Positions 1 through 64,000 of a stretch of DNA of 64,000 bases are shown here, in pieces. The stretch comes from Bdellovibrionota bacterium. GTDB taxonomy: Bacteria; Bdellovibrionota_C; UBA2361; CAKMMH01. The stretch is taken from the NCBI GenBank assembly GCA_050952645.1, contig JBMNLI010000017.1, positions 339,526 through 403,525 on the forward strand, read 5' to 3'. A program made the translations under genes and the position numbers. Each line of letters starts with the position of its first letter. Within the stretch, counting starts at the first letter, position 1. Below the pieces are notes generated by a model. The model was not told the origin of the DNA. It saw only the letters and a program-made list of their open reading frames with translations, and searched no databases.

Positions 1-252
1 ACTTAAAAACGAGAAGCTAGTCTAAAATGAACTAACCCTATATAACCTCCTAGCTTTCTACAGAGTAGGTTGGAAAATATTTCTACTTCCCGCCCTTTCT
101 CTGTAGAAAGCCTAGAAATTCCGTTTAGCCAACTTTGCTAGCGCTTTTTTGCGAAGTAGCAAATACATTAAGAAAGGATCACTCCATAGGCTACCTCCTT
201 TCGTAAGCTAGGCAACTAGATAATTGTCGATAACGGAAATTACAAATTGTAA

Positions 253-282
253 ATTTTACTATATATAAAAAAATAAATCAAG
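253..282 (-). promoter_or_regulatory. Putative sigma70 promoter TTGATT-N18-TAAAAT pointing toward the window start
   Basis: Read on the reverse complement; lies upstream of an SD motif and a 13-bp hairpin (53-111). The AT-rich background lowers specificity. Confidence 0.4.
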
Positions 283-690
283 CTATTTTTTATTAAATTT
301 AAAATTCACGAAATTTAGTGTCTAAGATATTTAAGTGTAGTTTAAATGTTGTTGTTAATATCAATATAAATAATCCTCCCCCGAAAAAACTTAAAGATAA
401 GACTACTTAAAAAACGTGAAGATAACTTTACCTACTTTTAGTAAAATTCTTTAAAGATTATTTTTAAGCTTTGTATGAAATATAGTTTTTTTTGGCTCTT
501 CACGTTTTAGGTGGGTTTGCACGAATTAAACGTCATTCTAATTTAATGATAATAACTAGAGAAAAAAAAGAAGATTATTAAGATAATTGGTTTAAAATAT
601 TTTTGAAATTGGGGTAAAACAGGACATGATATCATAATATTTATGATATTTGTTATTTATTCCCCCCACCCTTTTTGAAAGGAGTAAACC

Positions 691-795
691 ATGTTCTGCA
701 AAGAGTATAGTAAACTTTTTGATTATTTTATTCAAGCTAAAAATTATAAATATATAGATATTATTATAGAGAAAAACAATTTTTTTGTATTTTAG
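691..795 (+). CDS. Possible small protein (34 aa, MFCKEYSKLFDYFIQAKNYKYIDIIIEKNNFFVF)
   Basis: AAGGAG SD just before the ATG; ends upstream of the hairpin at 861-896. Confidence 0.3.
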   Translation: MFCKEYSKLFDYFIQAKNYKYIDIIIEKNNFFVF

Positions 796-852
796 AATTT
801 GCTAGATGCTTAAAATAGATGCTTAAGAGTATCTTATTAAAATAGGAAAGAT

Positions 853-897
853 AAAAAAAAGGTAGGGCGGTGGTTAAATGCCACGCAATCCCTACCA
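853..897 (-). terminator. Intrinsic terminator (GGTAGGG...CCCTACC stem, U-tract on the minus strand)
   Basis: Inverted repeat 861-867/890-896 with an A8 run at 853-860. Confidence 0.6.
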
Positions 898-1383
898 AGT
901 TGTTCTTTTTACATAGCGGATTGTCAAATTAAACTAGACAAACCTAAAAACGCCAAGATGCGTATCGACTTTTACTTACGACGAGTCCATAAACGCCTCC
1001 TTTCTGTAGGCTAAAAAACTGCGATACTCTGCGATACTTTTTTAAATGCTTTCAGAGGCTCTCTAGAGAGAAGAGTTGTTCCGCGACGTGGCGAAAAAGC
1101 GGTATAAAAAAAATATTAACTACACACCACGCGTGGCTCTTCTCTTAGAGAACCTCTACCCCTTTCCTATTGCTACCTCCTTTGTCTTAAAGTTAGGACT
1201 AGGAAAGTCAAATGTTTTTCTTATTAGAATCTTTTTTAAAATCCCTAGCTAAGCTATCTCACCTCCTGCTAGTGCTAGGGGAAAGTTAACAAAAATTGTT
1301 CTCATAAAAAAATATATTGTAAAAAAGCTCTTAAGAGCCTTTGTTTTTTGCCTATCTGAACCTTCTATCAAAACATTCTAGAG
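853..1383 (-). ncRNA. Candidate structured RNA / ORF-poor transcript with three GGAGG motifs
   Basis: Promoter at 1389-1418, terminator at 853-897, long hairpin at 1054-1157, GGAGG at 996-1000, 1176-1180 and 1262-1266; no long ORF. Confidence 0.3.
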
Positions 1384-1388
1384 TGTCC

Positions 1389-1432
1389 ATTATATTACTA
1401 TAAAAAACGCTTAGTCAAATTTATTTTGACTA
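1389..1432 (-). promoter_or_regulatory. Sigma70 promoter TTGACT-N18-TATAAT overlapped by palindrome TAGTCAAA-N5-TTTGACTA
   Basis: Near-consensus -35/-10; perfect 8-bp inverted repeat at 1412-1432 over the -35. Confidence 0.55.
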
Positions 1433-1552
1433 TTCGTTTCGTATATATACACATCCTTACGACTTTCAAAAATGCTTCTAAAAAAATTAAAATTTTTATA
1501 ACCATGCGAGTTTGCAGCGTTTTTTATAAGCCTCTTATTAAAATTTAAACTT

Positions 1553-1741
1553 TCCTTGTTTTACGTATACAATTTTAATTTTAATTGTATAACTCATCGA
1601 AATCATTAAAAAAAGTTTTTTAAATGTGCTTGCACAAAATACTAAAATAGCATACGTATATACGTATACCCTTAAGAAACGACAGATACTAGCCTTAGGC
1701 TAAATTTTGAACTCTTAAAAAACATAGTATAAGTAAAACAA
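1553..1741. repeat. Intergenic repeat family B copy (core ATAGCATACGTAAAACAAG and its inverse)
   Basis: 1553-1660 aligns by eye with 40592-40704; 1646-1741 aligns with 25812-25903. Confidence 0.7.
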
Positions 1742-1822
1742 ATTACTTTAAATATTATTATATTTTAAAGAATCTCTTTATTTAGTCTTTTTTACCTAAT
1801 CTTTTTTACCTAATCTTCCGCC

Positions 1823-3658
1823 CTAAAACTCTCTTACGAAAAGCTCTTGCCTTAGATACACAAACCTAGGTGAAAGTGGAGGAAGATTATTACCATCATT
1901 AAAATCCGTATCATAATTCCAATTTCTAGAAGGAGCCGTATAATAAGGATTTCCATAAACCCATTTTCCTCTTACATGCTTAGGAGTGCTTAAACTTACG
2001 AAAGACCCATTATAAGTTAAAGTCTTTCCGTTCCATTGCTCGTGAAGTCTTGGATAATTTTCAAGCCCTCCATTATAACTTCCCCCTTGCCCCGCCGTTC
2101 CTTCAGCGCCTCCTGTGCTATCAGTGCCAGATAAAATTGCAGTGTTAATAGTCGTATTGCTAGCTATTTTTTGCGACCAAGAAGACCAAGAGTCTTGCCA
2201 CGAATTAGATAAAATATTAAAAGAGTCAGACATTACCGCAGCAGGTTTTTTTGCAACCGTGTTATAGTCGCCCTGCAAATATAAAGCTTGATTAGTTACG
2301 ATAGTTAATCCCTTTATACTTGGAGCCCTAGATATGCTCGAACCTAAAAACGATGCCTTGCTAATACGAACGCCATAAGGATTAGATGATTTCTCTGCAT
2401 CTGGCCCCGATAAACTAAAATTAAAAACTATCCCTCCCTTGTCGGTAAGTCCTAAACTTTTACTCGTATCCCCTAGCCAATTAGTATTTTGTAGACAATT
2501 AAAAAGCGAACTTAAATCGACCTCAAACATTCTTATTTTTCTCTTCTCTCTTTCATTGTATAAAGATAACGTCGAGCCGACAGCTTTGCCGTTAATGTTT
2601 CCAGTGCAACCGTTTAATTTTGCAGTTTGCGACGTATTAACACTTTTATCAACATTTAACACTACCACCCCAGTTGAAGAATATGAATTATTAGGCTTAT
2701 TCTCATTATTTAATTTTAGCTGAAGCCTTAAATCTGCCATAGAAAAATAATTAGAGCTAGGCTCAGGATTTAAAATATCGGGGCTTGGCACCGTAACTTT
2801 CTCTACACCACTTTCTACCATTCCTTTCCAAGGGGTAAGATTAGTAATTTTCGTTCTTCTGCTACACCCATCATTCATAGCTAAAAGCGACACTGGGGCT
2901 ATAATACGCACAGAACTATTGCAATTTGTATTATTTTTTTTTCCCCTATAAATATCCCCTGCAGCAGTTACTTGACCATAAATGCTAAGAGTCCCTTCGG
3001 CATTTAAATATAGATCGCCATTAGTGTGAATAGGTCCCCTTAAAGTCATAGTTGCCCCTGGGGCTATCTCTAAATCTTTATCGTAAAACACTGCGAATTG
3101 AAAAAGCGGAACTAGCCTATTTTTAAATTTTAATTGTAGCACACTTTCAGTTTGTCCTTGCAACCCTTTTGCTAATGAAAAAACGGAATATCTATATTCT
3201 AATACGTTTAAATTCTGGTATCTTTCCCCTAAAGGAACGGTAGTGTTTATGGGATTTCCGTCGGCTTCCTTAACATAAGTTAGAACCTTATTATTTTTAA
3301 AATTATATTCTTTACAAACAAAGTCCCCACTTCCTTTATTGCTCCCCTCGCAAGGATTATTATCCGTAGGAGAAGTGCCACTAGGCATATTATACCCAAG
3401 GAAAATATTTCTAATATCTTCCGCTCTAATATTTAGCCCAGCCTCTCCAGCAGCAAAGCCACTAACGGTATCTTTAGCATATTTTGTAGCGCCTAACTCT
3501 AAATGCGTAATTTTAAAATATGCCCCTAAAAGAGCTATTATAATAACAATAAAAAAAAGAACTACTATTAAAGCAAAGGCCTTCTCGCCCTTGTTTTTAT
3601 TATATTTATCTTTGTTATATTTATTTTTATTATTCTCTTTCTTATTATGTTCTTTCAT
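1823..3658 (-). CDS. PilX-like type IV minor pilin with a large C-terminal domain
   Basis: AFALIVVLFFIVIIIALLG PilX-type N-terminal hydrophobic segment lacking Glu5; last gene of the minor pilin cluster. Confidence 0.75.
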   Translation of the reverse strand: MKEHNKKENNKNKYNKDKYNKNKGEKAFALIVVLFFIVIIIALLGAYFKITHLELGATKYAKDTVSGFAAGEAGLNIRAEDIRNIFLGYNMPSGTSPTDNNPCEGSNKGSGDFVCKEYNFKNNKVLTYVKEADGNPINTTVPLGERYQNLNVLEYRYSVFSLAKGLQGQTESVLQLKFKNRLVPLFQFAVFYDKDLEIAPGATMTLRGPIHTNGDLYLNAEGTLSIYGQVTAAGDIYRGKKNNTNCNSSVRIIAPVSLLAMNDGCSRRTKITNLTPWKGMVESGVEKVTVPSPDILNPEPSSNYFSMADLRLQLKLNNENKPNNSYSSTGVVVLNVDKSVNTSQTAKLNGCTGNINGKAVGSTLSLYNEREKRKIRMFEVDLSSLFNCLQNTNWLGDTSKSLGLTDKGGIVFNFSLSGPDAEKSSNPYGVRISKASFLGSSISRAPSIKGLTIVTNQALYLQGDYNTVAKKPAAVMSDSFNILSNSWQDSWSSWSQKIASNTTINTAILSGTDSTGGAEGTAGQGGSYNGGLENYPRLHEQWNGKTLTYNGSFVSLSTPKHVRGKWVYGNPYYTAPSRNWNYDTDFNDGNNLPPLSPRFVYLRQELFVREF

Positions 3659-3739
3659 AGCTTAAGCCTTTTAAATAAAATTTTTTAACCCCTCGCAAAA
3701 ATAAACTACTTAATGAAGCAAAATATTTCAGCAAAATAT

Positions 3740-4630
3740 TTAATGCGATAAAATATTTCGTGGATAGAAACTAGCACTTAATTCTTTTTCTACCATTTTT
3801 TTCATAAAACTTTTTTCATTTCCTATCGTGATATGAATAGTAGCTATATCTGACCACATATCGCCACTTTCTGGTAAAAAAGTATCATGAACCACACCAT
3901 CTTCAGTTTCTATATTAACTAGAAATTTTTTTACATTATTTATTATTTTTTTCGGATTGTGCGTCTGCCCATTCTCAATTAAAACTAAAAAGCCATCTTG
4001 AAGAAAAAATTGCCACTCCTCTACCATATACATAGCAGAAGCTCCTACATTATAATCATTAGATGCTGAAAAACTATTTACTATTAGCGAATGCTCGGCA
4101 GACGTATCACTTTCCCCCTTATAAGTGAAAAACTCTCCCTTATTTTCTGCCATATCGTAAATAAAGGGATAAGCGATGTTTCCATGTTGAAGTCTATACT
4201 GTTTCCAAACATCGAAGTTATAAATATTGTCTGAATATATACATCCAGAGGTAGTGCCTGCTAATGAAAATTTAATTTCAGAAACCGTGCTTCCCTTAGC
4301 TATAGGCTCACATACTTTTAATATTTCATCTAACATATTTCTTCTTATAGTTAATATTGATGTGCCTAAAGTGGCATCTTGCCTTAACTCAACGGCTGGA
4401 AAATTTTTTGCTAAATTTTCACCAGCCTCTTTTACATCTGCCGATATTATGGCCATAGCATTTTTTAGGTCTTGATTTAAACTAGTTCTAACTATATCTG
4501 CACTATAAAGATTATTATTTACGATTATCGTTTGACAAAGAAGCGCTACTATCAGCATGCTTAAAAACAAGCATACTAATAGCTCAACTAGCGTAAAACC
4601 TTTTTGATTTAAATTTTTAATTTTTCTCAT
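3740..4630 (-). CDS. PilW-like type IV minor pilin
   Basis: QKG|FTLVELLV prepilin cleavage/methylation motif; size and gene order. Confidence 0.8.
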   Translation of the reverse strand: MRKIKNLNQKGFTLVELLVCLFLSMLIVALLCQTIIVNNNLYSADIVRTSLNQDLKNAMAIISADVKEAGENLAKNFPAVELRQDATLGTSILTIRRNMLDEILKVCEPIAKGSTVSEIKFSLAGTTSGCIYSDNIYNFDVWKQYRLQHGNIAYPFIYDMAENKGEFFTYKGESDTSAEHSLIVNSFSASNDYNVGASAMYMVEEWQFFLQDGFLVLIENGQTHNPKKIINNVKKFLVNIETEDGVVHDTFLPESGDMWSDIATIHITIGNEKSFMKKMVEKELSASFYPRNILSH

Positions 4631-4688
4631 AAATTAAAAAATATTTTTTATACTTTTATATTTATATTTATATTTATATTTATATTTT

Positions 4689-5069
4689 TTATTTTAACTG
4701 TGTATAAACCGTTTCAACACTATAAACTATTTCATTATTATGGGCTATATCTATAGTAATATGGCGACTTGCCGTCTTGCAATATTCATTCTTTTTACAA
4801 AAAGAGATAGTTGAAAGTAATTTTCTAGAACCTATATTATATTCCTTAGTTTCAGAACCACTTTTAGGATACGACGTTATATCCTCTTTTCTTATATGAT
4901 TTAAAATCTTATCTGCTAAATTAATCGCAACCGTTTTAGTTTCCGAAGCCGCATTAAACTTTGCTTGGTTCATAAATGCAGGAGCCGTAGAAGCACATAC
5001 CGTAAGAAAAATAAATAGTGCTATAACCACCTCTATTAGTGTAAATCCCCTACTAGAGCTTTTCTTCAT
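4689..5069 (-). CDS. PilV-like type IV minor pilin
   Basis: RG|FTLIEVVIAL motif. Confidence 0.8.
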   Translation of the reverse strand: MKKSSSRGFTLIEVVIALFIFLTVCASTAPAFMNQAKFNAASETKTVAINLADKILNHIRKEDITSYPKSGSETKEYNIGSRKLLSTISFCKKNEYCKTASRHITIDIAHNNEIVYSVETVYTQLK

Positions 5070-5520
5070 ATATAGCCCCTCCTAACATTACACTAATTTT
5101 TCTCACCTTTCCTTTATTATCACCAAGCTCAAAATCTATTACATCACTAAGAAACCCACGTGAATTAAAACAAGTGTTAAAACCAGTTTTTAAAAACTCG
5201 ACTTCTTTAGATAATTTAAAGCCTTCACTAGGTTCTAAATTCCATACAGTGCTTTCACAATTTTTAGCAGAATATACTTTTAATTCCTTTGAAGAATCAC
5301 AAACTACTTTGTACGATTTCGTATGCGACATAGACTTTAATTTTATCTTACCTATAAAACCTTTAAGGCTTGCTACATCGTTTTTTAATGGGTCATCAAA
5401 CTCTTTAAAATTAACTGCACCTATGCTAGCTACAATCGTAGCCAAGAGCATTACTACGAGAAGTTCTAGAAAAGTAAAACCAAAAGAATTATTTTTTTTA
5501 AAAAAGATGCGACCTTTCAC
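5053..5520 (-). CDS. FimT/GspH-like minor pilin
   Basis: G|FTFLELLVV motif; C-terminal FNSRG...ISVMLGG typical of GspH/FimT. Confidence 0.8.
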   Translation of the reverse strand: MKGRIFFKKNNSFGFTFLELLVVMLLATIVASIGAVNFKEFDDPLKNDVASLKGFIGKIKLKSMSHTKSYKVVCDSSKELKVYSAKNCESTVWNLEPSEGFKLSKEVEFLKTGFNTCFNSRGFLSDVIDFELGDNKGKVRKISVMLGGAIYEEKL

Positions 5521-5786
5521 GAGATAGAATTTCGGAACTTAACGAATTTACTTTATAATTTGAAGCTTTTTAGTTTAAGTTTTTTAGTTCTTATTTGATG
5601 GTTTTACTACTTTTTTTTAGCTCTTTTTTTAGCTCTTTGCACTTAAAACGTGGCTTTTAAAAAAAACAAATTTTCCTGCCACACCTAAAAATGTGAAAAA
5701 TTTTTTTTAGTTCTAAACGTTTTATGGAGCTTAAGCTCTTAAAATTAAAATTAAAAATCACAGCAAACGAGGCAAGAAAAGGTTTT

Positions 5787-6653
5787 TCACATTCTATTTT
5801 TCATTATACCTATAAAATATTTTAAATTATCGAAAGTTAGCAAGTTATCTAGAGACCTCAACTTTTCTATTAAACTATAAATCTTATTTTCACTATTTTT
5901 TAAAGCCTCTAACCCCTTTTCTTTGCTTGCAACATTAAAGATAGTAAATTTTTCATTTTTTTCATCGCTACTTTGCGGTTTTCCCCTACTTTCTTTAGTT
6001 CCAAAAATATCTATATAATCATCTATTATTTGAAAATATACACCTATCTTAGCACCTAATTTTAATGCGATTTGAGTAAAATCTTCGTTTTTTTCTCCTA
6101 TTATACTAGCAAACCCGAGAATGGCTTTGAAAAGCCCCCCAGTCTTTAACTCATAAATCTTTAACAGTGAAGCTTTTTTTTGCTCATTTTCTAAAATATC
6201 TAATTGTTGACCGTTGCATAGCTCTAAAAAGGCGTTAGATAAAACGGCACTTAACTTAACTTTAATATCATCACTATAAGAGCTTTTAGCAATAGTTTTA
6301 AGCGCAAACATAGGCAAAAAATCTCCTGCTAATATTGCAGAAGCTTCCCCATAAGCTTTATGACAAGACGGGCTCCCTCTCCTAAAATCATCATCGTCAA
6401 AAGCTGGTAAATCATCATGAATAAGCGAAGCGCAATGTAAAAACTCTATCGCAATACTAGCTCTTAACGCTATATTAGGGTCTTTTTTTAAATCTTCCAT
6501 TAGTGCTAACACCATTAAAGGCCTTATTCTTTTACCAGCAGGAAATATAGAGTAATAAACGGCGCCTTTCATAGGTTCTTCTATTGCTTGCGCATCTAAG
6601 ACGCTTTTTAACTCTTCTTCAATTTTTTCTAAATAAAAATTATTGTTAAACAT
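5787..6653 (-). CDS. ispA: Polyprenyl (geranyl/farnesyl) diphosphate synthase
   Basis: GKRIRP, LIHDDLPAFDDDDFRRG, GQQLD, KTG and FQIIDD motifs. Confidence 0.9.
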   Translation of the reverse strand: MFNNNFYLEKIEEELKSVLDAQAIEEPMKGAVYYSIFPAGKRIRPLMVLALMEDLKKDPNIALRASIAIEFLHCASLIHDDLPAFDDDDFRRGSPSCHKAYGEASAILAGDFLPMFALKTIAKSSYSDDIKVKLSAVLSNAFLELCNGQQLDILENEQKKASLLKIYELKTGGLFKAILGFASIIGEKNEDFTQIALKLGAKIGVYFQIIDDYIDIFGTKESRGKPQSSDEKNEKFTIFNVASKEKGLEALKNSENKIYSLIEKLRSLDNLLTFDNLKYFIGIMKNRM

Positions 6654-6740
6654 ATAAACTATATTACATAATACTTAATTTTTTTACAATGATTAAAATA
6701 ACGTGCGTATTAGCAAGCGTAAAATAAAGCAAAGTTTATT

Positions 6741-6920
6741 TTATATCATTTCACGATAATAATTTATGTCGTTTCACGAGCATTACTTATCTCATTTCAC
6801 TATAAAATATCGCCATTAAAAACTAACGTGAAACGACATAAGAATAATACTTAAAAACCTAAAACCAACTATCGTGAAATGAGATAAAAATTAAAAATAG
6901 ACTAACGTGAAATGAGATAA
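6741..6920. repeat. Auxiliary iteron cluster: 3 reverse and 3 forward copies of CGTGAAAYGASATAA
   Basis: Reverse copies at 6741, 6764 and 6787; forward copies at 6827, 6873 and 6906. Confidence 0.8.
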
Positions 6921-7227
6921 AAGAATATATAAAATTATAAGCTCTTATCTTACAAATATTTTACTTAAAGTTTGTACAAAAAAAACCATGTCTTTAAAAA
7001 CTATGTCTTTAAAAAAATGTCGTTAAAAAAATATCGATATTTTTTTTAAATTTCTTATCAAAGCATATTCTACTTTTTATTTAAATATATCAATATATAT
7101 ATGTACAAAAAATAAAAGACTAAACTCTAAACTGCACAAAAGGAAAACGATTTAGGGACAAAGAAAATAAGGAATGGGACATATTAAAGAAAAAAAATAC
7201 ATAACAAAATCAAGGCATTATGCCGAC

Positions 7228-7244
7228 TGTCCCACGGCGGGACA
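7228..7244. promoter_or_regulatory. Candidate parS palindrome TGTCCCACGGCGGGACA
   Basis: GC-rich 17-bp near-palindrome in AT-rich DNA downstream of parB; second copy at 7723. Confidence 0.55.
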
Positions 7245-7722
7245 ACCTGCAAAGGGGAAGATCTTTACCCTACTTTCCTTGCTTAATGATCAAAGAGAGC
7301 CTTTTCTTTATTTTAAAAACAAAAGAGATGTTTTATTTAAAAAAATTAAGCAGCCACTAAAGAAAAAATGCCTACTTAGCATTATTAGACTAAATGCTAC
7401 TAACTAGCACGATTACCTTAAAAATTAGCTTAAGTAGATATCTTGTCTTTACATAAACTAAAAACGAAACTAAAAACGACATGAAAAACCTTGCTAATAT
7501 TCCATATAAATTTAGCTTTTTACAACCAAAGGTGTTTATAAAAATACTAGAAAGACGCTAAAAAGACGCCTGTTTTTAGTAAAATTAACTTTAAAAATCT
7601 CGCACTAGTTTCTAGCAAACTAGAGCTACAAAACTAGCTTAATAATAGAAGAAAAACCTAAGTCAAAAACCCCATAAAAATCCTCTAGTTAGTCCTTTAA
7701 AACCCGTTTGGCAATGCGCAGA

Positions 7723-7739
7723 CGTCCCCCCGTGGGACA
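7723..7739. promoter_or_regulatory. Candidate parS palindrome CGTCCCCCCGTGGGACA
   Basis: Its reverse complement TGTCCCACGGGGGGACG matches the 7228 copy at 15 of 17 positions. Confidence 0.55.
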
Positions 7740-8224
7740 AGCAAGCGAAAGTAAATAAATAAAACTCCATGAATCTTCACTTTTAAAATAGCTAATTAAA
7801 ATAGCAAGAAATGTTTTTTTTAAAGATGAAATTAAAAAGAAATTAGCTTAAGATTAAAAGAATTGCTTAAAATTATGGTTATATTAAAGTATTTTATATT
7901 TAGCAAAACCTTTTAAAGATCAATTTTCTTTACTACCTTTTTATTGTTTGTTCTTTATTGTTTGTCCTTTATTGTTTGTCCTTTATTGCTTGTTCTTTAT
8001 TATTTATTCTTTATTGCTTATTATTTGCTACCTTATAGCAGATAATGCTAATTTTAAGAGCTAAAACTACTTTTAAAGGTTTAAAAACCATTTTTTATGG
8101 CGATTTTTTGGCGATTTTCTTTTAGTTAGAGAAAATATTAGAAGAAAAAAACGAATCTTATGCACCTAGAAACACCTAGCAGCGTAAAAATAACTCGCAT
8201 TTTGGTGTTTATATTAGTGAGGCA

Positions 8225-9097
8225 TTACACTTCAGACATAAGCTTTCTGTAAACTATTTGAAGATCATCGGTCCGTATAGAACTCTACGACTAGCTTTCC
8301 ACTATCACTATTAGGCGTGCGGTTTACTTTTACCTTTAATCCTAGTGCAGAGCGAAGTTCGTTTTCTAATCTTTGCGTGCTTCTGCTCTAAATGCCTTAC
8401 TTCTTTTACTCTTTTTTGCCCATTATAGCCGTTTTTAGTATAGCCTGGTTCTAAGTGAATCTCTTGAAATTGTGTTTATTTCGCTTAAGTAAACTGCTCC
8501 TCTCTTCTTTAGTTGGAATATTAGCTAAAAGCAACACTTTAGACTCTGAATGACCTTTTTCTTAATGCTTCTATAAGGTCATCTGGTAAATTTAATATAT
8601 CTAAAGATCTTTGAACGGAACTCTTAGAGATACTTAGCTTACTAGCGATATCACGAACGCTTTAAATTGTAAGCATCTCGAAGAGATGCTATAGCAATAG
8701 CTTTTTCATAAGAATTTAAATCTACTCTCTGTAAGTTCTCAACTAGTTGAACTTGCAAGATTTCTTCATTATCTGTTGATTGGTACTACGACTACTGGAA
8801 CTTTTGCAAGACCTGCTAATTTTGCCGCCCTTAATCTTCTTTCTCCTGCTACTAACACGAAACCGTTTTTTGCTTCTCTAACGGTTAAAGGTTTGTAAAA
8901 TTCCATAATGATTTTATAGATTCTGCACAGTTTCATTTAACTTTTTCTTCATCGAAATCTTTTCTAGGTTGAGTTTTATCTAATTGTATTAAATCGACTA
9001 GAATTTCCTTGTAAGGTGTTGAAATCTCTTGCCTTTCTTTTAACGCTGGTCCTGCAAAAAGAGGATTATTTGCTAGATTAATTTTCTTTGCTGCCAT
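8225..9097 (-). CDS. parB: ParB/Spo0J partition protein (many 1-nt indels; not in the ORF track)
   Basis: Manual translation across frames: QPRKDFDEE, VAGERRLRAAKLAGL, QLVENLQRVDLNSYEKA, HTH IASKLSISKSSVQRSL, GKLVVEFY; AGGAG SD before the ATG at 9097. Confidence 0.9.
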
Positions 9098-9167
9098 TAA
9101 ATTTTACTCCTATTATCAATTAGTTATCATCAATTATTTATTATCAATTTATTTATTATCATTATTA

Positions 9168-9965
9168 TTAATTATTATTATTATCGCTATCAACTTCGTT
9201 AGCTAAATCTCTATAATCGTCTGCCCCTCTTTCTTTTGGAGCATATTCAAAGATCGTTTGTCCATTAGATGGCGCTTCAGCGAGTGCAACATTAGTTTTT
9301 ATTACAGTTTCAAAAAACCAAATCTCCAAAATACGATCTAATAGTATCTGAAATGGCTCTAGCTAATTTTCTTCTATTATCGTGTAAGCAAATAAGCACC
9401 CCTCTAACCTTAAGCACTGGATTAAACACGCTTCTTACTTGGTCTATAGTATCTAAAAGCTGGCGAACGCCGTGAAGTGCTAAATATTCGCTTTGAACTG
9501 GTATTATAACGCTATCTGCTGATGCTAAAGCGTTAAGCGATAAAAGCCCTAAAGCTGGCGGACAATCTATAATAACGTAATCGTAATTACTTTTAATTTT
9601 TTCTAATGCTCTTCTTAAAATAAGCTCTCTACCTACGATGCCCCCAAGTTCTAAGTCTGCCGCACTTAATGATAAACTAGAGGGGATAACATCTAAGTTT
9701 TGAGACCTATGAACGACACATCTTCTACAGTCCTTAGTCCCCCTTAATATATCGTAGCTTGAAGGTATTCTATATCCTCTATGCCCTCTTGAAAGTCGCC
9801 CTCTTGCACCCCAACACCTAAATGCGTCGTCATATTACTTTGTGCGTCCATATCAAAAAGCAATACTTTTCTGCCTTTTTCTGCTAAAGCTGCACCTAAA
9901 TTTACGGTAGTTGTAGTCTTTCCAACCCCACCTTTTTGATTGATTATTGCGATAGTCGTAGTCAC
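9168..9965 (-). CDS. parA: ParA/Soj ATPase (frameshifted)
   Basis: GTG start with [51 protein letters not shown] and [14 protein letters not shown] read across frames. Confidence 0.92.
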
Positions 9966-10174
9966 TATTATCCTCCTAAAGGGAAATGAAATTAAGCTAG
10001 TATTAGTAAGCAATATTTTTGATATATTACTAATATTTATCACTAATATTCACACTAATATTAAAGCTAATTATCGAGTGAATAAAATAAAATAACTAAA
10101 GATTTTAGCTAGTTATATATAATTTATATATAAAAAACTTGTGCTAATATTTACTTTAATATTTAATTTAATAT

Positions 10175-10530
10175 TTATGTCAATGCACGTCTTATATTAT
10201 ATATCAAAACACGATAAAAAAACAACAAAATAAGTTATTTAAACTTGAAATATCCCCGCATAATATACTTTAATTATAATTTTATCAAACTTAAATTATC
10301 GTGCATTGACATAAAGATTGTATCGTGAATTGAAAGAAAATCTAGCTAAAATTACATCTTATTGTGATCTCAAATAAACAATCGTGTTTTGAAAGAAGTT
10401 AGATGCGTGATTTGAAATAAGTTTATTCGGGATTTGAAATAAGAATGTTAGTGAATTGAAATAACAAAAATCGTGAATTCAACATAAAAATAACGTGAAT
10501 CGAAAGAAATTTTATAGTGAACTGAAATAA
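10175..10530 (+). repeat. Iteron array upstream of rep, consensus (C/A)GTGAWTTGAMAKAA; probable replication origin
   Basis: Direct copies at 10300, 10324, 10363, 10383, 10406, 10428, 10450, 10472, 10494 and 10516 (last six exactly 22 bp apart); inverted copies near 10175 and 10199. Confidence 0.85.
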
Positions 10531-10662
10531 ATAATCTTAATTAACCTATTGAATATATTGCAAAAAATTTTCGCTTACTAAATAACTAGTAAACTATAAT
10601 AAACTTGATAAACTTACAAAAAGTTAGTATGTTTATTAAAGATTTAATTTATAATTTTTTTT

Positions 10663-12200
10663 ATGAAAGAAAAAAAGCAGACCTAAAACAATTACGATCT
10701 CTAGAGATGAAATGAACTTAGCAGAATTTCCATTAGCAGTTCTTTCAACGAGAGTTAATCCTAATATTAAAACTTTAGAGTTTCAGGATACCATATACAC
10801 GAAAGATAAAAAACCTATTACTAGAAAATGGATAATAACTGGAGCAGATAAATTTGGACTTCCTACATCTTCAGACGATGAGGTTTTAATGGACTTTTAA
10901 AACTTACTGCCGATCAAGATTTTAAAAGTCAAAAATAGAGTTTACTAGATATGAACTTTTGAAAGTTTTAAATTGGACGACTGAGGGAAGAAGCTACACA
11001 AGATTACAAAAATCGCTAGATAGGCTAAGTGGTGTAAAATAAAAGCGGCTAATGCATTTTTTGATAATAAAACTAAAGAGAACTGCACAAAGCTTTTTGG
11101 ATAATCGATGCTTATGAAATAAACAGTGGGAGAGGAGATCAAACTCAACCTAGTTATTTTATTTGGGGAGAAACTATTTTCGATTCATTTCAAAAAGGAA
11201 ATATAAAAAGATTAGACTTAGATTTTTATTTAAGTTTTAAAAGTGCTATCTCAAAAAGATTGTATCGATATTTAGATAAACATTTTTGGCAAACAAATAG
11301 AATAGAAATAGATTTATTTAGGTTAGCGTACGAAAAAATAGGGATTAGTAGAAATTTTAAGTATGCAAGTTCCTTAAAGCAACAATTAGAGCCTGCCATA
11401 ATGGAATTGCAAGAAAAGAATTTTATAAAAAATTTGAGTTTACAGGAAAGGGGGCCCTTTTCGAAAGTTATATTTTACAAGACTGGCACTACACAAACTT
11501 GTTTAGGGCAGACTTGTTTAAGTGGGGGCTTCTTCAGCGTTAAACAATTTGCAATCTAACGATTCGCAATTGCAAGAGGTAGAGGCAAGAGTAATCGATA
11601 TTACGCCTTATGATGCAAACTCTTTTGAGGGAGATAATTTAATTCGGATATAACGCAAAGGCTTCTTTTAAGGGGGATAAAAGAGGGGCAAATAAAAAAA
11701 TTATTACGTGGCAAATCTCATAAAAATTTAGTAAAGATATCGAATATAATTTTATATTTTGATGATTTACTAGCTAGAAAGAGTGTCTTAGTAAGTAGGA
11801 GCCCAGTAGGGTTTTTATATAGAGCGGTTGAAAAGGAAGAGCAGTTTTATTTACCTAAAGAATATACTCAAGAGAAAGGGAAAAAGAAGAATCAAGAAAC
11901 TAAAGAAAGCAAAAATATCAAGAAAACAAAAAGCGAAGATATTGAAAAATTAAAAAGCATATATCTTGCCGAAAGAAATAATCAAATAGAAGAAATTAGA
12001 ACTGAGATGGAGAATAGTGTTTTACAGTCCATAGAAAAAGAGGGCTAGAGAATCTTTAAGTAATATGAAAGGGGGTTATATCTTCTAAGCATTTTGAAAA
12101 GGCTATAATTGACAAGGTAAATGATAAGATTGCTTCTCTTTTTGCATTAGCAGATTTTGATGAATGGCTTCAGGAAAGAAAAAGTGCAAAAGCGGTTTAG
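10663..12200 (+). CDS. Replication initiator protein A (RPA family, planctomycete-plasmid-like), about 510 aa, frameshifted
   Basis: DEMNLAEFPLAVLS, FGLPTSSDDEVL, FTRYELLKVLNW...GRSY.RL..SLDRL, LDLDFYL...SAISKRLYRYLDK joined across the fragments 10712-10900 and 11260-11559 and intervening frames. Confidence 0.8.
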
Positions 12201-12232
12201 CATTTTTTTAAAAATCCCGATAAAAAATGTGA

Positions 12233-12261
12233 TTGACATATAACTGTAAGTGATACAAAAT
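12233..12261 (+). promoter_or_regulatory. Putative sigma70 promoter TTGACA-N17-CAAAAT for the MerR-like gene
   Basis: Perfect -35 with a 17-bp spacer. Confidence 0.45.
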
Positions 12262-12357
12262 GGTAAGTGTTTTTTTCTCGTGTAAAAATATAAAAAAAAT
12301 TTTTAGTTTCAACTTAAAGGTATATGTTTTTAAAAAGATTTTTAAATTGGATAATTT

Positions 12358-12855
12358 ATGTCTGTTTATAAATTGAATAAAGATTTTACTGCTAAAGAAG
12401 TGCAAGCTATTTTAAGAAAACTATCTAAAGGAAAAGAGAAGATAGGTTTAGCGCTTCTTAATTACTATGCTAGGACGGATTTAGTTGCGCCAACGGGGCA
12501 GGGGGTTATTAGGCAAAGAAGAAAGTATTCGCATTCAGATTTAATATTACTTTGTTGGCTTTTTAGAATGAAAGATGAGGGGCTACCAGTCCATAGGTTT
12601 AGAAGTGGTATCGATTATTTAAGAAAAAAAATTCCTTCCTTATATGAGAATCCTAGAGATATGGTTTTATTAACCGATGGTAAAGAGCTTTTTATAAAGC
12701 ATAGAATAGAGGACAAAGGTCAAATCGCTGAAGTCCTAACTGGCGAAAAAGCAGGTCAATACGTTTGGGCCTACGCTATAGGGTCGTTAATAGAGGAAGT
12801 AGAGCAGATTATAGAACAGCAGGCTAAGGAAGAGTTAGGGCAGAAGAAGGCTTAA
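12358..12855 (+). CDS. MerR-family HTH regulator
   Basis: LNYYARTDLVAP...RRKYSHSDL...GLPV MerR HTH pattern; C-terminal LLTDGKELF. Confidence 0.75.
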   Translation: MSVYKLNKDFTAKEVQAILRKLSKGKEKIGLALLNYYARTDLVAPTGQGVIRQRRKYSHSDLILLCWLFRMKDEGLPVHRFRSGIDYLRKKIPSLYENPRDMVLLTDGKELFIKHRIEDKGQIAEVLTGEKAGQYVWAYAIGSLIEEVEQIIEQQAKEELGQKKA

Positions 12856-13262
12856 GGGAAAACACTGCGAGCGAATGGAGCAGGGTTTTCCCTTGGGCCT
12901 TTCAAATTGGTTAATAGAGGAAGTAGAGCAGATTATAGAGCAGCAGGCTAAGGAAGAGTTAGGGCAGAAGAAGGCTTAAGGGAAAACACTGCGAGCGAAT
13001 GGAGCAGGGTTTTCCCTTGGGTCTTTTCAAATTGGTTAATAGAGAGTAGAGCAGATTATAGAAGAGCAGGCTAAAGAAGAGTTAGGGCAGAAGAAGGCTT
13101 AAGGGAAAAGCCTGCGAGCGAAGGGAGTAGGGTTTTCCCTTGGGCGTTTCAAATTGGTTAATAGTAGAGTAGAGCAGATTATAAAAGAGCAGGCTAAGGA
13201 AGAGTTAGGGCAGAAGAAGGCTTAAGGGAAAAGCCTGCGAGCGAAGGGAGTAGGGTTTTCCT
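12786..13262 (+). repeat. Tandem array of about 3.85 x 122-125 bp units (MerR gene 3' end plus hairpin)
   Basis: Units start at 12786, 12910, 13035 and 13157; each has GTTAATAG...GGCTTAA followed by the stem AAGGGAAAA...TTTTCCCTT. Confidence 0.95.
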
Positions 13263-13431
13263 GATGATTTTATTTTTCCTGTTTCTTAAGGTTCAAGCAA
13301 TGAAACAACTTGGAAATTCTGTAGCTATTCGAGCAGTAGAAGCCGTTGCTAATAATATAATCGATTATTTAGATAAATGTGTAAATTGTTATGAGAGTGA
13401 ACAGAGTTTTCGTAAGGTCGTAAATGGGTAA
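13254..13431 (+). pseudogene. C-terminal remnant of a C5-cytosine DNA methyltransferase
   Basis: GFPDDFIFPVS / KVQAMKQLGNSVAIRAVEAVA correspond to motifs IX-X, with one frameshift. Confidence 0.75.
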
Positions 13432-13436
13432 AAATT

Positions 13437-13976
13437 CTAATACACTAAATTCTGGGGAATGGGCGGAGCTTTACGTATTTTTACAATTCTTTTTAAACCA
13501 TTTTTTAAAAAACTTTTCTTTAATTGGCTAATTTTGTCTACAAATAGAATTCCATTTAAATGATCTATTTCATGTTGCAAGCATATAGCAAAAAGTTTAG
13601 TCGCATTTATAACTTTTTCTTCTCCACTTAAGTCTTGATATTTAACCGTTATATTTTCGCTTCTTTTTACAATCTCGCGATACTGTGGGACGCTTAAACA
13701 GCCCTCCTCAAAAGTTATAGTTCCAGATTTTTCTATTATTTCAGGATTTATAAAAACAAAAGGCTCTCTTTTTCCATCTTCTTGTAAATCTATTACGATT
13801 ACTCGTTTAAGAATTCCAACTTGAGGAGCAGCTAGTCCTATACCATTATTTTCATACATCGTTTTTAACATATCTTCAGTAAACTTTTTAAGGTCATTAG
13901 AAAAATCTACTACGGTTTCCGAAATTTCATTTAATAAAGGGTCTGGGTATGTATACAATTTTAAAGTTTTCGCCAT
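13437..13976 (-). CDS. def: Peptide deformylase
   Basis: GIGLAAPQ, EGCLS and QHEIDHLNG; the extreme C-terminus may be frameshifted in a T-run. Confidence 0.97.
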   Translation of the reverse strand: MAKTLKLYTYPDPLLNEISETVVDFSNDLKKFTEDMLKTMYENNGIGLAAPQVGILKRVIVIDLQEDGKREPFVFINPEIIEKSGTITFEEGCLSVPQYREIVKRSENITVKYQDLSGEEKVINATKLFAICLQHEIDHLNGILFVDKISQLKKSFLKNGLKRIVKIRKAPPIPQNLVY

Positions 13977-14140
13977 TTTAAAAATTTAATTTCCTTTTTT
14001 ATAATTTACTTAACAAACAAATACATTATACTATAACTTTACGAGTTTATAAATAAAATTTTTGTTAATTTAAATAGTTCTTTTAAAACTTTAAATTGCA
14101 AGCCTAAAAGATTATGAGCAATAAGATTATGAGTAATTAG

Positions 14141-15175
14141 ATGAGTAATAGTAGAAAATTTATTCTTATTTCTGTTTTAATTTATATTTTAATAATAGTC
14201 GTTTTTTTTATATTAAAAAACTTAAGTCCTTTCGATACATCTATCACAATTTCAATACTTCAATACGCTCTAGCCTTTTTGCTTTTAATATTCTTAAATA
14301 GTAGTTATATAAAAAAGAAAGAAATTTTTTCAAAGTTTGCACTAAGGCTAATAACGGTAGTTTTATGCGTATTTTTACTGACAGAGTTCTATTTTACAAA
14401 CTTTATCGACACAAAAATTGTTCAAGCCCGTTTTTTAAATGATTCTTTTGAGATAAAATCTAGAGTTCTAAGAGAAGCCATCAATCAAAGGATTTCAGAT
14501 AGCACTTTAAGAGTAAAGAGATACCCATTTTTTATAGAAAAAAATAATATTTCAGATTGGCTTAAAAAAAATGGCAAAGAAATTTTAATATGGGGCGATG
14601 ATAAGTTTGTTAATCTTTCCTTTAGAAAAAAAAATAACTTTAGCTTAGGTCTCTTAAATATAGATTACCAAAATAGCGATTTAATTATAATAGAAGATGT
14701 GCAAAATGTAAGAATTCCTTACGAGCCCGTAAAAGCTACAGTAGCGTATATAACTAATATTTTATATAAATTAAAAAATGATAATTTTAAGTTAAAGCTA
14801 GTAGGGAAACAAAAATTTAAATGGCAAAATAATTCTCATACGGCTTACCCTTTACTTCTCTTAGGAAACCATTATTTAAAAGATTACATAAAAAGTAATA
14901 ACAAATATTATTTAAGGCATGCTATAAAGCATTATGAAAAAGCCTTAAGTTTTATAAGAGTAAAAGATAATGAGCAAATATATTTTGCATTAGTAAATAA
15001 TTTAATGGTTAGTTACTACGTAAAATATTTAAATACTGCGAAAATAAAACATAAAAAGACCGCCAATGCTTTATTTAAGAAAAATTTTTTTATAGACCAA
15101 AATATAAAATCTAATATTCCAATCGATATGAGACTTATCTTTATAGAAAATAAGCTTCTAATAAACTCACTATAA
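14141..15175 (+). CDS. Hypothetical membrane protein (3 N-terminal TMs, possible C-terminal TPR)
   Basis: Hydrophobic segments; LLLGNHY...AIKHYEKAL TPR-like pattern. Confidence 0.6.
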   Translation: MSNSRKFILISVLIYILIIVVFFILKNLSPFDTSITISILQYALAFLLLIFLNSSYIKKKEIFSKFALRLITVVLCVFLLTEFYFTNFIDTKIVQARFLNDSFEIKSRVLREAINQRISDSTLRVKRYPFFIEKNNISDWLKKNGKEILIWGDDKFVNLSFRKKNNFSLGLLNIDYQNSDLIIIEDVQNVRIPYEPVKATVAYITNILYKLKNDNFKLKLVGKQKFKWQNNSHTAYPLLLLGNHYLKDYIKSNNKYYLRHAIKHYEKALSFIRVKDNEQIYFALVNNLMVSYYVKYLNTAKIKHKKTANALFKKNFFIDQNIKSNIPIDMRLIFIENKLLINSL

Positions 15176-15314
15176 AATAAGCTAGCTATAATAACGAGAT
15201 TGTTTTAAAAATATATCATAGCACTTTAACAATTGACGTTTAAAAGCTCCCACAAAAAACATCGCTCTAAAAAGTGCTATGAAATATGGAAATAGGGAAG
15301 TGTAGTATAGGAAT

Positions 15315-16874
15315 TTATAAGTAATCGCCAGAGGTAATTTTTATTAGTTCTTTTAGTATGTCCTTAGCGATTTTAATAGTAGAAAGAGAAATAGTATTAT
15401 TGTTTGGGTCTGTAAAAGAGGCGTAAATTACGCCAGTGCAATAATTACGAATACCAATTGGCACTGCTAAGCAAGAGGTGTCCTTAGGCAATATTAAAGT
15501 TCCATAAGTCGTGATTTGACCATTAAAATAACACTTAGAAGCAACATTAGGCGACGTTATATTGATAGGAATAGTAATATCCGCAGGGTTGATATCAGCT
15601 ACATTATCTCCTATAATCGCATGCCCTTGAAACTTAGTTTTATCTGCATTAGCTACCAGTAGTAAAGCTCTTTCAAAGTTAAGACTAAATACTAAAGTTT
15701 CCATAATTTTAGTTATTATTGAAGTAATCGGTTCATCGCTATGAATGCTTTCATCGATTTGTTTTAAATAATCATCAACGGTTAAGTCGTTTAAATCATT
15801 ATTAGTTAAATCATTATTAGTTGAATCATTATTAGTTAATTTATTATTAGTTAAATCTGCAATAGTTAAATTATCAATAGTTAAAATTGATGTAGGCTGA
15901 GGCGTTAAATTTATATTTAAATCTTCTTTGGTGCTAATTTTTGGTAGCTTAGTATTTATTTTAGGTAAATCGATTTTCATAGAACTACAATACTCAGGAA
16001 ATTCTTTTGTAAATATTTTAAAAGAGTTTTGAAGAGTATTTTCTGGTATTTCATATTTTTTAGAAACATTTTTAATGATAGTCTCGAAATTATCGTCTAG
16101 AGGTTGTCCCATAATGGTGCTAGATATATCTTGCGCTGCAAGTAAGTTTTTAATCAATTTTTGTTCTCCACCTAAAGCCTTTAAACTAAGAGTATTGTTT
16201 TTAAAGTTCATAGCCACGGTTATCGAAGAAGTGTAAATTGCTGGGATTTTTAAAGAGTCGAGTACTTCTAAACTTATCTCTAGAGGCTCAAAGCCTGTTA
16301 GTTCTTTTATCGCATCATCTAATGGGATATTTAAATTTAAGCTTTTTTGCAAAGCGTTTTCAAAAAGCTTTGGAAAGTAATAAGCAGTTAACATTAAGCC
16401 TAGCTCTGAAAAAGTGCCAAGAAGATAGCCAGTTTCTTCATCTTTAGATTTACTTCTTACATTTGCCGAGTTTAAAATGCTAGTAAAAAGCGATGTGGTG
16501 ATAAGCTTTTCTAATGTCAAAGCAAAGTTTTCGTTTTTTTTGCTTTCTGGTAAAAATTTTTGTATTAGCGTAAAACTTGAGCAAAGCTCGGCGAGTTGTT
16601 TAAGTCCCATGTGGATAATAGCTTGGCTAATGGTAGTTATAGGAACGCCACGCTGGAAAAAAGCGCTATTTACGAAATTTAAAATTTTAGTAGAAAGAGT
16701 TGGGTCTTTTAAAATGTATTCAGTTAATTTACTAGATGGTGCGTTAGGATTGTTAGTCAACCCGACAAGCTCGTTTATAGTTTTAGTGCAAGCTGGAAAG
16801 TCTCCGCTAGTTTGGAGTGCTTTTTTTAATTTCTCTATAAATTGGTATTTAGTGATACTTAAATTATCTTCCAT
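15315..16874 (-). CDS. HDOD-domain signalling protein with a GAF-like C-terminus
   Basis: ILKDPTLSTKILNFVNSAFF...TISQAIIHMG; C-terminal LAVPIG...GVIYA. Confidence 0.85.
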   Translation of the reverse strand: MEDNLSITKYQFIEKLKKALQTSGDFPACTKTINELVGLTNNPNAPSSKLTEYILKDPTLSTKILNFVNSAFFQRGVPITTISQAIIHMGLKQLAELCSSFTLIQKFLPESKKNENFALTLEKLITTSLFTSILNSANVRSKSKDEETGYLLGTFSELGLMLTAYYFPKLFENALQKSLNLNIPLDDAIKELTGFEPLEISLEVLDSLKIPAIYTSSITVAMNFKNNTLSLKALGGEQKLIKNLLAAQDISSTIMGQPLDDNFETIIKNVSKKYEIPENTLQNSFKIFTKEFPEYCSSMKIDLPKINTKLPKISTKEDLNINLTPQPTSILTIDNLTIADLTNNKLTNNDSTNNDLTNNDLNDLTVDDYLKQIDESIHSDEPITSIITKIMETLVFSLNFERALLLVANADKTKFQGHAIIGDNVADINPADITIPINITSPNVASKCYFNGQITTYGTLILPKDTSCLAVPIGIRNYCTGVIYASFTDPNNNTISLSTIKIAKDILKELIKITSGDYL

Positions 16875-16886
16875 TTATTTTTATTT

Positions 16887-17219
16887 TTAATTTACTAATT
16901 TAATTTTATTGTCAGCTATAACCTCTAGCTTGTTTTGAACTTGTTTTAAGATTTTGAAATTAGTAGTTTCTAGTAAAACTTGGTATCTTTCTTTTAAATT
17001 ATCATACTCTTTTTGGAGAAACATTCTGTCTGATAGCGTTAAATTTTTTCTACTTAAGTTTACGATAATCTCTTTCATGTAGCTAATTAGTAGCTTTAAC
17101 TCTTGAATATTTTTAGCACAAGCGTTATGTTCTTTCATATCATTGAGTAAGCCTAGCCTTTCTAGTGCGTTTCTAAACTCAGGATTTCTTAAATCGTATT
17201 TTGGTAATTTACTACTCAT
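16887..17219 (-). CDS. Hypothetical protein resembling part of the flagellin N-terminal domain
   Basis: MKEIIVNLSRKNLTLSDRMFLQKEYDNLKERYQVLLETTNF compared with the flagellin pattern MRELAVQA.N.T.S.SDR..IQ.E...L...I..I..TT.F. Confidence 0.5.
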   Translation of the reverse strand: MSSKLPKYDLRNPEFRNALERLGLLNDMKEHNACAKNIQELKLLISYMKEIIVNLSRKNLTLSDRMFLQKEYDNLKERYQVLLETTNFKILKQVQNKLEVIADNKIKLVN

Positions 17220-17638
17220 AATTTAACCTTAAATATACTTAGCCTTAAAAAAATATAAACCTTAAAAATTAACTCTTTTTTAAACTTTTTTTAAACTTTT
17301 TATAATATTTGTAATAATTTCTACTTTTATATTCGATGTTATTTTTTTACTAATAGTTTCTTTTTAAGTATTTATTTTTCTTATAAAAAAACTCTATTTT
17401 AGAAAGGTTAAATGAAAAACATGCTAGAAATCAAATAGTGGTATAAATGCAAGTAAAAAACCTTTAAAAATTTAAAAAAAATTAAGAAAGGCGTTAATGA
17501 AAAAAATTAAAGTTTCCGACATATAAAATTGTGAATAAATTTTGATACTATTTTTTTTAAGTTAGCATCAAAACTAAAAGAGAATAAATTTATTCTTTAT
17601 TTTTAAATATAATTTTTTATATAAAGGAGATCGTAATT

Positions 17639-18019
17639 ATGAAACAGAAAGGTTTTACGCTAATTGAGCTATTAGTAGTAGTTGCTATTATCGGTATCTT
17701 AGCAGCAATCGCAATCCCTCAATTTGCAGAATATCGTGCTAGAGGTTTTGACTCTCGTGCTAAAAGTGATTTAAGAAATGTTGCTACAGCTGAAGAAGCT
17801 TACTTTGTAGATAATGAAAAATATGTTTCTTGTTCTCAAGATGATTGTCATACAATATTACCAGGAATTAAATCACTATCTTCAGGAGTAACTTTAACAA
17901 TTACTGCTAGTTCAGACGGAAAAACTTTTACAGGAACTGCTACTCACGATAAAGGAACTGGCGTTACTTGTAATTGGGATAGCGATGCTGGTGGCTTAAC
18001 TGGTTGCACAAAATCATAA
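17639..18019 (+). CDS. pilA: Type IVa major pilin
   Basis: KG|FTLIELLVVVAIIGILAAIAIPQF; strong SD; monocistronic with a terminator. Confidence 0.9.
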   Translation: MKQKGFTLIELLVVVAIIGILAAIAIPQFAEYRARGFDSRAKSDLRNVATAEEAYFVDNEKYVSCSQDDCHTILPGIKSLSSGVTLTITASSDGKTFTGTATHDKGTGVTCNWDSDAGGLTGCTKS

Positions 18020-18076
18020 TAATAACTTTTAAAAAAGTTTTTAAAATAATTAAACTTTTTTAGTTATTTAATTTAT

Positions 18077-18125
18077 AAGCTAAAGTGTAGTGTATAAGTT
18101 ATATAATTACGCTTTAGCTTTTTTT
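18077..18125 (+). terminator. Intrinsic terminator after the pilin gene
   Basis: AAGCTAAAGTGTA/TACGCTTTAGCTT stem followed by a T-run. Confidence 0.7.
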
Positions 18126-18322
18126 ATTTCTTCTTTATCTCTTCTATTTTATCTTTTTTATTTAATTTCTTCTATTTAATTTCTTCTATTTATTCCCTTA
18201 TCTTTATTTTTTAAATTATTTTTTAAATTATTTTTCTATATATTCCTATATATTTTAAAAGAGTTATGCTTTATTATGTTAGAATATATTTTGTCTACTT
18301 TTTTTGGGGAGTTTGATATTTT

Positions 18323-18853
18323 ATGTTAAAACGTAAAAGTGCAAATAGTTTCTTGTTTTTTATAACGCTATGTTTAGCGCAAATATTTTTTACTGAAAAT
18401 GCCTTTGCTAAAAAGCAAACTTTAGGTCTTATTGAAAAAGCCTTGATACTACCTGAAAATTTAGTAGTCGATGCAAAGTTAGATACTGGGGCCGATTCTT
18501 GTTCTTTACACGCTGATGACATAAAAGAGTTTGAAAAAGAAGGAAAGAAATTCGTTAAATTTACCATAGTCGATAGATATGGAAAAAAAAGAACAGTAAT
18601 TAAAGAGATAGTTAGGCACGTTAGGATAAAAAGATTAAATAATAAATCGCAAATTAGAAAAATGATAAATATCGGTTTATGTCTAGGCGATGTTTATAAG
18701 ATAGCAGAGGTGTCCTTAGTAGATAGAGGTGCTTTTAATTATGAAATGCTTATAGGCAGAAGATACTTATCTGGTGATTTTATAGTAGACCCTGCGATAA
18801 CGTATACGGTAGACCCTAATTGTAATATAGAAAAAGAAGAAAAGAGTAATTAA
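18323..18853 (+). CDS. RimK-associated putative protease (aspartyl-protease-like fold), exported
   Basis: AKLDTGADSCSLHA and VSLVDRGAFNYEMLIGRRYL; signal peptide. Confidence 0.85.
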   Translation: MLKRKSANSFLFFITLCLAQIFFTENAFAKKQTLGLIEKALILPENLVVDAKLDTGADSCSLHADDIKEFEKEGKKFVKFTIVDRYGKKRTVIKEIVRHVRIKRLNNKSQIRKMINIGLCLGDVYKIAEVSLVDRGAFNYEMLIGRRYLSGDFIVDPAITYTVDPNCNIEKEEKSN

Positions 18854-18899
18854 AAAAAGTAAGTATTTTAGAGAAATATAAAATCAGGAATATAAAAGA

Positions 18900-20432
18900 A
18901 TGAAAATGAATGCATATCAACATTATAAAATAGCGCTTATTATATTTATTCCAAGCTTCTTATTTTTTTTATATAAGGTTATTTTTTTAAAATTTCCATT
19001 AGTGCCGAATAAAGATGCCGTATCTTATACGATAGAAGCTAGATTATCTTTTAAGCCTCGATATAAAACTCCAATAAGAATAAAAATGTATCTACCACAG
19101 TCTAAAGATTCCTTTGTAATAGTAGATGAAAACTTTCTTAAAAAAGGGGCTTACGGGGAGGCTATAAATAAAGTAGGGGATAATAGGATGATAAACTGGA
19201 CTAAGAGCGAAGCTAGCGGAGAGCAATATTTTTTTTACCGCGCCGTAGTTCAAGAAAGTTCTTCTTATTCAGATAGTAAAGAAATAAAAAAGCCGTCTTT
19301 TGCTGTAAACGAGTTTATAGGCTCTCAAGTTTTAGCTGCTAATGCCTTAATAGAACATGCGAAAGCTCGCTCGGCAGACGAAGAGTCTTTTATTTATGAG
19401 CTAATAAAAGTAATTTTAGGAAACTCTTATGAGCAAGAGTTAAACCATCTTTTAGAGGGCGACCATTCAGAGTTAAAAAAAGTAGAACTTGCAGTTTCGC
19501 TTCTTAATATGGTAAAAATCCCAGCAAGGGTAGTCCATGGGGTAGAGTTAAAATCTGAGGCTCGTGATGTGAAATTACAGCATTGGTTTGAGGTATTTAG
19601 TAAAAATAGAGTTTCTAATTATCGTATGAATAGTAAAGAGTATAAAGTGCCTTACAATTATTTTCCTTGGTATAGGGGTAAAAACTCGTTAGCATATATT
19701 TCAGGTGGAACTAATATGCATATAAGTATTTCGATAAGAAAAAATGTAGAAAGTGAAATTTCTAATGTAGTATCTGAAGAGAGAATAAAGCGTCCGACGT
19801 TATATAAGTTTTCATTATTTAATTTGCCATTAGATATGCAACGTGTGTTTCAAATTTTACTATTATTTCCATTAGGTGCGATAGTGGTGGTGATTATGAG
19901 AAATATAGTAGGATTAAATAGTTTAGGAACGTTCATTCCAGTGCTTATAGCTATATCATTTAGGGAAACTAGGCTTATAAATGGAATACTTTTATTTTCT
20001 GTAATCATATTTTTTGGCTTATCGGTTAGATTCTTTTTAGATAGGTTAAAATTATTATTAGTCCCAAGGCTAACGGTTGTATTATCTAGCATTATAGTTT
20101 TTATTTTATTAACTAGCATGCTGATGCATAATTTAGGTTATGAAAGAAATGTATCGGTAGCATTATTTCCTATAATTATTTTAACCATGGTTATTGAAAG
20201 ACTATCTATTATTTGGGAAGAGCAAGGGTCTACAAAAGCTATCAAGCTTTGCATTTCTACGCTACTTATTGCTACGGTTATATACGTAATTATCACAAAC
20301 CCAATAGCATCGCATTTAGTATTCGTTTTCCCAGAACTTTCGCTATGCTTTATAGCTATCGCATTAAGTTTAGGGCGCTACACTGGATATAGGCTTTCAG
20401 AGTGTTTTAGGTTTGCAAGTTTATTAGATTAA
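18900..20432 (+). CDS. Inactive transglutaminase fused to a 7TM domain
   Basis: RNIVGLNSLGTFIPVLIAISFRET and LGRYTGYRLSE; typical gene context. Confidence 0.88.
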   Translation: MKMNAYQHYKIALIIFIPSFLFFLYKVIFLKFPLVPNKDAVSYTIEARLSFKPRYKTPIRIKMYLPQSKDSFVIVDENFLKKGAYGEAINKVGDNRMINWTKSEASGEQYFFYRAVVQESSSYSDSKEIKKPSFAVNEFIGSQVLAANALIEHAKARSADEESFIYELIKVILGNSYEQELNHLLEGDHSELKKVELAVSLLNMVKIPARVVHGVELKSEARDVKLQHWFEVFSKNRVSNYRMNSKEYKVPYNYFPWYRGKNSLAYISGGTNMHISISIRKNVESEISNVVSEERIKRPTLYKFSLFNLPLDMQRVFQILLLFPLGAIVVVIMRNIVGLNSLGTFIPVLIAISFRETRLINGILLFSVIIFFGLSVRFFLDRLKLLLVPRLTVVLSSIIVFILLTSMLMHNLGYERNVSVALFPIIILTMVIERLSIIWEEQGSTKAIKLCISTLLIATVIYVIITNPIASHLVFVFPELSLCFIAIALSLGRYTGYRLSECFRFASLLD

Positions 20433-20468
20433 GATTTAAGATATAGTAAGAATGTAGAGTTTAAATAG

Positions 20469-21434
20469 ATGGATATTTTTAATAAAGCAAATATTTTAAA
20501 TAGAATGAAGTTGTTAAAGGAAAGAGGCGTTCTTGGATTAAATGCAAGGAATGCTGAGATTATCTTGCCTCAAAACGAAAGGAGGCTTTACCCTTTAGTA
20601 GATGATAAAGTGAAAACTAAAGAACTAGCGATGGCTAATAATATTCCTGTGCCAGAGATGTATTACGTAGTAAGGAGTCCTCGTGAAATAAAGACGGATT
20701 TTTTTAATGCTATAAGACCGTATAAAGAGTTTGCAATAAAGCCAGCTCATGGGCAATGTGGCGAGGGAATTATAATAGTATCGGATGTAGTAAATGAGCA
20801 CTACAAACTTATAGACGGCACGAGAATGACTAAAGAGGATATGATTTATGCACTCTCTACGATAATGAGCGGAGTTTTTAGTTTAGGTGGGCAACTAGAC
20901 CAAGTGTTAGTAGAGTATAGAATTAAGTTTGATCCTGTGTTTGATGATATAACGTTTAGGGGAGTGCCAGATATAAGAGTTATAACTTATAGGGGAGTTC
21001 CTGCGATGTCTATGCTTAGGCTTCCTACTAGCTACTCGAACGGGAAAGCTAATTTGCATCAAGACGGTATTGGAGTTGGAATAAATATAAGCACTGGAAA
21101 ATCGATGAAAGCAGTGTTTAGAAATCAAATAATTACTATACATCCAGATACTTTTGTAGATATTCAAGGGATTCAAATTCCGTATTGGGATAAGATTTTA
21201 GAGCTAGCATCTAGAAGCTATGAGGTGACTAATCTAGTTTATCAAGGCGTGGATATCGTAATAGATAAGGATTTAGGCCCTCTTATTTTAGAGTTAAATG
21301 CACGTCCTGGTTTAAATATTCAAATCGCAAATCAAAAAGGTATTCGTCATAGGCTAGAGTTAATAGATAAGCACAAAGATAATCTTAATACTTTAGAAGA
21401 AAGATTATCTTTTGCTAAACAATATTTTGTGTAA
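20469..21434 (+). CDS. Alpha-L-glutamate ligase-like ATP-grasp protein
   Basis: GVLGLNARN, YPLVDDKVKTK, GKANLHQ and LELNARPGL. Confidence 0.9.
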   Translation: MDIFNKANILNRMKLLKERGVLGLNARNAEIILPQNERRLYPLVDDKVKTKELAMANNIPVPEMYYVVRSPREIKTDFFNAIRPYKEFAIKPAHGQCGEGIIIVSDVVNEHYKLIDGTRMTKEDMIYALSTIMSGVFSLGGQLDQVLVEYRIKFDPVFDDITFRGVPDIRVITYRGVPAMSMLRLPTSYSNGKANLHQDGIGVGINISTGKSMKAVFRNQIITIHPDTFVDIQGIQIPYWDKILELASRSYEVTNLVYQGVDIVIDKDLGPLILELNARPGLNIQIANQKGIRHRLELIDKHKDNLNTLEERLSFAKQYFV

Positions 21435-21468
21435 GTTTGTATAAGTTCATATCAGAAAGAATAATTTT

Positions 21469-22110
21469 ATGTTTAAGAATAATTCTAAAATAGTATTAGC
21501 ATCGAGGTCTAAAAGGCGCATCGATTTTTTAAGAATGTTAGGAATAGAGTTTGAGATATGTGTAGGAAATGTAGATGAAGATAAATATAGAGATATGATC
21601 CCTAGCAAAATGGTAGAGAAGCTTTCATTAGAAAAGGCGAAAGCCGCACTTAAAGAATACAAGAAAGAGTTTAGAAAAAAAAATGGTAAAGAAAAGCTTA
21701 CAGAAGATTTAGATATTTGGTTTATAGGTGCCGATACGGATGTATCTTTAGGAGATAAATCTTTAGGGAAGCCTAAAAATTCTAGTGATGCCTTTAGGAT
21801 ATTAAAAACATTAGAGGGGAAAACGCATCAAGTGTTTAGTGCTTTTTCGCTTATAAATGAAAAGTTAAGAGTAAAGGAAGTGTTTTTAACTAGCAGTGAT
21901 ATTACGTTTGCTTCTTTATCAGATGATATTATTAAGGCGTATATAAATACGCATGAGTGTTATGATAAGGCTGGGGCTTATGCGCTTCAAGGCATTAGTA
22001 GTGCGTTTATAAGTTCGGTCAATGGCTCTTATTCTAGCGTTATAGGGCTAGATATGAACTTGCTTCGAGAAAAGCTGTTAGAATATGGTGTTATAGAGTG
22101 TAGGGGTTAG
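21469..22110 (+). CDS. maf: Maf-family nucleotide pyrophosphatase
   Basis: LASRSKRR, IGADT and DKAGAYALQG. Confidence 0.92.
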   Translation: MFKNNSKIVLASRSKRRIDFLRMLGIEFEICVGNVDEDKYRDMIPSKMVEKLSLEKAKAALKEYKKEFRKKNGKEKLTEDLDIWFIGADTDVSLGDKSLGKPKNSSDAFRILKTLEGKTHQVFSAFSLINEKLRVKEVFLTSSDITFASLSDDIIKAYINTHECYDKAGAYALQGISSAFISSVNGSYSSVIGLDMNLLREKLLEYGVIECRG

Positions 22111-22126
22111 GGGGTAAAGAACTAAT

Positions 22127-22156
22127 TTGACAATACACTCAATTAAATATTATACT
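22127..22156 (+). promoter_or_regulatory. Sigma70 promoter TTGACA-N18-TATACT
   Basis: Near-consensus; followed by a hairpin at 22160-22196. Confidence 0.6.
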
Positions 22157-22415
22157 GATCTAATGGTCTTAATTTGTTTTTTACTTAGGTCATTAGAGCC
22201 TTATCCTAGGTTTTAAAAATGCAATATTTCCACTAAGCAGTGAAAGGAAGAAAATGGTTGCACTGATAAGAAGAGCCATAAATGTTTTCACCAAAGGCTT
22301 TTAAAAAAAGTTCTTAAGCCTTAAGGGTAAATCTTTTTTTCTAAAACGATTATCGATATTTTTTTTAAAAGTTTTTTTATAAATTTTACCATAAAGAAAA
22401 GAAAGGAAGACTTTA

Positions 22416-22903
22416 ATGTCTGCTAAAAAGGTGGGAAAATCATACTTAATATTTTAAATATAAAGCACCTTATCGAATGTTGTGGCGAGCCAGAAGCTTA
22501 TTATGATAATACACGGCATACTATAATTTCAAAGGATGGTGATTGGGTATTCGTTATAAGAGACGATGATCCCTATAAGCAATTATGCTATAGAAAGAAA
22601 GACTTTTTCAAAAATTTTCAAATTGCAAAATCTCAAGTTGAAGGTGATAAAAAATATGTAAAAAATGATCCTACTAGTTTATTTTGCATCAAAATTGGAA
22701 GTAAAGTGCGAATTTCTACAATAGAGCATATTATGCAAAAAGGTGACATTGTTTTTCTTAAAAGAACGAATGAAAGACGTGTTGTTAGCGAAATTCCTAT
22801 ATTTATAGGTAGCTATTTTGGGCTTCACGGTGATTCTAGCTTATCTTTCTTAAATGCGGGTGCCACTCTCATTCTAGTGAAAAATAAATCACTATTAAAG
22901 TAA
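22416..22903 (+). CDS. Hypothetical protein of about 162 aa (frameshift in an A-run near the start)
   Basis: AAGGAAG SD and ATG at 22416; open frame 22427-22903 includes track ORF 22706-22903; downstream C-tract/G-tract hairpin. Confidence 0.55.
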
Positions 22904-23194
22904 AATTATTGAAAACTTTTTCAAGCGACTAAAAACGCCCCCCCCCCGAAGCTAAAGGCTATTAACGAGCGTAGCTTTTAGGGGGGGAGCTTTTCTTTTT
23001 TCTTTGTTTTATTTTCTTTTTCTATAAATTTACCTTTAAAATTAGTCTTTTTTGATGTAACCTAAAACTTATAATTAGCATAGATATATTAACGTATTAT
23101 ATTTTCTTTAAGATATTCTTTAAGGGATTTTCTCTTTTATTTTTAAGAGATTAATATACTAAATAAACATTATTTTAATTCAAGGTAATAAAAA

Positions 23195-25729
23195 ATGGAT
23201 AAAAAAACCCCATACCAAGCGATAGATTTTGAAAAAAAATGGCAAGAAAATTGGGAAAAAAACAAAACGTATTCGGTTGCTTCTAAAGAACTAAAGGATA
23301 GACCTCCTTACTATTGTCTAGATATGTTCCCATATCCATCTGGTGCAGGGCTTCACGTAGGCCACTGGAGGGGCTACGTGTTAAGCGATGTTATAGCTAG
23401 ATATAAAATGCTTCAAGGCTACAAAGTGCTCCACCCGATGGGTTGGGATAGTTTTGGACTTCCAGCGGAAAATTACGCCATAAAAACTGGCGTTCAGCCA
23501 CAAGAAAGCACTAAACAAAATATAGCTAATATGAAAAGACAGCTTAAAGAAATAGGCTGCATCTACGATTGGGATCACGAGATTGCAACCTCTCATAAAG
23601 ATTACTATCGTTGGACACAATGGATATTCTTACAAATGTTGAAAAAGGGTCTAGCTTACAAAGAAGAGTATCCCGTAAATTGGTGCAATAATTGTAAAGC
23701 AGTTTTAGCTAATGAGGAAGTAGAGGGCGGAAAATGCGAACGTTGTGGCACTAATCAAATAGAAACAAGAACTATAAACCAATGGATGCTTCGTATTACA
23801 AAGTATGCCGATAGGCTTATAGATGATTTAGATAGTCTCGATTGGCCAGAGAAAGTTAAAGAGATGCAAAGAAATTGGATAGGACGCTCGTATGGTGCAA
23901 CTATAAAATTTAAACTAAAAGATGTAAATATAGATTTTGAGGTTTTTACTACTAGAATAGATACGCTTTTTGGTGCAACTTATATAGCTATAGCTCCCGA
24001 ACACCCTTTATTAAAAGATATAGTTTCTAAAGAACGTGGAAAAGAGGTTCAAGATTATATAAAAAGCGTGAAAACCACTTCTAATGTAGAAAGAAATAAA
24101 GAAGATAAAGAAAAAACTGGAGTGTTCACTGGTGCCTATGCGATAAACCCTTGCAACGATGAAGCAATCCCTATTTGGGTAGCTGATTACGTGCTTATGG
24201 ACTATGGAACTGGAATTATTATGGCAGTTCCAGCGCATGATGAACGAGATTTTGCATTCGCAAAAAAATTTAATATTCCCATTAAAGAGGTAATATATTC
24301 TAAAAATGCTATTAGAAATGAAGATGAAAGTTTAAAAGAAGCTTACACGGGACAAGGAGAGCATATAAATTCTTCCTATATCGACGGGCTAAATGTAGAA
24401 GATGCAAAAGAAAAAATGGTTAGTGAGCTTTCAAAAAAAGGTCTAGCAGAAAAAAAAGTTAATTACCATTTAAGAGATTGGATTTTTGCGCGTCAAAGAT
24501 ATTGGGGAGAGCCGATCCCTGTCGTGTATTGTGAAAAATGTGGAATAGTAGCCGTAGATGAAAAAGACTTGCCTATAACGTTGCCTTACATTGAAGATTA
24601 TAAACCGACTGGCACACTTTCATCGCCACTAGCAAAAGCTACAGATTGGGTTAATACTACTTGCCCTAAATGTGGAGGAGCTGCAAAAAGAGAGACCGAC
24701 ACTATGCCTCAATGGGCCGGGTCTTGTTGGTATTTTTTAAGATACGTTTCTCCTAGATATGAAGAGGCTTTCGTAAATCCTAAAGATGCTAAAGAGTGGC
24801 TTCCTGTAGATATGTACGTAGGTGGTATAGAACACGCCGTGCTACATTTATTATACGCAAGATTTTGGACTAAGTTTTTATATGATGAAGGGTTAATCGA
24901 TTTTAATGAGCCGTTTACTAAATTATTTAATCAAGGCATGGTGCTTCGTTATGCTTACCATTGTGATAAGTGTAATAAATGGCTCGATGTATCTGAGCTA
25001 GGAAAAGAGGAAACTTGTCCTACCTGTAATGAAAAAGTTAGTAAAACTATGGAGAAAATGAGCAAGTCTAAGCTTAACGGTGTTTCCCCAGATGATTTAA
25101 AAACGGAATATGGAGTAGATTCTCTAAGGCTTTACGAGTTATTTATGGGAGACCCAGCACTAGATTCTTTGTGGAATGATGATGGTATAAAAGGTTGTTA
25201 TGCGTTTTTAAAGAGAGTTTGGAGTTTTGTTTGTGACAATGATTATGCAAAAGAAAGTTCGATGCAAGCAAAGAAATTAACTCATAAACTTATAAAAAAA
25301 GTTTTAGAAAGAATGGAGGCTTTTAAATTAAATACTGCGATAAGTGCTTTTATGGAATTTATAAATGAGGCATCAACTATAAAGCAAGAGTTTTCTAAAG
25401 ATCTTATAGAAGCTTTTTTAATAACTCTTTCTCCATATGCCCCATACGTAGCAGAAGAATTATGGCATGAAAAATTAGGCAATAGTTCATCTATCTTTTA
25501 TGAGCTTTTTCCAAAATACGATGAAGAACTTGCAAAAGAAGACTTGCTAGAACTTCCCGTGCAAATAAACGGTAAATTAAGAGATGTGATAAGTGTCGAT
25601 TTTGATTTGCCAGAAGAAGAGATAAAGGAAAAAGTTTTTGCCTCTTTAAAAGTTCAAAAATATTTAGAGGGAAAAGAACCTAAAAAATTTGTTTACGTTA
25701 AAAATAAGATAGTAAGTTTAGTTATTTAA
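23195..25729 (+). CDS. leuS: Leucine--tRNA ligase
   Basis: MFPYPSGAGLHVGH, LRDWIFARQRYWGEPIP and KMSKS. Confidence 0.98.
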   Translation: MDKKTPYQAIDFEKKWQENWEKNKTYSVASKELKDRPPYYCLDMFPYPSGAGLHVGHWRGYVLSDVIARYKMLQGYKVLHPMGWDSFGLPAENYAIKTGVQPQESTKQNIANMKRQLKEIGCIYDWDHEIATSHKDYYRWTQWIFLQMLKKGLAYKEEYPVNWCNNCKAVLANEEVEGGKCERCGTNQIETRTINQWMLRITKYADRLIDDLDSLDWPEKVKEMQRNWIGRSYGATIKFKLKDVNIDFEVFTTRIDTLFGATYIAIAPEHPLLKDIVSKERGKEVQDYIKSVKTTSNVERNKEDKEKTGVFTGAYAINPCNDEAIPIWVADYVLMDYGTGIIMAVPAHDERDFAFAKKFNIPIKEVIYSKNAIRNEDESLKEAYTGQGEHINSSYIDGLNVEDAKEKMVSELSKKGLAEKKVNYHLRDWIFARQRYWGEPIPVVYCEKCGIVAVDEKDLPITLPYIEDYKPTGTLSSPLAKATDWVNTTCPKCGGAAKRETDTMPQWAGSCWYFLRYVSPRYEEAFVNPKDAKEWLPVDMYVGGIEHAVLHLLYARFWTKFLYDEGLIDFNEPFTKLFNQGMVLRYAYHCDKCNKWLDVSELGKEETCPTCNEKVSKTMEKMSKSKLNGVSPDDLKTEYGVDSLRLYELFMGDPALDSLWNDDGIKGCYAFLKRVWSFVCDNDYAKESSMQAKKLTHKLIKKVLERMEAFKLNTAISAFMEFINEASTIKQEFSKDLIEAFLITLSPYAPYVAEELWHEKLGNSSSIFYELFPKYDEELAKEDLLELPVQINGKLRDVISVDFDLPEEEIKEKVFASLKVQKYLEGKEPKKFVYVKNKIVSLVI

Positions 25730-25811
25730 CTTAAGATAATTTAAAAGTCTAAAAACAGTTATATAAATTACTAAATAACTATTAAATAATTATTAAACAA
25801 TTACTAAGCGT

Positions 25812-25906
25812 ATAGCATACGTAAATACGTATTCGTTAAAAAAAGGCAAATACTAGTTTTAGGCTAAGTTTTAGCTCTTAAAAACATAGCATACGTAAAA
25901 CAAGAA
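25812..25906. repeat. Repeat family B copy between convergent leuS and valS
   Basis: ATAGCATACGTAAATACGTA...ATAGCATACGTAAAACAAG, similar to 1646-1741. Confidence 0.7.
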
Positions 25907-25960
25907 AAAGTTTAGGTTTTGTGGTTTTAATTTTATAAATATATCTTTTATAAATATTTT

Positions 25961-28666
25961 TTATAAAGCCTTAAAAACCGTTTCTAGTTTTTCAATACTT
26001 TCTTTTATTTCTAGTAAATTTTTCTGTTCCTTGTGGACTAATTCGCTAGGAGCATTTTTTACAAAATTTTTATTACTTAGTTTAGCCTCTAAATCGTTTA
26101 ACGTTTTTCGTAGTTTTTCTATTTTAAGACTAAGTTTTGGTTTAACATCTTCTATTGAAAGTGTGCTAGGTTTTTCTACATAACAAATCCCACCGTTAAA
26201 TGCTAGTGGAATATAGTTTGAATTTACCTTATCATCTTTTATTAAAGATACGTTAAAAATATTTACTAATGCTCTAACTTTATCTTCTATATCACAATAA
26301 TATTTTTCTAAGTTTTTATCTAAAATTTTCAAAGCGATATTTAGCTCTAAATTTAGCGGTAAATTTAAAGTTTGTTTAAAATTTTTTAATGATGTTGTAG
26401 TGCCTTTTATAATATTTATAATATCTAGAGCCTCTTTATCATCTTCTAGGGCATCTGCTTTTGGCCAAGAAGCGGTTGCTAAAAACTGCTCTTTATTTCC
26501 CGTGGTAGCTTTATCACAAATGCCTAGCTCTATTAAATTTTGCCATAAACTTTCAGTGATAAATGGTATGTATGGATGAAATAATTTTAAAATATTTTTC
26601 TTTATATAAAACACTATTGCGAGCGTGTCTTTATTGTCGCTATTTTTTAATCTTTGTTTTATTATTTCTAAATACCAATCGCAGTAATCTAGCCAAAAAA
26701 ATGAGTTGATAATATTAAATGCTCTAGCAAAATTTGATTCAGATAACGCTTTATCATGTTCGAGAATAGTCTCTTTTAGTCTTGAGGCTATCCATCTATC
26801 CTCAGGTTCTTTGAACTTAATTTCTTTAGAATTATAAGAAAACTTATCTTTATTTAAATTCATCAAAACGAGCTTTGTAGCATTCCAAAGTTTTGTAATA
26901 AGCGAGCGCCCCTCTTCATAATTTCTTTGTCCGATTTTGCAATCTTGTCTTCCTAGAGGATACCTTGGAAGCATGCTAGCTCTTATAGCATCTGCTCCGT
27001 ATTCATCGAAAAGTTTTATAGGGTCTTCTGAGTTTCCTAAAGATTTAGACATTTTTCTTCCTTGGCTATCTCTTACTAATCCGTGGAGAACGAGAGTTTT
27101 AAATGGGATATCTTTCATAAGAGAAAGACTAGCCGTCATCATTCTAGTAGCCCAGAAAAAGATTATATCTCTTCCACAAAGAAGAAAGCTTGTAGGAAAC
27201 CAAAAGTTAAGGTCTTGAGTATTATCTGGCCAACCTAGAGTGCTAAATGGCCAAAGTTGAGATGAAAACCAAGTGTCGAGCACGTCTTCATCTTGTGTAA
27301 TATTTTTGCTTTTACATTTTGTGCATTCCGTAGGGTCTTTCTCTTCGCACATAATCTCGCCACAATCTTTACAATAAAAAACGGGAATTCTGTGTCCCCA
27401 CCAAATTTGACGACTAATGCACCAGTCTTTTATATTGTTAAGCCAAGTGTAAAGATCGTTTTTTTCAGTATCGGGAATGATTTGAATTTTGCCATCTTCT
27501 ATAACTTTGATTACCTCTTTAGTTAAATCTTTCATATCGAGAAACCATTGAAGAGAAACGTAAGGCTCTATAAGAGTGTGGCATCTGTAGCATTCACCTA
27601 CGGAATGTTTGTAGTCTTTAGTTTCTTTTAGAAGGTTTAAGCTTTCCATTTTTTCTATTACTAATTTTCTAGCTTCTTCTCTCGTTTTCCCTTTAAACTC
27701 CTCTCCTGCGGCCTTAGTCATTTTTCCATCTTCGCCTATAACTTTGAGAATTTCTAAATTATGTTTTAATCCCATTTCGTAATCGTTAGGGTCATGAGCA
27801 GGAGTTACTTTTACGAGTCCCGTTCCAAACTCTTTATCTACAAAATCATCTTTTAAAATTGGGATAAGCCTATTTACTATTGGAACTATCACTTTTTTAC
27901 CGTGAAGAAAAGTGTATCTTTCATCTTTAGGGTTAACCGCTATAGCCATATCGCCTAACATCGTTTCAGGTCTAGTAGTAGCTATTGTGATATATTCTTT
28001 TGTTTGGTTTCCGTTATCGTCTGCTATAGGATATTTTAAATACCAAAGATTTCCTTTTCTTTCGTAATGTTCTACCTCATCGTTTGCTAGAGCAGTTTTA
28101 CATCTTGGGCACCAGTTTATCATTTTCTTTCCACGATAAATTAGCCCTTTATTGTAGTAAATAACGAAAGCTTTTCTTACGGCCTTATAAAGCCCTTCGT
28201 CCATAGTGAATCTAAGGCGAGACCAATCGCATGAAACGCCTAATCTTTTTAATTGATTTATGATAATCTCGCCTTTTTCTTGTTTCCATCCCCATATTTT
28301 TTCTATAAATTTTTCTCTTCCTAAATCGTGTTTAGTTAGTCCCTCTTTTTTTAACTCTCTTTCTACAACATTTTGTGTAGCGATACCTGCATGGTCGGTC
28401 CCTGGGATCCAAACCGTGGCAAACCCTCGCATTCTATGCCATCTAACCGTGATATCTTGTGCAGTATTATCTAAAACGTGTCCCATATGGAGAATGCCCG
28501 TAACGTTTGGTGGTGGAATTACTACGCAGAAAGGTTCTTTCGTTTTATCTACTACTCCTTCAAATAATTTTTCTTTTTGCCAAAGGTTGTATATTTTTTC
28601 TTCTTCAGTTTTAAAATCAAAAAATTTCGGAATGTTTCGTTCTTTACTAATATTTTTATTTGTCAT
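25961..28666 (-). CDS. valS: Valine--tRNA ligase
   Basis: PPPNVTGILHMGH, DWCISRQIWWGHRIP, KMSKS and the C-terminal coiled-coil arm. Confidence 0.98.
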   Translation of the reverse strand: MTNKNISKERNIPKFFDFKTEEEKIYNLWQKEKLFEGVVDKTKEPFCVVIPPPNVTGILHMGHVLDNTAQDITVRWHRMRGFATVWIPGTDHAGIATQNVVERELKKEGLTKHDLGREKFIEKIWGWKQEKGEIIINQLKRLGVSCDWSRLRFTMDEGLYKAVRKAFVIYYNKGLIYRGKKMINWCPRCKTALANDEVEHYERKGNLWYLKYPIADDNGNQTKEYITIATTRPETMLGDMAIAVNPKDERYTFLHGKKVIVPIVNRLIPILKDDFVDKEFGTGLVKVTPAHDPNDYEMGLKHNLEILKVIGEDGKMTKAAGEEFKGKTREEARKLVIEKMESLNLLKETKDYKHSVGECYRCHTLIEPYVSLQWFLDMKDLTKEVIKVIEDGKIQIIPDTEKNDLYTWLNNIKDWCISRQIWWGHRIPVFYCKDCGEIMCEEKDPTECTKCKSKNITQDEDVLDTWFSSQLWPFSTLGWPDNTQDLNFWFPTSFLLCGRDIIFFWATRMMTASLSLMKDIPFKTLVLHGLVRDSQGRKMSKSLGNSEDPIKLFDEYGADAIRASMLPRYPLGRQDCKIGQRNYEEGRSLITKLWNATKLVLMNLNKDKFSYNSKEIKFKEPEDRWIASRLKETILEHDKALSESNFARAFNIINSFFWLDYCDWYLEIIKQRLKNSDNKDTLAIVFYIKKNILKLFHPYIPFITESLWQNLIELGICDKATTGNKEQFLATASWPKADALEDDKEALDIINIIKGTTTSLKNFKQTLNLPLNLELNIALKILDKNLEKYYCDIEDKVRALVNIFNVSLIKDDKVNSNYIPLAFNGGICYVEKPSTLSIEDVKPKLSLKIEKLRKTLNDLEAKLSNKNFVKNAPSELVHKEQKNLLEIKESIEKLETVFKAL

Positions 28667-28932
28667 ATTTTTTTTACCTAGTTTACAAGTTTAATTGTAT
28701 TAGAATTTTATTTTTTAAAGCTTAATTTTACAAGCTTTTTTTTAGTTTATAAAGATATATAATTGATATATAAGTATTTAACTCTCTTTTTTGGTTAAAG
28801 GCAAATCTCTTGATATGGTATTTTAAAAAATATATTATTTTATAGCACTAATTTTACAGTATAAGTTTTTTCTAGTATAAGTTTTTCTAGTGCATAATTT
28901 AGTAAAAGTATTTCTTTTTAAAAAATATTTAT

Positions 28933-29540
28933 ATGAAATTTCTTTATTTTGATTTAGATAAAAATGTAGATAAGAAAACAGGTGATACTATAGAGAGAGT
29001 AGAGAGCTTTCTTAAGTTATTATCTAAGGAGGAAATTTGTAAAGCAGATGGTATAAAATCTAAAAAAGAAAGATGCAATATATTGTAGCAAGGGGGCTTT
29101 TAAGAAGTTATTTAAGTAAAAAATTAAGTAAGCCTAGCAGTGAGATAAATATAAGTGTAGCAAAAAACGGTGCAATTTTAGTGCATGAGATTTATAACGA
29201 TAGTAAAATTTTTGCTAGTATTTCTCATAGTGAAAGTAAGGTTATCGTAGCGTTAGATAATTTTCCACTAGGTGTAGATGTAGAATATAAGAAAGAGCGG
29301 AAAGATTTTTTAAAACTAGCTAAGTATGCGTTTAATGAAAGAGAAGAGTTTTTGAAAATTAAGAACGCTAAAACCCCTAAAATGCAAATGGAGCTTTTTT
29401 ATAAGGGTTGGACTAAAAAAGAGGCCTTATATAAATTAAATTCTTTATTAGAAAATTATAATTTTAAGCTAGACTCGCAAAAAATAAAATTTATCGAAAA
29501 AAAACTTTTTGATAATTACGTAGTTATGGTAGCTAGGTAA
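28933..29540 (+). CDS. Sfp-type 4'-phosphopantetheinyl transferase (frameshift near 29072)
   Basis: SISHS, LGVDVE and WTKKEALYK; an upstream frame from ATG 28933 supplies LLSKEE..KA. Confidence 0.8.
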
Positions 29541-29892
29541 AAAAGGGTAAAGAGAAGATAAAGAGAAGATAAAGAAAAGAGAAAGAGAAGGCAAAGAAAA
29601 AAAAGGGGAAAAGAAAAAAGAGGAGCCAACCAAAGAAAATAAAAGTAAAAGTAAAAATAAAAGTAAAGGCTTTCTCTTAAAAATAATCGTAGATGTAAAT
29701 GTTGATGTAAACTAATGTAAATGTAAAAAATTATTTTTTTGATTATAATTTTATTATCTTTTAAAATAATCTATTAACGTATTTGTAAATATGGGGAGAA
29801 AAGCACACTTTGTGTTTTTTATAGTGTTTTTAAATCAAGGTTAGTTTTCACCATCCTAACGCTTAAGGAAACTTAAGTTTAGGAGAAGTTAA

Positions 29893-30007
29893 ATGTCTGA
29901 TAACCAAAACAACCAAGAGTCCTTTAAAGGCGGGCTTCAAGCGTTTTTAACATCTAAAAACGGTATTTAGAAAGGCTTTTGGGTTTATTGTTCCTAAAGA
30001 CTCCTAA
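29893..30007 (+). CDS. Possible small protein (25 aa as read, about 37 aa if an A-run indel is corrected)
   Basis: AGGAG SD; MSDNQNNQESFKGGLQAFLTSK...; ends before a bidirectional terminator. Confidence 0.35.
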
Positions 30008-30074
30008 GTCGATTTTTTCGATTTAGTTTTCTTTCTTTAAAGCTTAAGCAAAAAATTAAGCAAAAAACGTAAAC

Positions 30075-30133
30075 AAAAAAGAAGCCACTTTGTACTTTAT
30101 AGGTTTTTTAAAACACAAAGTGGCTTCTTTTTT
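30075..30133. terminator. Bidirectional terminator
   Basis: AAAAAAGAAGCCACTTTGT/ACAAAGTGGCTTCTTTTTT perfect stem. Confidence 0.8.
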
Positions 30134-30151
30134 TATTTTTTTTATTTTTAA

Positions 30152-31513
30152 TTATTCAATACGTGCGCACGGGCTAGAAATAGTCCAGCAATTCCATTTA
30201 TTCCCGATTTTACAACGCAATATAGATGGAGTTTTAAAAGAACGACAAGTCGAGCGTGCTCTCCAATGTTGTCTTTTAACGCCTCCCCAAGGGTTTGCAC
30301 CTTGTGAGCTACACCACATATCTTCAGATTTTGAATTATCGCTAGCTACAACTTGGCAAGTTGAAGCCTTGTTATAAATTGGAAGTATCGCTACCGAAAC
30401 GTGTCCATAGGCTTCGCCAACTCCTTTCCATAAAAAGCCATTTCCTTTGCCTCGATTAGTATCACATTGAACGGCTTTAGAATTAGTGCTAGTGCTAGTT
30501 TTAGCTAATTTAAACATTTCAGATTTTTTTACTAAATTGATATTTTTAGGTTTTATATTTCCAAAAACGTTTGAAACCGCATTAAATTGCACATTTTTCT
30601 TCGTAGTTATATTATAATTATAAAATTTACCTCTACTTTTGTAGTTAAAACCTAGGGCGTTGTTAGCATAAGAAGGAGTGATGCTATACATATTATCAGT
30701 TATTACTACGGCTCTAGGAAGATTATATCGTGCAGTGCCTTCTTTTAGGTTATTTATATTTTTTAAGAATATTACTTGAGTTTTATTATTTTTAGCAGCT
30801 TTTCTTACGAAACCTATCTCGTCTTTACCATCATTGTTTATATCTAAAGCTATAATGCTACCTTGGGTCGTGCTTTTACCGCCGAATCTAACGCCTCTAT
30901 ATTTAACGCTTGAATTTTTATCGACTACATCTATAAAGAACGGTTTTTTATTTAATTGTTTTTTAGCGACTATTTGCATTTCTCCATTGCCTAATACGTC
31001 TGCACAGATAATAGAGTTATAACCTTTTCTAGGAAGCCTAATTCTCGTATTTACATTGTTTATAGTATTTCTATACGTAACTCGATTTCTGTCTGTATTT
31101 ACGACTGCTAGTTCTGTTATTCCATCGCCATCAAAATCGCAACCCGTTAAAACGTATGCAACGCTATTTCCAAATATAGTATTCGTATGAGTATTATTAT
31201 AAAACCACTTTATCTTTTTCTTATCTATTTGAACGAATGCTTTATTTGAGCGAGGGTATCTATCGTTTTCCTCTTCGTACATAAACGTAGCGTTTATAGG
31301 TCGAGATACTTTTGCCGTCCCTATTAAATCTCTGCTTAGAGGGCCGTCTGTTGAAAAATTTGAAACTAAAACTTTTTTCCCTGAGTTAGCGTATAAGTAA
31401 AGCTCGGTATTTTTGCCATCAAAGTTTGGTGATACGTGCATTTCTAATACTGCAAAACTAGCATTTGCAATACAAAAGAATGCTAGCAAAAATAGTGTAA
31501 TTCGTTTTCTCAT
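30152..31513 (-). CDS. Secreted FG-GAP/VCBS-repeat protein with a Cys-rich C-terminal domain
   Basis: Signal peptide; DFDGDGITELAV, ADVLGNG and DINNDGKDEIG repeats. Confidence 0.75.
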   Translation of the reverse strand: MRKRITLFLLAFFCIANASFAVLEMHVSPNFDGKNTELYLYANSGKKVLVSNFSTDGPLSRDLIGTAKVSRPINATFMYEEENDRYPRSNKAFVQIDKKKIKWFYNNTHTNTIFGNSVAYVLTGCDFDGDGITELAVVNTDRNRVTYRNTINNVNTRIRLPRKGYNSIICADVLGNGEMQIVAKKQLNKKPFFIDVVDKNSSVKYRGVRFGGKSTTQGSIIALDINNDGKDEIGFVRKAAKNNKTQVIFLKNINNLKEGTARYNLPRAVVITDNMYSITPSYANNALGFNYKSRGKFYNYNITTKKNVQFNAVSNVFGNIKPKNINLVKKSEMFKLAKTSTSTNSKAVQCDTNRGKGNGFLWKGVGEAYGHVSVAILPIYNKASTCQVVASDNSKSEDMWCSSQGANPWGGVKRQHWRARSTCRSFKTPSILRCKIGNKWNCWTISSPCARIE

Positions 31514-31939
31514 AATAATTATCCTTATAAAATAAAAAAATTGAAATTAAATAAATTTTACTAAATAAATTTTTAAGCTTTAAAAATGTAAAAAAGATAT
31601 TCGATAAAAATCTTTTTAGGGAATATTTTTTAAAAGTTCTTTGTCGAATAACTTTAAGTTTCCTTAAGCTTAAAATTTTTTCTTTAGCGTCTAAGCTACA
31701 TTTCATATTTTACTTGCTATGGAGATAAAGGACAATAAGCTTTTTTTGTGTTAGTTTTATATTGTGTATAGAATAATTAAGAATTTTTACAAATTGATAA
31801 TTAAAGAATATAAAGTAAAAAAGGACTTTAAGTTTCAATATAGTTTTGCTTAAGCATTTCTATAGAAAATGATTGTTTGATATGATATTTTTAATTAAAA
31901 AATTGTTTTTTGCTTATTGCTTTAAATGGAAATATATTT

Positions 31940-34900
31940 ATGAATGAATTTGAAGAGTTAGAAGATAAAATATTAAAAATTATAGAAGAGCAACCAGGAA
32001 TTAAGGCTAGTGATATAGCCCTGAAGATAGGATATACTCGTAAAGATGTAAATTCTATCCTTTATGGGGTTCTTAAAAAACAATGTTATCAAGATTCTGC
32101 ATATAAGTGGTATTTAAATTCTCAAAGAGATATAAACAAGGTTGAAGAACCTACTATACCAGCAGATGAACGACTAGAGAATATATGCAAATATTATTTA
32201 AATTGTCTAAGCCTTGAAGAGCATAACGGTATCTCTGCATTTTTAAAATCTGAATCTTCCTTAGATTATTCTGAGCTTTCTTCAATGGCTATTGATAGTT
32301 CTGATAAAAATATTGAAGAACTAATTTGCAAAGTATCTAAAGATAGAAATTTATCTGCTTATATTGGATATCCAGTTGCAATAATAAAGATTTATGTGCA
32401 CGAAAAAAAAGAGAGTTATTTGCATGTAGTACCTGTATTTTTATTTCCTGTTGATATTGTAGCGGGTGCCGTCTCAGTTACTTTAATCCCACATGTAAAT
32501 ATGGAAATTATAAAGCAGTATTCCTCGCGAGATATAGACAGTCAAGTATACGACCTGATTGATTTAGAGAAAGAGCTTGGTTTAAATAATGCTGATACCG
32601 ATATTAGTCTAGATGAAATAGTAGCTCGCTTACAGTCGATTCGTGTTTGGCAATGGAAAGACAAATTAGATCCTTCAAATATAAGTAATGAGCCTCCGAT
32701 TAATACGATTACCGAAGAAGGAATTTACAATAAAGCCGTTTTTATTGTTGCACAAAGATCACCATACACGATAGGTCTAGAATCAGAATTATCTAAATTA
32801 GCTAAACTAGATAGAGCTTCTTATCGTGGAACGGCGTTGTATGATTGGTTAAACCATGATGCTATTTTAGATTCTAATAGTATAGCTTCTGATGAGACAG
32901 TGTCTGATAACGATCCATTGTTTGAAGTTTTACCAATGAACTTAGAACAGGAACAGGCTATTCGTCAAGCTATGAATAGTAAATTAACGGTAGTAACTGG
33001 GCCGCCAGGGACTGGTAAATCGCAAGTTGTCGTTAATCTCATTGCCAACGTATCTTTAGCTGGAAAAAGTGCCATATTTACGAGTAGGAATAATAAAGCT
33101 GTTGATGTAGTTGAGGCAAGGGTCAATTCGCTTAGTCGACGTCCTATCATGCTTCGTATTGGTGGAAATCGATATGGGTATCGTTTAGCTGAGTTAATAT
33201 CTGATTTACTTACGTGTTTAGCCGATCAAAATGATCAACAAGAACATGAAAGATATTATTTTCTTTATCAAAATAAATTGACCACGTATCAAAATTTAAA
33301 GAAGAAAAAGGAAAATACTATTGCTCTACGAAATCATGCTGATCGTATGGAGCAAAAGTTTTGTGAGTTGCGTAATGAGTGGGGAAAATGGTTTAATGTT
33401 ATTTCTAGTTTAGAAGCCGATGCTTTTGAATTAACCTTTAAAGAGTACTGCTCTGCTTACGATGAATGGAAAAAATCTAAAAATTCATTTTTTGGTAAGT
33501 TGTTCTGGTTTATAATTGGAAAGAGTAAAACGACTGAACTCGACACTAAACTTTCCCTACTTAATGAATACTTTGAAAAGTATGAGCAACAAATAGTGTC
33601 ATCTAGTAGCGTTTTGCTAGATTCTAAATCACATAAGAAAATTTATGATAGGGGACAGTATATCATATATTCCTTACAAACGCTTGGTGAATACAAGGAA
33701 TCACTTAACGATTTATTAAAAGCACCACAATTAGAAGATATTGACCGTGAACTTCTGGCAATAAAATCTGATTTAGCTAATATTGCTGGTAAACTATGGA
33801 ATAAATGGCTAATGACTCGTCCTTTGTGTATAGATGCATCCTGTCGCAGTGAAATGAATGAATATGTATCTGTAATGGACTTAATTGGAGATGTAGATCT
33901 TGCCGATTATCCAGATATAAAAAAGAAATTTTATCATCTTCAACGTAAGATGACCACCTTTTTACCTTGCTGGGCAGTAACATCTTTGTCTGCTAAAAGT
34001 AAAGTGCCGTTTAAACCAGGGATATTTGATTTAGTCGTTATTGATGAAGCAAGTCAGTGCGATATTGCATCTGCCCTTCCTATGCTATACCGAGCAAAAC
34101 GTGCCGTTATTATAGGCGACCCTAGACAACTAAGTCATATTAGCACAATTTCAAAAGTGCAAGATTTAAGTCTGCTTCAGAAATATAATGTAGATATGGG
34201 ATGGTCGTATTCTGCAAATTCGTTGTATATGATAGCAAGTAGTAGGTCTTCTCCAGAACAAATCGTTAAGCTTAGAGATCATCACAGGAGCTTTAGTGAT
34301 ATTATTGAGTTTTCAAATAAAGAATTTTATGAAGGGAAGTTACGTGTTGCAACTAATTATGATACGCTTAATCGCCCAAAAAATATTGAGCTTGGTATTC
34401 GATGGATAGATGTCGTAGGGCAGACTATTCGTCCACATAATGGAAGTGCATACAATGATTTAGAAGTAGCAAAAATAGTCGAGGAAATTGAGCGTTTAGT
34501 GATAGATGATGACTATAAAGGCACGATAGGTGTTGTCACGCCATTTAAAGCGCAGGCAGAAAAAATTGAGAGAGCCGTTAGTAAAAATCCAGAGCTAAGA
34601 AATGCTTTAATAAAAAACAATTTTCTTGTTGATACTGTTCATAAGTTTCAAGGCGATGAAAGAGATTTAATATTCTTTTCTCCAGTGATTTCTGAAGGAA
34701 TGAACCAAGGTGCGTTAGCTTTCTTAAAAAACACTGGAAATCTCTTTAATGTTGCTATTACTAGAGCCCGAGCAGTTTTGGTTGTAGTTGGTAATTTTTA
34801 TTTTTGTGCAAAATGTGGTATCCCATATATGGAGCGTTTTGTAGCCCACGTTAATGAGATTAAATCACGTGAAGTGCATGAACAGATAGCTATCAATAAT

Positions 34901-35260
34901 CAATATCTTTCTGAACGAAAGTATCCACAAGTAGCAAATCCTGAACAAGTTTCAGATTGGGAACGTCTTTTTTATACAGCTTTATTCGATCAAGGTATTC
35001 AGACTATTCCTCAGTATCCTGTAGATAAATATAAGTTAGATTTTGCAATTATTAAAGAAGACCGAATGCTTGATATTGAAATTGATGGTGAAATGTATCA
35101 TAGGGACTGGAATGGAGAGTTGAGCTACAGGGATCAGCTTCGCAATCAGCGATTATTTGAGCTCGGTTGGGATGTAAGGCGATTTTGGGTATATCAAATC
35201 CGTGATGATTTACAAAGTTGTGTTGAACAGGTTAGAGAGTGGTGCGATATGGTGCAATAA
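31940..35260 (+). CDS. SF1 (UPF1/DNA2-like) helicase with an N-terminal winged helix and a C-terminal DUF559/Vsr-like nuclease
   Basis: GPPGTGKS, IDEASQ, GDPRQL, TVHKFQGDE, NVAITRAR; C-terminal LDFAI..DIEIDG..YH...GWDVRRFW. ATG 31940 preferred over TTG 31910. Confidence 0.9.
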   Translation: MNEFEELEDKILKIIEEQPGIKASDIALKIGYTRKDVNSILYGVLKKQCYQDSAYKWYLNSQRDINKVEEPTIPADERLENICKYYLNCLSLEEHNGISAFLKSESSLDYSELSSMAIDSSDKNIEELICKVSKDRNLSAYIGYPVAIIKIYVHEKKESYLHVVPVFLFPVDIVAGAVSVTLIPHVNMEIIKQYSSRDIDSQVYDLIDLEKELGLNNADTDISLDEIVARLQSIRVWQWKDKLDPSNISNEPPINTITEEGIYNKAVFIVAQRSPYTIGLESELSKLAKLDRASYRGTALYDWLNHDAILDSNSIASDETVSDNDPLFEVLPMNLEQEQAIRQAMNSKLTVVTGPPGTGKSQVVVNLIANVSLAGKSAIFTSRNNKAVDVVEARVNSLSRRPIMLRIGGNRYGYRLAELISDLLTCLADQNDQQEHERYYFLYQNKLTTYQNLKKKKENTIALRNHADRMEQKFCELRNEWGKWFNVISSLEADAFELTFKEYCSAYDEWKKSKNSFFGKLFWFIIGKSKTTELDTKLSLLNEYFEKYEQQIVSSSSVLLDSKSHKKIYDRGQYIIYSLQTLGEYKESLNDLLKAPQLEDIDRELLAIKSDLANIAGKLWNKWLMTRPLCIDASCRSEMNEYVSVMDLIGDVDLADYPDIKKKFYHLQRKMTTFLPCWAVTSLSAKSKVPFKPGIFDLVVIDEASQCDIASALPMLYRAKRAVIIGDPRQLSHISTISKVQDLSLLQKYNVDMGWSYSANSLYMIASSRSSPEQIVKLRDHHRSFSDIIEFSNKEFYEGKLRVATNYDTLNRPKNIELGIRWIDVVGQTIRPHNGSAYNDLEVAKIVEEIERLVIDDDYKGTIGVVTPFKAQAEKIERAVSKNPELRNALIKNNFLVDTVHKFQGDERDLIFFSPVISEGMNQGALAFLKNTGNLFNVAITRARAVLVVVGNFYFCAKCGIPYMERFVAHVNEIKSREVHEQIAINNQYLSERKYPQVANPEQVSDWERLFYTALFDQGIQTIPQYPVDKYKLDFAIIKEDRMLDIEIDGEMYHRDWNGELSYRDQLRNQRLFELGWDVRRFWVYQIRDDLQSCVEQVREWCDMVQ

Positions 35261-35417
35261 TAGGTAGATATGGCTTTGTCATATCGATTATATTGTGATT
35301 ATATTAAGATACTAAAACGTCCTAAGATAAAATGAGATTAACTAATAATAAAAAAGAAAACATCTGTTTTTTTTAAGTTAGTTTAAAACCTAGATTGCTT
35401 CGATGATTATTTAGTTT

Positions 35418-35848
35418 TGGTGGAGATGAGGGGATTCGAACCCCCGTCCAGAAAAGTTTCGCACTATAGCTTTCTACAACGTTTAGTTTTCGTCAAGTTT
35501 TTTAGTTGCCTAAAAAGTTTTTCATTTTCCTATTTTCCGAAAACTAAAAATAGAAAAATTAACTTTGCTAAATTTTCACTTATAAAACGCAAAGTCGATT
35601 TTATAAGCTAGCTTCGCTAAATTATAAGCCAATATAAAAACGCGAAAGCTTTAAGATTTTTATATCAGCCGCCCTAGTGAAATTTCAGTAAGGCTAATTA
35701 AAAAAGCGCCCACATTAAGCAGCAAGTGCTTTAGGAGCAAAGTCTTTTTTATTTGCATTTAATTTTTTACGGCTTTTTTACTAGGCCAACCGTCCCTAGA
35801 CGTGCTTACTATAGACTATTTCAATTCTGTCGAAACCAAAGCATCCCC
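35418..35848 (-). ncRNA. ssrA: tmRNA; tag peptide (A)ANKKDFAPKALAA encoded at 35715-35756
   Basis: 5' GGGGATGCTTTGGTTTCGAC; 3' GGGTTCGAATCCCCTCATCTCCACCA; tag ends in ALAA. Confidence 0.95.
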
Positions 35849-36027
35849 ATGCTTTTTATATAATACTACAAAAAAATTTATATACAAAACTTATATACAA
35901 AATTTTATATTAAAATCTTAATGGTTAGAATATCGTACAATTATGATGCAAAAGTCAAGCAAAAAGTTAGGTTGTCCTTATTATTTTTTTTATATAAAAT
36001 TTTGTTAATAAAAACAAAGGAGAGCTT

Positions 36028-36564
36028 ATGGATTTTTTAGTTAGCGAAAAAGATAAAGTTAAACTTATAAAGAAACTTTTAGACGATAATGAATGCGTTC
36101 TAATTTTTTTAAATACTAGTAATAAAAAATTAGAAATCCCAGATTATTTAAAAGATGCCCCCTCAACTACTTTACAAATAAGCTTGCTTTTCCAAGGAAA
36201 TATGTTCTTGTTAGATGAAGGTATAAAGGTAAGTTTGATTTTTGAAAGTGATTACGAAGAATGCTTTATTCCTTGGAGCGCTATATGGGGAGCTAAAGGA
36301 GAAGAAGATAGTAATACTAATTTATGGCTCGAAAGTATGCCTAAGGAAATAAAAGATACAATCTTAGAACTTGGAACTGAAATTAAGGAAATCTTAAGCG
36401 TAAACGATAATAATGAAAGTTATAAAGAAAACAAAGAAGAAAATAACAAAGAAAATAACAAAGAAGATAAAAAAGAAAACAAAGAAGAAAACAAAGCACA
36501 AACTAAAAAGAAAAAATTTTCTAAAAAAGCCACTAAGTATTCTGGTTTTTCAATAATTAAATAA
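36028..36564 (+). CDS. sspB: ClpXP adaptor SspB-like protein
   Basis: IPDYLK...LQISLLF...GIKVSLIF...CFIPWSAIWG pattern; charged disordered tail. Confidence 0.75.
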   Translation: MDFLVSEKDKVKLIKKLLDDNECVLIFLNTSNKKLEIPDYLKDAPSTTLQISLLFQGNMFLLDEGIKVSLIFESDYEECFIPWSAIWGAKGEEDSNTNLWLESMPKEIKDTILELGTEIKEILSVNDNNESYKENKEENNKENNKEDKKENKEENKAQTKKKKFSKKATKYSGFSIIK

Positions 36565-36583
36565 ATTTTAAAATACTAGTTTT

Positions 36584-37204
36584 ATGCATAAAATTTTAGA
36601 TAATGAAAATACAAAAAAACGTTGCTCTTGGGTAAATTTAAATAATAAAGATTACGTTAAATACCACGACGAAGAATGGGGCGTCCCCGTGCACGATGAT
36701 AGGCTTTTGTTTGAAACACTTTCTTTAGAATGTTTCGTTTCAGGCTTGTCTTGGGAATGCGTCTTAAACAAAAGAAAGGCTTTTAAAGTGGCATTTGATA
36801 ACTTCGATGCTTTAAAAGTATCAAAATACGATGAGAAAAAAATCAAAGAACTAGTAGAAAATAAGTTAATTATCCGCCACGCAGGAAAGATAAAAGCAAC
36901 CATAAACAATGCACAAGTTTTTTTAGATGTAGCTAAAGAATATAAAAGTTTTAATAATTACATTTGGCATTTTACTAATGGTAAAACCATTGTAGCAAAT
37001 GGCATAGAAACCACTTCTAGCCTTTCAGATGCGATTTCAAAAGATCTTAAAAAAAGAGGTATGAAGTTCGTAGGTTCTACTACAGTCTACTCGTTTCTTG
37101 CAGCCATTGGGGTTATAAACGCACACCAAAAAGATTGCTTCCTTAAGCTAGAGGGCTTCGCTGTAACAAAAACAAAAAAGTCAATACTAAAAGATAAAAA
37201 ATAG
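36584..37204 (+). CDS. tag: DNA-3-methyladenine glycosylase I
   Basis: RCSW, YHDEEWGVP, GLSW, MKFVGST and H..DCF. Confidence 0.95.
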   Translation: MHKILDNENTKKRCSWVNLNNKDYVKYHDEEWGVPVHDDRLLFETLSLECFVSGLSWECVLNKRKAFKVAFDNFDALKVSKYDEKKIKELVENKLIIRHAGKIKATINNAQVFLDVAKEYKSFNNYIWHFTNGKTIVANGIETTSSLSDAISKDLKKRGMKFVGSTTVYSFLAAIGVINAHQKDCFLKLEGFAVTKTKKSILKDKK

Positions 37205-37318
37205 TCTAATAAATACAAATAGTTAAAAAATAAACAAACTTTGTTTGAAATAAATCTTTAAAAGTCTTGATTAGTCTTTTACAAAACGCAAATGGGATGA
37301 AAAAAGTAAAAGGGGAAA

Positions 37319-37660
37319 ATGAAAATGGCTTTAAAAGATTTATCAACATTAAGAAACACATTTAGTGAAGACAACATTGAAATAGAAAATCAAGAAGTTG
37401 AGGTAGGTGGAACGTATCCAATTTACGGAATGATAACTAAATTTTTAGATCAAAAAGATGATTGCTTAGAAGTTGAAATTAATTTTTCTATCAAAGCACA
37501 AATGGTAGTTCCAGATAGCGATAATGTAGAGATTTTAAAGAAACGCTCTTTTGAGCCAGGGATTTTTATCTCTGAGGTTTTATCGAAAGAACAAAGCGGT
37601 ATACAAGTAAAATGCAATACCGTAGTTTTTGGAAAACAAGAAGAGCATGAAATAAATTAA
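37319..37660 (+). CDS. Hypothetical protein
   Basis: ORF with SD and host-like codon usage; no family recognised. Confidence 0.7.
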   Translation: MKMALKDLSTLRNTFSEDNIEIENQEVEVGGTYPIYGMITKFLDQKDDCLEVEINFSIKAQMVVPDSDNVEILKKRSFEPGIFISEVLSKEQSGIQVKCNTVVFGKQEEHEIN

Positions 37661-37896
37661 GATTTTAAAATAAAAAGTTATTAAAATAAAAAGTTGTCCG
37701 TCCCCACTCGCAAATAGGAAAACTTTTGAAAGTAAAAATAAAAAAAACTCCCTACTTTAAGTAAAAAGGATAAATAAAAGGATAAATAGTAAGAAAGCAC
37801 TTTCATATAAAGATAGTGCTTTTTTGTTGTTTATTCTATTTATATATTTTTATGCTTTTAAAGTTTTAAAGTTTTACACTTTTATATTTTTATGTT

Positions 37897-38934
37897 TTAT
37901 ACTTTTAAGTTTTTAATCACAACCATATAAGGGGTAAATCCTCCTTGATATACTCGCCCTTTTTCTATAATTTTTAAATTACAAGATTTTATTGCTAGCT
38001 CTAAATTTTTTATATCTTGCGTAATAACGCCAATGTTCCCGTTTTTTACTACTACTCTAGAGAGTTCTTTTAAAACATCTTCGTATAATTTAAAGTTGTC
38101 TTTAATATTTCCTATATTTTCTCCCCAAGGAAGATCTGAAAGTGCTATATCGAACTCGCTGTCCGAAAAATTTAATTTTCTAGCATCCATATTATAAACT
38201 TCAATATTTTTTAACTTTGAATTTAAAATATGAGCATCGCAAATTTTTAACACTTCCTCGTTATTATCCACACCTACAATTTTGCTAAGTTTATTTCTGT
38301 TTCCTGCTTCTATTAAAATAGTTCCCGAGCCGCACATTGCATTTAGTAATTTATCGCCTTTTTTAGGTTTAATTAAATCGTATAAAACATTTGCTATTAT
38401 AGGGTTTAAAGCCCCACGAAAATTTTTAGTTCGCCAAGACCTATAACTTAGCGGTCTAGAAGAAACTCTGATTAAAACTTCCCAAGCCAAAAAATTTTTA
38501 TTAGGGGTTCTTCTAAATCTTATAAGCATATCGCCGTTTTGATTGTCGCACGTAAGCCCTGTAAAGTGAGTGATTTTTTCTGCGATAGTTTTAAAAGTTT
38601 CGGAAGCACTCCCAGCTGCACTTATTCTGAAACTAGAGGGTTTAAAATCTAAAGAGTTTTCCGAAGCCTTTTGAATATGCAAACAAATATCTGATAGATA
38701 TTTTATATTTAGCAAACTCCCTGGGCCTTTCACTTTGTAGCATAATAAGTAATATATATTAACGATTTTTTTTAAGGTTTTTAATTTACCATAATCTTCA
38801 TTAGCACTAAAAATAATAAGCTCATCATCGTTAGTATCGAAAATTTGAGTATTTTTGCCAAGTTTTAATATCTCGGCTTGTGCAAAATCTTTAGTGCCTT
38901 TTAAGCAATCACAAGCAAATAGCAAAGTATTCAT
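37897..38934 (-). CDS. THUMP-type RNA methyltransferase (UPF0020-like)
   Basis: RPLSYRSWR...GALNP, MCGSGTILIE and SDLPWG. Confidence 0.85.
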   Translation of the reverse strand: MNTLLFACDCLKGTKDFAQAEILKLGKNTQIFDTNDDELIIFSANEDYGKLKTLKKIVNIYYLLCYKVKGPGSLLNIKYLSDICLHIQKASENSLDFKPSSFRISAAGSASETFKTIAEKITHFTGLTCDNQNGDMLIRFRRTPNKNFLAWEVLIRVSSRPLSYRSWRTKNFRGALNPIIANVLYDLIKPKKGDKLLNAMCGSGTILIEAGNRNKLSKIVGVDNNEEVLKICDAHILNSKLKNIEVYNMDARKLNFSDSEFDIALSDLPWGENIGNIKDNFKLYEDVLKELSRVVVKNGNIGVITQDIKNLELAIKSCNLKIIEKGRVYQGGFTPYMVVIKNLKV

Positions 38935-39118
38935 CAGTTTTTTAAACTCCTAATTATTTTTTTTATCTTTAATCTTTGTTTTTTTATCTTTGTTTTTATC
39001 TTTCGTTTTTTATTTTACGTTTTACTATCTTACCATATTATAAATATTAGATTATAATGGCTAGTTATAAGTGATTATAATTATGCATAATATATAAAAT
39101 ATTAAGGGAAAAATCATT

Positions 39119-40582
39119 ATGACACAAATACCAGAATATCAATTTGACCTTCCAACTATTTCAGGTTATGAAAAAGAAGTAGAAGAAGTGATTTTACAAA
39201 ATAAAGATAGGAATTTTTATTTAGAAAGCTCGCCTTATGATTTTTCTAAAATTAGAGGAGTAGCAAGCATTGCGCTTCATTGTCATCAACCACTTATTCC
39301 TGCGGGAGGAGGGGATAATTTAGAGACTGCAAGTTTTATAAGTAATTTAAAATATATGATGGACAATCAAGGGATTGGAGATAATCACAACGCGCCAGTG
39401 TTCCTTTGGTGTTATAAGCGTATCGGAGAGTTTATCCCCGAGCTTTCAGCTGAGGGAAAAGAGCCAAGATGTATGCTCGAGTATACAGGGGAGCTTTTAT
39501 ATGGGCTTCGTAATATGGGTGCCCACGATGTGATAGACTCGCTTAAATCCATAACTTGCGATAGCCGTTATAATCGCTATATCGAGTGGTTAGGTTGCCC
39601 TTGGGGACATGCAGTAGCCCCTTCGACGCCAATGCAAGACTTTAAGCTCCATGTGAAAGCTTGGCAACAATATTTTGCTTCAATCTTCGGGTTAGAAGCA
39701 CTAGCTAGAGTTAGAGGGTTTTCTCCATCTGAGATGGCTCTTCCAAATCATCCAGACACCGCCTATGAATACGTAAAAGTTCTAAAAGAGTGTGGTTTTA
39801 AGTGGTTACTAGTTCAAGAGCACACGATTGAGCTATTAAATGGAGAGGGCGTTAAGTTAAAGCATATTCCGCATAGACTAGTTTGTAAAAATTCTGATGG
39901 TAAAGAAGAAAGTATAGTAGTCTTAATAAAGACGCAAGGAAGCGACACTAAGCTTGTAGCTCAAATGCAGCCGTTTTACGAGGCTCAAAGTTTTGAACGT
40001 TTAGATTTCGCTAGGAAAAACATTCCTATGTGCGCAACGCAAATAGCCGACGGTGAAAATGGGGGAGTTATGATGAACGAGTTCCCACCTAAGTTTAAAG
40101 AGGTTTCTAGGCAGCTTACTAGAGATTCCGATGTAGTGCTTATGAATGGAAGTGAATATTTAGAGCATTTTTTTAACACAGGGATTAAGGAAGAAGATTT
40201 GCCAGCCGTGCAGCCTATGCATCAAAAAAAGCTTTGGGATAATTTTAATGTAGGAGATGGTAGAGAGAAATTAGAAAGCGTTATAAGTGAGATTTCAAGG
40301 CATGATCATTTATTTAATATGGAAGGGGGAAGTTGGACTAACGACATTTCATGGGTTAGAGGATATGAAAATGTTTTAGGTCCAATGGAGAAAGTGAGCG
40401 TGTTATTTAATGAAAAAATTATAAATAATAATATTCCTACGAGAGATGAAAGATTTGCAAACGCTTTGTTTTTACTAATGTGCTCCCAAACTAGTTGTTT
40501 TAGATATTGGGGACAAGGCACTTGGACCGATTACGCTAGAGAGATTTGTAGGCGTGGCGAGGCGTATTTAAATGGGATTTAA
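39119..40582 (+). CDS. Glycoside hydrolase family 57 protein
   Basis: ALHCHQP, GFSPSEMALP, IADGENGGVMMNEFP and TSCFRYWG. Confidence 0.85.
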   Translation: MTQIPEYQFDLPTISGYEKEVEEVILQNKDRNFYLESSPYDFSKIRGVASIALHCHQPLIPAGGGDNLETASFISNLKYMMDNQGIGDNHNAPVFLWCYKRIGEFIPELSAEGKEPRCMLEYTGELLYGLRNMGAHDVIDSLKSITCDSRYNRYIEWLGCPWGHAVAPSTPMQDFKLHVKAWQQYFASIFGLEALARVRGFSPSEMALPNHPDTAYEYVKVLKECGFKWLLVQEHTIELLNGEGVKLKHIPHRLVCKNSDGKEESIVVLIKTQGSDTKLVAQMQPFYEAQSFERLDFARKNIPMCATQIADGENGGVMMNEFPPKFKEVSRQLTRDSDVVLMNGSEYLEHFFNTGIKEEDLPAVQPMHQKKLWDNFNVGDGREKLESVISEISRHDHLFNMEGGSWTNDISWVRGYENVLGPMEKVSVLFNEKIINNNIPTRDERFANALFLLMCSQTSCFRYWGQGTWTDYAREICRRGEAYLNGI

Positions 40583-40591
40583 CTTAAGCGT

Positions 40592-40743
40592 TCCTTGGTT
40601 TTACGTATAAAATTTAATTTTAACTTTATAATCTACTCAAAATAATTTAAAAAATTAAGAAACACTCACATAAATTATCAAAAATAGCGGACGTAAAACA
40701 AGGAGAAGTTTGGGTTAGAGAGTGCGTATTTACGTATGCTATT
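40592..40743. repeat. Repeat family B copy with terminal inverted repeats, between convergent genes
   Basis: TCCTTGGTTTTACGT (40592) / ACGTAAAACAAGGA (40691-40704), plus an extra reversed core at 40724-40743. Confidence 0.7.
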
Positions 40744-40801
40744 TTAATAAACTATATGATTTAATAAATTTTTGATTTAATAATTTATATTAAGTGTTTT
40801 T

Positions 40802-41797
40802 TTAATTTTCGATAGACGCTTTTACTCTTTTTAGTCCCTCATTGATGCTTACTTTAGGTTTATAGCCTAAATCTTTTTTCGTGTTAGTAATATCAAAGTA
40901 GTGATGAGTAGTCATCTCAACTATTAAAAATCTTGTAAATAATGGTTTAGAAGATGGAATTATTTTTGAAAATATCTCTAAAACGCTCGCTACACTTAAA
41001 GCTAATTTCTTAGAAACTTTTTTAGTGATAGGCTTTTCCCCGAAAGTAGCTAAAATCTTATTTACAAAATCCCAAAGTTTTATAGGCTCATCTTGAGTTA
41101 CGAAATAAATATTAGAACTTAAATTTTCGTTTTTCTCTAAAGCCTCAAGTGCTAATATATGAGCATCTACGCAATCATCTATATAAGAACAATCTACAAT
41201 ATTTTCTCCATCGCCAACTTTCCTAACTTTTCCGCCTCTAGCCTTTTTTAAAATTGTAGGAATAAGGTTAGTGTCCCCAGGCCCCCAAATTAAGTGGGGT
41301 CTAAGCACTATGGTAAGAGGTGATTTTTCCTTTCCTACGCTAACGATAAGCTTTTCCGCCTCAGCTTTAGTTTGTGGATAATACGCATCGTATTTGTTGG
41401 GATACGGATAATCTTCCTTAACGTTTTCTAGCCCCTCATCGGTAGTTATTACGGATGGAGAACTAGTGTAAATTAAGTATTTAATATTATGCTCTTTGCA
41501 AGCCTTGATAATATTTTTAGTTCCTAAAATGTTAGTCTTATAAAAATCGTTATATCGTCCCCACATATCAACCTTTGAAGCTACATGAAAAACCGCATAA
41601 ACATCTAAGAAAAAATCTTTTATCTTTTCGTATTCATCACCAATATTGCCCTGACAAGAAATAACGCCTAACTTTTCTAACTCTTCATAACGTTTCCTAG
41701 AAAGAGAACGAACCTCATAGCCTTTCTTTAAAAGCTCTTTAACTAAAGCCTTTCCTACGAACCCTCCGCCACCAGTTACTAAAATAGTTTTTTTCAT
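40802..41797 (-). CDS. NAD-dependent epimerase / 3-beta-HSD-like SDR
   Basis: TGGGGFVG, YPQTKAEAE and LRPHLIWGPGD. Confidence 0.9.
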   Translation of the reverse strand: MKKTILVTGGGGFVGKALVKELLKKGYEVRSLSRKRYEELEKLGVISCQGNIGDEYEKIKDFFLDVYAVFHVASKVDMWGRYNDFYKTNILGTKNIIKACKEHNIKYLIYTSSPSVITTDEGLENVKEDYPYPNKYDAYYPQTKAEAEKLIVSVGKEKSPLTIVLRPHLIWGPGDTNLIPTILKKARGGKVRKVGDGENIVDCSYIDDCVDAHILALEALEKNENLSSNIYFVTQDEPIKLWDFVNKILATFGEKPITKKVSKKLALSVASVLEIFSKIIPSSKPLFTRFLIVEMTTHHYFDITNTKKDLGYKPKVSINEGLKRVKASIEN

Positions 41798-41865
41798 AAA
41801 TTATTTCTCCTTGATTTAGTATTTAGCCTAAATTTAGCTAGTTCTTCGTTGTTTATTGTTTATTG

Positions 41866-42098
41866 TTTATTATTCTATTATTTATTGTTCTATTATTTAT
41901 TATTCTATTATTTATTATTCTATTACTTATTATTCTATTATTTATTTTCTATTACTTATCTTTTATTTTACATTTTATTTCCCATTTTTTGTAGAGGATG
42001 TTTTCTTAGTTGATGTTTTAGTAGCTGATGCTTTAGTAGCTGATGTTTTAGTAGCTGATGCTTTAGTAGCTGATGTTTTAGTAGCTGATGCTTTAGTA
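41866..42098. repeat. Two adjacent 15-bp tandem arrays (TTTATTATTCTATTA, intergenic; TTAGTAGCTGATGYT, coding SATKA/SATKT)
   Basis: Directly visible in the sequence. Confidence 0.85.
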
Positions 42099-43042
42099 GA
42101 GGAGATTGTAGAATTTCCCCAATACAAAACGCCGCCTACTAAGCCTAGGATATAACCTTTTAATCTTAAAATCAAAGCTACCGCTAGTGCTTGTTCTTTA
42201 GTAGCACCTACAGCCATTAAAAAAAACGTAAAAGCACCCTCTTGCACTCCTAATCCATTTGGCGATATAGGAATACAGCTTATTAAAAATATCAGGGGAA
42301 GCACTATAAATAAACTAAACAAAGGGAGGTCTTCCCAGCCTATAGCATAACCTGCTACCGCAGTGTTTAAAACTGTTATACAGTGAAACACGATAGATAA
42401 AAATAGCGTCTGAAAGATAAGCTTTTTATCATCCTTAAAAACTAGTAGCGATTCTTGAATCTTTTGAAAATGTGGTAAAAATTTTTCTGAATAAGGTAAA
42501 AAAGAAAACTTTTTTAATAATTTTTCTGAAAGAGATAGTATAGTAATAATAATGCTAGCAAAAAATAGAATTGCTACGACCGTTTTAGTTCTAATCGGAA
42601 TATAGTCTACAAAAAACATAAAAATAAAACTTAGGAACAACATTGCAAAAAAACCCGTGTATCTTTCTAAAAATGTTGCGGTCAAGGCTTTGTGTTGTCC
42701 TATTTTTTTGCCTATCGTTATGCTTCTTGCTAAATCTCCACCTAGGAAAGAGGGGAGAAATAAGTTTACGAAATATCCTATAAAATATAATGAGAATAAT
42801 TTTAAAAGAGGAATTTTTTCACCAAGCTTTTCTATTAAAATTTGCCATTTTATAGTGCTAATAAGAATAAGGACAAAGGAGATAGCGAGAAGTAAGATAA
42901 TGTAAAACAAAGATAAATTTTTGAAAGTTTCTATAAGTTTATCTAATTTAACACAGTATATTAAGCCTATAAGGAGCAAAAGCCCGACAGCCGTTTTTAT
43001 AATCTTTAAAAGATATTTATTCATAGTCGTGTAGTTTAGCAA
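41975..43042 (-). CDS. Lysylphosphatidylglycerol synthase TM / flippase-like (UPF0104) protein
   Basis: NLFLPSFLGGD and IPISPNGLGVQE; multiple TMs. Confidence 0.85.
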   Translation of the reverse strand: MLNYTTMNKYLLKIIKTAVGLLLLIGLIYCVKLDKLIETFKNLSLFYIILLLAISFVLILISTIKWQILIEKLGEKIPLLKLFSLYFIGYFVNLFLPSFLGGDLARSITIGKKIGQHKALTATFLERYTGFFAMLFLSFIFMFFVDYIPIRTKTVVAILFFASIIITILSLSEKLLKKFSFLPYSEKFLPHFQKIQESLLVFKDDKKLIFQTLFLSIVFHCITVLNTAVAGYAIGWEDLPLFSLFIVLPLIFLISCIPISPNGLGVQEGAFTFFLMAVGATKEQALAVALILRLKGYILGLVGGVLYWGNSTISSTKASATKTSATKASATKTSATKASATKTSTKKTSSTKNGK

Positions 43043-43314
43043 AAAGCTTAATTTAGTGCTAGATTAAAGATTTTTACTTGCCGAAAATATTTTTTAGAGT
43101 ATATAATAAAAAAGTTCTATATTTAGGTTGTGTAAGGAATATTTTTATAGTTTTTATAGATTTTATTTTTTTATTTTTAATTTAATTTTTATTGATTATA
43201 TTTTATTGATTATAGTAGCTTATACAAAATAATTATTAGCTTATCTTAGAAAAAAAATTTAAAAAGAATTTTAACGGAACTTTTTTTTTAAAAAATTTAA
43301 GCAAAGTATGTTTT

Positions 43315-44779
43315 ATGCAAAAAATTTTTAGTATTGATTTTAGTAACATTCCCGTAGTTTTTAGTTTAAAACGCCGTATCAAATAAAGATATTACAGTTT
43401 TAGCTAGTGATAGCCTAAATATCGATAAGACGATATTTTACGATACATTATTGCAAGATAAATTAGATGAAGAAATTGAAAGTAGTCTTGTAGAAAAGCT
43501 TTCATTATTTATAGAAAAAACTAATGCGCATAATGAAAATACTATAGTTATAGTTCCACCAATAGAGCAGATATCGATAAATTTAGACTTGCCTTTTTCT
43601 GCACCACCAAAACATTTAGATAAAATTATAAAAAATGAAGTTCAGGATATGATGCCTCTTTCTAGTGAAGAGTTGCACGTTCAATACCAATTTTTAAAGA
43701 AAACTAAAAGCATAGGAAGCTTGCCCGTGCATGTAAGCCTTTTATCGGAAAATATATTTAAAAATATATTAAACGTGTTAAAAAAAGTAGGGATAGATCC
43801 TTTTGTTTTTACTACTCCTGCTGCAGTGTTAGGCGTTGTAAACCATTTAGCGAAAGATTTCTTCAAGGTAGACTCCGCAATCGTAGAAAAGTGGGGAGAT
43901 TTTATTCACATTCTATATATTCAAGATGGCGTGCAAGTGCATGAGCGAAGTTTGCCTACTGTGCTAAATAATCAACCCGTAGCACCTGAAAATTTAATAT
44001 CACAATTAAGAATAGTGCTTCGAGCGTTTGAAAAAGATATAGATGGAAAGATAGAGTTCGTGTATTATGGGAAAAATATCGATGCACAGATAGCAAAAGG
44101 CATAGGCAAAGAATCGGAACTATTAGATATCGGGCAATTTATAAATTGTGATAATGAAAACAAAAAAGAAAGATTAATATTTTCAGCATTATCGTCTTTC
44201 TTAGTTCAAGATGCGATGCCGTTTACTTTATCAAATTTTAGAATGGGAAAATTTGATTGCACCGTTTCGCCTAAAGAAGTATTTAAAATTTTAAAAAAAC
44301 TTTTGCCTATAACTATAGTTTTTATATTATGTATTTTTGTAGGAATAATATCGTCTTATTTTATTAGGGAAGCAAGAATTAAACAGATATATACAGGCAT
44401 AAGGGAAGCTACTAAAGATAAAGTGGCGATTAGTGAAAATGGGGATTTAGAAGATATAGTAGCAGAACTTAAAAGGGCAAGAAATGCGCTAGAGGCAGAT
44501 TTGTCGCAAATAGCTTCTAGTTATACCGTATCGCCATCTAAAATTATAGAAATATTATCTCTAGACCTTTCTACCATTAATGGTTTAGAGCTTAATAGTT
44601 TCGATTTTAAAGCTAACAATGTTAAAATTTTTGGAACGGTTCCAAGTTATAGTGATTTTGAAAAATTAGAAAAAATTTTATCGAGAAGAAGAAATATTTT
44701 TAAAGCAGTAAATGCCACGCAAAGTGCTGGTAGAGGAAAATTATTAAATTTTACGGTGACTATTAGTTTAGAAGATTAG
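43315..44779 (+). CDS. GspL/PilM-N-like secretion or pilus platform protein (frameshift near 43370)
   Basis: Actin-like N-terminal part (LDLPF...EVQDMMP), single TM, PilN-like C-terminus; ATG 43315 lies upstream in another frame. Confidence 0.7.
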
Positions 44780-44785
44780 TTTTAT

Positions 44786-45352
44786 ATGAATAAATTAAAA
44801 GTAAATGATAGTTTTAAAAATTATTATAATAAGCTAAGCCAAAGGGAAAGAAAGCTTTTCGTTTTAATGGTAGTAGTTTTTTTAGCTATCGGAATAAAAT
44901 TGCTTATACCTAAAGTAGGAGAAATAGTTAGTGTATTTTCCGAGCAAAGTGAAAGATTAAAAAAGGCCAATAGGGATATAGAAGATTCTCAAAGAACCGT
45001 TCATAAGTACTTAGTGCTTAAAATGAAGCAAAAAGAGATTGAAAAAAAGTTTGAAAAAAACGAGATAAAAGAAGGGCATTTAAGTTATGTAGACTCCTTA
45101 AAGTCGCAAGATATGTTTGATTTTGCGATAGGAACGCAACAAGAAAAAGAGTTTGGAAAAGATTTTAATCAAGTTTCATTTAAGATAAATTTTAAGGCTA
45201 CATCTTTAGCTACCATAATGAATTTTATAAAAAAATTAGAAAGTGAAGAAAGAAAATATTTAATTTCCGAACTTAGTATAAAAAAAGCGTATGGTAATTT
45301 TACGGTTGTAATAGAGGTAAATAGTATTGAAAGAAAAGTAAATAAAGTATGA
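44786..45352 (+). CDS. GspM/PilO-like protein
   Basis: LSQRERKL followed by a TM; IMNFIKKLES ferredoxin-like C-terminus. Confidence 0.7.
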   Translation: MNKLKVNDSFKNYYNKLSQRERKLFVLMVVVFLAIGIKLLIPKVGEIVSVFSEQSERLKKANRDIEDSQRTVHKYLVLKMKQKEIEKKFEKNEIKEGHLSYVDSLKSQDMFDFAIGTQQEKEFGKDFNQVSFKINFKATSLATIMNFIKKLESEERKYLISELSIKKAYGNFTVVIEVNSIERKVNKV

Positions 45353-46008
45353 GTTGGCTAATAGTTATTTTACTAATAACATTTACGGTAATTTTAGTTT
45401 TTCTTACTCAAGTTCTCTTTAAAAAAATTTTTAGTGGTTCGATAGAAAAAGAAAATAGTGAATTAATAGAAAAATCAAAAGAATCTGTAAAAGAACTAAA
45501 AGAGGCTTTAGAGAAAAAAGGCGAACAAGTATCTAAATTGCAACTCCACACGGTCTCTATTCAATGCGATGAGACGGAAGCGCAAATAAAAGATGAAAAA
45601 GCAAAGTTAGAAACTGTCGATAAAGAGCTTGGTGTCGTAAAAAAACGTATGGACGAAAAAGAGATTTTACAACAAGAGCTAAAAACGAGCAAAGAAGAAG
45701 ATGAAAAGGAGCTTCAAGCATCGATAGATAATTATGAGAAAAATTCAAAAGATTCAAGAGAGTTAGAAAAGGTTTTAGCAGAGCAAATGAAAGTGCTCGA
45801 TGAATATTCAAAAGATCAAAATATAGAAAATATTCATAGAGATTTTTTTAATGCTTTAAATGAAACGTTAGAAGAGTCTGGGGGGAACTTAAGAAATGTG
45901 ATTACAGAGTATGAACAGATGATGGAAAGGATTATAGCCTTAAAACAACAATTATCAGATTTAGAGGTAGAGTATACTAATTTAGTAGAAGGGAAACTAA
46001 GAGAATAA
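45349..46008 (+). CDS. Membrane-anchored coiled-coil protein
   Basis: N-terminal TM and heptad-rich E/K/Q sequence. Confidence 0.7.
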   Translation: MSWLIVILLITFTVILVFLTQVLFKKIFSGSIEKENSELIEKSKESVKELKEALEKKGEQVSKLQLHTVSIQCDETEAQIKDEKAKLETVDKELGVVKKRMDEKEILQQELKTSKEEDEKELQASIDNYEKNSKDSRELEKVLAEQMKVLDEYSKDQNIENIHRDFFNALNETLEESGGNLRNVITEYEQMMERIIALKQQLSDLEVEYTNLVEGKLRE

Positions 46009-46307
46009 ACTTTTTTCTTATAAGCTTTAGAAAGCCTGTTCTTTAAATTTTAAAATTCCTTGCATTTTCACGTAGTTTGCTGTATCGTAAGAAGCTTACG
46101 ATGGATTTTTTGATTAGCGTAGCTTTTTGTTATATATTCTATAGTGTTGTATTCAAAATTTCACAATTATTAATATTAAATTAAGATAAGATGTTTTAGG
46201 TAAGGCGTAAAAATATTTTTGTGTATAAATATTTTTTCGTATAAGATATTTTTTGTGTTTGTGCCACAAATTGTATAAATATATTTTGCTAAGGAGAGCC
46301 GCAAAAA

Positions 46308-46604
46308 ATGAGTAAAGATTCAAATATGCAAAAAAAATTAACTGATTCACATATAAAGCAAATAAATCTTTTAAAGGCTATGTCGAAAGATGTCGTTGAG
46401 AGTGGTAAGGAAAGTAGAAAGTATGAGATAGAAGAAATAAATGCTATTTGTGGTTTAAATGATGAGAGAGAAACTCAAAGATATCTTTTTATTCTAGAAG
46501 GCCAAAAATTAGTTTCTCCATCTCCTGAAGGAGATTTCACCTCGACAACTTGGTATGTAACTAAAAGAGGGTTAGATGCCGTAAAATTAGTTTCTAATAT
46601 GTAG
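46308..46604 (+). CDS. Small winged-helix-like hypothetical protein
   Basis: AAGGAG SD; YLFILEGQKLV...WYVTKRG wHTH pattern. Confidence 0.6.
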   Translation: MSKDSNMQKKLTDSHIKQINLLKAMSKDVVESGKESRKYEIEEINAICGLNDERETQRYLFILEGQKLVSPSPEGDFTSTTWYVTKRGLDAVKLVSNM

Positions 46605-46771
46605 TTTATAAAAATAAAAATTTTTCTCTTTAGATTCAAAGAGTGAGCTATTTTTTTAAGGGCTAGTCTAGTCTAGTATGGTAGATTGTACCCGAGAAAA
46701 TTTTTTGCTTAAAAGCCTTTAAAAATTTTCTCTTTTATAGTAAACTAACCAAAGTCATTTATAAACCTTAA

Positions 46772-46845
46772 GCACTTGTAGCTCAGTAGGATAGAGCATC
46801 TGACTTCTAATCAGAGGGTCGCAGGTTCGACTCCTGCCAAGTGTA
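46772..46845 (+). tRNA. tRNA-Arg(UCU), CCA not encoded
   Basis: GCACTTG/CAAGTGT acceptor stem, TCTGA-CT-TCT-AA-TCAGA anticodon arm, GGTTCGACTCC T-arm. Confidence 0.95.
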
Positions 46846-46931
46846 TTTTTTTTATTTTTACTTTATTTATTTTTGCGTATTGTTGGTAGTTATTGTTGAT
46901 AGTTATTAAGGGTAGTTTTTTAGCCTTTTTT

Positions 46932-47168
46932 TTAAGCGAATATATCTAAAATACATCGATGCATTTTCTCTTCTATCTTTATAAGTTTTGCGTTAGCTTT
47001 TATTTGAAGTTCACAATCTTTTAATCCTATAATATCATTTACTAGCGCATCATCGCTAACATTAGATAATTTTGAAATATTTTGAGCATAATTAAGAGCT
47101 TTTTCTAGAGTTTTGCTAGTAGAGTTTACAGCAATAGACGAAATGCGATTCGTAGCAAAATTTACCAT
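46932..47168 (-). CDS. Small protein resembling the flagellar rod/hook C-terminal motif
   Basis: ALVNDIIGL..ELQIKANAKLIKIEEKM...ILDIFA compared with the DL..E.V.L......ANAKVI.T.DEM...LLDI.A pattern. Confidence 0.55.
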   Translation of the reverse strand: MVNFATNRISSIAVNSTSKTLEKALNYAQNISKLSNVSDDALVNDIIGLKDCELQIKANAKLIKIEEKMHRCILDIFA

Positions 47169-47200
47169 AAAGAGATTATCGGGTAATTTATAGAAATTCT

Positions 47201-48427
47201 TTAGATATTTTCTAGTCTTTTGCTAGCTTCTATCGTATTTTCTCTACTAGCAAAAGAGGTAAATCTAAAAAAATGTTCACCAGATTTTCCAAAGCCACTT
47301 CCTGGAGTTCCTACAACGCAAAAATTGCTTAACATATAATCGAAAAAATCCCATGAGGACATACCATCTATAGTTTTTACCCATAAGTAAGGGGAGTTTT
47401 CACCTCCATAAACCGTTAAATTAGCTTTAGTTAAAGCTTCCTTTATAATTTTTGCATTTTCAAGATAGTAGTTTATAGTGGCTTTTATCTCCTTTTGGCC
47501 ATCTTTTGAATATATAGCCTCTGCGCCTCTTTGAGTAATATAAGATACGCCGTTAAACTTAGTTGCTTGGCGTCTATACCATAGTCTATTTACGCTTACT
47601 TTGCTATTTGAAACTTTATCAAATATGGTGATTTCATTTGGAATAACGGTATATGCACATCGAACGCCTGTAAATCCTGCAGTTTTAGAGAAGCTCTTAA
47701 ATTCTATGGCAACTTTCTTAGCATTTTCTATTTCATAAATACTATGTGGAATATCATCCTTGGTAATAAAAGCCTCGTATGCAGCATCAAATAAGATAAT
47801 GCAATTATTTTCTATTGCGTAATCGACAAACTTTTTTAGCTCCGCTTTATTTAAGCACATACCAGTCGGATTATTTGGAAAACATAAGTAGATTAAATCT
47901 ACTTTTTCTTTTGGGAGATTAGGTATAAAGGAATTTTCTTCTAAGCATTCTAAATATACTATATTAGACCATCTGCCGCCTTTAAACTCGTTAGCTCTTC
48001 CAGCCATAACGTTGCTATCTACATATACGGGATACACAGGGTCTAGAACCGCTATTTTTAAATCTTTCGAGAAAAGTTCTTGAATATTTGCAGTATCCGA
48101 TTTTGCACCGTCTGAAACGAACACTTCTTTGCTAGTTATATCGATGCCACGATTTTTGTAATCGTAATTTACTATTTTTTCAATAAGAAAATCATATCCT
48201 TCGTATTCAGGGTAGCCTTTGAAAGTGCTTTCATCTGCCATATCGTCTACGGCTTTATGCATCGCAGTTATGCAAGACTTGCAAAGAGGCATCGTTACGT
48301 CTCCAATGCCTAAGCTTATAACATTTTTTTGAGGGTTTGCTTTTTTAAAAGCTTTTACCTTGTCTGCGATTTGAGCAAAAAGATAATTAGATTGCAACAT
48401 TGTGTGATTTTCATTTGCTAGTAACAT
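47201..48427 (-). CDS. dapL: LL-diaminopimelate aminotransferase
   Basis: SLGIGDVT, FVSDGAKSD, CFPNNPTG and SFSKTAGFTGVRC. Confidence 0.95.
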   Translation of the reverse strand: MLLANENHTMLQSNYLFAQIADKVKAFKKANPQKNVISLGIGDVTMPLCKSCITAMHKAVDDMADESTFKGYPEYEGYDFLIEKIVNYDYKNRGIDITSKEVFVSDGAKSDTANIQELFSKDLKIAVLDPVYPVYVDSNVMAGRANEFKGGRWSNIVYLECLEENSFIPNLPKEKVDLIYLCFPNNPTGMCLNKAELKKFVDYAIENNCIILFDAAYEAFITKDDIPHSIYEIENAKKVAIEFKSFSKTAGFTGVRCAYTVIPNEITIFDKVSNSKVSVNRLWYRRQATKFNGVSYITQRGAEAIYSKDGQKEIKATINYYLENAKIIKEALTKANLTVYGGENSPYLWVKTIDGMSSWDFFDYMLSNFCVVGTPGSGFGKSGEHFFRFTSFASRENTIEASKRLENI

Positions 48428-48511
48428 AAACTTTTTCTCCTTTTATACGGTTATAACTAATAACTATTAGCTAAATATTAAGCAATAAACTTTAAGAGGG
48501 AGAGCAATGAG

Positions 48512-49366
48512 TTAGAGTGCTACGCTAATTTGCCCATCAAAAACTTTTGTAGCACTTCCAGTTAAAAATACACGGTTAGTTTCTTTATCCCATTTTATAC
48601 TTAACATGCCGCCTTTTAAATATATAAATGCTTCAGATTTACATAGTCCGTTTATATGTGCCGCAACTAGTGAGGCACAAGCGCCAGTGCCACAAGCGAG
48701 AGTTTCCCCAGAGCCTCGCTCCCATACTCTCATTTTTAAATTTTTTTTATCTAAAATTTGTACAAATTCGACGTTAGTTTTCTCTCTGAAAAGTTTAGTG
48801 TTATTTTCTATCGCTTCTCCTATTTCTTTAACTTTAAAATTATCAACGTTATTTACGAATATTACGGCGTGAGGATTTCCAAAAGAAACTGCCGTAATGT
48901 TAAAGGTGTGATTTTTTACTCTTACTTTTTCATTTATAAATTCTTTATCTTTAGTTGAAACAGGGATTTTTTCAGCATCTAAGATAGGCTCTCCCATATC
49001 AACGGTAGCTTCGGCGACTAAATTATTATCGTTTACATTTACCGTTATCGTTTTTATTCCAGCTAATGTTTCGATCGTTATTTCTTTTTTATTAGTTAAT
49101 CTATTGTCGTAAACGTATTTAGCTACGCATCTTATACCGTTTCCGCACATTTGTGCTTCGCTTCCGTCTTTATTAAACATCGACATTTTAAAGTCTGCTT
49201 TTTTCGATTTTTTTATTAAAATTAGACCGTCGCTTCCTACGCCAAAATGTCTATCGCTTATTTTTATTGCGAGTTTATTAGGTTCTAAAATGTTTTCGCT
49301 AATATCGTTAATATAAACGTAATCGTTGCCTAGCCCATGCATTTTAGTAAAGTTGATAACTTTCAT
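48512..49366 (-). CDS. dapF: Diaminopimelate epimerase
   Basis: KMHGLGNDY, MCGNGIRC and ERGSGETLACGTGAC. Confidence 0.97.
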   Translation of the reverse strand: MKVINFTKMHGLGNDYVYINDISENILEPNKLAIKISDRHFGVGSDGLILIKKSKKADFKMSMFNKDGSEAQMCGNGIRCVAKYVYDNRLTNKKEITIETLAGIKTITVNVNDNNLVAEATVDMGEPILDAEKIPVSTKDKEFINEKVRVKNHTFNITAVSFGNPHAVIFVNNVDNFKVKEIGEAIENNTKLFREKTNVEFVQILDKKNLKMRVWERGSGETLACGTGACASLVAAHINGLCKSEAFIYLKGGMLSIKWDKETNRVFLTGSATKVFDGQISVAL

Positions 49367-49540
49367 TTTCTAGCCTTTAAATAATTTACTTTTATGTAAT
49401 TAGTTTATAATAAATAAAAAATATTTATATAGGTAATTTTTAAATTTACTTTTTTTAAAAAAGATAAGATTTGTTTTATAGATAAGATTTATTTTAAAGA
49501 ATGTATTTCTGATTGTTTTTTAGGGTATTAGAAAGAAATT

Positions 49541-49996
49541 AGTTCTTCACGTTTTAAGTGGGTTTTAGACCTTAAAATTAGTATCACTCACCTCGTGCAA
49601 CTAAATTCCATTAAGGATGTATATATATTTTTACAACTCTTAAAAGTGCTTCTAAGAAATTGCTAAAAAATTTATAACTTTTCCTAACCATACGAAAAAT
49701 AACTCTTTTTATATGGAAATATTTCCTGTTTATATATATTTTTTTATAAATTTTAGGCTATGACTTTAAGCTATAACGAATTATATTTATAAGCCTAAAA
49801 AAATTACTTATGTTTAAGTTAATATTAAAGTTAGTATTTAACTTTAATCGTGGGGGGGCGATTATTTATATTTTATTGTTATATTTATATATTTTTGTTA
49901 AACTTACAGAGTTAATTTTAGTTTTTCACTAAACCTAATATTTTTTAAGCTAAAACTTAAAGCAAAAATTTTCTTTACCATTTTAAAACGTGAAAA
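49541..49996. mobile_element. Degenerate MITE family A copy or copies
   Basis: 49544-49595 nearly identical to 56091-56142; TIR-like AAAACGTGAA near 49985; 49840-49935 resembles the reverse complement of 303-421. Confidence 0.6.
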
Positions 49997-50044
49997 ATTA
50001 GTAAATTTAGACGACTGCAAATTTTTTAAGGTATTTTTAAAGAT

Positions 50045-52768
50045 ATGTCATTAGGAATTTTAAGATCGATATTTGGCACAAAAAACGATAGGATATTAAA
50101 ATCTTACGCACCACTAGTAGATAAAGTAAACTCATTAGAGCCAAAATATGAGGCGATGACGGAAGAAGAGTTAAGAAATCAAACTTTGCTTTTTAAAGAA
50201 AGATTAAAAGCAGGCGAAACATTAGATGATATCGAAGCCGAGGCTTTTGCAGTAGTAAGAGAAGCCTCAAAAAGAACTATCGGTCTTAGACATTTCGATG
50301 TGCAAATTATCGGTGGTGCAGTGCTTCATAGTGGCGCAATAGCCGAGATGAAAACTGGTGAGGGTAAAACCTTAGTAGCTACCCTTGCAGCATACCTTAA
50401 CGCCTTAGCTGAAAAAGGTGTCCATATAGTAACCGTTAACGATTATTTAGCTCGTCGTGATACTGAATGGATGGGAAGAATATATAAATTTCTAGGCTTG
50501 ACAGTTGGTTGCGTTTATAGCGGTATGCAGGAAGATGCAAAGCGTGAAGCTTATAAATGCGATATCACTTATGGACAAAATAACGAGTTCGGTTTCGATT
50601 ACTTAAGAGATAATATGAAATATAGTAAAAATGAACTCCTACAAAGAGGCCATTTTTACGCCATAGTCGACGAGGTGGACTCCATCTTAATAGATGAGGC
50701 TAGAACTCCACTAATTATTTCAGGCCCAGCAGAAGACTCAACGGAACTTTACGTTAAAATAAATAAAATTATCCCCCTATTAAATGGAGAAGAAGAAAAA
50801 GATTACAAAATAGACTTGCAATCTAAATCTCCAACACTTACAGAAGAGGGAATACGTCACGTTGAAGAACTTCTATCTATAGATAACTTATACGACCCTA
50901 ATAATATAGATATACTCCATCACGTCAACCAAGCTCTTAGGGCACATCTTACAATGAAACGAGATAGCGATTACGTCGTAAAAGATGGAGAGATTATAAT
51001 AGTAGATGAGTTTACAGGGCGCTTAATGCCAGGGCGTCGTTGGTCTAATGGTCTCCACCAAGCAATAGAGGCAAAAGAGGGAGTCCACGTTAGGCGAGAA
51101 AACCAAACTCTAGCAACGATCACTTTCCAAAATTTATTTCGTATGTATGAAAAATTAGCTGGAATGACTGGCACGGCAGATACGGAAGCTATGGAGTTTA
51201 AGGAAATTTATAAATTAAACGTTATAACGATCCCTACCAATAAACCGCTTATTCGTGATGACCAGAGTGATGTTATATTTAGAGCTAGAGATGAAAAATA
51301 TAATGCCGCAATAGATGATATCGAAGAAATTCATAAAACTGGGCAACCAATTTTAGTAGGAACTATAACTATCGAACAAAGTGAAATAGTTTCTAAAAAA
51401 TTAAAAGATAGAGGTATAGAACATAAAGTTTTAAACGCTAAACATCATGAAAAAGAAGCTGAAATAGTAGCCCAAGCAGGACGCTTAGGAGCAGTTACTA
51501 TTTCTACTAATATGGCAGGACGTGGAACGGACATTATGCTCGGAGGTAATCCAGAGTTTTTAGCAATGCAAGAAACTCGAATGAAAGATCAATCATCCCC
51601 TATATTTAAAGAAGCGTTGGAAAAATTTACTAAGATTTGTGAAAAAGAAAAAGAAGAAGTTATAAAAGTTGGTGGCTTGTTTATCATGGGAACCGAACGC
51701 CATGAGTCAAGAAGAATAGACAATCAACTAAGAGGACGTGCAGGTAGACAGGGAGACCCAGGGATAAGCAGATTTTATATCTCACTTTCAGACGACTTAA
51801 TGAAGCGTTTCGGTGGAGAAAAAATACAAACTATAATGCAAAGGCTAGGTTGGACTGAAGGGCTTGCGATGGATGGTAGAATTCTTAGTAAGCAAATAGA
51901 AACTACTCAACAAAAAGTAGAGAGAATACACTTCGATGCTAGAAAACACATTACCGAATATGATGATGTAATGAATAAGCAAAGACAAGTTATATATAAT
52001 TTGCGTTCTAAAATATTATTTAATGATGATATAAGAGAAGAAATATTTAGTATGATCGATGATTTAGTAGAAGATGCTATCTCATCAAGTCTAGATGATA
52101 TAAATAAAAAATCTCCAAATGTAGATTATAAAGCACTAAGCAAAAGATTAAAATTTTTATTTAATGAAGATATAAAGCTAGATGAAAATATAAACTTGCA
52201 AATGTTATTCGATGAAATAAGAAAAGAGGTAAAAGATTTATATTTGAAAAAAGCAGATGAAATAAATGAAAAATTTAAAAAGCTTGAGAATTTAAAAGCA
52301 TCGGATGGAAGTTTGCTAACGATAAGAATTTCAGAGGCTGAAGATAAAGAATTATCATTTGAAACCGTAGAACAAGATACTCTTTTAGAACTTTTAGATC
52401 ATTTCTGGAACCAACATCTCCAAGCTATGGATGATTTAAGAGAGGGTATAGGGCTTCGTGGTTATGGTCAATTAAACCCGCTTCACGAATATCAAAAAGA
52501 GGGATTTTTATTATTTAAAGATTTGATAAGTAGTTTAAAAGAGAATTTAATTAGAAGACTTTACATTTATGATGTGCCTGATGCTTCCATATTAGTAGCG
52601 GAAATGGAGGCAGAAAAAAGAAGAAGAGAAAAGATAGAAGAAGCAATGAAGTTAAGTAGGCAAGACAAAGAAAACGAAAGTGTTGAAGAAGAAGCCATTA
52701 ATCCCTTAAAACTTAGCAAAGCTAGAAGAGATGAGCTAAGAAAGAAAAGAAGAAAAAATAAAAAGTAA
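50045..52768 (+). CDS. secA: Preprotein translocase ATPase SecA
   Basis: [28 protein letters not shown] and [18 protein letters not shown]; no C-terminal SEC-C motif. Confidence 0.98.
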
Positions 52769-52822
52769 TGATTGATAATATAAATAATAAATTAAATAAT
52801 GAAAAATAATAGATGATAATAA

Positions 52823-54052
52823 ATGATAATAAATAAAGCGTTTGCTCTATACGTTCATTTGCCATTCTGTTTATCAAAATGCAAGTATTGCGATTTTTAT
52901 TCAGTAGTTTCAAGTAGCATTCCTAAAAAAGAATATTTTGATGCTTTAGAAAAAGAAGCCTCGTTTCAAAGTAAGCAAGATACTTGGAAAGATAGAAGCA
53001 TTCAAAGTATTTATTTTGGAGGAGGAACTCCATCTTTAATTGAGCCAAGTTTTTATAAAAAATTTTTAGATGTTTTAAAGGATAATTTTAATTTAGAAAA
53101 AGATATTGAAATTACTTTAGAAGCTAATCCAAAAACGTTAAGTAAGGAGAGTCTTTTAGGGTATCTTTCGCTTAATGTAAATAGAATAAGTTTAGGCGTT
53201 CAAAGTTTCAATGATAAGATTTTAAAATTTTTAGGAAGAACGCACACTGCAAAAGATGCGGTAGAAAGCGTAAATACTATTAAAGAGGCAGGGTTTAAAA
53301 ATATAAATTTAGATCTGATTTATGGCGTGCCTTTTGAAACGCTCGTAGATGTTCAAAATAATTTAAAAGAAATAATAAAACTAGATGTCCCACATATCTC
53401 ATTTTACTCGCTTATAATAGAGCCTAAAACGGCTTTTGGTAAAATGAAAGAGAAAAAAGAAATTTTTGAGTGCGATGATGAAACGTTTTTAAAAATGGAT
53501 AAAGAGATTTGTGATGTTTTAGAAAACGATAATTTTTGCCGATATGAGATAAGTGGCTATGCAAAAAATAAAAGCATGTGTAAACACAATTTAGCATATT
53601 GGAATAGCGATGATTTTTTAGGGCTAGGTGCAAATGCTTATAGTGGTTTTACAAAATATGAAAAAGATAAATGCAGAAAAGATAAATGCAGAAAAGATGA
53701 ATGCAAAAAAGATAAAGTGGCAGGAAGCGTTAGGTGCGCTAATTTAAGGTCTTTTTCTAAGTATATCGATTTTGTAAAGAATAATAATTTTAAAGAACTA
53801 GTTTCTTTTTATGAAGAGAACGATTTAAAAACTACGAAATTTGAATATATTATGATGGGACTTAGAAAAGTAGATACTGGAATATCTTTTAAAGATTTTT
53901 TTGAAAAGTTTGGCGTCGATTTTAAGGAAACTTATCAAAAAGTTTTATTAAACTTAGAAAAAGAAAATTTAATAGATATCTCATCTAATGGTATCAAAAT
54001 AAAAAAAGATAAAATATTAATCTCAAATTCTATAATAGAGGAATTCTTATGA
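52823..54052 (+). CDS. hemW: Radical SAM heme chaperone HemW
   Basis: YVHLPFCLSKCKYCDF, GGGTPS and HNLAYW. Confidence 0.9.
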   Translation: MIINKAFALYVHLPFCLSKCKYCDFYSVVSSSIPKKEYFDALEKEASFQSKQDTWKDRSIQSIYFGGGTPSLIEPSFYKKFLDVLKDNFNLEKDIEITLEANPKTLSKESLLGYLSLNVNRISLGVQSFNDKILKFLGRTHTAKDAVESVNTIKEAGFKNINLDLIYGVPFETLVDVQNNLKEIIKLDVPHISFYSLIIEPKTAFGKMKEKKEIFECDDETFLKMDKEICDVLENDNFCRYEISGYAKNKSMCKHNLAYWNSDDFLGLGANAYSGFTKYEKDKCRKDKCRKDECKKDKVAGSVRCANLRSFSKYIDFVKNNNFKELVSFYEENDLKTTKFEYIMMGLRKVDTGISFKDFFEKFGVDFKETYQKVLLNLEKENLIDISSNGIKIKKDKILISNSIIEEFL

Positions 54053-55856
54053 AAAAGCTTTTTATATCTATATCCTTTCTTTTTAGGTCTTTAGCTATGC
54101 CTTTAGTTAGGCCTCGAGCTATGCCTTTAGTTAGGCCTTTAGTAGTTTTGCTAATAGGGGCTTTCTTTGCAGTAGCTTTACCGATAACTGCGTCGGCTGA
54201 ATATTATGAGATAGATAATTTAAGCGTCGCGATAGATGTAAAGAAAGATGGTTCTATAGATGTAGAAGAAAGGTTTGATATTAGGTTTACATCTCCAAGG
54301 CACGGTATTTTTAGGTTTATTCCGCTAAAGGTAAAAGATGATAATGGCAAAACTTTATCTCTTAGTATTTATAATATTGACGTTAAAAGAAATGGAGAAA
54401 AGACGCGTTTCATTACTAGTTATGAAGATGGAAATATATTTATAAAAATAGGGCATCGTCAAAAATACGTAAATGGCAAGCAAACATACACTATAAAATA
54501 TAGTGCTTCTTGTGCATTTAAGTTTGCTAAAGAAAAAGATATATTTATGTGGAATATTACAGGGAATAATCACCCTGTAAATATTTATAACACAAGTTTT
54601 TTTATAAGATTTCCTAAAGATGTTTTTATAAACGATCCTAACACGAATAATCCTAGAATTTTTGTAGGCCAATAGGGAGCCAAGATAGGTATGAAAGTTT
54701 TTATGTTACTAATAATGAGTTAATGTTTTTATATCCTAATACTCTTTTGCCTCATACTGGTATATCGATATTTATAGATTTTGATAAGGGGATATTTAAA
54801 GAAAAAACATTACCAGAAAAACTTTTAAGTTTCATTAAACGTTTTTCAGGCGAGCTTACTTTATTATTTAGTTTTATTTTTGTTCTATTATTAGTTTGGT
54901 ATATATACGGAAAAGATGATTACGTTCCAGTGGCCGTAAGGTATTATCCGCCAGACAATATGAGTCCGGTAATGTTTAGGTATATATTAAGCGATTATTT
55001 AAATAGCTTCGGAGCCTCTTCGATAATTTTTTATTGGGCCTCTAAAGGGTATCTTAAAATTTCCCAAGATAAAAATAACGATGAAATATATTTAATTAAA
55101 TTAAGAGATATAGATAAGGATAAAGAAAAAGATTATGAACAAAAAGTTTTTAATGCCCTATTTAAAAATAGCGATAAAGTAGGACTAAAAGAGCTTCAAA
55201 GTTTATATGCAGGTAGCTTATCCGCAGATAGAGAAGGATTAAATTTAGGAAATGGTTATGGAGATTTTCGGACTGAATTTAGAAAGCTATATTCTTACGT
55301 GTTAGACGATGCTAAAAAAATGGGTGTTTATACAGAAAGCTCTAAAAATTTAATGTTAAAAGTGATGTTATTATCTGTCTTTGTTTGTCTACCTATTTTC
55401 GTCCTTATAATGTTAAAAATAATAGGATTAAGTTATTTTCTTGTAATATTAGTTATCATGGTTTTCTCTAGTTTGTTTAGTATTTATATGTATAAAAAAA
55501 CTCCTTATGGAAATAGGCTATACGCACAGGCAAAAGGCTTTGAAGAGTTCTTAAAAAAAGTAGAAAATCCTCAAATAGAGACTTTAATGCGTGATGAGAT
55601 TGATTATTGTAATAAAATTTTACCTTATGCTATCGCAATAGGTATAGAAAATAAATTTATAAAAAAGATGCAAAGTTTGTTAGTTGCTCTTCCTAGCTGT
55701 TATGAGGGCGTAGATGGTTATAAGTCTTTCAATAAAGTCGTAAAAACTAGTGTTCGTAGTTTTAGTTATAGCTATTCTAGCCCATCAAATGGCGGAAGCT
55801 CTGGGGGTGGAAGCTCTGGAGGAGGTTGCGGTGGAGGAGGAAGTGGAAGTTGGTAG
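54049..55856 (+). CDS. DUF2207 membrane protein, split by a 1-nt deletion near 54674
   Basis: HGIFRFIP and WNITGN in the N-terminal half; LPYAIAIG and a Gly/Ser-rich GGGGSGSW end; the halves join as FVGQ(Y)GSQDRY. Confidence 0.85.
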
Positions 55857-55869
55857 GAAGTAAAAAAAA

Positions 55870-55899
55870 TAGCGAGACTTAAAAAGTCTCGCTTATTTT
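55870..55899. terminator. Terminator after the secA-hemW-DUF2207 operon
   Basis: AGCGAGACT/AGTCTCGCT stem flanked by A and T runs. Confidence 0.7.
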
Positions 55900-56087
55900 G
55901 TGCGCTTTTGTGTAGCTAAAGAAACACTGATTAACAGCATAATTCTAAGAGTTTTTTTTAAACATCTTGAAAAAATTAGCTTTTTATATCTGTTTTTAGA
56001 AATTTTAGACATTAATCAGTGTCTCCCTAAAGCGTTAGCGTTTCTAGTTTTGCAATTCACAGGAAAGTTTAGAACTTTCCGTTTTTA

Positions 56088-56310
56088 GGCTCTTCACGTT
56101 TTGAGTGGGTTAAAGACCTTAAAATTAGTATCACTCACCTCGACGAAGCCCAAAAGAAAATTGGCTTTAAAGAAATTTGCATAAAATAAATTATTTTAAA
56201 TATAGTTGTAATTTTTCTTTAAACTATAGATAGTTTTCTATAAAAGCCAATTTTCTTTTAAGCCAACCCCCAAAAACAATTTTTCTAACCCACCTAAAAC
56301 GTGAAGAACC
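56088..56310. mobile_element. MITE (223 bp) with ~24-bp TIRs and an 8-bp target-site duplication CGTTTTTA
   Basis: GGCTCTTCACGTTTTGAGTGGGTT / AACCCACCTAAAACGTGAAGAACC; CGTTTTTA at 56080-56087 and 56311-56318; internal IR AAGAAAATTGGCTTT. Confidence 0.85.
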
Positions 56311-56423
56311 CGTTTTTAGCAAAAGCATAAGAGCTATAGCAGAGAACACAAGTCGCTTGCAAAAAAATGTAGCGACTAATATAAAACCATGCAGACGGTC
56401 ATCTTGCGTTATCTTCTTTTTAA

Positions 56424-56720
56424 TTAGTAGTTCATATTAAAATAGAAAAAATCTAACAAGAAGATGACGAGAACGACGGCAAGTAAGATAAAAAGGCTAA
56501 TGCTGATAAGTCGATATCCTTTCTTAGGCTCTTCGTATGCAAGCCCTCTATCTTTAGGGTCTCCTTTAGGATCACTAGGTGTGCGTCCAACTAAAGGAGT
56601 CTTTCCCTTATCCTCTCTATTGTAATAATAACCTGCTCGCTTTTTCTCATTTATTATTAGAGAGATAAAAATAATGAGAATTAGCAAGCCATACGTGAAC
56701 ATTCGTAAAACAATTTCCAT
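56424..56720 (-). CDS. Small two-TM hypothetical protein
   Basis: SD, its own TTGAAA-N17-TATAAT promoter (~56782-56810) and a downstream hairpin. Confidence 0.65.
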   Translation of the reverse strand: MEIVLRMFTYGLLILIIFISLIINEKKRAGYYYNREDKGKTPLVGRTPSDPKGDPKDRGLAYEEPKKGYRLISISLFILLAVVLVIFLLDFFYFNMNY

Positions 56721-57042
56721 TAGCTTCCCCTTTTCTACTTGGATTTGTTTGTGAAATATTTATGTTCTAACGACTATGGTCATTATAATATAATTAAGTG
56801 CTAATTTCAAATTGTTATAGGTAGGTTTTTAAAAGTCCCCTGCATTTAGCAAAATAAAAAAATGCTTTTGCTTGCGTAAAGCGTAGAGTGTCTAACTGTT
56901 GTAATGCAGAGTTGTAAGGCAGAGTTTACCACTTTAAGAAAATAAAAAAAAGTAGCGACGCTAAGAAAGCTTCGCTACTTATATGTGTTGTGTCCTTATC
57001 GGATCGGGGGGGGCGTATTTTTAGGGGGGGGTATTTTTTTAA

Positions 57043-57243
57043 TTAGAGGAAATCTCTTCCACAATTAAATGCAAAATTCCAAATAAACCCAATAAATACG
57101 ATGACCATAAATACGAAAAGAAAAATTCTCGTCGTGGTCAGCCCAATTCCCTTAGCTTTTTCACGTTTGTAAAAGTAAAGAAGCGTAAAAAAAACCAAGA
57201 TATAGGAAAGCGGCAGTAAAAAATGCCATAAAGCTTGTTCCAT
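57043..57243 (-). CDS. Small two-TM hypothetical protein
   Basis: SD AAGGGA; TM-basic loop-TM; downstream hairpin at 56950-56980. Confidence 0.6.
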   Translation of the reverse strand: MEQALWHFLLPLSYILVFFTLLYFYKREKAKGIGLTTTRIFLFVFMVIVFIGFIWNFAFNCGRDFL

Positions 57244-57307
57244 ATATACGTTCCCTTTTTCTGCTATCTTTTAGTTTAGTAAAAGATAAAAACCTTTGCT
57301 TGCTCTT

Positions 57308-57487
57308 TTAGAGAAATTTAAAGTAAATGGTCCAAAAAACCAAGTTTAAAAAGACCACTCTAATGATTAAAATTCTCCTCTGCTCACTAGTTTCTTTCTT
57401 GTCAAAAATAATATGATAACAAGTAAGTAAACCAATGATAAAAATAGCTTGCCAATTACAAGCGAAATATTCCCAAAAATCCTGCAT
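57308..57487 (-). CDS. Small two-TM hypothetical protein (59 aa, not in the track)
   Basis: AAGGAA SD; MQDFWEYFACNWQAIFIIGLLTCYHIIFDKKETSEQRRILIIRVVFLNLVFWTIYFKFL. Confidence 0.5.
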   Translation of the reverse strand: MQDFWEYFACNWQAIFIIGLLTCYHIIFDKKETSEQRRILIIRVVFLNLVFWTIYFKFL

Positions 57488-57705
57488 TTTTATTTTCCTT
57501 TCTAGTTCATTAGGATTTTTTAAGTGATGTATTTTTAGGAAGTGTATTACTATATAAGTATTACCATATAAGTATTACCATATAAAAGTACTATCTGCAT
57601 ATTATCAGACATTGCTCCTAACTAATCAAAAAACTTTTAGGATATTCTAGATTAAATTTAAAAAATCACTAGCAAAATTCTTAATATAATTGCATACTTA
57701 ATTGT

Positions 57706-59022
57706 ATGCAAAATATAAAAATGATAGCCATTTCAGATATTCATTTCGGAGCTGTGCCGTCTGTAGCACTAAGCGACCCGACTAGTAAACAAAATATTTT
57801 TGAAAAATATTCTTTAAAACAATCTTCTCTTCAAATGTTAGCGATGCATAATCTTGCGAACTATATTTTAGATAATGATGTCGATGCCGTTTTAATAGCA
57901 GGAGATATTGCAGATACAGATAGCGCTTATTTTGAAACTTATTTTAGTTTAGAACGCTTTTTAGAAACTATACAAAAAAATAATGTAATGGTTTTCGTAG
58001 TAAGTGGGAATCATGATGCAAGTGTAATAAAAAAATTATCGCTTAAAGAAGATAATTTTAAACTTTTAGGAGAAAACGGCGAGTGGGTACACGAGATTTT
58101 CGATTTAAGAGATGGTAAAAAAATTTTTCTATCCGCTCGCTCTTTTACAAAAAAACACCAAGAAGAGTCGCATCTTTCTAGCTATGAGCTTAAAAGTAGA
58201 CCTAGCACGCTTCCTAATGATATCCCTTTTGTTGGGTTGATGCATTGTGAAATAGGGGCCCCCGGGAGCCAATACGCTCCGACAGGATTAGATGAGTTCG
58301 ATAAAACTTTCGAGGATATTTGGATTTGTGGTCATACCCATATTCCAAGATACTACGAGGAAAATAAAAAAATAATAGTCCCTGGGTCGCTTCAAGGTCT
58401 AGACCCGTCTGAACAAGGCATTCGTGGTGGCTTCTTAATTGAATGCTCGGGAAATTATATAAAAAATGTTGAAAAAATTCCTTTAGCTTTCGTTTATTAC
58501 GATAATATTTCTGTAAAAATTGAAAAAGTGTCCGATTTTGAAGAAGAGATTAGAAAACGATTGCAAGAAATAAATGCTAAATATAAAGAAGAAGTTTCGT
58601 TTAATTATGTGCTAAGTTTAAGAGCAGAAATAAACGTTCCTTTTAGATTGCTAAAAGAGTTTCAAAAACGTATAGATGATATGCCAGATAAGAATCCTAT
58701 AATTTTCGGAAACGTAATCGTTGAGAAAATAAGTCTTAGAAGCGATTGCTTTCTGGATTTAGAAACACTTTCAAAAAGAAAAGACCCACTAGGTATTTTA
58801 GCAAATTATTTAACGGTGCTACAAACTAAAGCCCCGAAAGATGAATATGATGAACACATTCAAAAGGCTTCAAAAACTATTTTTCAAAATTTAAATCAAA
58901 GTAGTTTCGCACTTTTAAATTGCTTAAGCGATGACGAAGAAAAAATAAGAGAAAGCCTTTTAAGAAGTGGTGAGATTTTATTATCAAAGTTTATAGAGGA
59001 GCTAGGGTTGTATAATGATTAA
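57706..59022 (+). CDS. Mre11/SbcD-like (YhaO-type) DNA repair nuclease
   Basis: SDIHFG, IAGD, SGNHD, GHTH and PGSLQG metallophosphoesterase motifs. Confidence 0.9.
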   Translation: MQNIKMIAISDIHFGAVPSVALSDPTSKQNIFEKYSLKQSSLQMLAMHNLANYILDNDVDAVLIAGDIADTDSAYFETYFSLERFLETIQKNNVMVFVVSGNHDASVIKKLSLKEDNFKLLGENGEWVHEIFDLRDGKKIFLSARSFTKKHQEESHLSSYELKSRPSTLPNDIPFVGLMHCEIGAPGSQYAPTGLDEFDKTFEDIWICGHTHIPRYYEENKKIIVPGSLQGLDPSEQGIRGGFLIECSGNYIKNVEKIPLAFVYYDNISVKIEKVSDFEEEIRKRLQEINAKYKEEVSFNYVLSLRAEINVPFRLLKEFQKRIDDMPDKNPIIFGNVIVEKISLRSDCFLDLETLSKRKDPLGILANYLTVLQTKAPKDEYDEHIQKASKTIFQNLNQSSFALLNCLSDDEEKIRESLLRSGEILLSKFIEELGLYND

Positions 59023-62000
59023 ATCACTAAATATAGAGCGATTTAGAGGCTTTTCAAATGGAGGCCCGAAAGTAAAAGATTTAGAAAGCGGCGTAAATAT
59101 TATTTACGGTGAAAATGGTGCAGGTAAAACCACTATTTGTAAAGCTATAAAAGCTTTACTATGGCCGGCAAATTTTAAAGATTTTTCAGCAAAAGTTTAT
59201 AGCGTTTGGAAAAATAAAGATAATGAAGAGGTTTTTTGTGCCTTGCAAGATGCTACCGCCTTATGGGAATCTTCTAATGCATCGAAAAGTAGTAATATAC
59301 TAATTCCTAATGAGTTTTCTTCATGCTTTGTAATATCGACGGATACTTTTGATTTTGCTAACGATGATACTGATAAAAGCATTTCAGATTTAATATCTAA
59401 AGAATTATCTGGCGGAATAAATTTTCAAAACATAAGAGCTTCTAAAGAACTAGAATTTAAACCTAGGGTTTTTAAAAAATTAAGTAATGAACTAGAAGAA
59501 GCGAAAAGAAAAGGAAAACAAGTAGAGCAAATTATACTTGGATTAAAAAATGAAAAAGATAGTCTTCCAGCTATAAGAGCAAAAATAGCCATAGAGCAGA
59601 AATTGCAAAAACAGTCTGAAACGATTTTGAGTTTAATAAGAAAGGCACAATTAGAAAAACTTATTTCAGATTATAATGAGGAGATAGCGAACTTAAACCA
59701 AGGCGCACTTTCTATGAAAGATAGTGATATAGATAATATAGAGCTATACGAAAAAAGAACAAAAACTATTGCAGATGATATAAATTTAAAAGAAGTAGAG
59801 TTAGAAAAATTAAGATCGCAAAAAGCTACTCTAGAAGAAGAGAAAATATTAACTAAAGAAGAGTTAGAAGATTTTGAAGTAATTAAAATAGAGCTAGAAA
59901 AAACACAAAACTCATTAGATAAGATTAAAGAATATGAAAAAAATATAAAGACTAAAAAAGATGAGTTAGTAAAATCATTATCTAGCCAAGAGATATATTA
60001 TAAGATTCGTGCCTATAATAAGCATAGAATTGAAAAACTAGCGCAGTTTTTAGAAGCTTATAAAGGATTAAATAGTAAAAAAGAAGACTTAGAAAAGTTT
60101 TTAGATTTTATGTCTACGGATAATGAGGAAATATTAAATAGACTTAGAAAAGATTCCTCTATTATCGAAGAATTACACAGTTATCACGTTAAATCAAATA
60201 TCGCTTTAGCTAGTTTAATAATTTTTGTAGTGCTTATAGTTTTAAGTTTTATTTACTACCCGACTGGGAGATTAGTAGCAATAATTTTAGGGCTACTTTC
60301 AATTGGAGTTTTTGCTTTCTTTAAATATAAAGCTTCACAAAAAGAAAATGAGTTCGATAATAGCGAGTATAAAGTAAATTTAAAAAGCAAAAGGGAAGTA
60401 AAAGAGTTATTACAAGATTTAAGAGATAGAAGAAGTAGTTCACTTCAAAGAAAAGTTTCTAATAAAGATAATTATTACGAAACACAACAAAAAATTAGTG
60501 AAATAGATGAGAAAATCTCTAAACTAAAAGCTTCTAATGCGGCATATTTTGATACTTCATTAGAGGCAATAGCAAACGTTCCATCGATTATAAATATATG
60601 GAATGCGATAAAATTAAATGATGATGAGCTATCAGCTTTACGAGAGGAAGTTAGAGAGATAAATGCAAAACTTCAAGAATATATAGAAAAAATAAAAGTA
60701 TTTTTTAATGATGATTTTGAAAATAATATAGTATTTATAAATCGTAAACTTTCTAAAGAAAGAAATAAAAGAGATGAGTATAATTTACTTTTAAAATCTA
60801 TAGAGACGGTTGAAAAAGAAATAGCGACGCATAAAAAGAATCAATCGCAATACAAGAGTGATATAGATGATATTTGTTCAAGGGTAGGTATTACTAAAGA
60901 GAATAAAAATGATATATACATAATTTTTGAAGATAGAAAAACTTATTTAAAGTTAAAAGAAAACTTAGCGATTTCTAGTCACGAGTTAAAAAATATAGAA
61001 TCAAAGCTAGTAGGAAATGTCGAGTTTCAAGATATGTCGCTTATGGAGCTAGAGGCAAAACGTGAAGAAATAGGAGAGGAGTTAAGCGCATTATCTGGGA
61101 TAGATAAAAAAGAGGTGGAAATTTTAACGAGAATAGATACTTTTAATAAGAGCAACGTGTTTTTAAGTGCAAAACAAGAAGAAAAAGAAAAGGAAGAGAA
61201 CCTTAAAGATTTTATAGATAAGTCGCTAGTAAATATTGCAGGTGGTTATATCTTAGATTTTGTAGAAAGTGAATATAAGAGAGAGAAAGAACCTGAGATT
61301 TTAATGGAAGCAAATAGGCTTTTTTCACTTTTTACAAATGGAAAATACTCATTAAAATTTAAGGAAGATAAGGATTTTAGTTTTTTTGCTCTAGATGAAG
61401 AAAATTCAAAATTATTAAATTTAAGTGAACTTTCCACAGGAACGAAAGCACAGCTCGTTTTAGCTTTAAGATGTAGCTACGTTTTGTCTTTTTCTAAAGA
61501 TAAGAGCATCCCTCTTTTAATAGATGAAGTGCTTGCTACGACGGATGATGTGCGCTTTGAGGCAATTATGAGTTCTTTTTTCAAGTTAGCAAAAGATGGA
61601 TATCAAATAATCTATTTAACATCACAAAAAAGCGTTATTGCGCAAATAAATTATTTAGCAAAGAAGGAGAATATTCGGGTTGCGATTAAGGAGATATCTT
61701 ATCTTGATAAAGATTTAAGTAAGATAGATTATGGAGTAGCTAATGTAAAAAAGATACCTAATTTAAGAAATGTAAATATAAATGAAAGGTTGAAGCTTTT
61801 AAATGTGCCACCTATTTTACTTCCCATAAATGTTTATAATTTACATATAGCATATCTTGAAGAGAATGTAGATATTGTAGAGAGACTTTTAAATTTAAAC
61901 ATTACGTCTTTTGGGCAACTTAAAAATCTTTATGAAAAAGTTAGAGAGAAGGATAGCATAATTTCTAAAGAAGCTATGGATAAAATTAATGCTAAAGTTA

Positions 62001-62383
62001 AAGCGTTAGAGATATATTCTAATCTTTGGTCGATAGGTAGGGGGAGTAAATTTTCTAAAGAGCTATTAGAAGAGCATGCGACTGATACGTTTAAAGCAAG
62101 GCTTTATGAGATAGCAGATAGTGTCGATTGGATGAGTTCTAAGTTTTTGTATGAGATATCTCCCGATGGGTCTGCTAAGATCCCAAGATTTAAGCAACAG
62201 TATGAAAAATTAAAGGAGGCTTTTGAAAGGGAATCTTTAATAGATGATAGGGAGATATTATCTAAAGAAAGGCTTCACACTGAGTTTATAGCAAAATGTT
62301 TAAATGCTAATTCTAATTTAGAAAAGCAGGAAGTTTTAAATATAGTAGAAAATATTATCCGCAAATTTAGTGTAAGAAGTTAA
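59015..62383 (+). CDS. Rad50/SbcC-like (YhaN-type) ATPase
   Basis: GENGAGKTT, coiled coils, central TM pair, LSTGTKAQL and LLIDE..ATTDD.R. Confidence 0.88.
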   Translation: MIKSLNIERFRGFSNGGPKVKDLESGVNIIYGENGAGKTTICKAIKALLWPANFKDFSAKVYSVWKNKDNEEVFCALQDATALWESSNASKSSNILIPNEFSSCFVISTDTFDFANDDTDKSISDLISKELSGGINFQNIRASKELEFKPRVFKKLSNELEEAKRKGKQVEQIILGLKNEKDSLPAIRAKIAIEQKLQKQSETILSLIRKAQLEKLISDYNEEIANLNQGALSMKDSDIDNIELYEKRTKTIADDINLKEVELEKLRSQKATLEEEKILTKEELEDFEVIKIELEKTQNSLDKIKEYEKNIKTKKDELVKSLSSQEIYYKIRAYNKHRIEKLAQFLEAYKGLNSKKEDLEKFLDFMSTDNEEILNRLRKDSSIIEELHSYHVKSNIALASLIIFVVLIVLSFIYYPTGRLVAIILGLLSIGVFAFFKYKASQKENEFDNSEYKVNLKSKREVKELLQDLRDRRSSSLQRKVSNKDNYYETQQKISEIDEKISKLKASNAAYFDTSLEAIANVPSIINIWNAIKLNDDELSALREEVREINAKLQEYIEKIKVFFNDDFENNIVFINRKLSKERNKRDEYNLLLKSIETVEKEIATHKKNQSQYKSDIDDICSRVGITKENKNDIYIIFEDRKTYLKLKENLAISSHELKNIESKLVGNVEFQDMSLMELEAKREEIGEELSALSGIDKKEVEILTRIDTFNKSNVFLSAKQEEKEKEENLKDFIDKSLVNIAGGYILDFVESEYKREKEPEILMEANRLFSLFTNGKYSLKFKEDKDFSFFALDEENSKLLNLSELSTGTKAQLVLALRCSYVLSFSKDKSIPLLIDEVLATTDDVRFEAIMSSFFKLAKDGYQIIYLTSQKSVIAQINYLAKKENIRVAIKEISYLDKDLSKIDYGVANVKKIPNLRNVNINERLKLLNVPPILLPINVYNLHIAYLEENVDIVERLLNLNITSFGQLKNLYEKVREKDSIISKEAMDKINAKVKALEIYSNLWSIGRGSKFSKELLEEHATDTFKARLYEIADSVDWMSSKFLYEISPDGSAKIPRFKQQYEKLKEAFERESLIDDREILSKERLHTEFIAKCLNANSNLEKQEVLNIVENIIRKFSVRS

Positions 62384-62579
62384 GCTAAAAAAATTTAGCT
62401 ATAACTTAAACTTTTTAAAAATTATTTTGACAGGTTATGAAGTTAAAATTAAATTTTATAAGTAAAATAAAGAAAAGTTTACATTTTAGAGCACTCGCCT
62501 AGCTTTTAGTGTGCCTCGCTCGCTTTGCTTTGCTTTATTTTGCTAAAAATGTAGCGAGATAGAGTTTTATATTTGTTTT

Positions 62580-63047
62580 TTATTTTATATCTGATGGCAA
62601 GCGCCAACCGCCAGTTTTAGGATTTTCATCTTCTCCGAAAAGTAGTTTTACAGATTTTTCATAATCTATAAGAGCGTCGACAAAATTTAATGTTCCACGG
62701 TCGGAATATTCGGAAACGAAGAAATTAAGAGGGCGTTTAGCAGCGTGTCCTAAAGCACGTCTTATATCTTTATCGACACGTTCTAGGTTATCACCATTTT
62801 TAATAAAAACTTGTCTAAACATCATCGCTAGTTCTTCGGCCGTGGTGTCATCATTCCAGCTCATTTTTTCTATAACTCTGTGTGCCTTAGTTCTTTTAGA
62901 TTCTCTTAAGATGATAAACCTAGCTATAAATGCCGTTCGTCTAGCACGATTAAGCATTTTCTCGTATGATTTAATAGATTCTTCATCGCTAAATTGAATA
63001 GTATTAGAAAAATCTATTTGAGTTTGATTATTAGTAATATCTTCCAT
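62580..63047 (-). CDS. Hypothetical protein
   Basis: GGAGG SD; protein-like composition; no family recognised. Confidence 0.75.
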   Translation of the reverse strand: MEDITNNQTQIDFSNTIQFSDEESIKSYEKMLNRARRTAFIARFIILRESKRTKAHRVIEKMSWNDDTTAEELAMMFRQVFIKNGDNLERVDKDIRRALGHAAKRPLNFFVSEYSDRGTLNFVDALIDYEKSVKLLFGEDENPKTGGWRLPSDIK

Positions 63048-63373
63048 TTGCGATTTCCTCCTTTAGAAATCTTAAGTCTTTTAAAACGTTTTTTTGTGGC
63101 TTTTAAAAAACTAGAGCCTTAAATTAAGCAAAGAGTGTTAGCCTTGCTTTAAAACGTAAAAAAAACTTTAGAAATTTTATACAACGCACACAGTCTTTGT
63201 ATTTTTCTTTTTATTATTATGATAGTAATGTCGGAAAGCGTTTAGAAAAAACTTAAATAGACATTTAGCTTTGCGTGATTTTACAAAGATTTAAGGTAGA
63301 TAGGGAAAGAATTTGCTTAAATTTTTGTATGCTTTTAAATCTTTCTCGTATAGTTTAAATAGAAACCCCATTT

Positions 63374-64000
63374 CTAATCTTTCTTATTATCTTTAGTCGA
63401 GTATCCTTGTTTTTCCCATAGTTTAAGATATTTTAAAAACACGTAATAGCTTTCTATAATAGCAACTGCAAAGCCAGAGAAGCCTTCACGATATCCTTTT
63501 TTAAAAATATAAAATTTAATAAATCTAAAAATTGGATTAAAGACTAAATTGTGCCATTTAAATTTTTTGCCCTTTTTAAATAACACCTCAGCAGAAATAT
63601 TTGAAAATTTATTTAGCGTTTGTATATGATGAGTTATATTATCATAAGTATAATGTTCTAACTCTTTCTTTAATCTTCCAATTTTTCCCGATTTAACGAT
63701 AGCGTGTTCATGTGGCTCATCTCCACTCCAAACGGTTTCGCTTCTTTTTAAAAGTCTTAACCTATATTCTGGATACCAACCCCCTCTTTGCCACCATTTA
63801 TTCATATAATACACTACTCTTAAGAGTTCAAAGCCCGTAATGTTTTTTTTCAGTAGTTTTCTTATCATTAATTTTATTTAAAATTTCATTTTTTAATTCT
63901 TCAGATACTGCTTCATCTGCATCTAGATTTAACACCCACTCTGATGAGCAATTATCTAGCCCGAATTGTTTTTGTAATTTAAAGCCAGGCCAAGGTCTTT
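63374..64000 (-). CDS. Glycosyltransferase family 2 (KdtX/LgtF-like); partial at the window edge, frameshift at A8 near 63843-63850
   Basis: WPGFKLQKQFG...WVLNLDADE upstream in another frame; GWYPEYRLRL, PHE and YREGFSGF downstream. Confidence 0.85.

Follow-up and report, generated by a model that had tools for sequence, protein, structure and literature searches.

Introduction

The iterons of Vibrio chromosome 2 carry Dam GATC sites, and a DnaA box is usual in the origins of the plasmids F, P1 and RK2. Chromids are defined by three criteria, as quoted in the accessible portions of two papers (PMC12456017, PMC6090056), and according to a further paper their conservation is mostly limited to genera, at times extending across families (PMC13342612). 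RctB chromids have been described for Vibrionales and Plesiomonas (PMC8826520, accessible text), and a 2025 survey places chromids in eight phyla, the lineage studied here not among them (PMC12456017). A literature search combining this lineage (Bdellovibrionota, UBA2361, SZUA-149) with chromids, two chromosomes or multipartite genomes, which covered few subscription papers, found no relevant paper.

Here we analyse a 64,000-nucleotide stretch of a Bdellovibrionota contig (the window), in which a preliminary description had noticed a plasmid-type replicon and had proposed a chromid with unusually core genes, a main chromosome initiated by Rep, or an integrated replicon. Our results support the first of these proposals: a plasmid-type origin with its partition locus likely replicates a separate, essential chromid here, vertically inherited throughout the lineage beside a DnaA chromosome.

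Results

Organization of the locus

All elements named in the preliminary description were found at their places. The iteron-like 17-mer has the consensus WTCGTGAATTGAAATAA. Six 17-mers, three per strand and back to back, form an auxiliary cluster (6741..6920), which is likely a control locus that titrates Rep. Two 17-bp palindromes, at 7228..7244 (with one central base) and 7723..7739, are the parS2 candidates; they differ from the canonical 16-bp parS and are the sole matches to the parS2 consensus (≤2 mismatches) in the 1.95-Mb genome. parB2 (8225..9097) and parA2 (9168..9965) lie on the minus strand, and upstream of parA2 there are inverted iterons, a strong and a weak copy at 10175 and 10199 (10175..10215, minus strand). 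The origin array (10298..10530, plus strand) consists of nine strong direct copies and one weak copy, spaced mostly by 22–24 bp. On its 3′ side it is followed by an AT-rich stretch (10531..10662; 81% AT over 10531–10700), likely the DNA-unwinding element, and by rep (10663..12200, plus strand). As already noticed in the preliminary description, no DnaA box was found within 1 mismatch in 10051–10720.

An iteron matrix trained on 11 window sites gave 44 matches genome-wide at a score of ≥13: 16 in the two clusters of the window, 7 in a CRISPR array on contig C16 and 21 dispersed. The C16 cluster was accordingly rejected as an iteron locus, and no iteron cluster besides this array was found elsewhere in the window genome with the scan, which is sensitive to crtS-like triggers of the iteron type only.

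ispA (5787..6653, minus strand) is a fixed neighbour of the rep/par module, adjoining it in 54 of the 57 relatives with enough flank. The MerR-like regulator gene (12358..12855, plus strand) is present in 78/78 genomes and lies on the dnaA contig in G016; since it adjoins rep only in the family of the window genome, it was dropped as a part of the replicon. In relatives, the two par genes (parA2 and parB2) diverge from rep in 57/57 loci. Single-copy or core genes of the right replichore (def, leuS, valS, ssrA, tRNA-Arg, dapL, dapF and secA) occupy 13437..52768, which, with ispA, confirms the core neighbourhood reported before. The reported absence of integrase, transposase and conjugation genes was also borne out, as no integrase, transposase or relaxase family matched any of the 40 window ORFs scanned.

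Coding sequences and the predicted structure of Rep

In the window assembly parB2 and parA2 are frameshifted and rep contains many single-base indels, and this broken rep scores only 22 bits against the RPA model (PF10134; curated cut-off 27). The same-genus orthologues are intact: ParB2 has 284 aa (ParB_N, 98 bits), ParA2 has 263 aa (AAA_31, 214 bits) and Rep scores 65.7 bits, with a further intact Rep orthologue at 69.5 bits, in agreement with the families assigned in the preliminary description. Short-read contigs from four other studies show few substitutions in the cassette, but one-base insertions and deletions, and among the 12 indels listed (40 more exist) all are located in or beside single-base runs. 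Because the short-read contigs differ there by single-base indels, the frameshifts look like assembly errors; dnaA is likewise split in this assembly. The locus does not have the repABC layout (a repA-repB-repC operon with RepC as the initiator), since rep diverges from parAB and its product is assigned to RPA by score.

An initial fold of Rep, based on 13 sequences, was of low confidence at the N-terminus and matched nothing in Foldseek with E <0.001; it was replaced by a model based on 117 sequences (pLDDT 82). The N-terminal part is predicted to be a tandem winged helix, like that of RctB domains 2-3, pi and RepE, and RctB, pi and RepE were the only chains that reached Z ≥8 against the model. 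The C-terminal part, conserved and helical, extends about 240 residues beyond the initiators of iteron plasmids; it had no Pfam match over the cut-off, and the Atlas clusters that it matched were all unnamed.

Two origins in the window genome

Cumulative GC skew over the whole 403-kb contig (C17), a check proposed in the preliminary description, has its minimum at position 349,825, i.e. at window position 10,300, at the first iteron. The skew of third codon positions flips at the rep origin for genes of both strands. The genome-wide search for dnaA, a DnaA-box cluster and a second parAB was also positive on all counts: dnaA-dnaN-recF is present, together with a canonical parABS, and DnaA boxes cluster between dnaA and dnaN, next to a skew minimum. 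The dnaA contig (C9) and the contig with parAB1 (C11) share 736 bp at their ends, and jointly these contigs form a second skew minimum. Ten canonical 16-bp parS sites lie on C11 with parAB1, and none is among the sites of the window. As this genome contains, besides the rep locus, a dnaA origin that has a skew minimum of its own and a canonical parABS, Rep does not replace DnaA.

The skew of the window genome has two minima and two maxima. Two further apparent turns of the skew, at C14:18 kb and at C2:40 kb, are neither origins nor termini, since they vanished when third positions were split by gene strand. A search for dif with an E. coli-like consensus gave no convincing site in the window genome or in contig C2 of assembly G048.

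Evidence for a probable separate second replicon

Assembly G048, which represents the same genome as G041, has 3 contigs and is 95% complete. It carries dnaA, 16S and rpoB on the 3.26-Mb contig C1 and rep on the 1.87-Mb contig C2. The skew of C2 has a minimum at 584,506 and a maximum at 1,533,691, 14 kb off the antipode of rep (1,519,857), and a net value of +960. The ends of C2, an insertion sequence at one and a cut gene at the other, do not join cleanly, and no bridge between them was found in the 21-kb third contig (20 kb inspected). The replichores of C1, whose terminus was not located, are backed by five 20-kb samples and one octamer only, of which 58/89 copies are on the predicted leading strand (p 0.006). 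In G016 the skew is negative in 8/8 sampled blocks left of rep and turns at rep, and the dnaA contig is, judging from samples only, roughly balanced. The skew also turns at dnaA in samples of G016 and G048. In total, the rep cassette is located at a skew minimum in three genomes.

The single-copy status of dnaB, dnaE, thrS, ssrA, secA, folC and the leucyl-, valyl- and isoleucyl-tRNA synthetase genes was checked. The rep contig carries the sole dnaB in each of the well-assembled genomes (G000, G016 and G048), and the sole thrS in these three as well as in G025 and G057; dnaB and thrS are the stable passengers. The main dnaE is on the rep contig in G016 and G048, and C2 of G048 also carries lysS, asnS, efp, rnc, bamA, mreB, accD and others. 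A syntenic F-type secretion cluster is found on the rep contigs of G000 and G048. We also tested ssrA, secA, leuS and folC as fixed chromid markers, and they are not fixed; the dnaA contig of G016 carries ssrA, secA, leuS and bamA-lolCD. The core passengers emphasized in the preliminary description are present in the window, but in some relatives leuS, secA and ssrA belong to the dnaA contig.

The GC content of the rep and dnaA contigs differs by ≤1.2 points (31.3 vs 30.1–31.8%, 40.6 vs 39.8% and 56.5 vs 57.2%), and their tetranucleotide frequencies correlate with r of 0.98–0.99, where the values for G016 and for C1 of G048 come from samples. The replicon with rep is estimated to make up about 36% of the genome in G048 (from the measured contig), about 35% in the window genome (twice a 338-kb arm, as one full arm is on the contig) and perhaps about half in G016. 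It combines plasmid-type replication and partition, chromosome-like composition and core genes located on the chromosome elsewhere, which together characterize a chromid.

Conservation across the lineage

The lineage sampled is uncultured and Bdellovibrionota-related (probably GTDB class UBA2361). rep is present in 92/96 genomes of the phylum sample and in 73/73 of those of high quality, the latter belonging to 35 families and at least two orders. Among 40 relatives, 39 have one copy of dnaA, which is intact, and 37 have at least two ParB proteins. Iterons were found upstream of rep in 74/75 loci, with 506 sites in 67.5 kb upstream of rep vs 307 in 810 kb of flank, and 158 of 194 short spacings are ≤1 bp off a multiple of 11. 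The iteron consensus, derived from 390 sites, does not contain GATC. An AT excess 3′ of the array is present in 73/73 loci. DnaA boxes are not enriched at the rep origins, where 16/75 loci have a 1-mismatch box vs 15.4 in shuffles. parS2 was found in 68/80 loci, and in 10 genomes searched in full 24 of 25 parS2 sites are at the rep locus. The Rep tree, a quick tree with resolution short of the deep branches, follows host families, 7/8 multi-member families being single starred clades. dnaA and rep are on one contig in 0/39 relatives, which is weak evidence, as most of these assemblies are fragmented.

Discussion

From these data we infer that the two origins are located on different molecules. 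In the proposed mechanism, Rep would bind the phased 17-mers and open the AT-rich stretch, where two forks would then start, and the flanking iterons would titrate Rep and control copy number. Because DnaA boxes are not enriched, Rep probably loads the helicase. ParB2 would load at parS2, a 17-bp site that differs from the 16-bp parS found on chromosome 1, and the two origins would in this way segregate separately. As for the history of the replicon, we are inclined to think that a conjugative RPA plasmid was domesticated in the common ancestor of the whole class- or phylum-level lineage and became a near co-equal second chromosome. This chromosome would now make up a third to half of the genome and encode the sole replicative helicase, the sole ThrRS and, in many cases, the main Pol III alpha; it would also carry a relic F-type secretion system and possibly, in G016, an rRNA operon. 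No known chromid would be more widely conserved, and with the helicase, ThrRS and Pol III alpha on the second chromosome, each chromosome would need the other for copying.

A single chromosome on which both origins are active, formed by an ancient cointegration and with one fork pair started by DnaA and another by Rep, seems unlikely to us. No closed circle was seen in any genome, and because C2 of G048 was not seen to close either, a fused chromosome can be accommodated; the skew of the window genome taken alone permits it, and core genes exchange freely between both origin regions. However, the rep contig of G048 is balanced in itself, with its maximum close to the antipode of rep and a net skew of about zero, which is not required of an arbitrary piece of a fused circle. 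The rough balance of the sampled dnaA contig of G016, the retention of two distinct centromere systems throughout and the lack of a relative, among 39, with both initiators on one contig also argue for two molecules.

The two remaining proposals of the preliminary description are not supported by the analysis. A main chromosome driven by Rep, with a vestigial or missing DnaA origin, would fit the strongest within-contig skew minimum of the assembly, located at rep with many essential genes around it, but is very improbable given the single intact dnaA of nearly all relatives, the DnaA-box cluster with its adjoining skew minimum and canonical parABS, the skew turns at dnaA in G016 and G048, and the location of rpoB and 16S on the dnaA contig. 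We find it equally hard to believe that the locus is an integrated plasmid in decay or that the contig is chimeric or mis-binned, even though parA, parB and rep of the window are full of frameshifts: these indels are missing from independent short-read contigs and located at homopolymers, dnaA is split too, the orthologues are intact and syntenic, the rep contig of the same-genus genome also carries secA, dapF and dapL, and the composition agrees with that of the other contigs. Integration is further contradicted by the near-universal presence of the cassette, by its coincidence with the skew minimum in three of them and by its agreement with host taxonomy in the Rep tree.

If the interpretation as a domesticated chromid is true, this second chromosome would be far older and more essential than any described so far, and bipartite genomes could persist over very long evolutionary times, also in cells reduced to <2 Mb, which is at odds with chromids as mainly stores of accessory genes. 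The lineage would provide a natural comparison, a plasmid initiator tied to the cell cycle without Vibrio-type GATC iterons, and the RPA family would gain a defined candidate binding site. Assemblies of this lineage should not be expected to close as a single circle.

Comparison with known systems

The locus shares with V. cholerae chromosome 2 the position of the iteron origin, between rep and the divergently oriented parAB, as well as additional control iterons, its own centromere (ParAB2/parS2), a bidirectional replicon and core genes. The predicted fold of the N-terminal part of Rep best matches RctB domains 2-3 (Foldseek E 7e-10, Z 14.0, rmsd 5.1, 243 aligned); with only 11–13% identity and assignment to the Pfam family RPA, this indicates a shared fold and not orthology with RctB. 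As the start of the Rep model aligns to RctB residue 182, no counterpart of the first domain of RctB is seen in Rep. Unlike Vibrio chromosome 2, the lineage has iterons without GATC and no enrichment of DnaA boxes, and in contrast to the RctB chromids, as far as the accessible text describes them, its replicon extends over the entire class-level sample and has dnaB and thrS among its genes.

Iteron plasmids (F RepE, R6K pi, RK2 TrfA, pPS10 RepA) likewise have a tandem winged-helix initiator (Z 12.9 for pi and 9.2 for RepE) and 22-bp phased iterons followed by an AT-rich element, with parABS nearby. The replicon described here differs from them in its megabase scale, chromosome-like composition, essential genes and vertical descent, and its Rep has the additional C-terminal part without a Pfam family; in contrast to the origins of F, P1 and RK2, the window origin contains no DnaA box within 1 mismatch. 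By sequence, the closest plasmid relatives of Rep are PF10134 initiators of Planctomycetes, Rubrobacter, Deinococcus and Thermus. Those of planctomycete plasmids (25–132 kb) are 35–41% identical over about residues 13–290 of Rep, and in the two plasmids inspected parA(B) adjoins the initiator, but is convergent and downstream, unlike in the lineage. The PF10134 initiators belong to small plasmids, none of their matches covers 80% of Rep, and in the tree they fall outside the Rep clade of the lineage. The RPA model also matches the control genomes of D. radiodurans and T. thermophilus. Chromosome II and the megaplasmid of D. radiodurans (cisII, cisMP) share direct-repeat arrays upstream of parAB, which the available portion of the source assigns to DnaA and ParB binding while reporting no known initiator (PMC7671480); compared with that account, the lineage has the repeats, parS2 and Rep as separate elements.

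An origin in the window and a second one in the genome

Every element of the Rep-iteron-parABS cassette claimed in the preliminary description was found: six auxiliary iterons (17-mers, 6741-6920), two palindromes at 7228 and 7723 that are candidates for parS2, parB and parA (here parB2 and parA2), nine strong direct 17-mers that form the origin array (10298-10530) and rep (10663-12200), the gene of an RPA-family (PF10134) initiator. A stretch of 81% AT lies between the iteron array and rep. Single-base indels interrupt parB, parA and rep in the window. Short-read contigs from four other studies, each covering part of the cassette, showed 0-13 substitutions per piece and one-base differences; among those of the 52 one-base differences that were listed, 12 out of 12 were at base runs. 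The dnaA gene is likewise split in the assembly of this genome (G000), and orthologues of parA2, parB2 and rep are intact in a same-genus genome. From these sequence comparisons, we read the frame breaks as probable consensus errors.

The G000 assembly comprises 1.95 Mb in 17 contigs (93.75% complete, 0.98% contaminated, ∼31% GC), and the window is the final 64 kb of contig C17 (403,525 bp). The cumulative GC skew of the whole contig, proposed earlier as a check, reaches its minimum at 349,825 (window 10,300), on the first iteron. At this point the third-position skew changes from -0.06/-0.19 to +0.22/+0.14, with a change of sign for genes of either strand, and therefore the turn is not an effect of gene orientation. 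The window locus is a real origin. Two other apparent skew turns in G000 were dropped by the third-position test split by gene strand, which retained maxima at C12:299 kb and, with few genes, C17:12 kb. A dispersed repeat (∼230 bp, 55 copies in G000) lies 0.2-1 kb from three skew turns (C2:40 kb, C14:18 kb and C12:299 kb), either through rearrangement or by chance; its copy closest to the iteron skew minimum is 46 kb away.

The only dnaA of G000 is on C9, with dnaN, recF and a DnaA-box cluster, and C11 carries parA-parB (parAB1) with 10 canonical parS, which are located at 44,518-45,916, upstream of parA1 and within local repeats. C9 and C11 share a 736-bp stretch (99%) at their right ends, and the joined sequence has a skew minimum at 66-74 kb. 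Thus, the genome search suggested in the preliminary description did recover a dnaA, a DnaA-box cluster and a second parAB, and since this DnaA origin has a skew minimum and a partition system of its own besides the rep locus, G000 possesses two origins and two partition systems. No DnaA-box enrichment was found at the rep origin.

Several further features surround the cassette. A type IV pilin-like gene cluster (1823-5520), common to the same family, adjoins ispA. The 1.5-kb gap at 6654-8225, at the place that folC takes in most relatives, contains both parS2 together with the auxiliary iterons and, at 7926-8037, a tandem repeat of 14 bp. A weak iteron-like site inside parA (9379), found at a similar position in many relatives, was left uncounted, and its recurrence may reflect only conserved codons. 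A MerR-like helix-turn-helix protein (12358-12855), whose Pfam MerR_1 match is below the cut-off, occurs in 78/78 genomes with 61-86% identity, nearly always in single copy, and appears to be a regulator specific to the lineage and conserved to an unusual degree. At 12786-13272 the end of its gene is repeated in four 123-bp copies, with a strong hairpin (z -3.45), resembling a tandemly duplicated terminator-like unit.

Distribution and conservation of the rep locus

The phylum sample gave only same-order and same-class genomes, so that "phylum-wide" here means a sample of one class. This lineage is probably GTDB class UBA2361; in release 226, according to an excerpt of PMC13200544, UBA2361 and Oligoflexia were transferred to Bdellovibrionota_B. 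With the RPA model, 39 of the 40 relatives searched (21 families) gave a match. A second search, with an alignment of 13 Reps against 96 genomes at least 85% complete, matched 92 of them, including 73/73 of high quality, in 35 families; the four genomes without a match are 85-87% complete. One dnaA was found in 39 of the 40 relatives and at least two ParB in 37.

For the comparison of loci, 80 were kept out of 169 found in GTDB. The parB-parA-rep part of the synteny that the preliminary description had proposed to look for in relatives is kept: all 57 loci with enough flank have parA2 and parB2 in divergent orientation to rep, with ispA in 54 and folC in 48. Iterons, detected with a matrix trained on the window, are upstream of rep in 74/75 loci, at ∼20 times their density in the flanks and most commonly spaced by 22 bp (84 cases), and an AT excess follows the array in 73/73. 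The palindrome TGTCCCAC(C/G)GTGGGACA is present in 68/80 loci, and across 10 whole genomes 24 of its 25 occurrences lie at the rep locus. The repeat end of a CRISPR array in G000 (C16:46,200-47,250) also resembles the iteron matrix. A quick tree was built from 34 lineage Reps and two plasmid Reps (two further rows contained no sequence). In it, the lineage forms one side of a starred (marked) branch against the plasmid Reps, and 7/8 multi-member families are starred clades, with deeper forks open.

Size, possible separateness and gene content of the rep replicon

One relative from another order than G000, present twice in the sample (G041 and G048; 3 contigs, 5.1 Mb, 95% complete), has dnaA, 16S and rpoB on C1 (3,256,849 bp) and rep on C2 (1,866,914 bp). 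The whole-contig skew of C2 has its minimum at 584,506, at most 2 kb from the iterons, its maximum at 1,533,691, close to the antipode at 1,519,857, and a net value of +960, indicating a balanced two-arm replicon; the contig ends do not join into a circle. On C1, of which samples were analysed, an octamer picked on C2 falls on the predicted leading strand at 58/89 sites. In G016 (5 contigs), a 1.25-Mb contig has dnaA about half-way along, and a 709-kb contig has rep close to one end; the skew left of rep is negative in 8/8 sampled blocks. A second 16S gene of G016, at C1:433,165, is on a 544-kb contig that skew balance, from 20 kb of sample, would place on the rep replicon. The left arm in G000 is ∼338 kb, which suggests a rep replicon of ∼0.68 Mb.

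C2 of G048 carries tmRNA and 8 tRNAs, and 132 of its loci have a homologue in G000. Forty of these were scanned, and they include thrS, lysS, asnS, dnaE, dnaB, efp, rnc, mnmA, tsaD, dnaK, mreB, mrdA, rodA, bamA, lpxA, fabZ, accD, dapB, dapF and lptG, among others. C17 is enriched in homologues of C2 loci (41/309 versus 65/1169, p 2e-5). The rep contig carries the sole dnaB in G000, G016 and G048 (out of 16 genomes searched, the rest being too fragmented) and the sole thrS in these three, G025 and G057 (14 searched). It also has the main dnaE in G016 and G048, but in G000 this gene is on C10, as is rpoB. The placement of five other genes argues against a fixed cargo. In G016, ssrA sits on the contig of dnaA. 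secA shares a contig with dnaA in 8/39 relatives, and the same-genus genome alone has it with rep. C1 of G048 carries leuS, valS and folC, the last of which is at most 8 kb from rep in 57/64 same-order genomes. No folC was found in G000 or in the two other members of its family searched. Depending on the relative, secA and valS (window 23195-52768) lie close to either the DnaA or the Rep origin, a hint that the two origin regions exchange genes.

An F-type type IV secretion-like cluster, with TraK-, TrbI-, TraC- and coupling-protein-like matches, is syntenic on the rep contigs of G000 (C17:55,656-71,277) and G048 (C2:648-666 kb), with 35-61% identity across orders. It may be either a relic or a repurposed conjugation machine, and would fit descent of the rep replicon from a conjugative plasmid. 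Further coupling-protein-like genes occur on the rep contigs.

The initiator and the status of the replicon

The model of the first 276 residues of Rep, built from 117 sequences (pLDDT 82), resembles domains 2-3 of RctB as well as pi and RepE, suggesting an N-terminus of the tandem winged-helix iteron initiator type. Monomers of such initiators bind phased iterons, an AT-rich element melts, and outlying iterons limit initiation. By analogy, Rep monomers would bind the phased 17-mers and melt the AT-rich element, and the outlying iterons would hold initiation in check. Residues ∼335-519 form a confidently modelled helical C-terminal part without known family, conserved in the lineage and absent from the plasmid matches, which is a candidate for cell-cycle control.

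A chromid is defined by three criteria, quoted in excerpts of PMC12456017 and PMC6090056, and in the terms of these excerpts the rep replicon shows all three. The chromid reading, one of those offered in the preliminary description, is supported; the rep replicon may be physically separate from the DnaA chromosome, C2 of G048 being balanced but not closed into a circle. We found no description of the rep replicon in literature naming the lineage, although one might exist in supplements or in papers behind a subscription. Most likely, the rep origin belongs to a second chromosome that is essential, unusually old and of unusual weight. Among plasmid proteins, Rep is closest to planctomycete RPA initiators, with 35-41% identity across half of its length. 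The rep origin is predicted to work as Vibrio ori2 does, but the rep system described here is not an RctB system.
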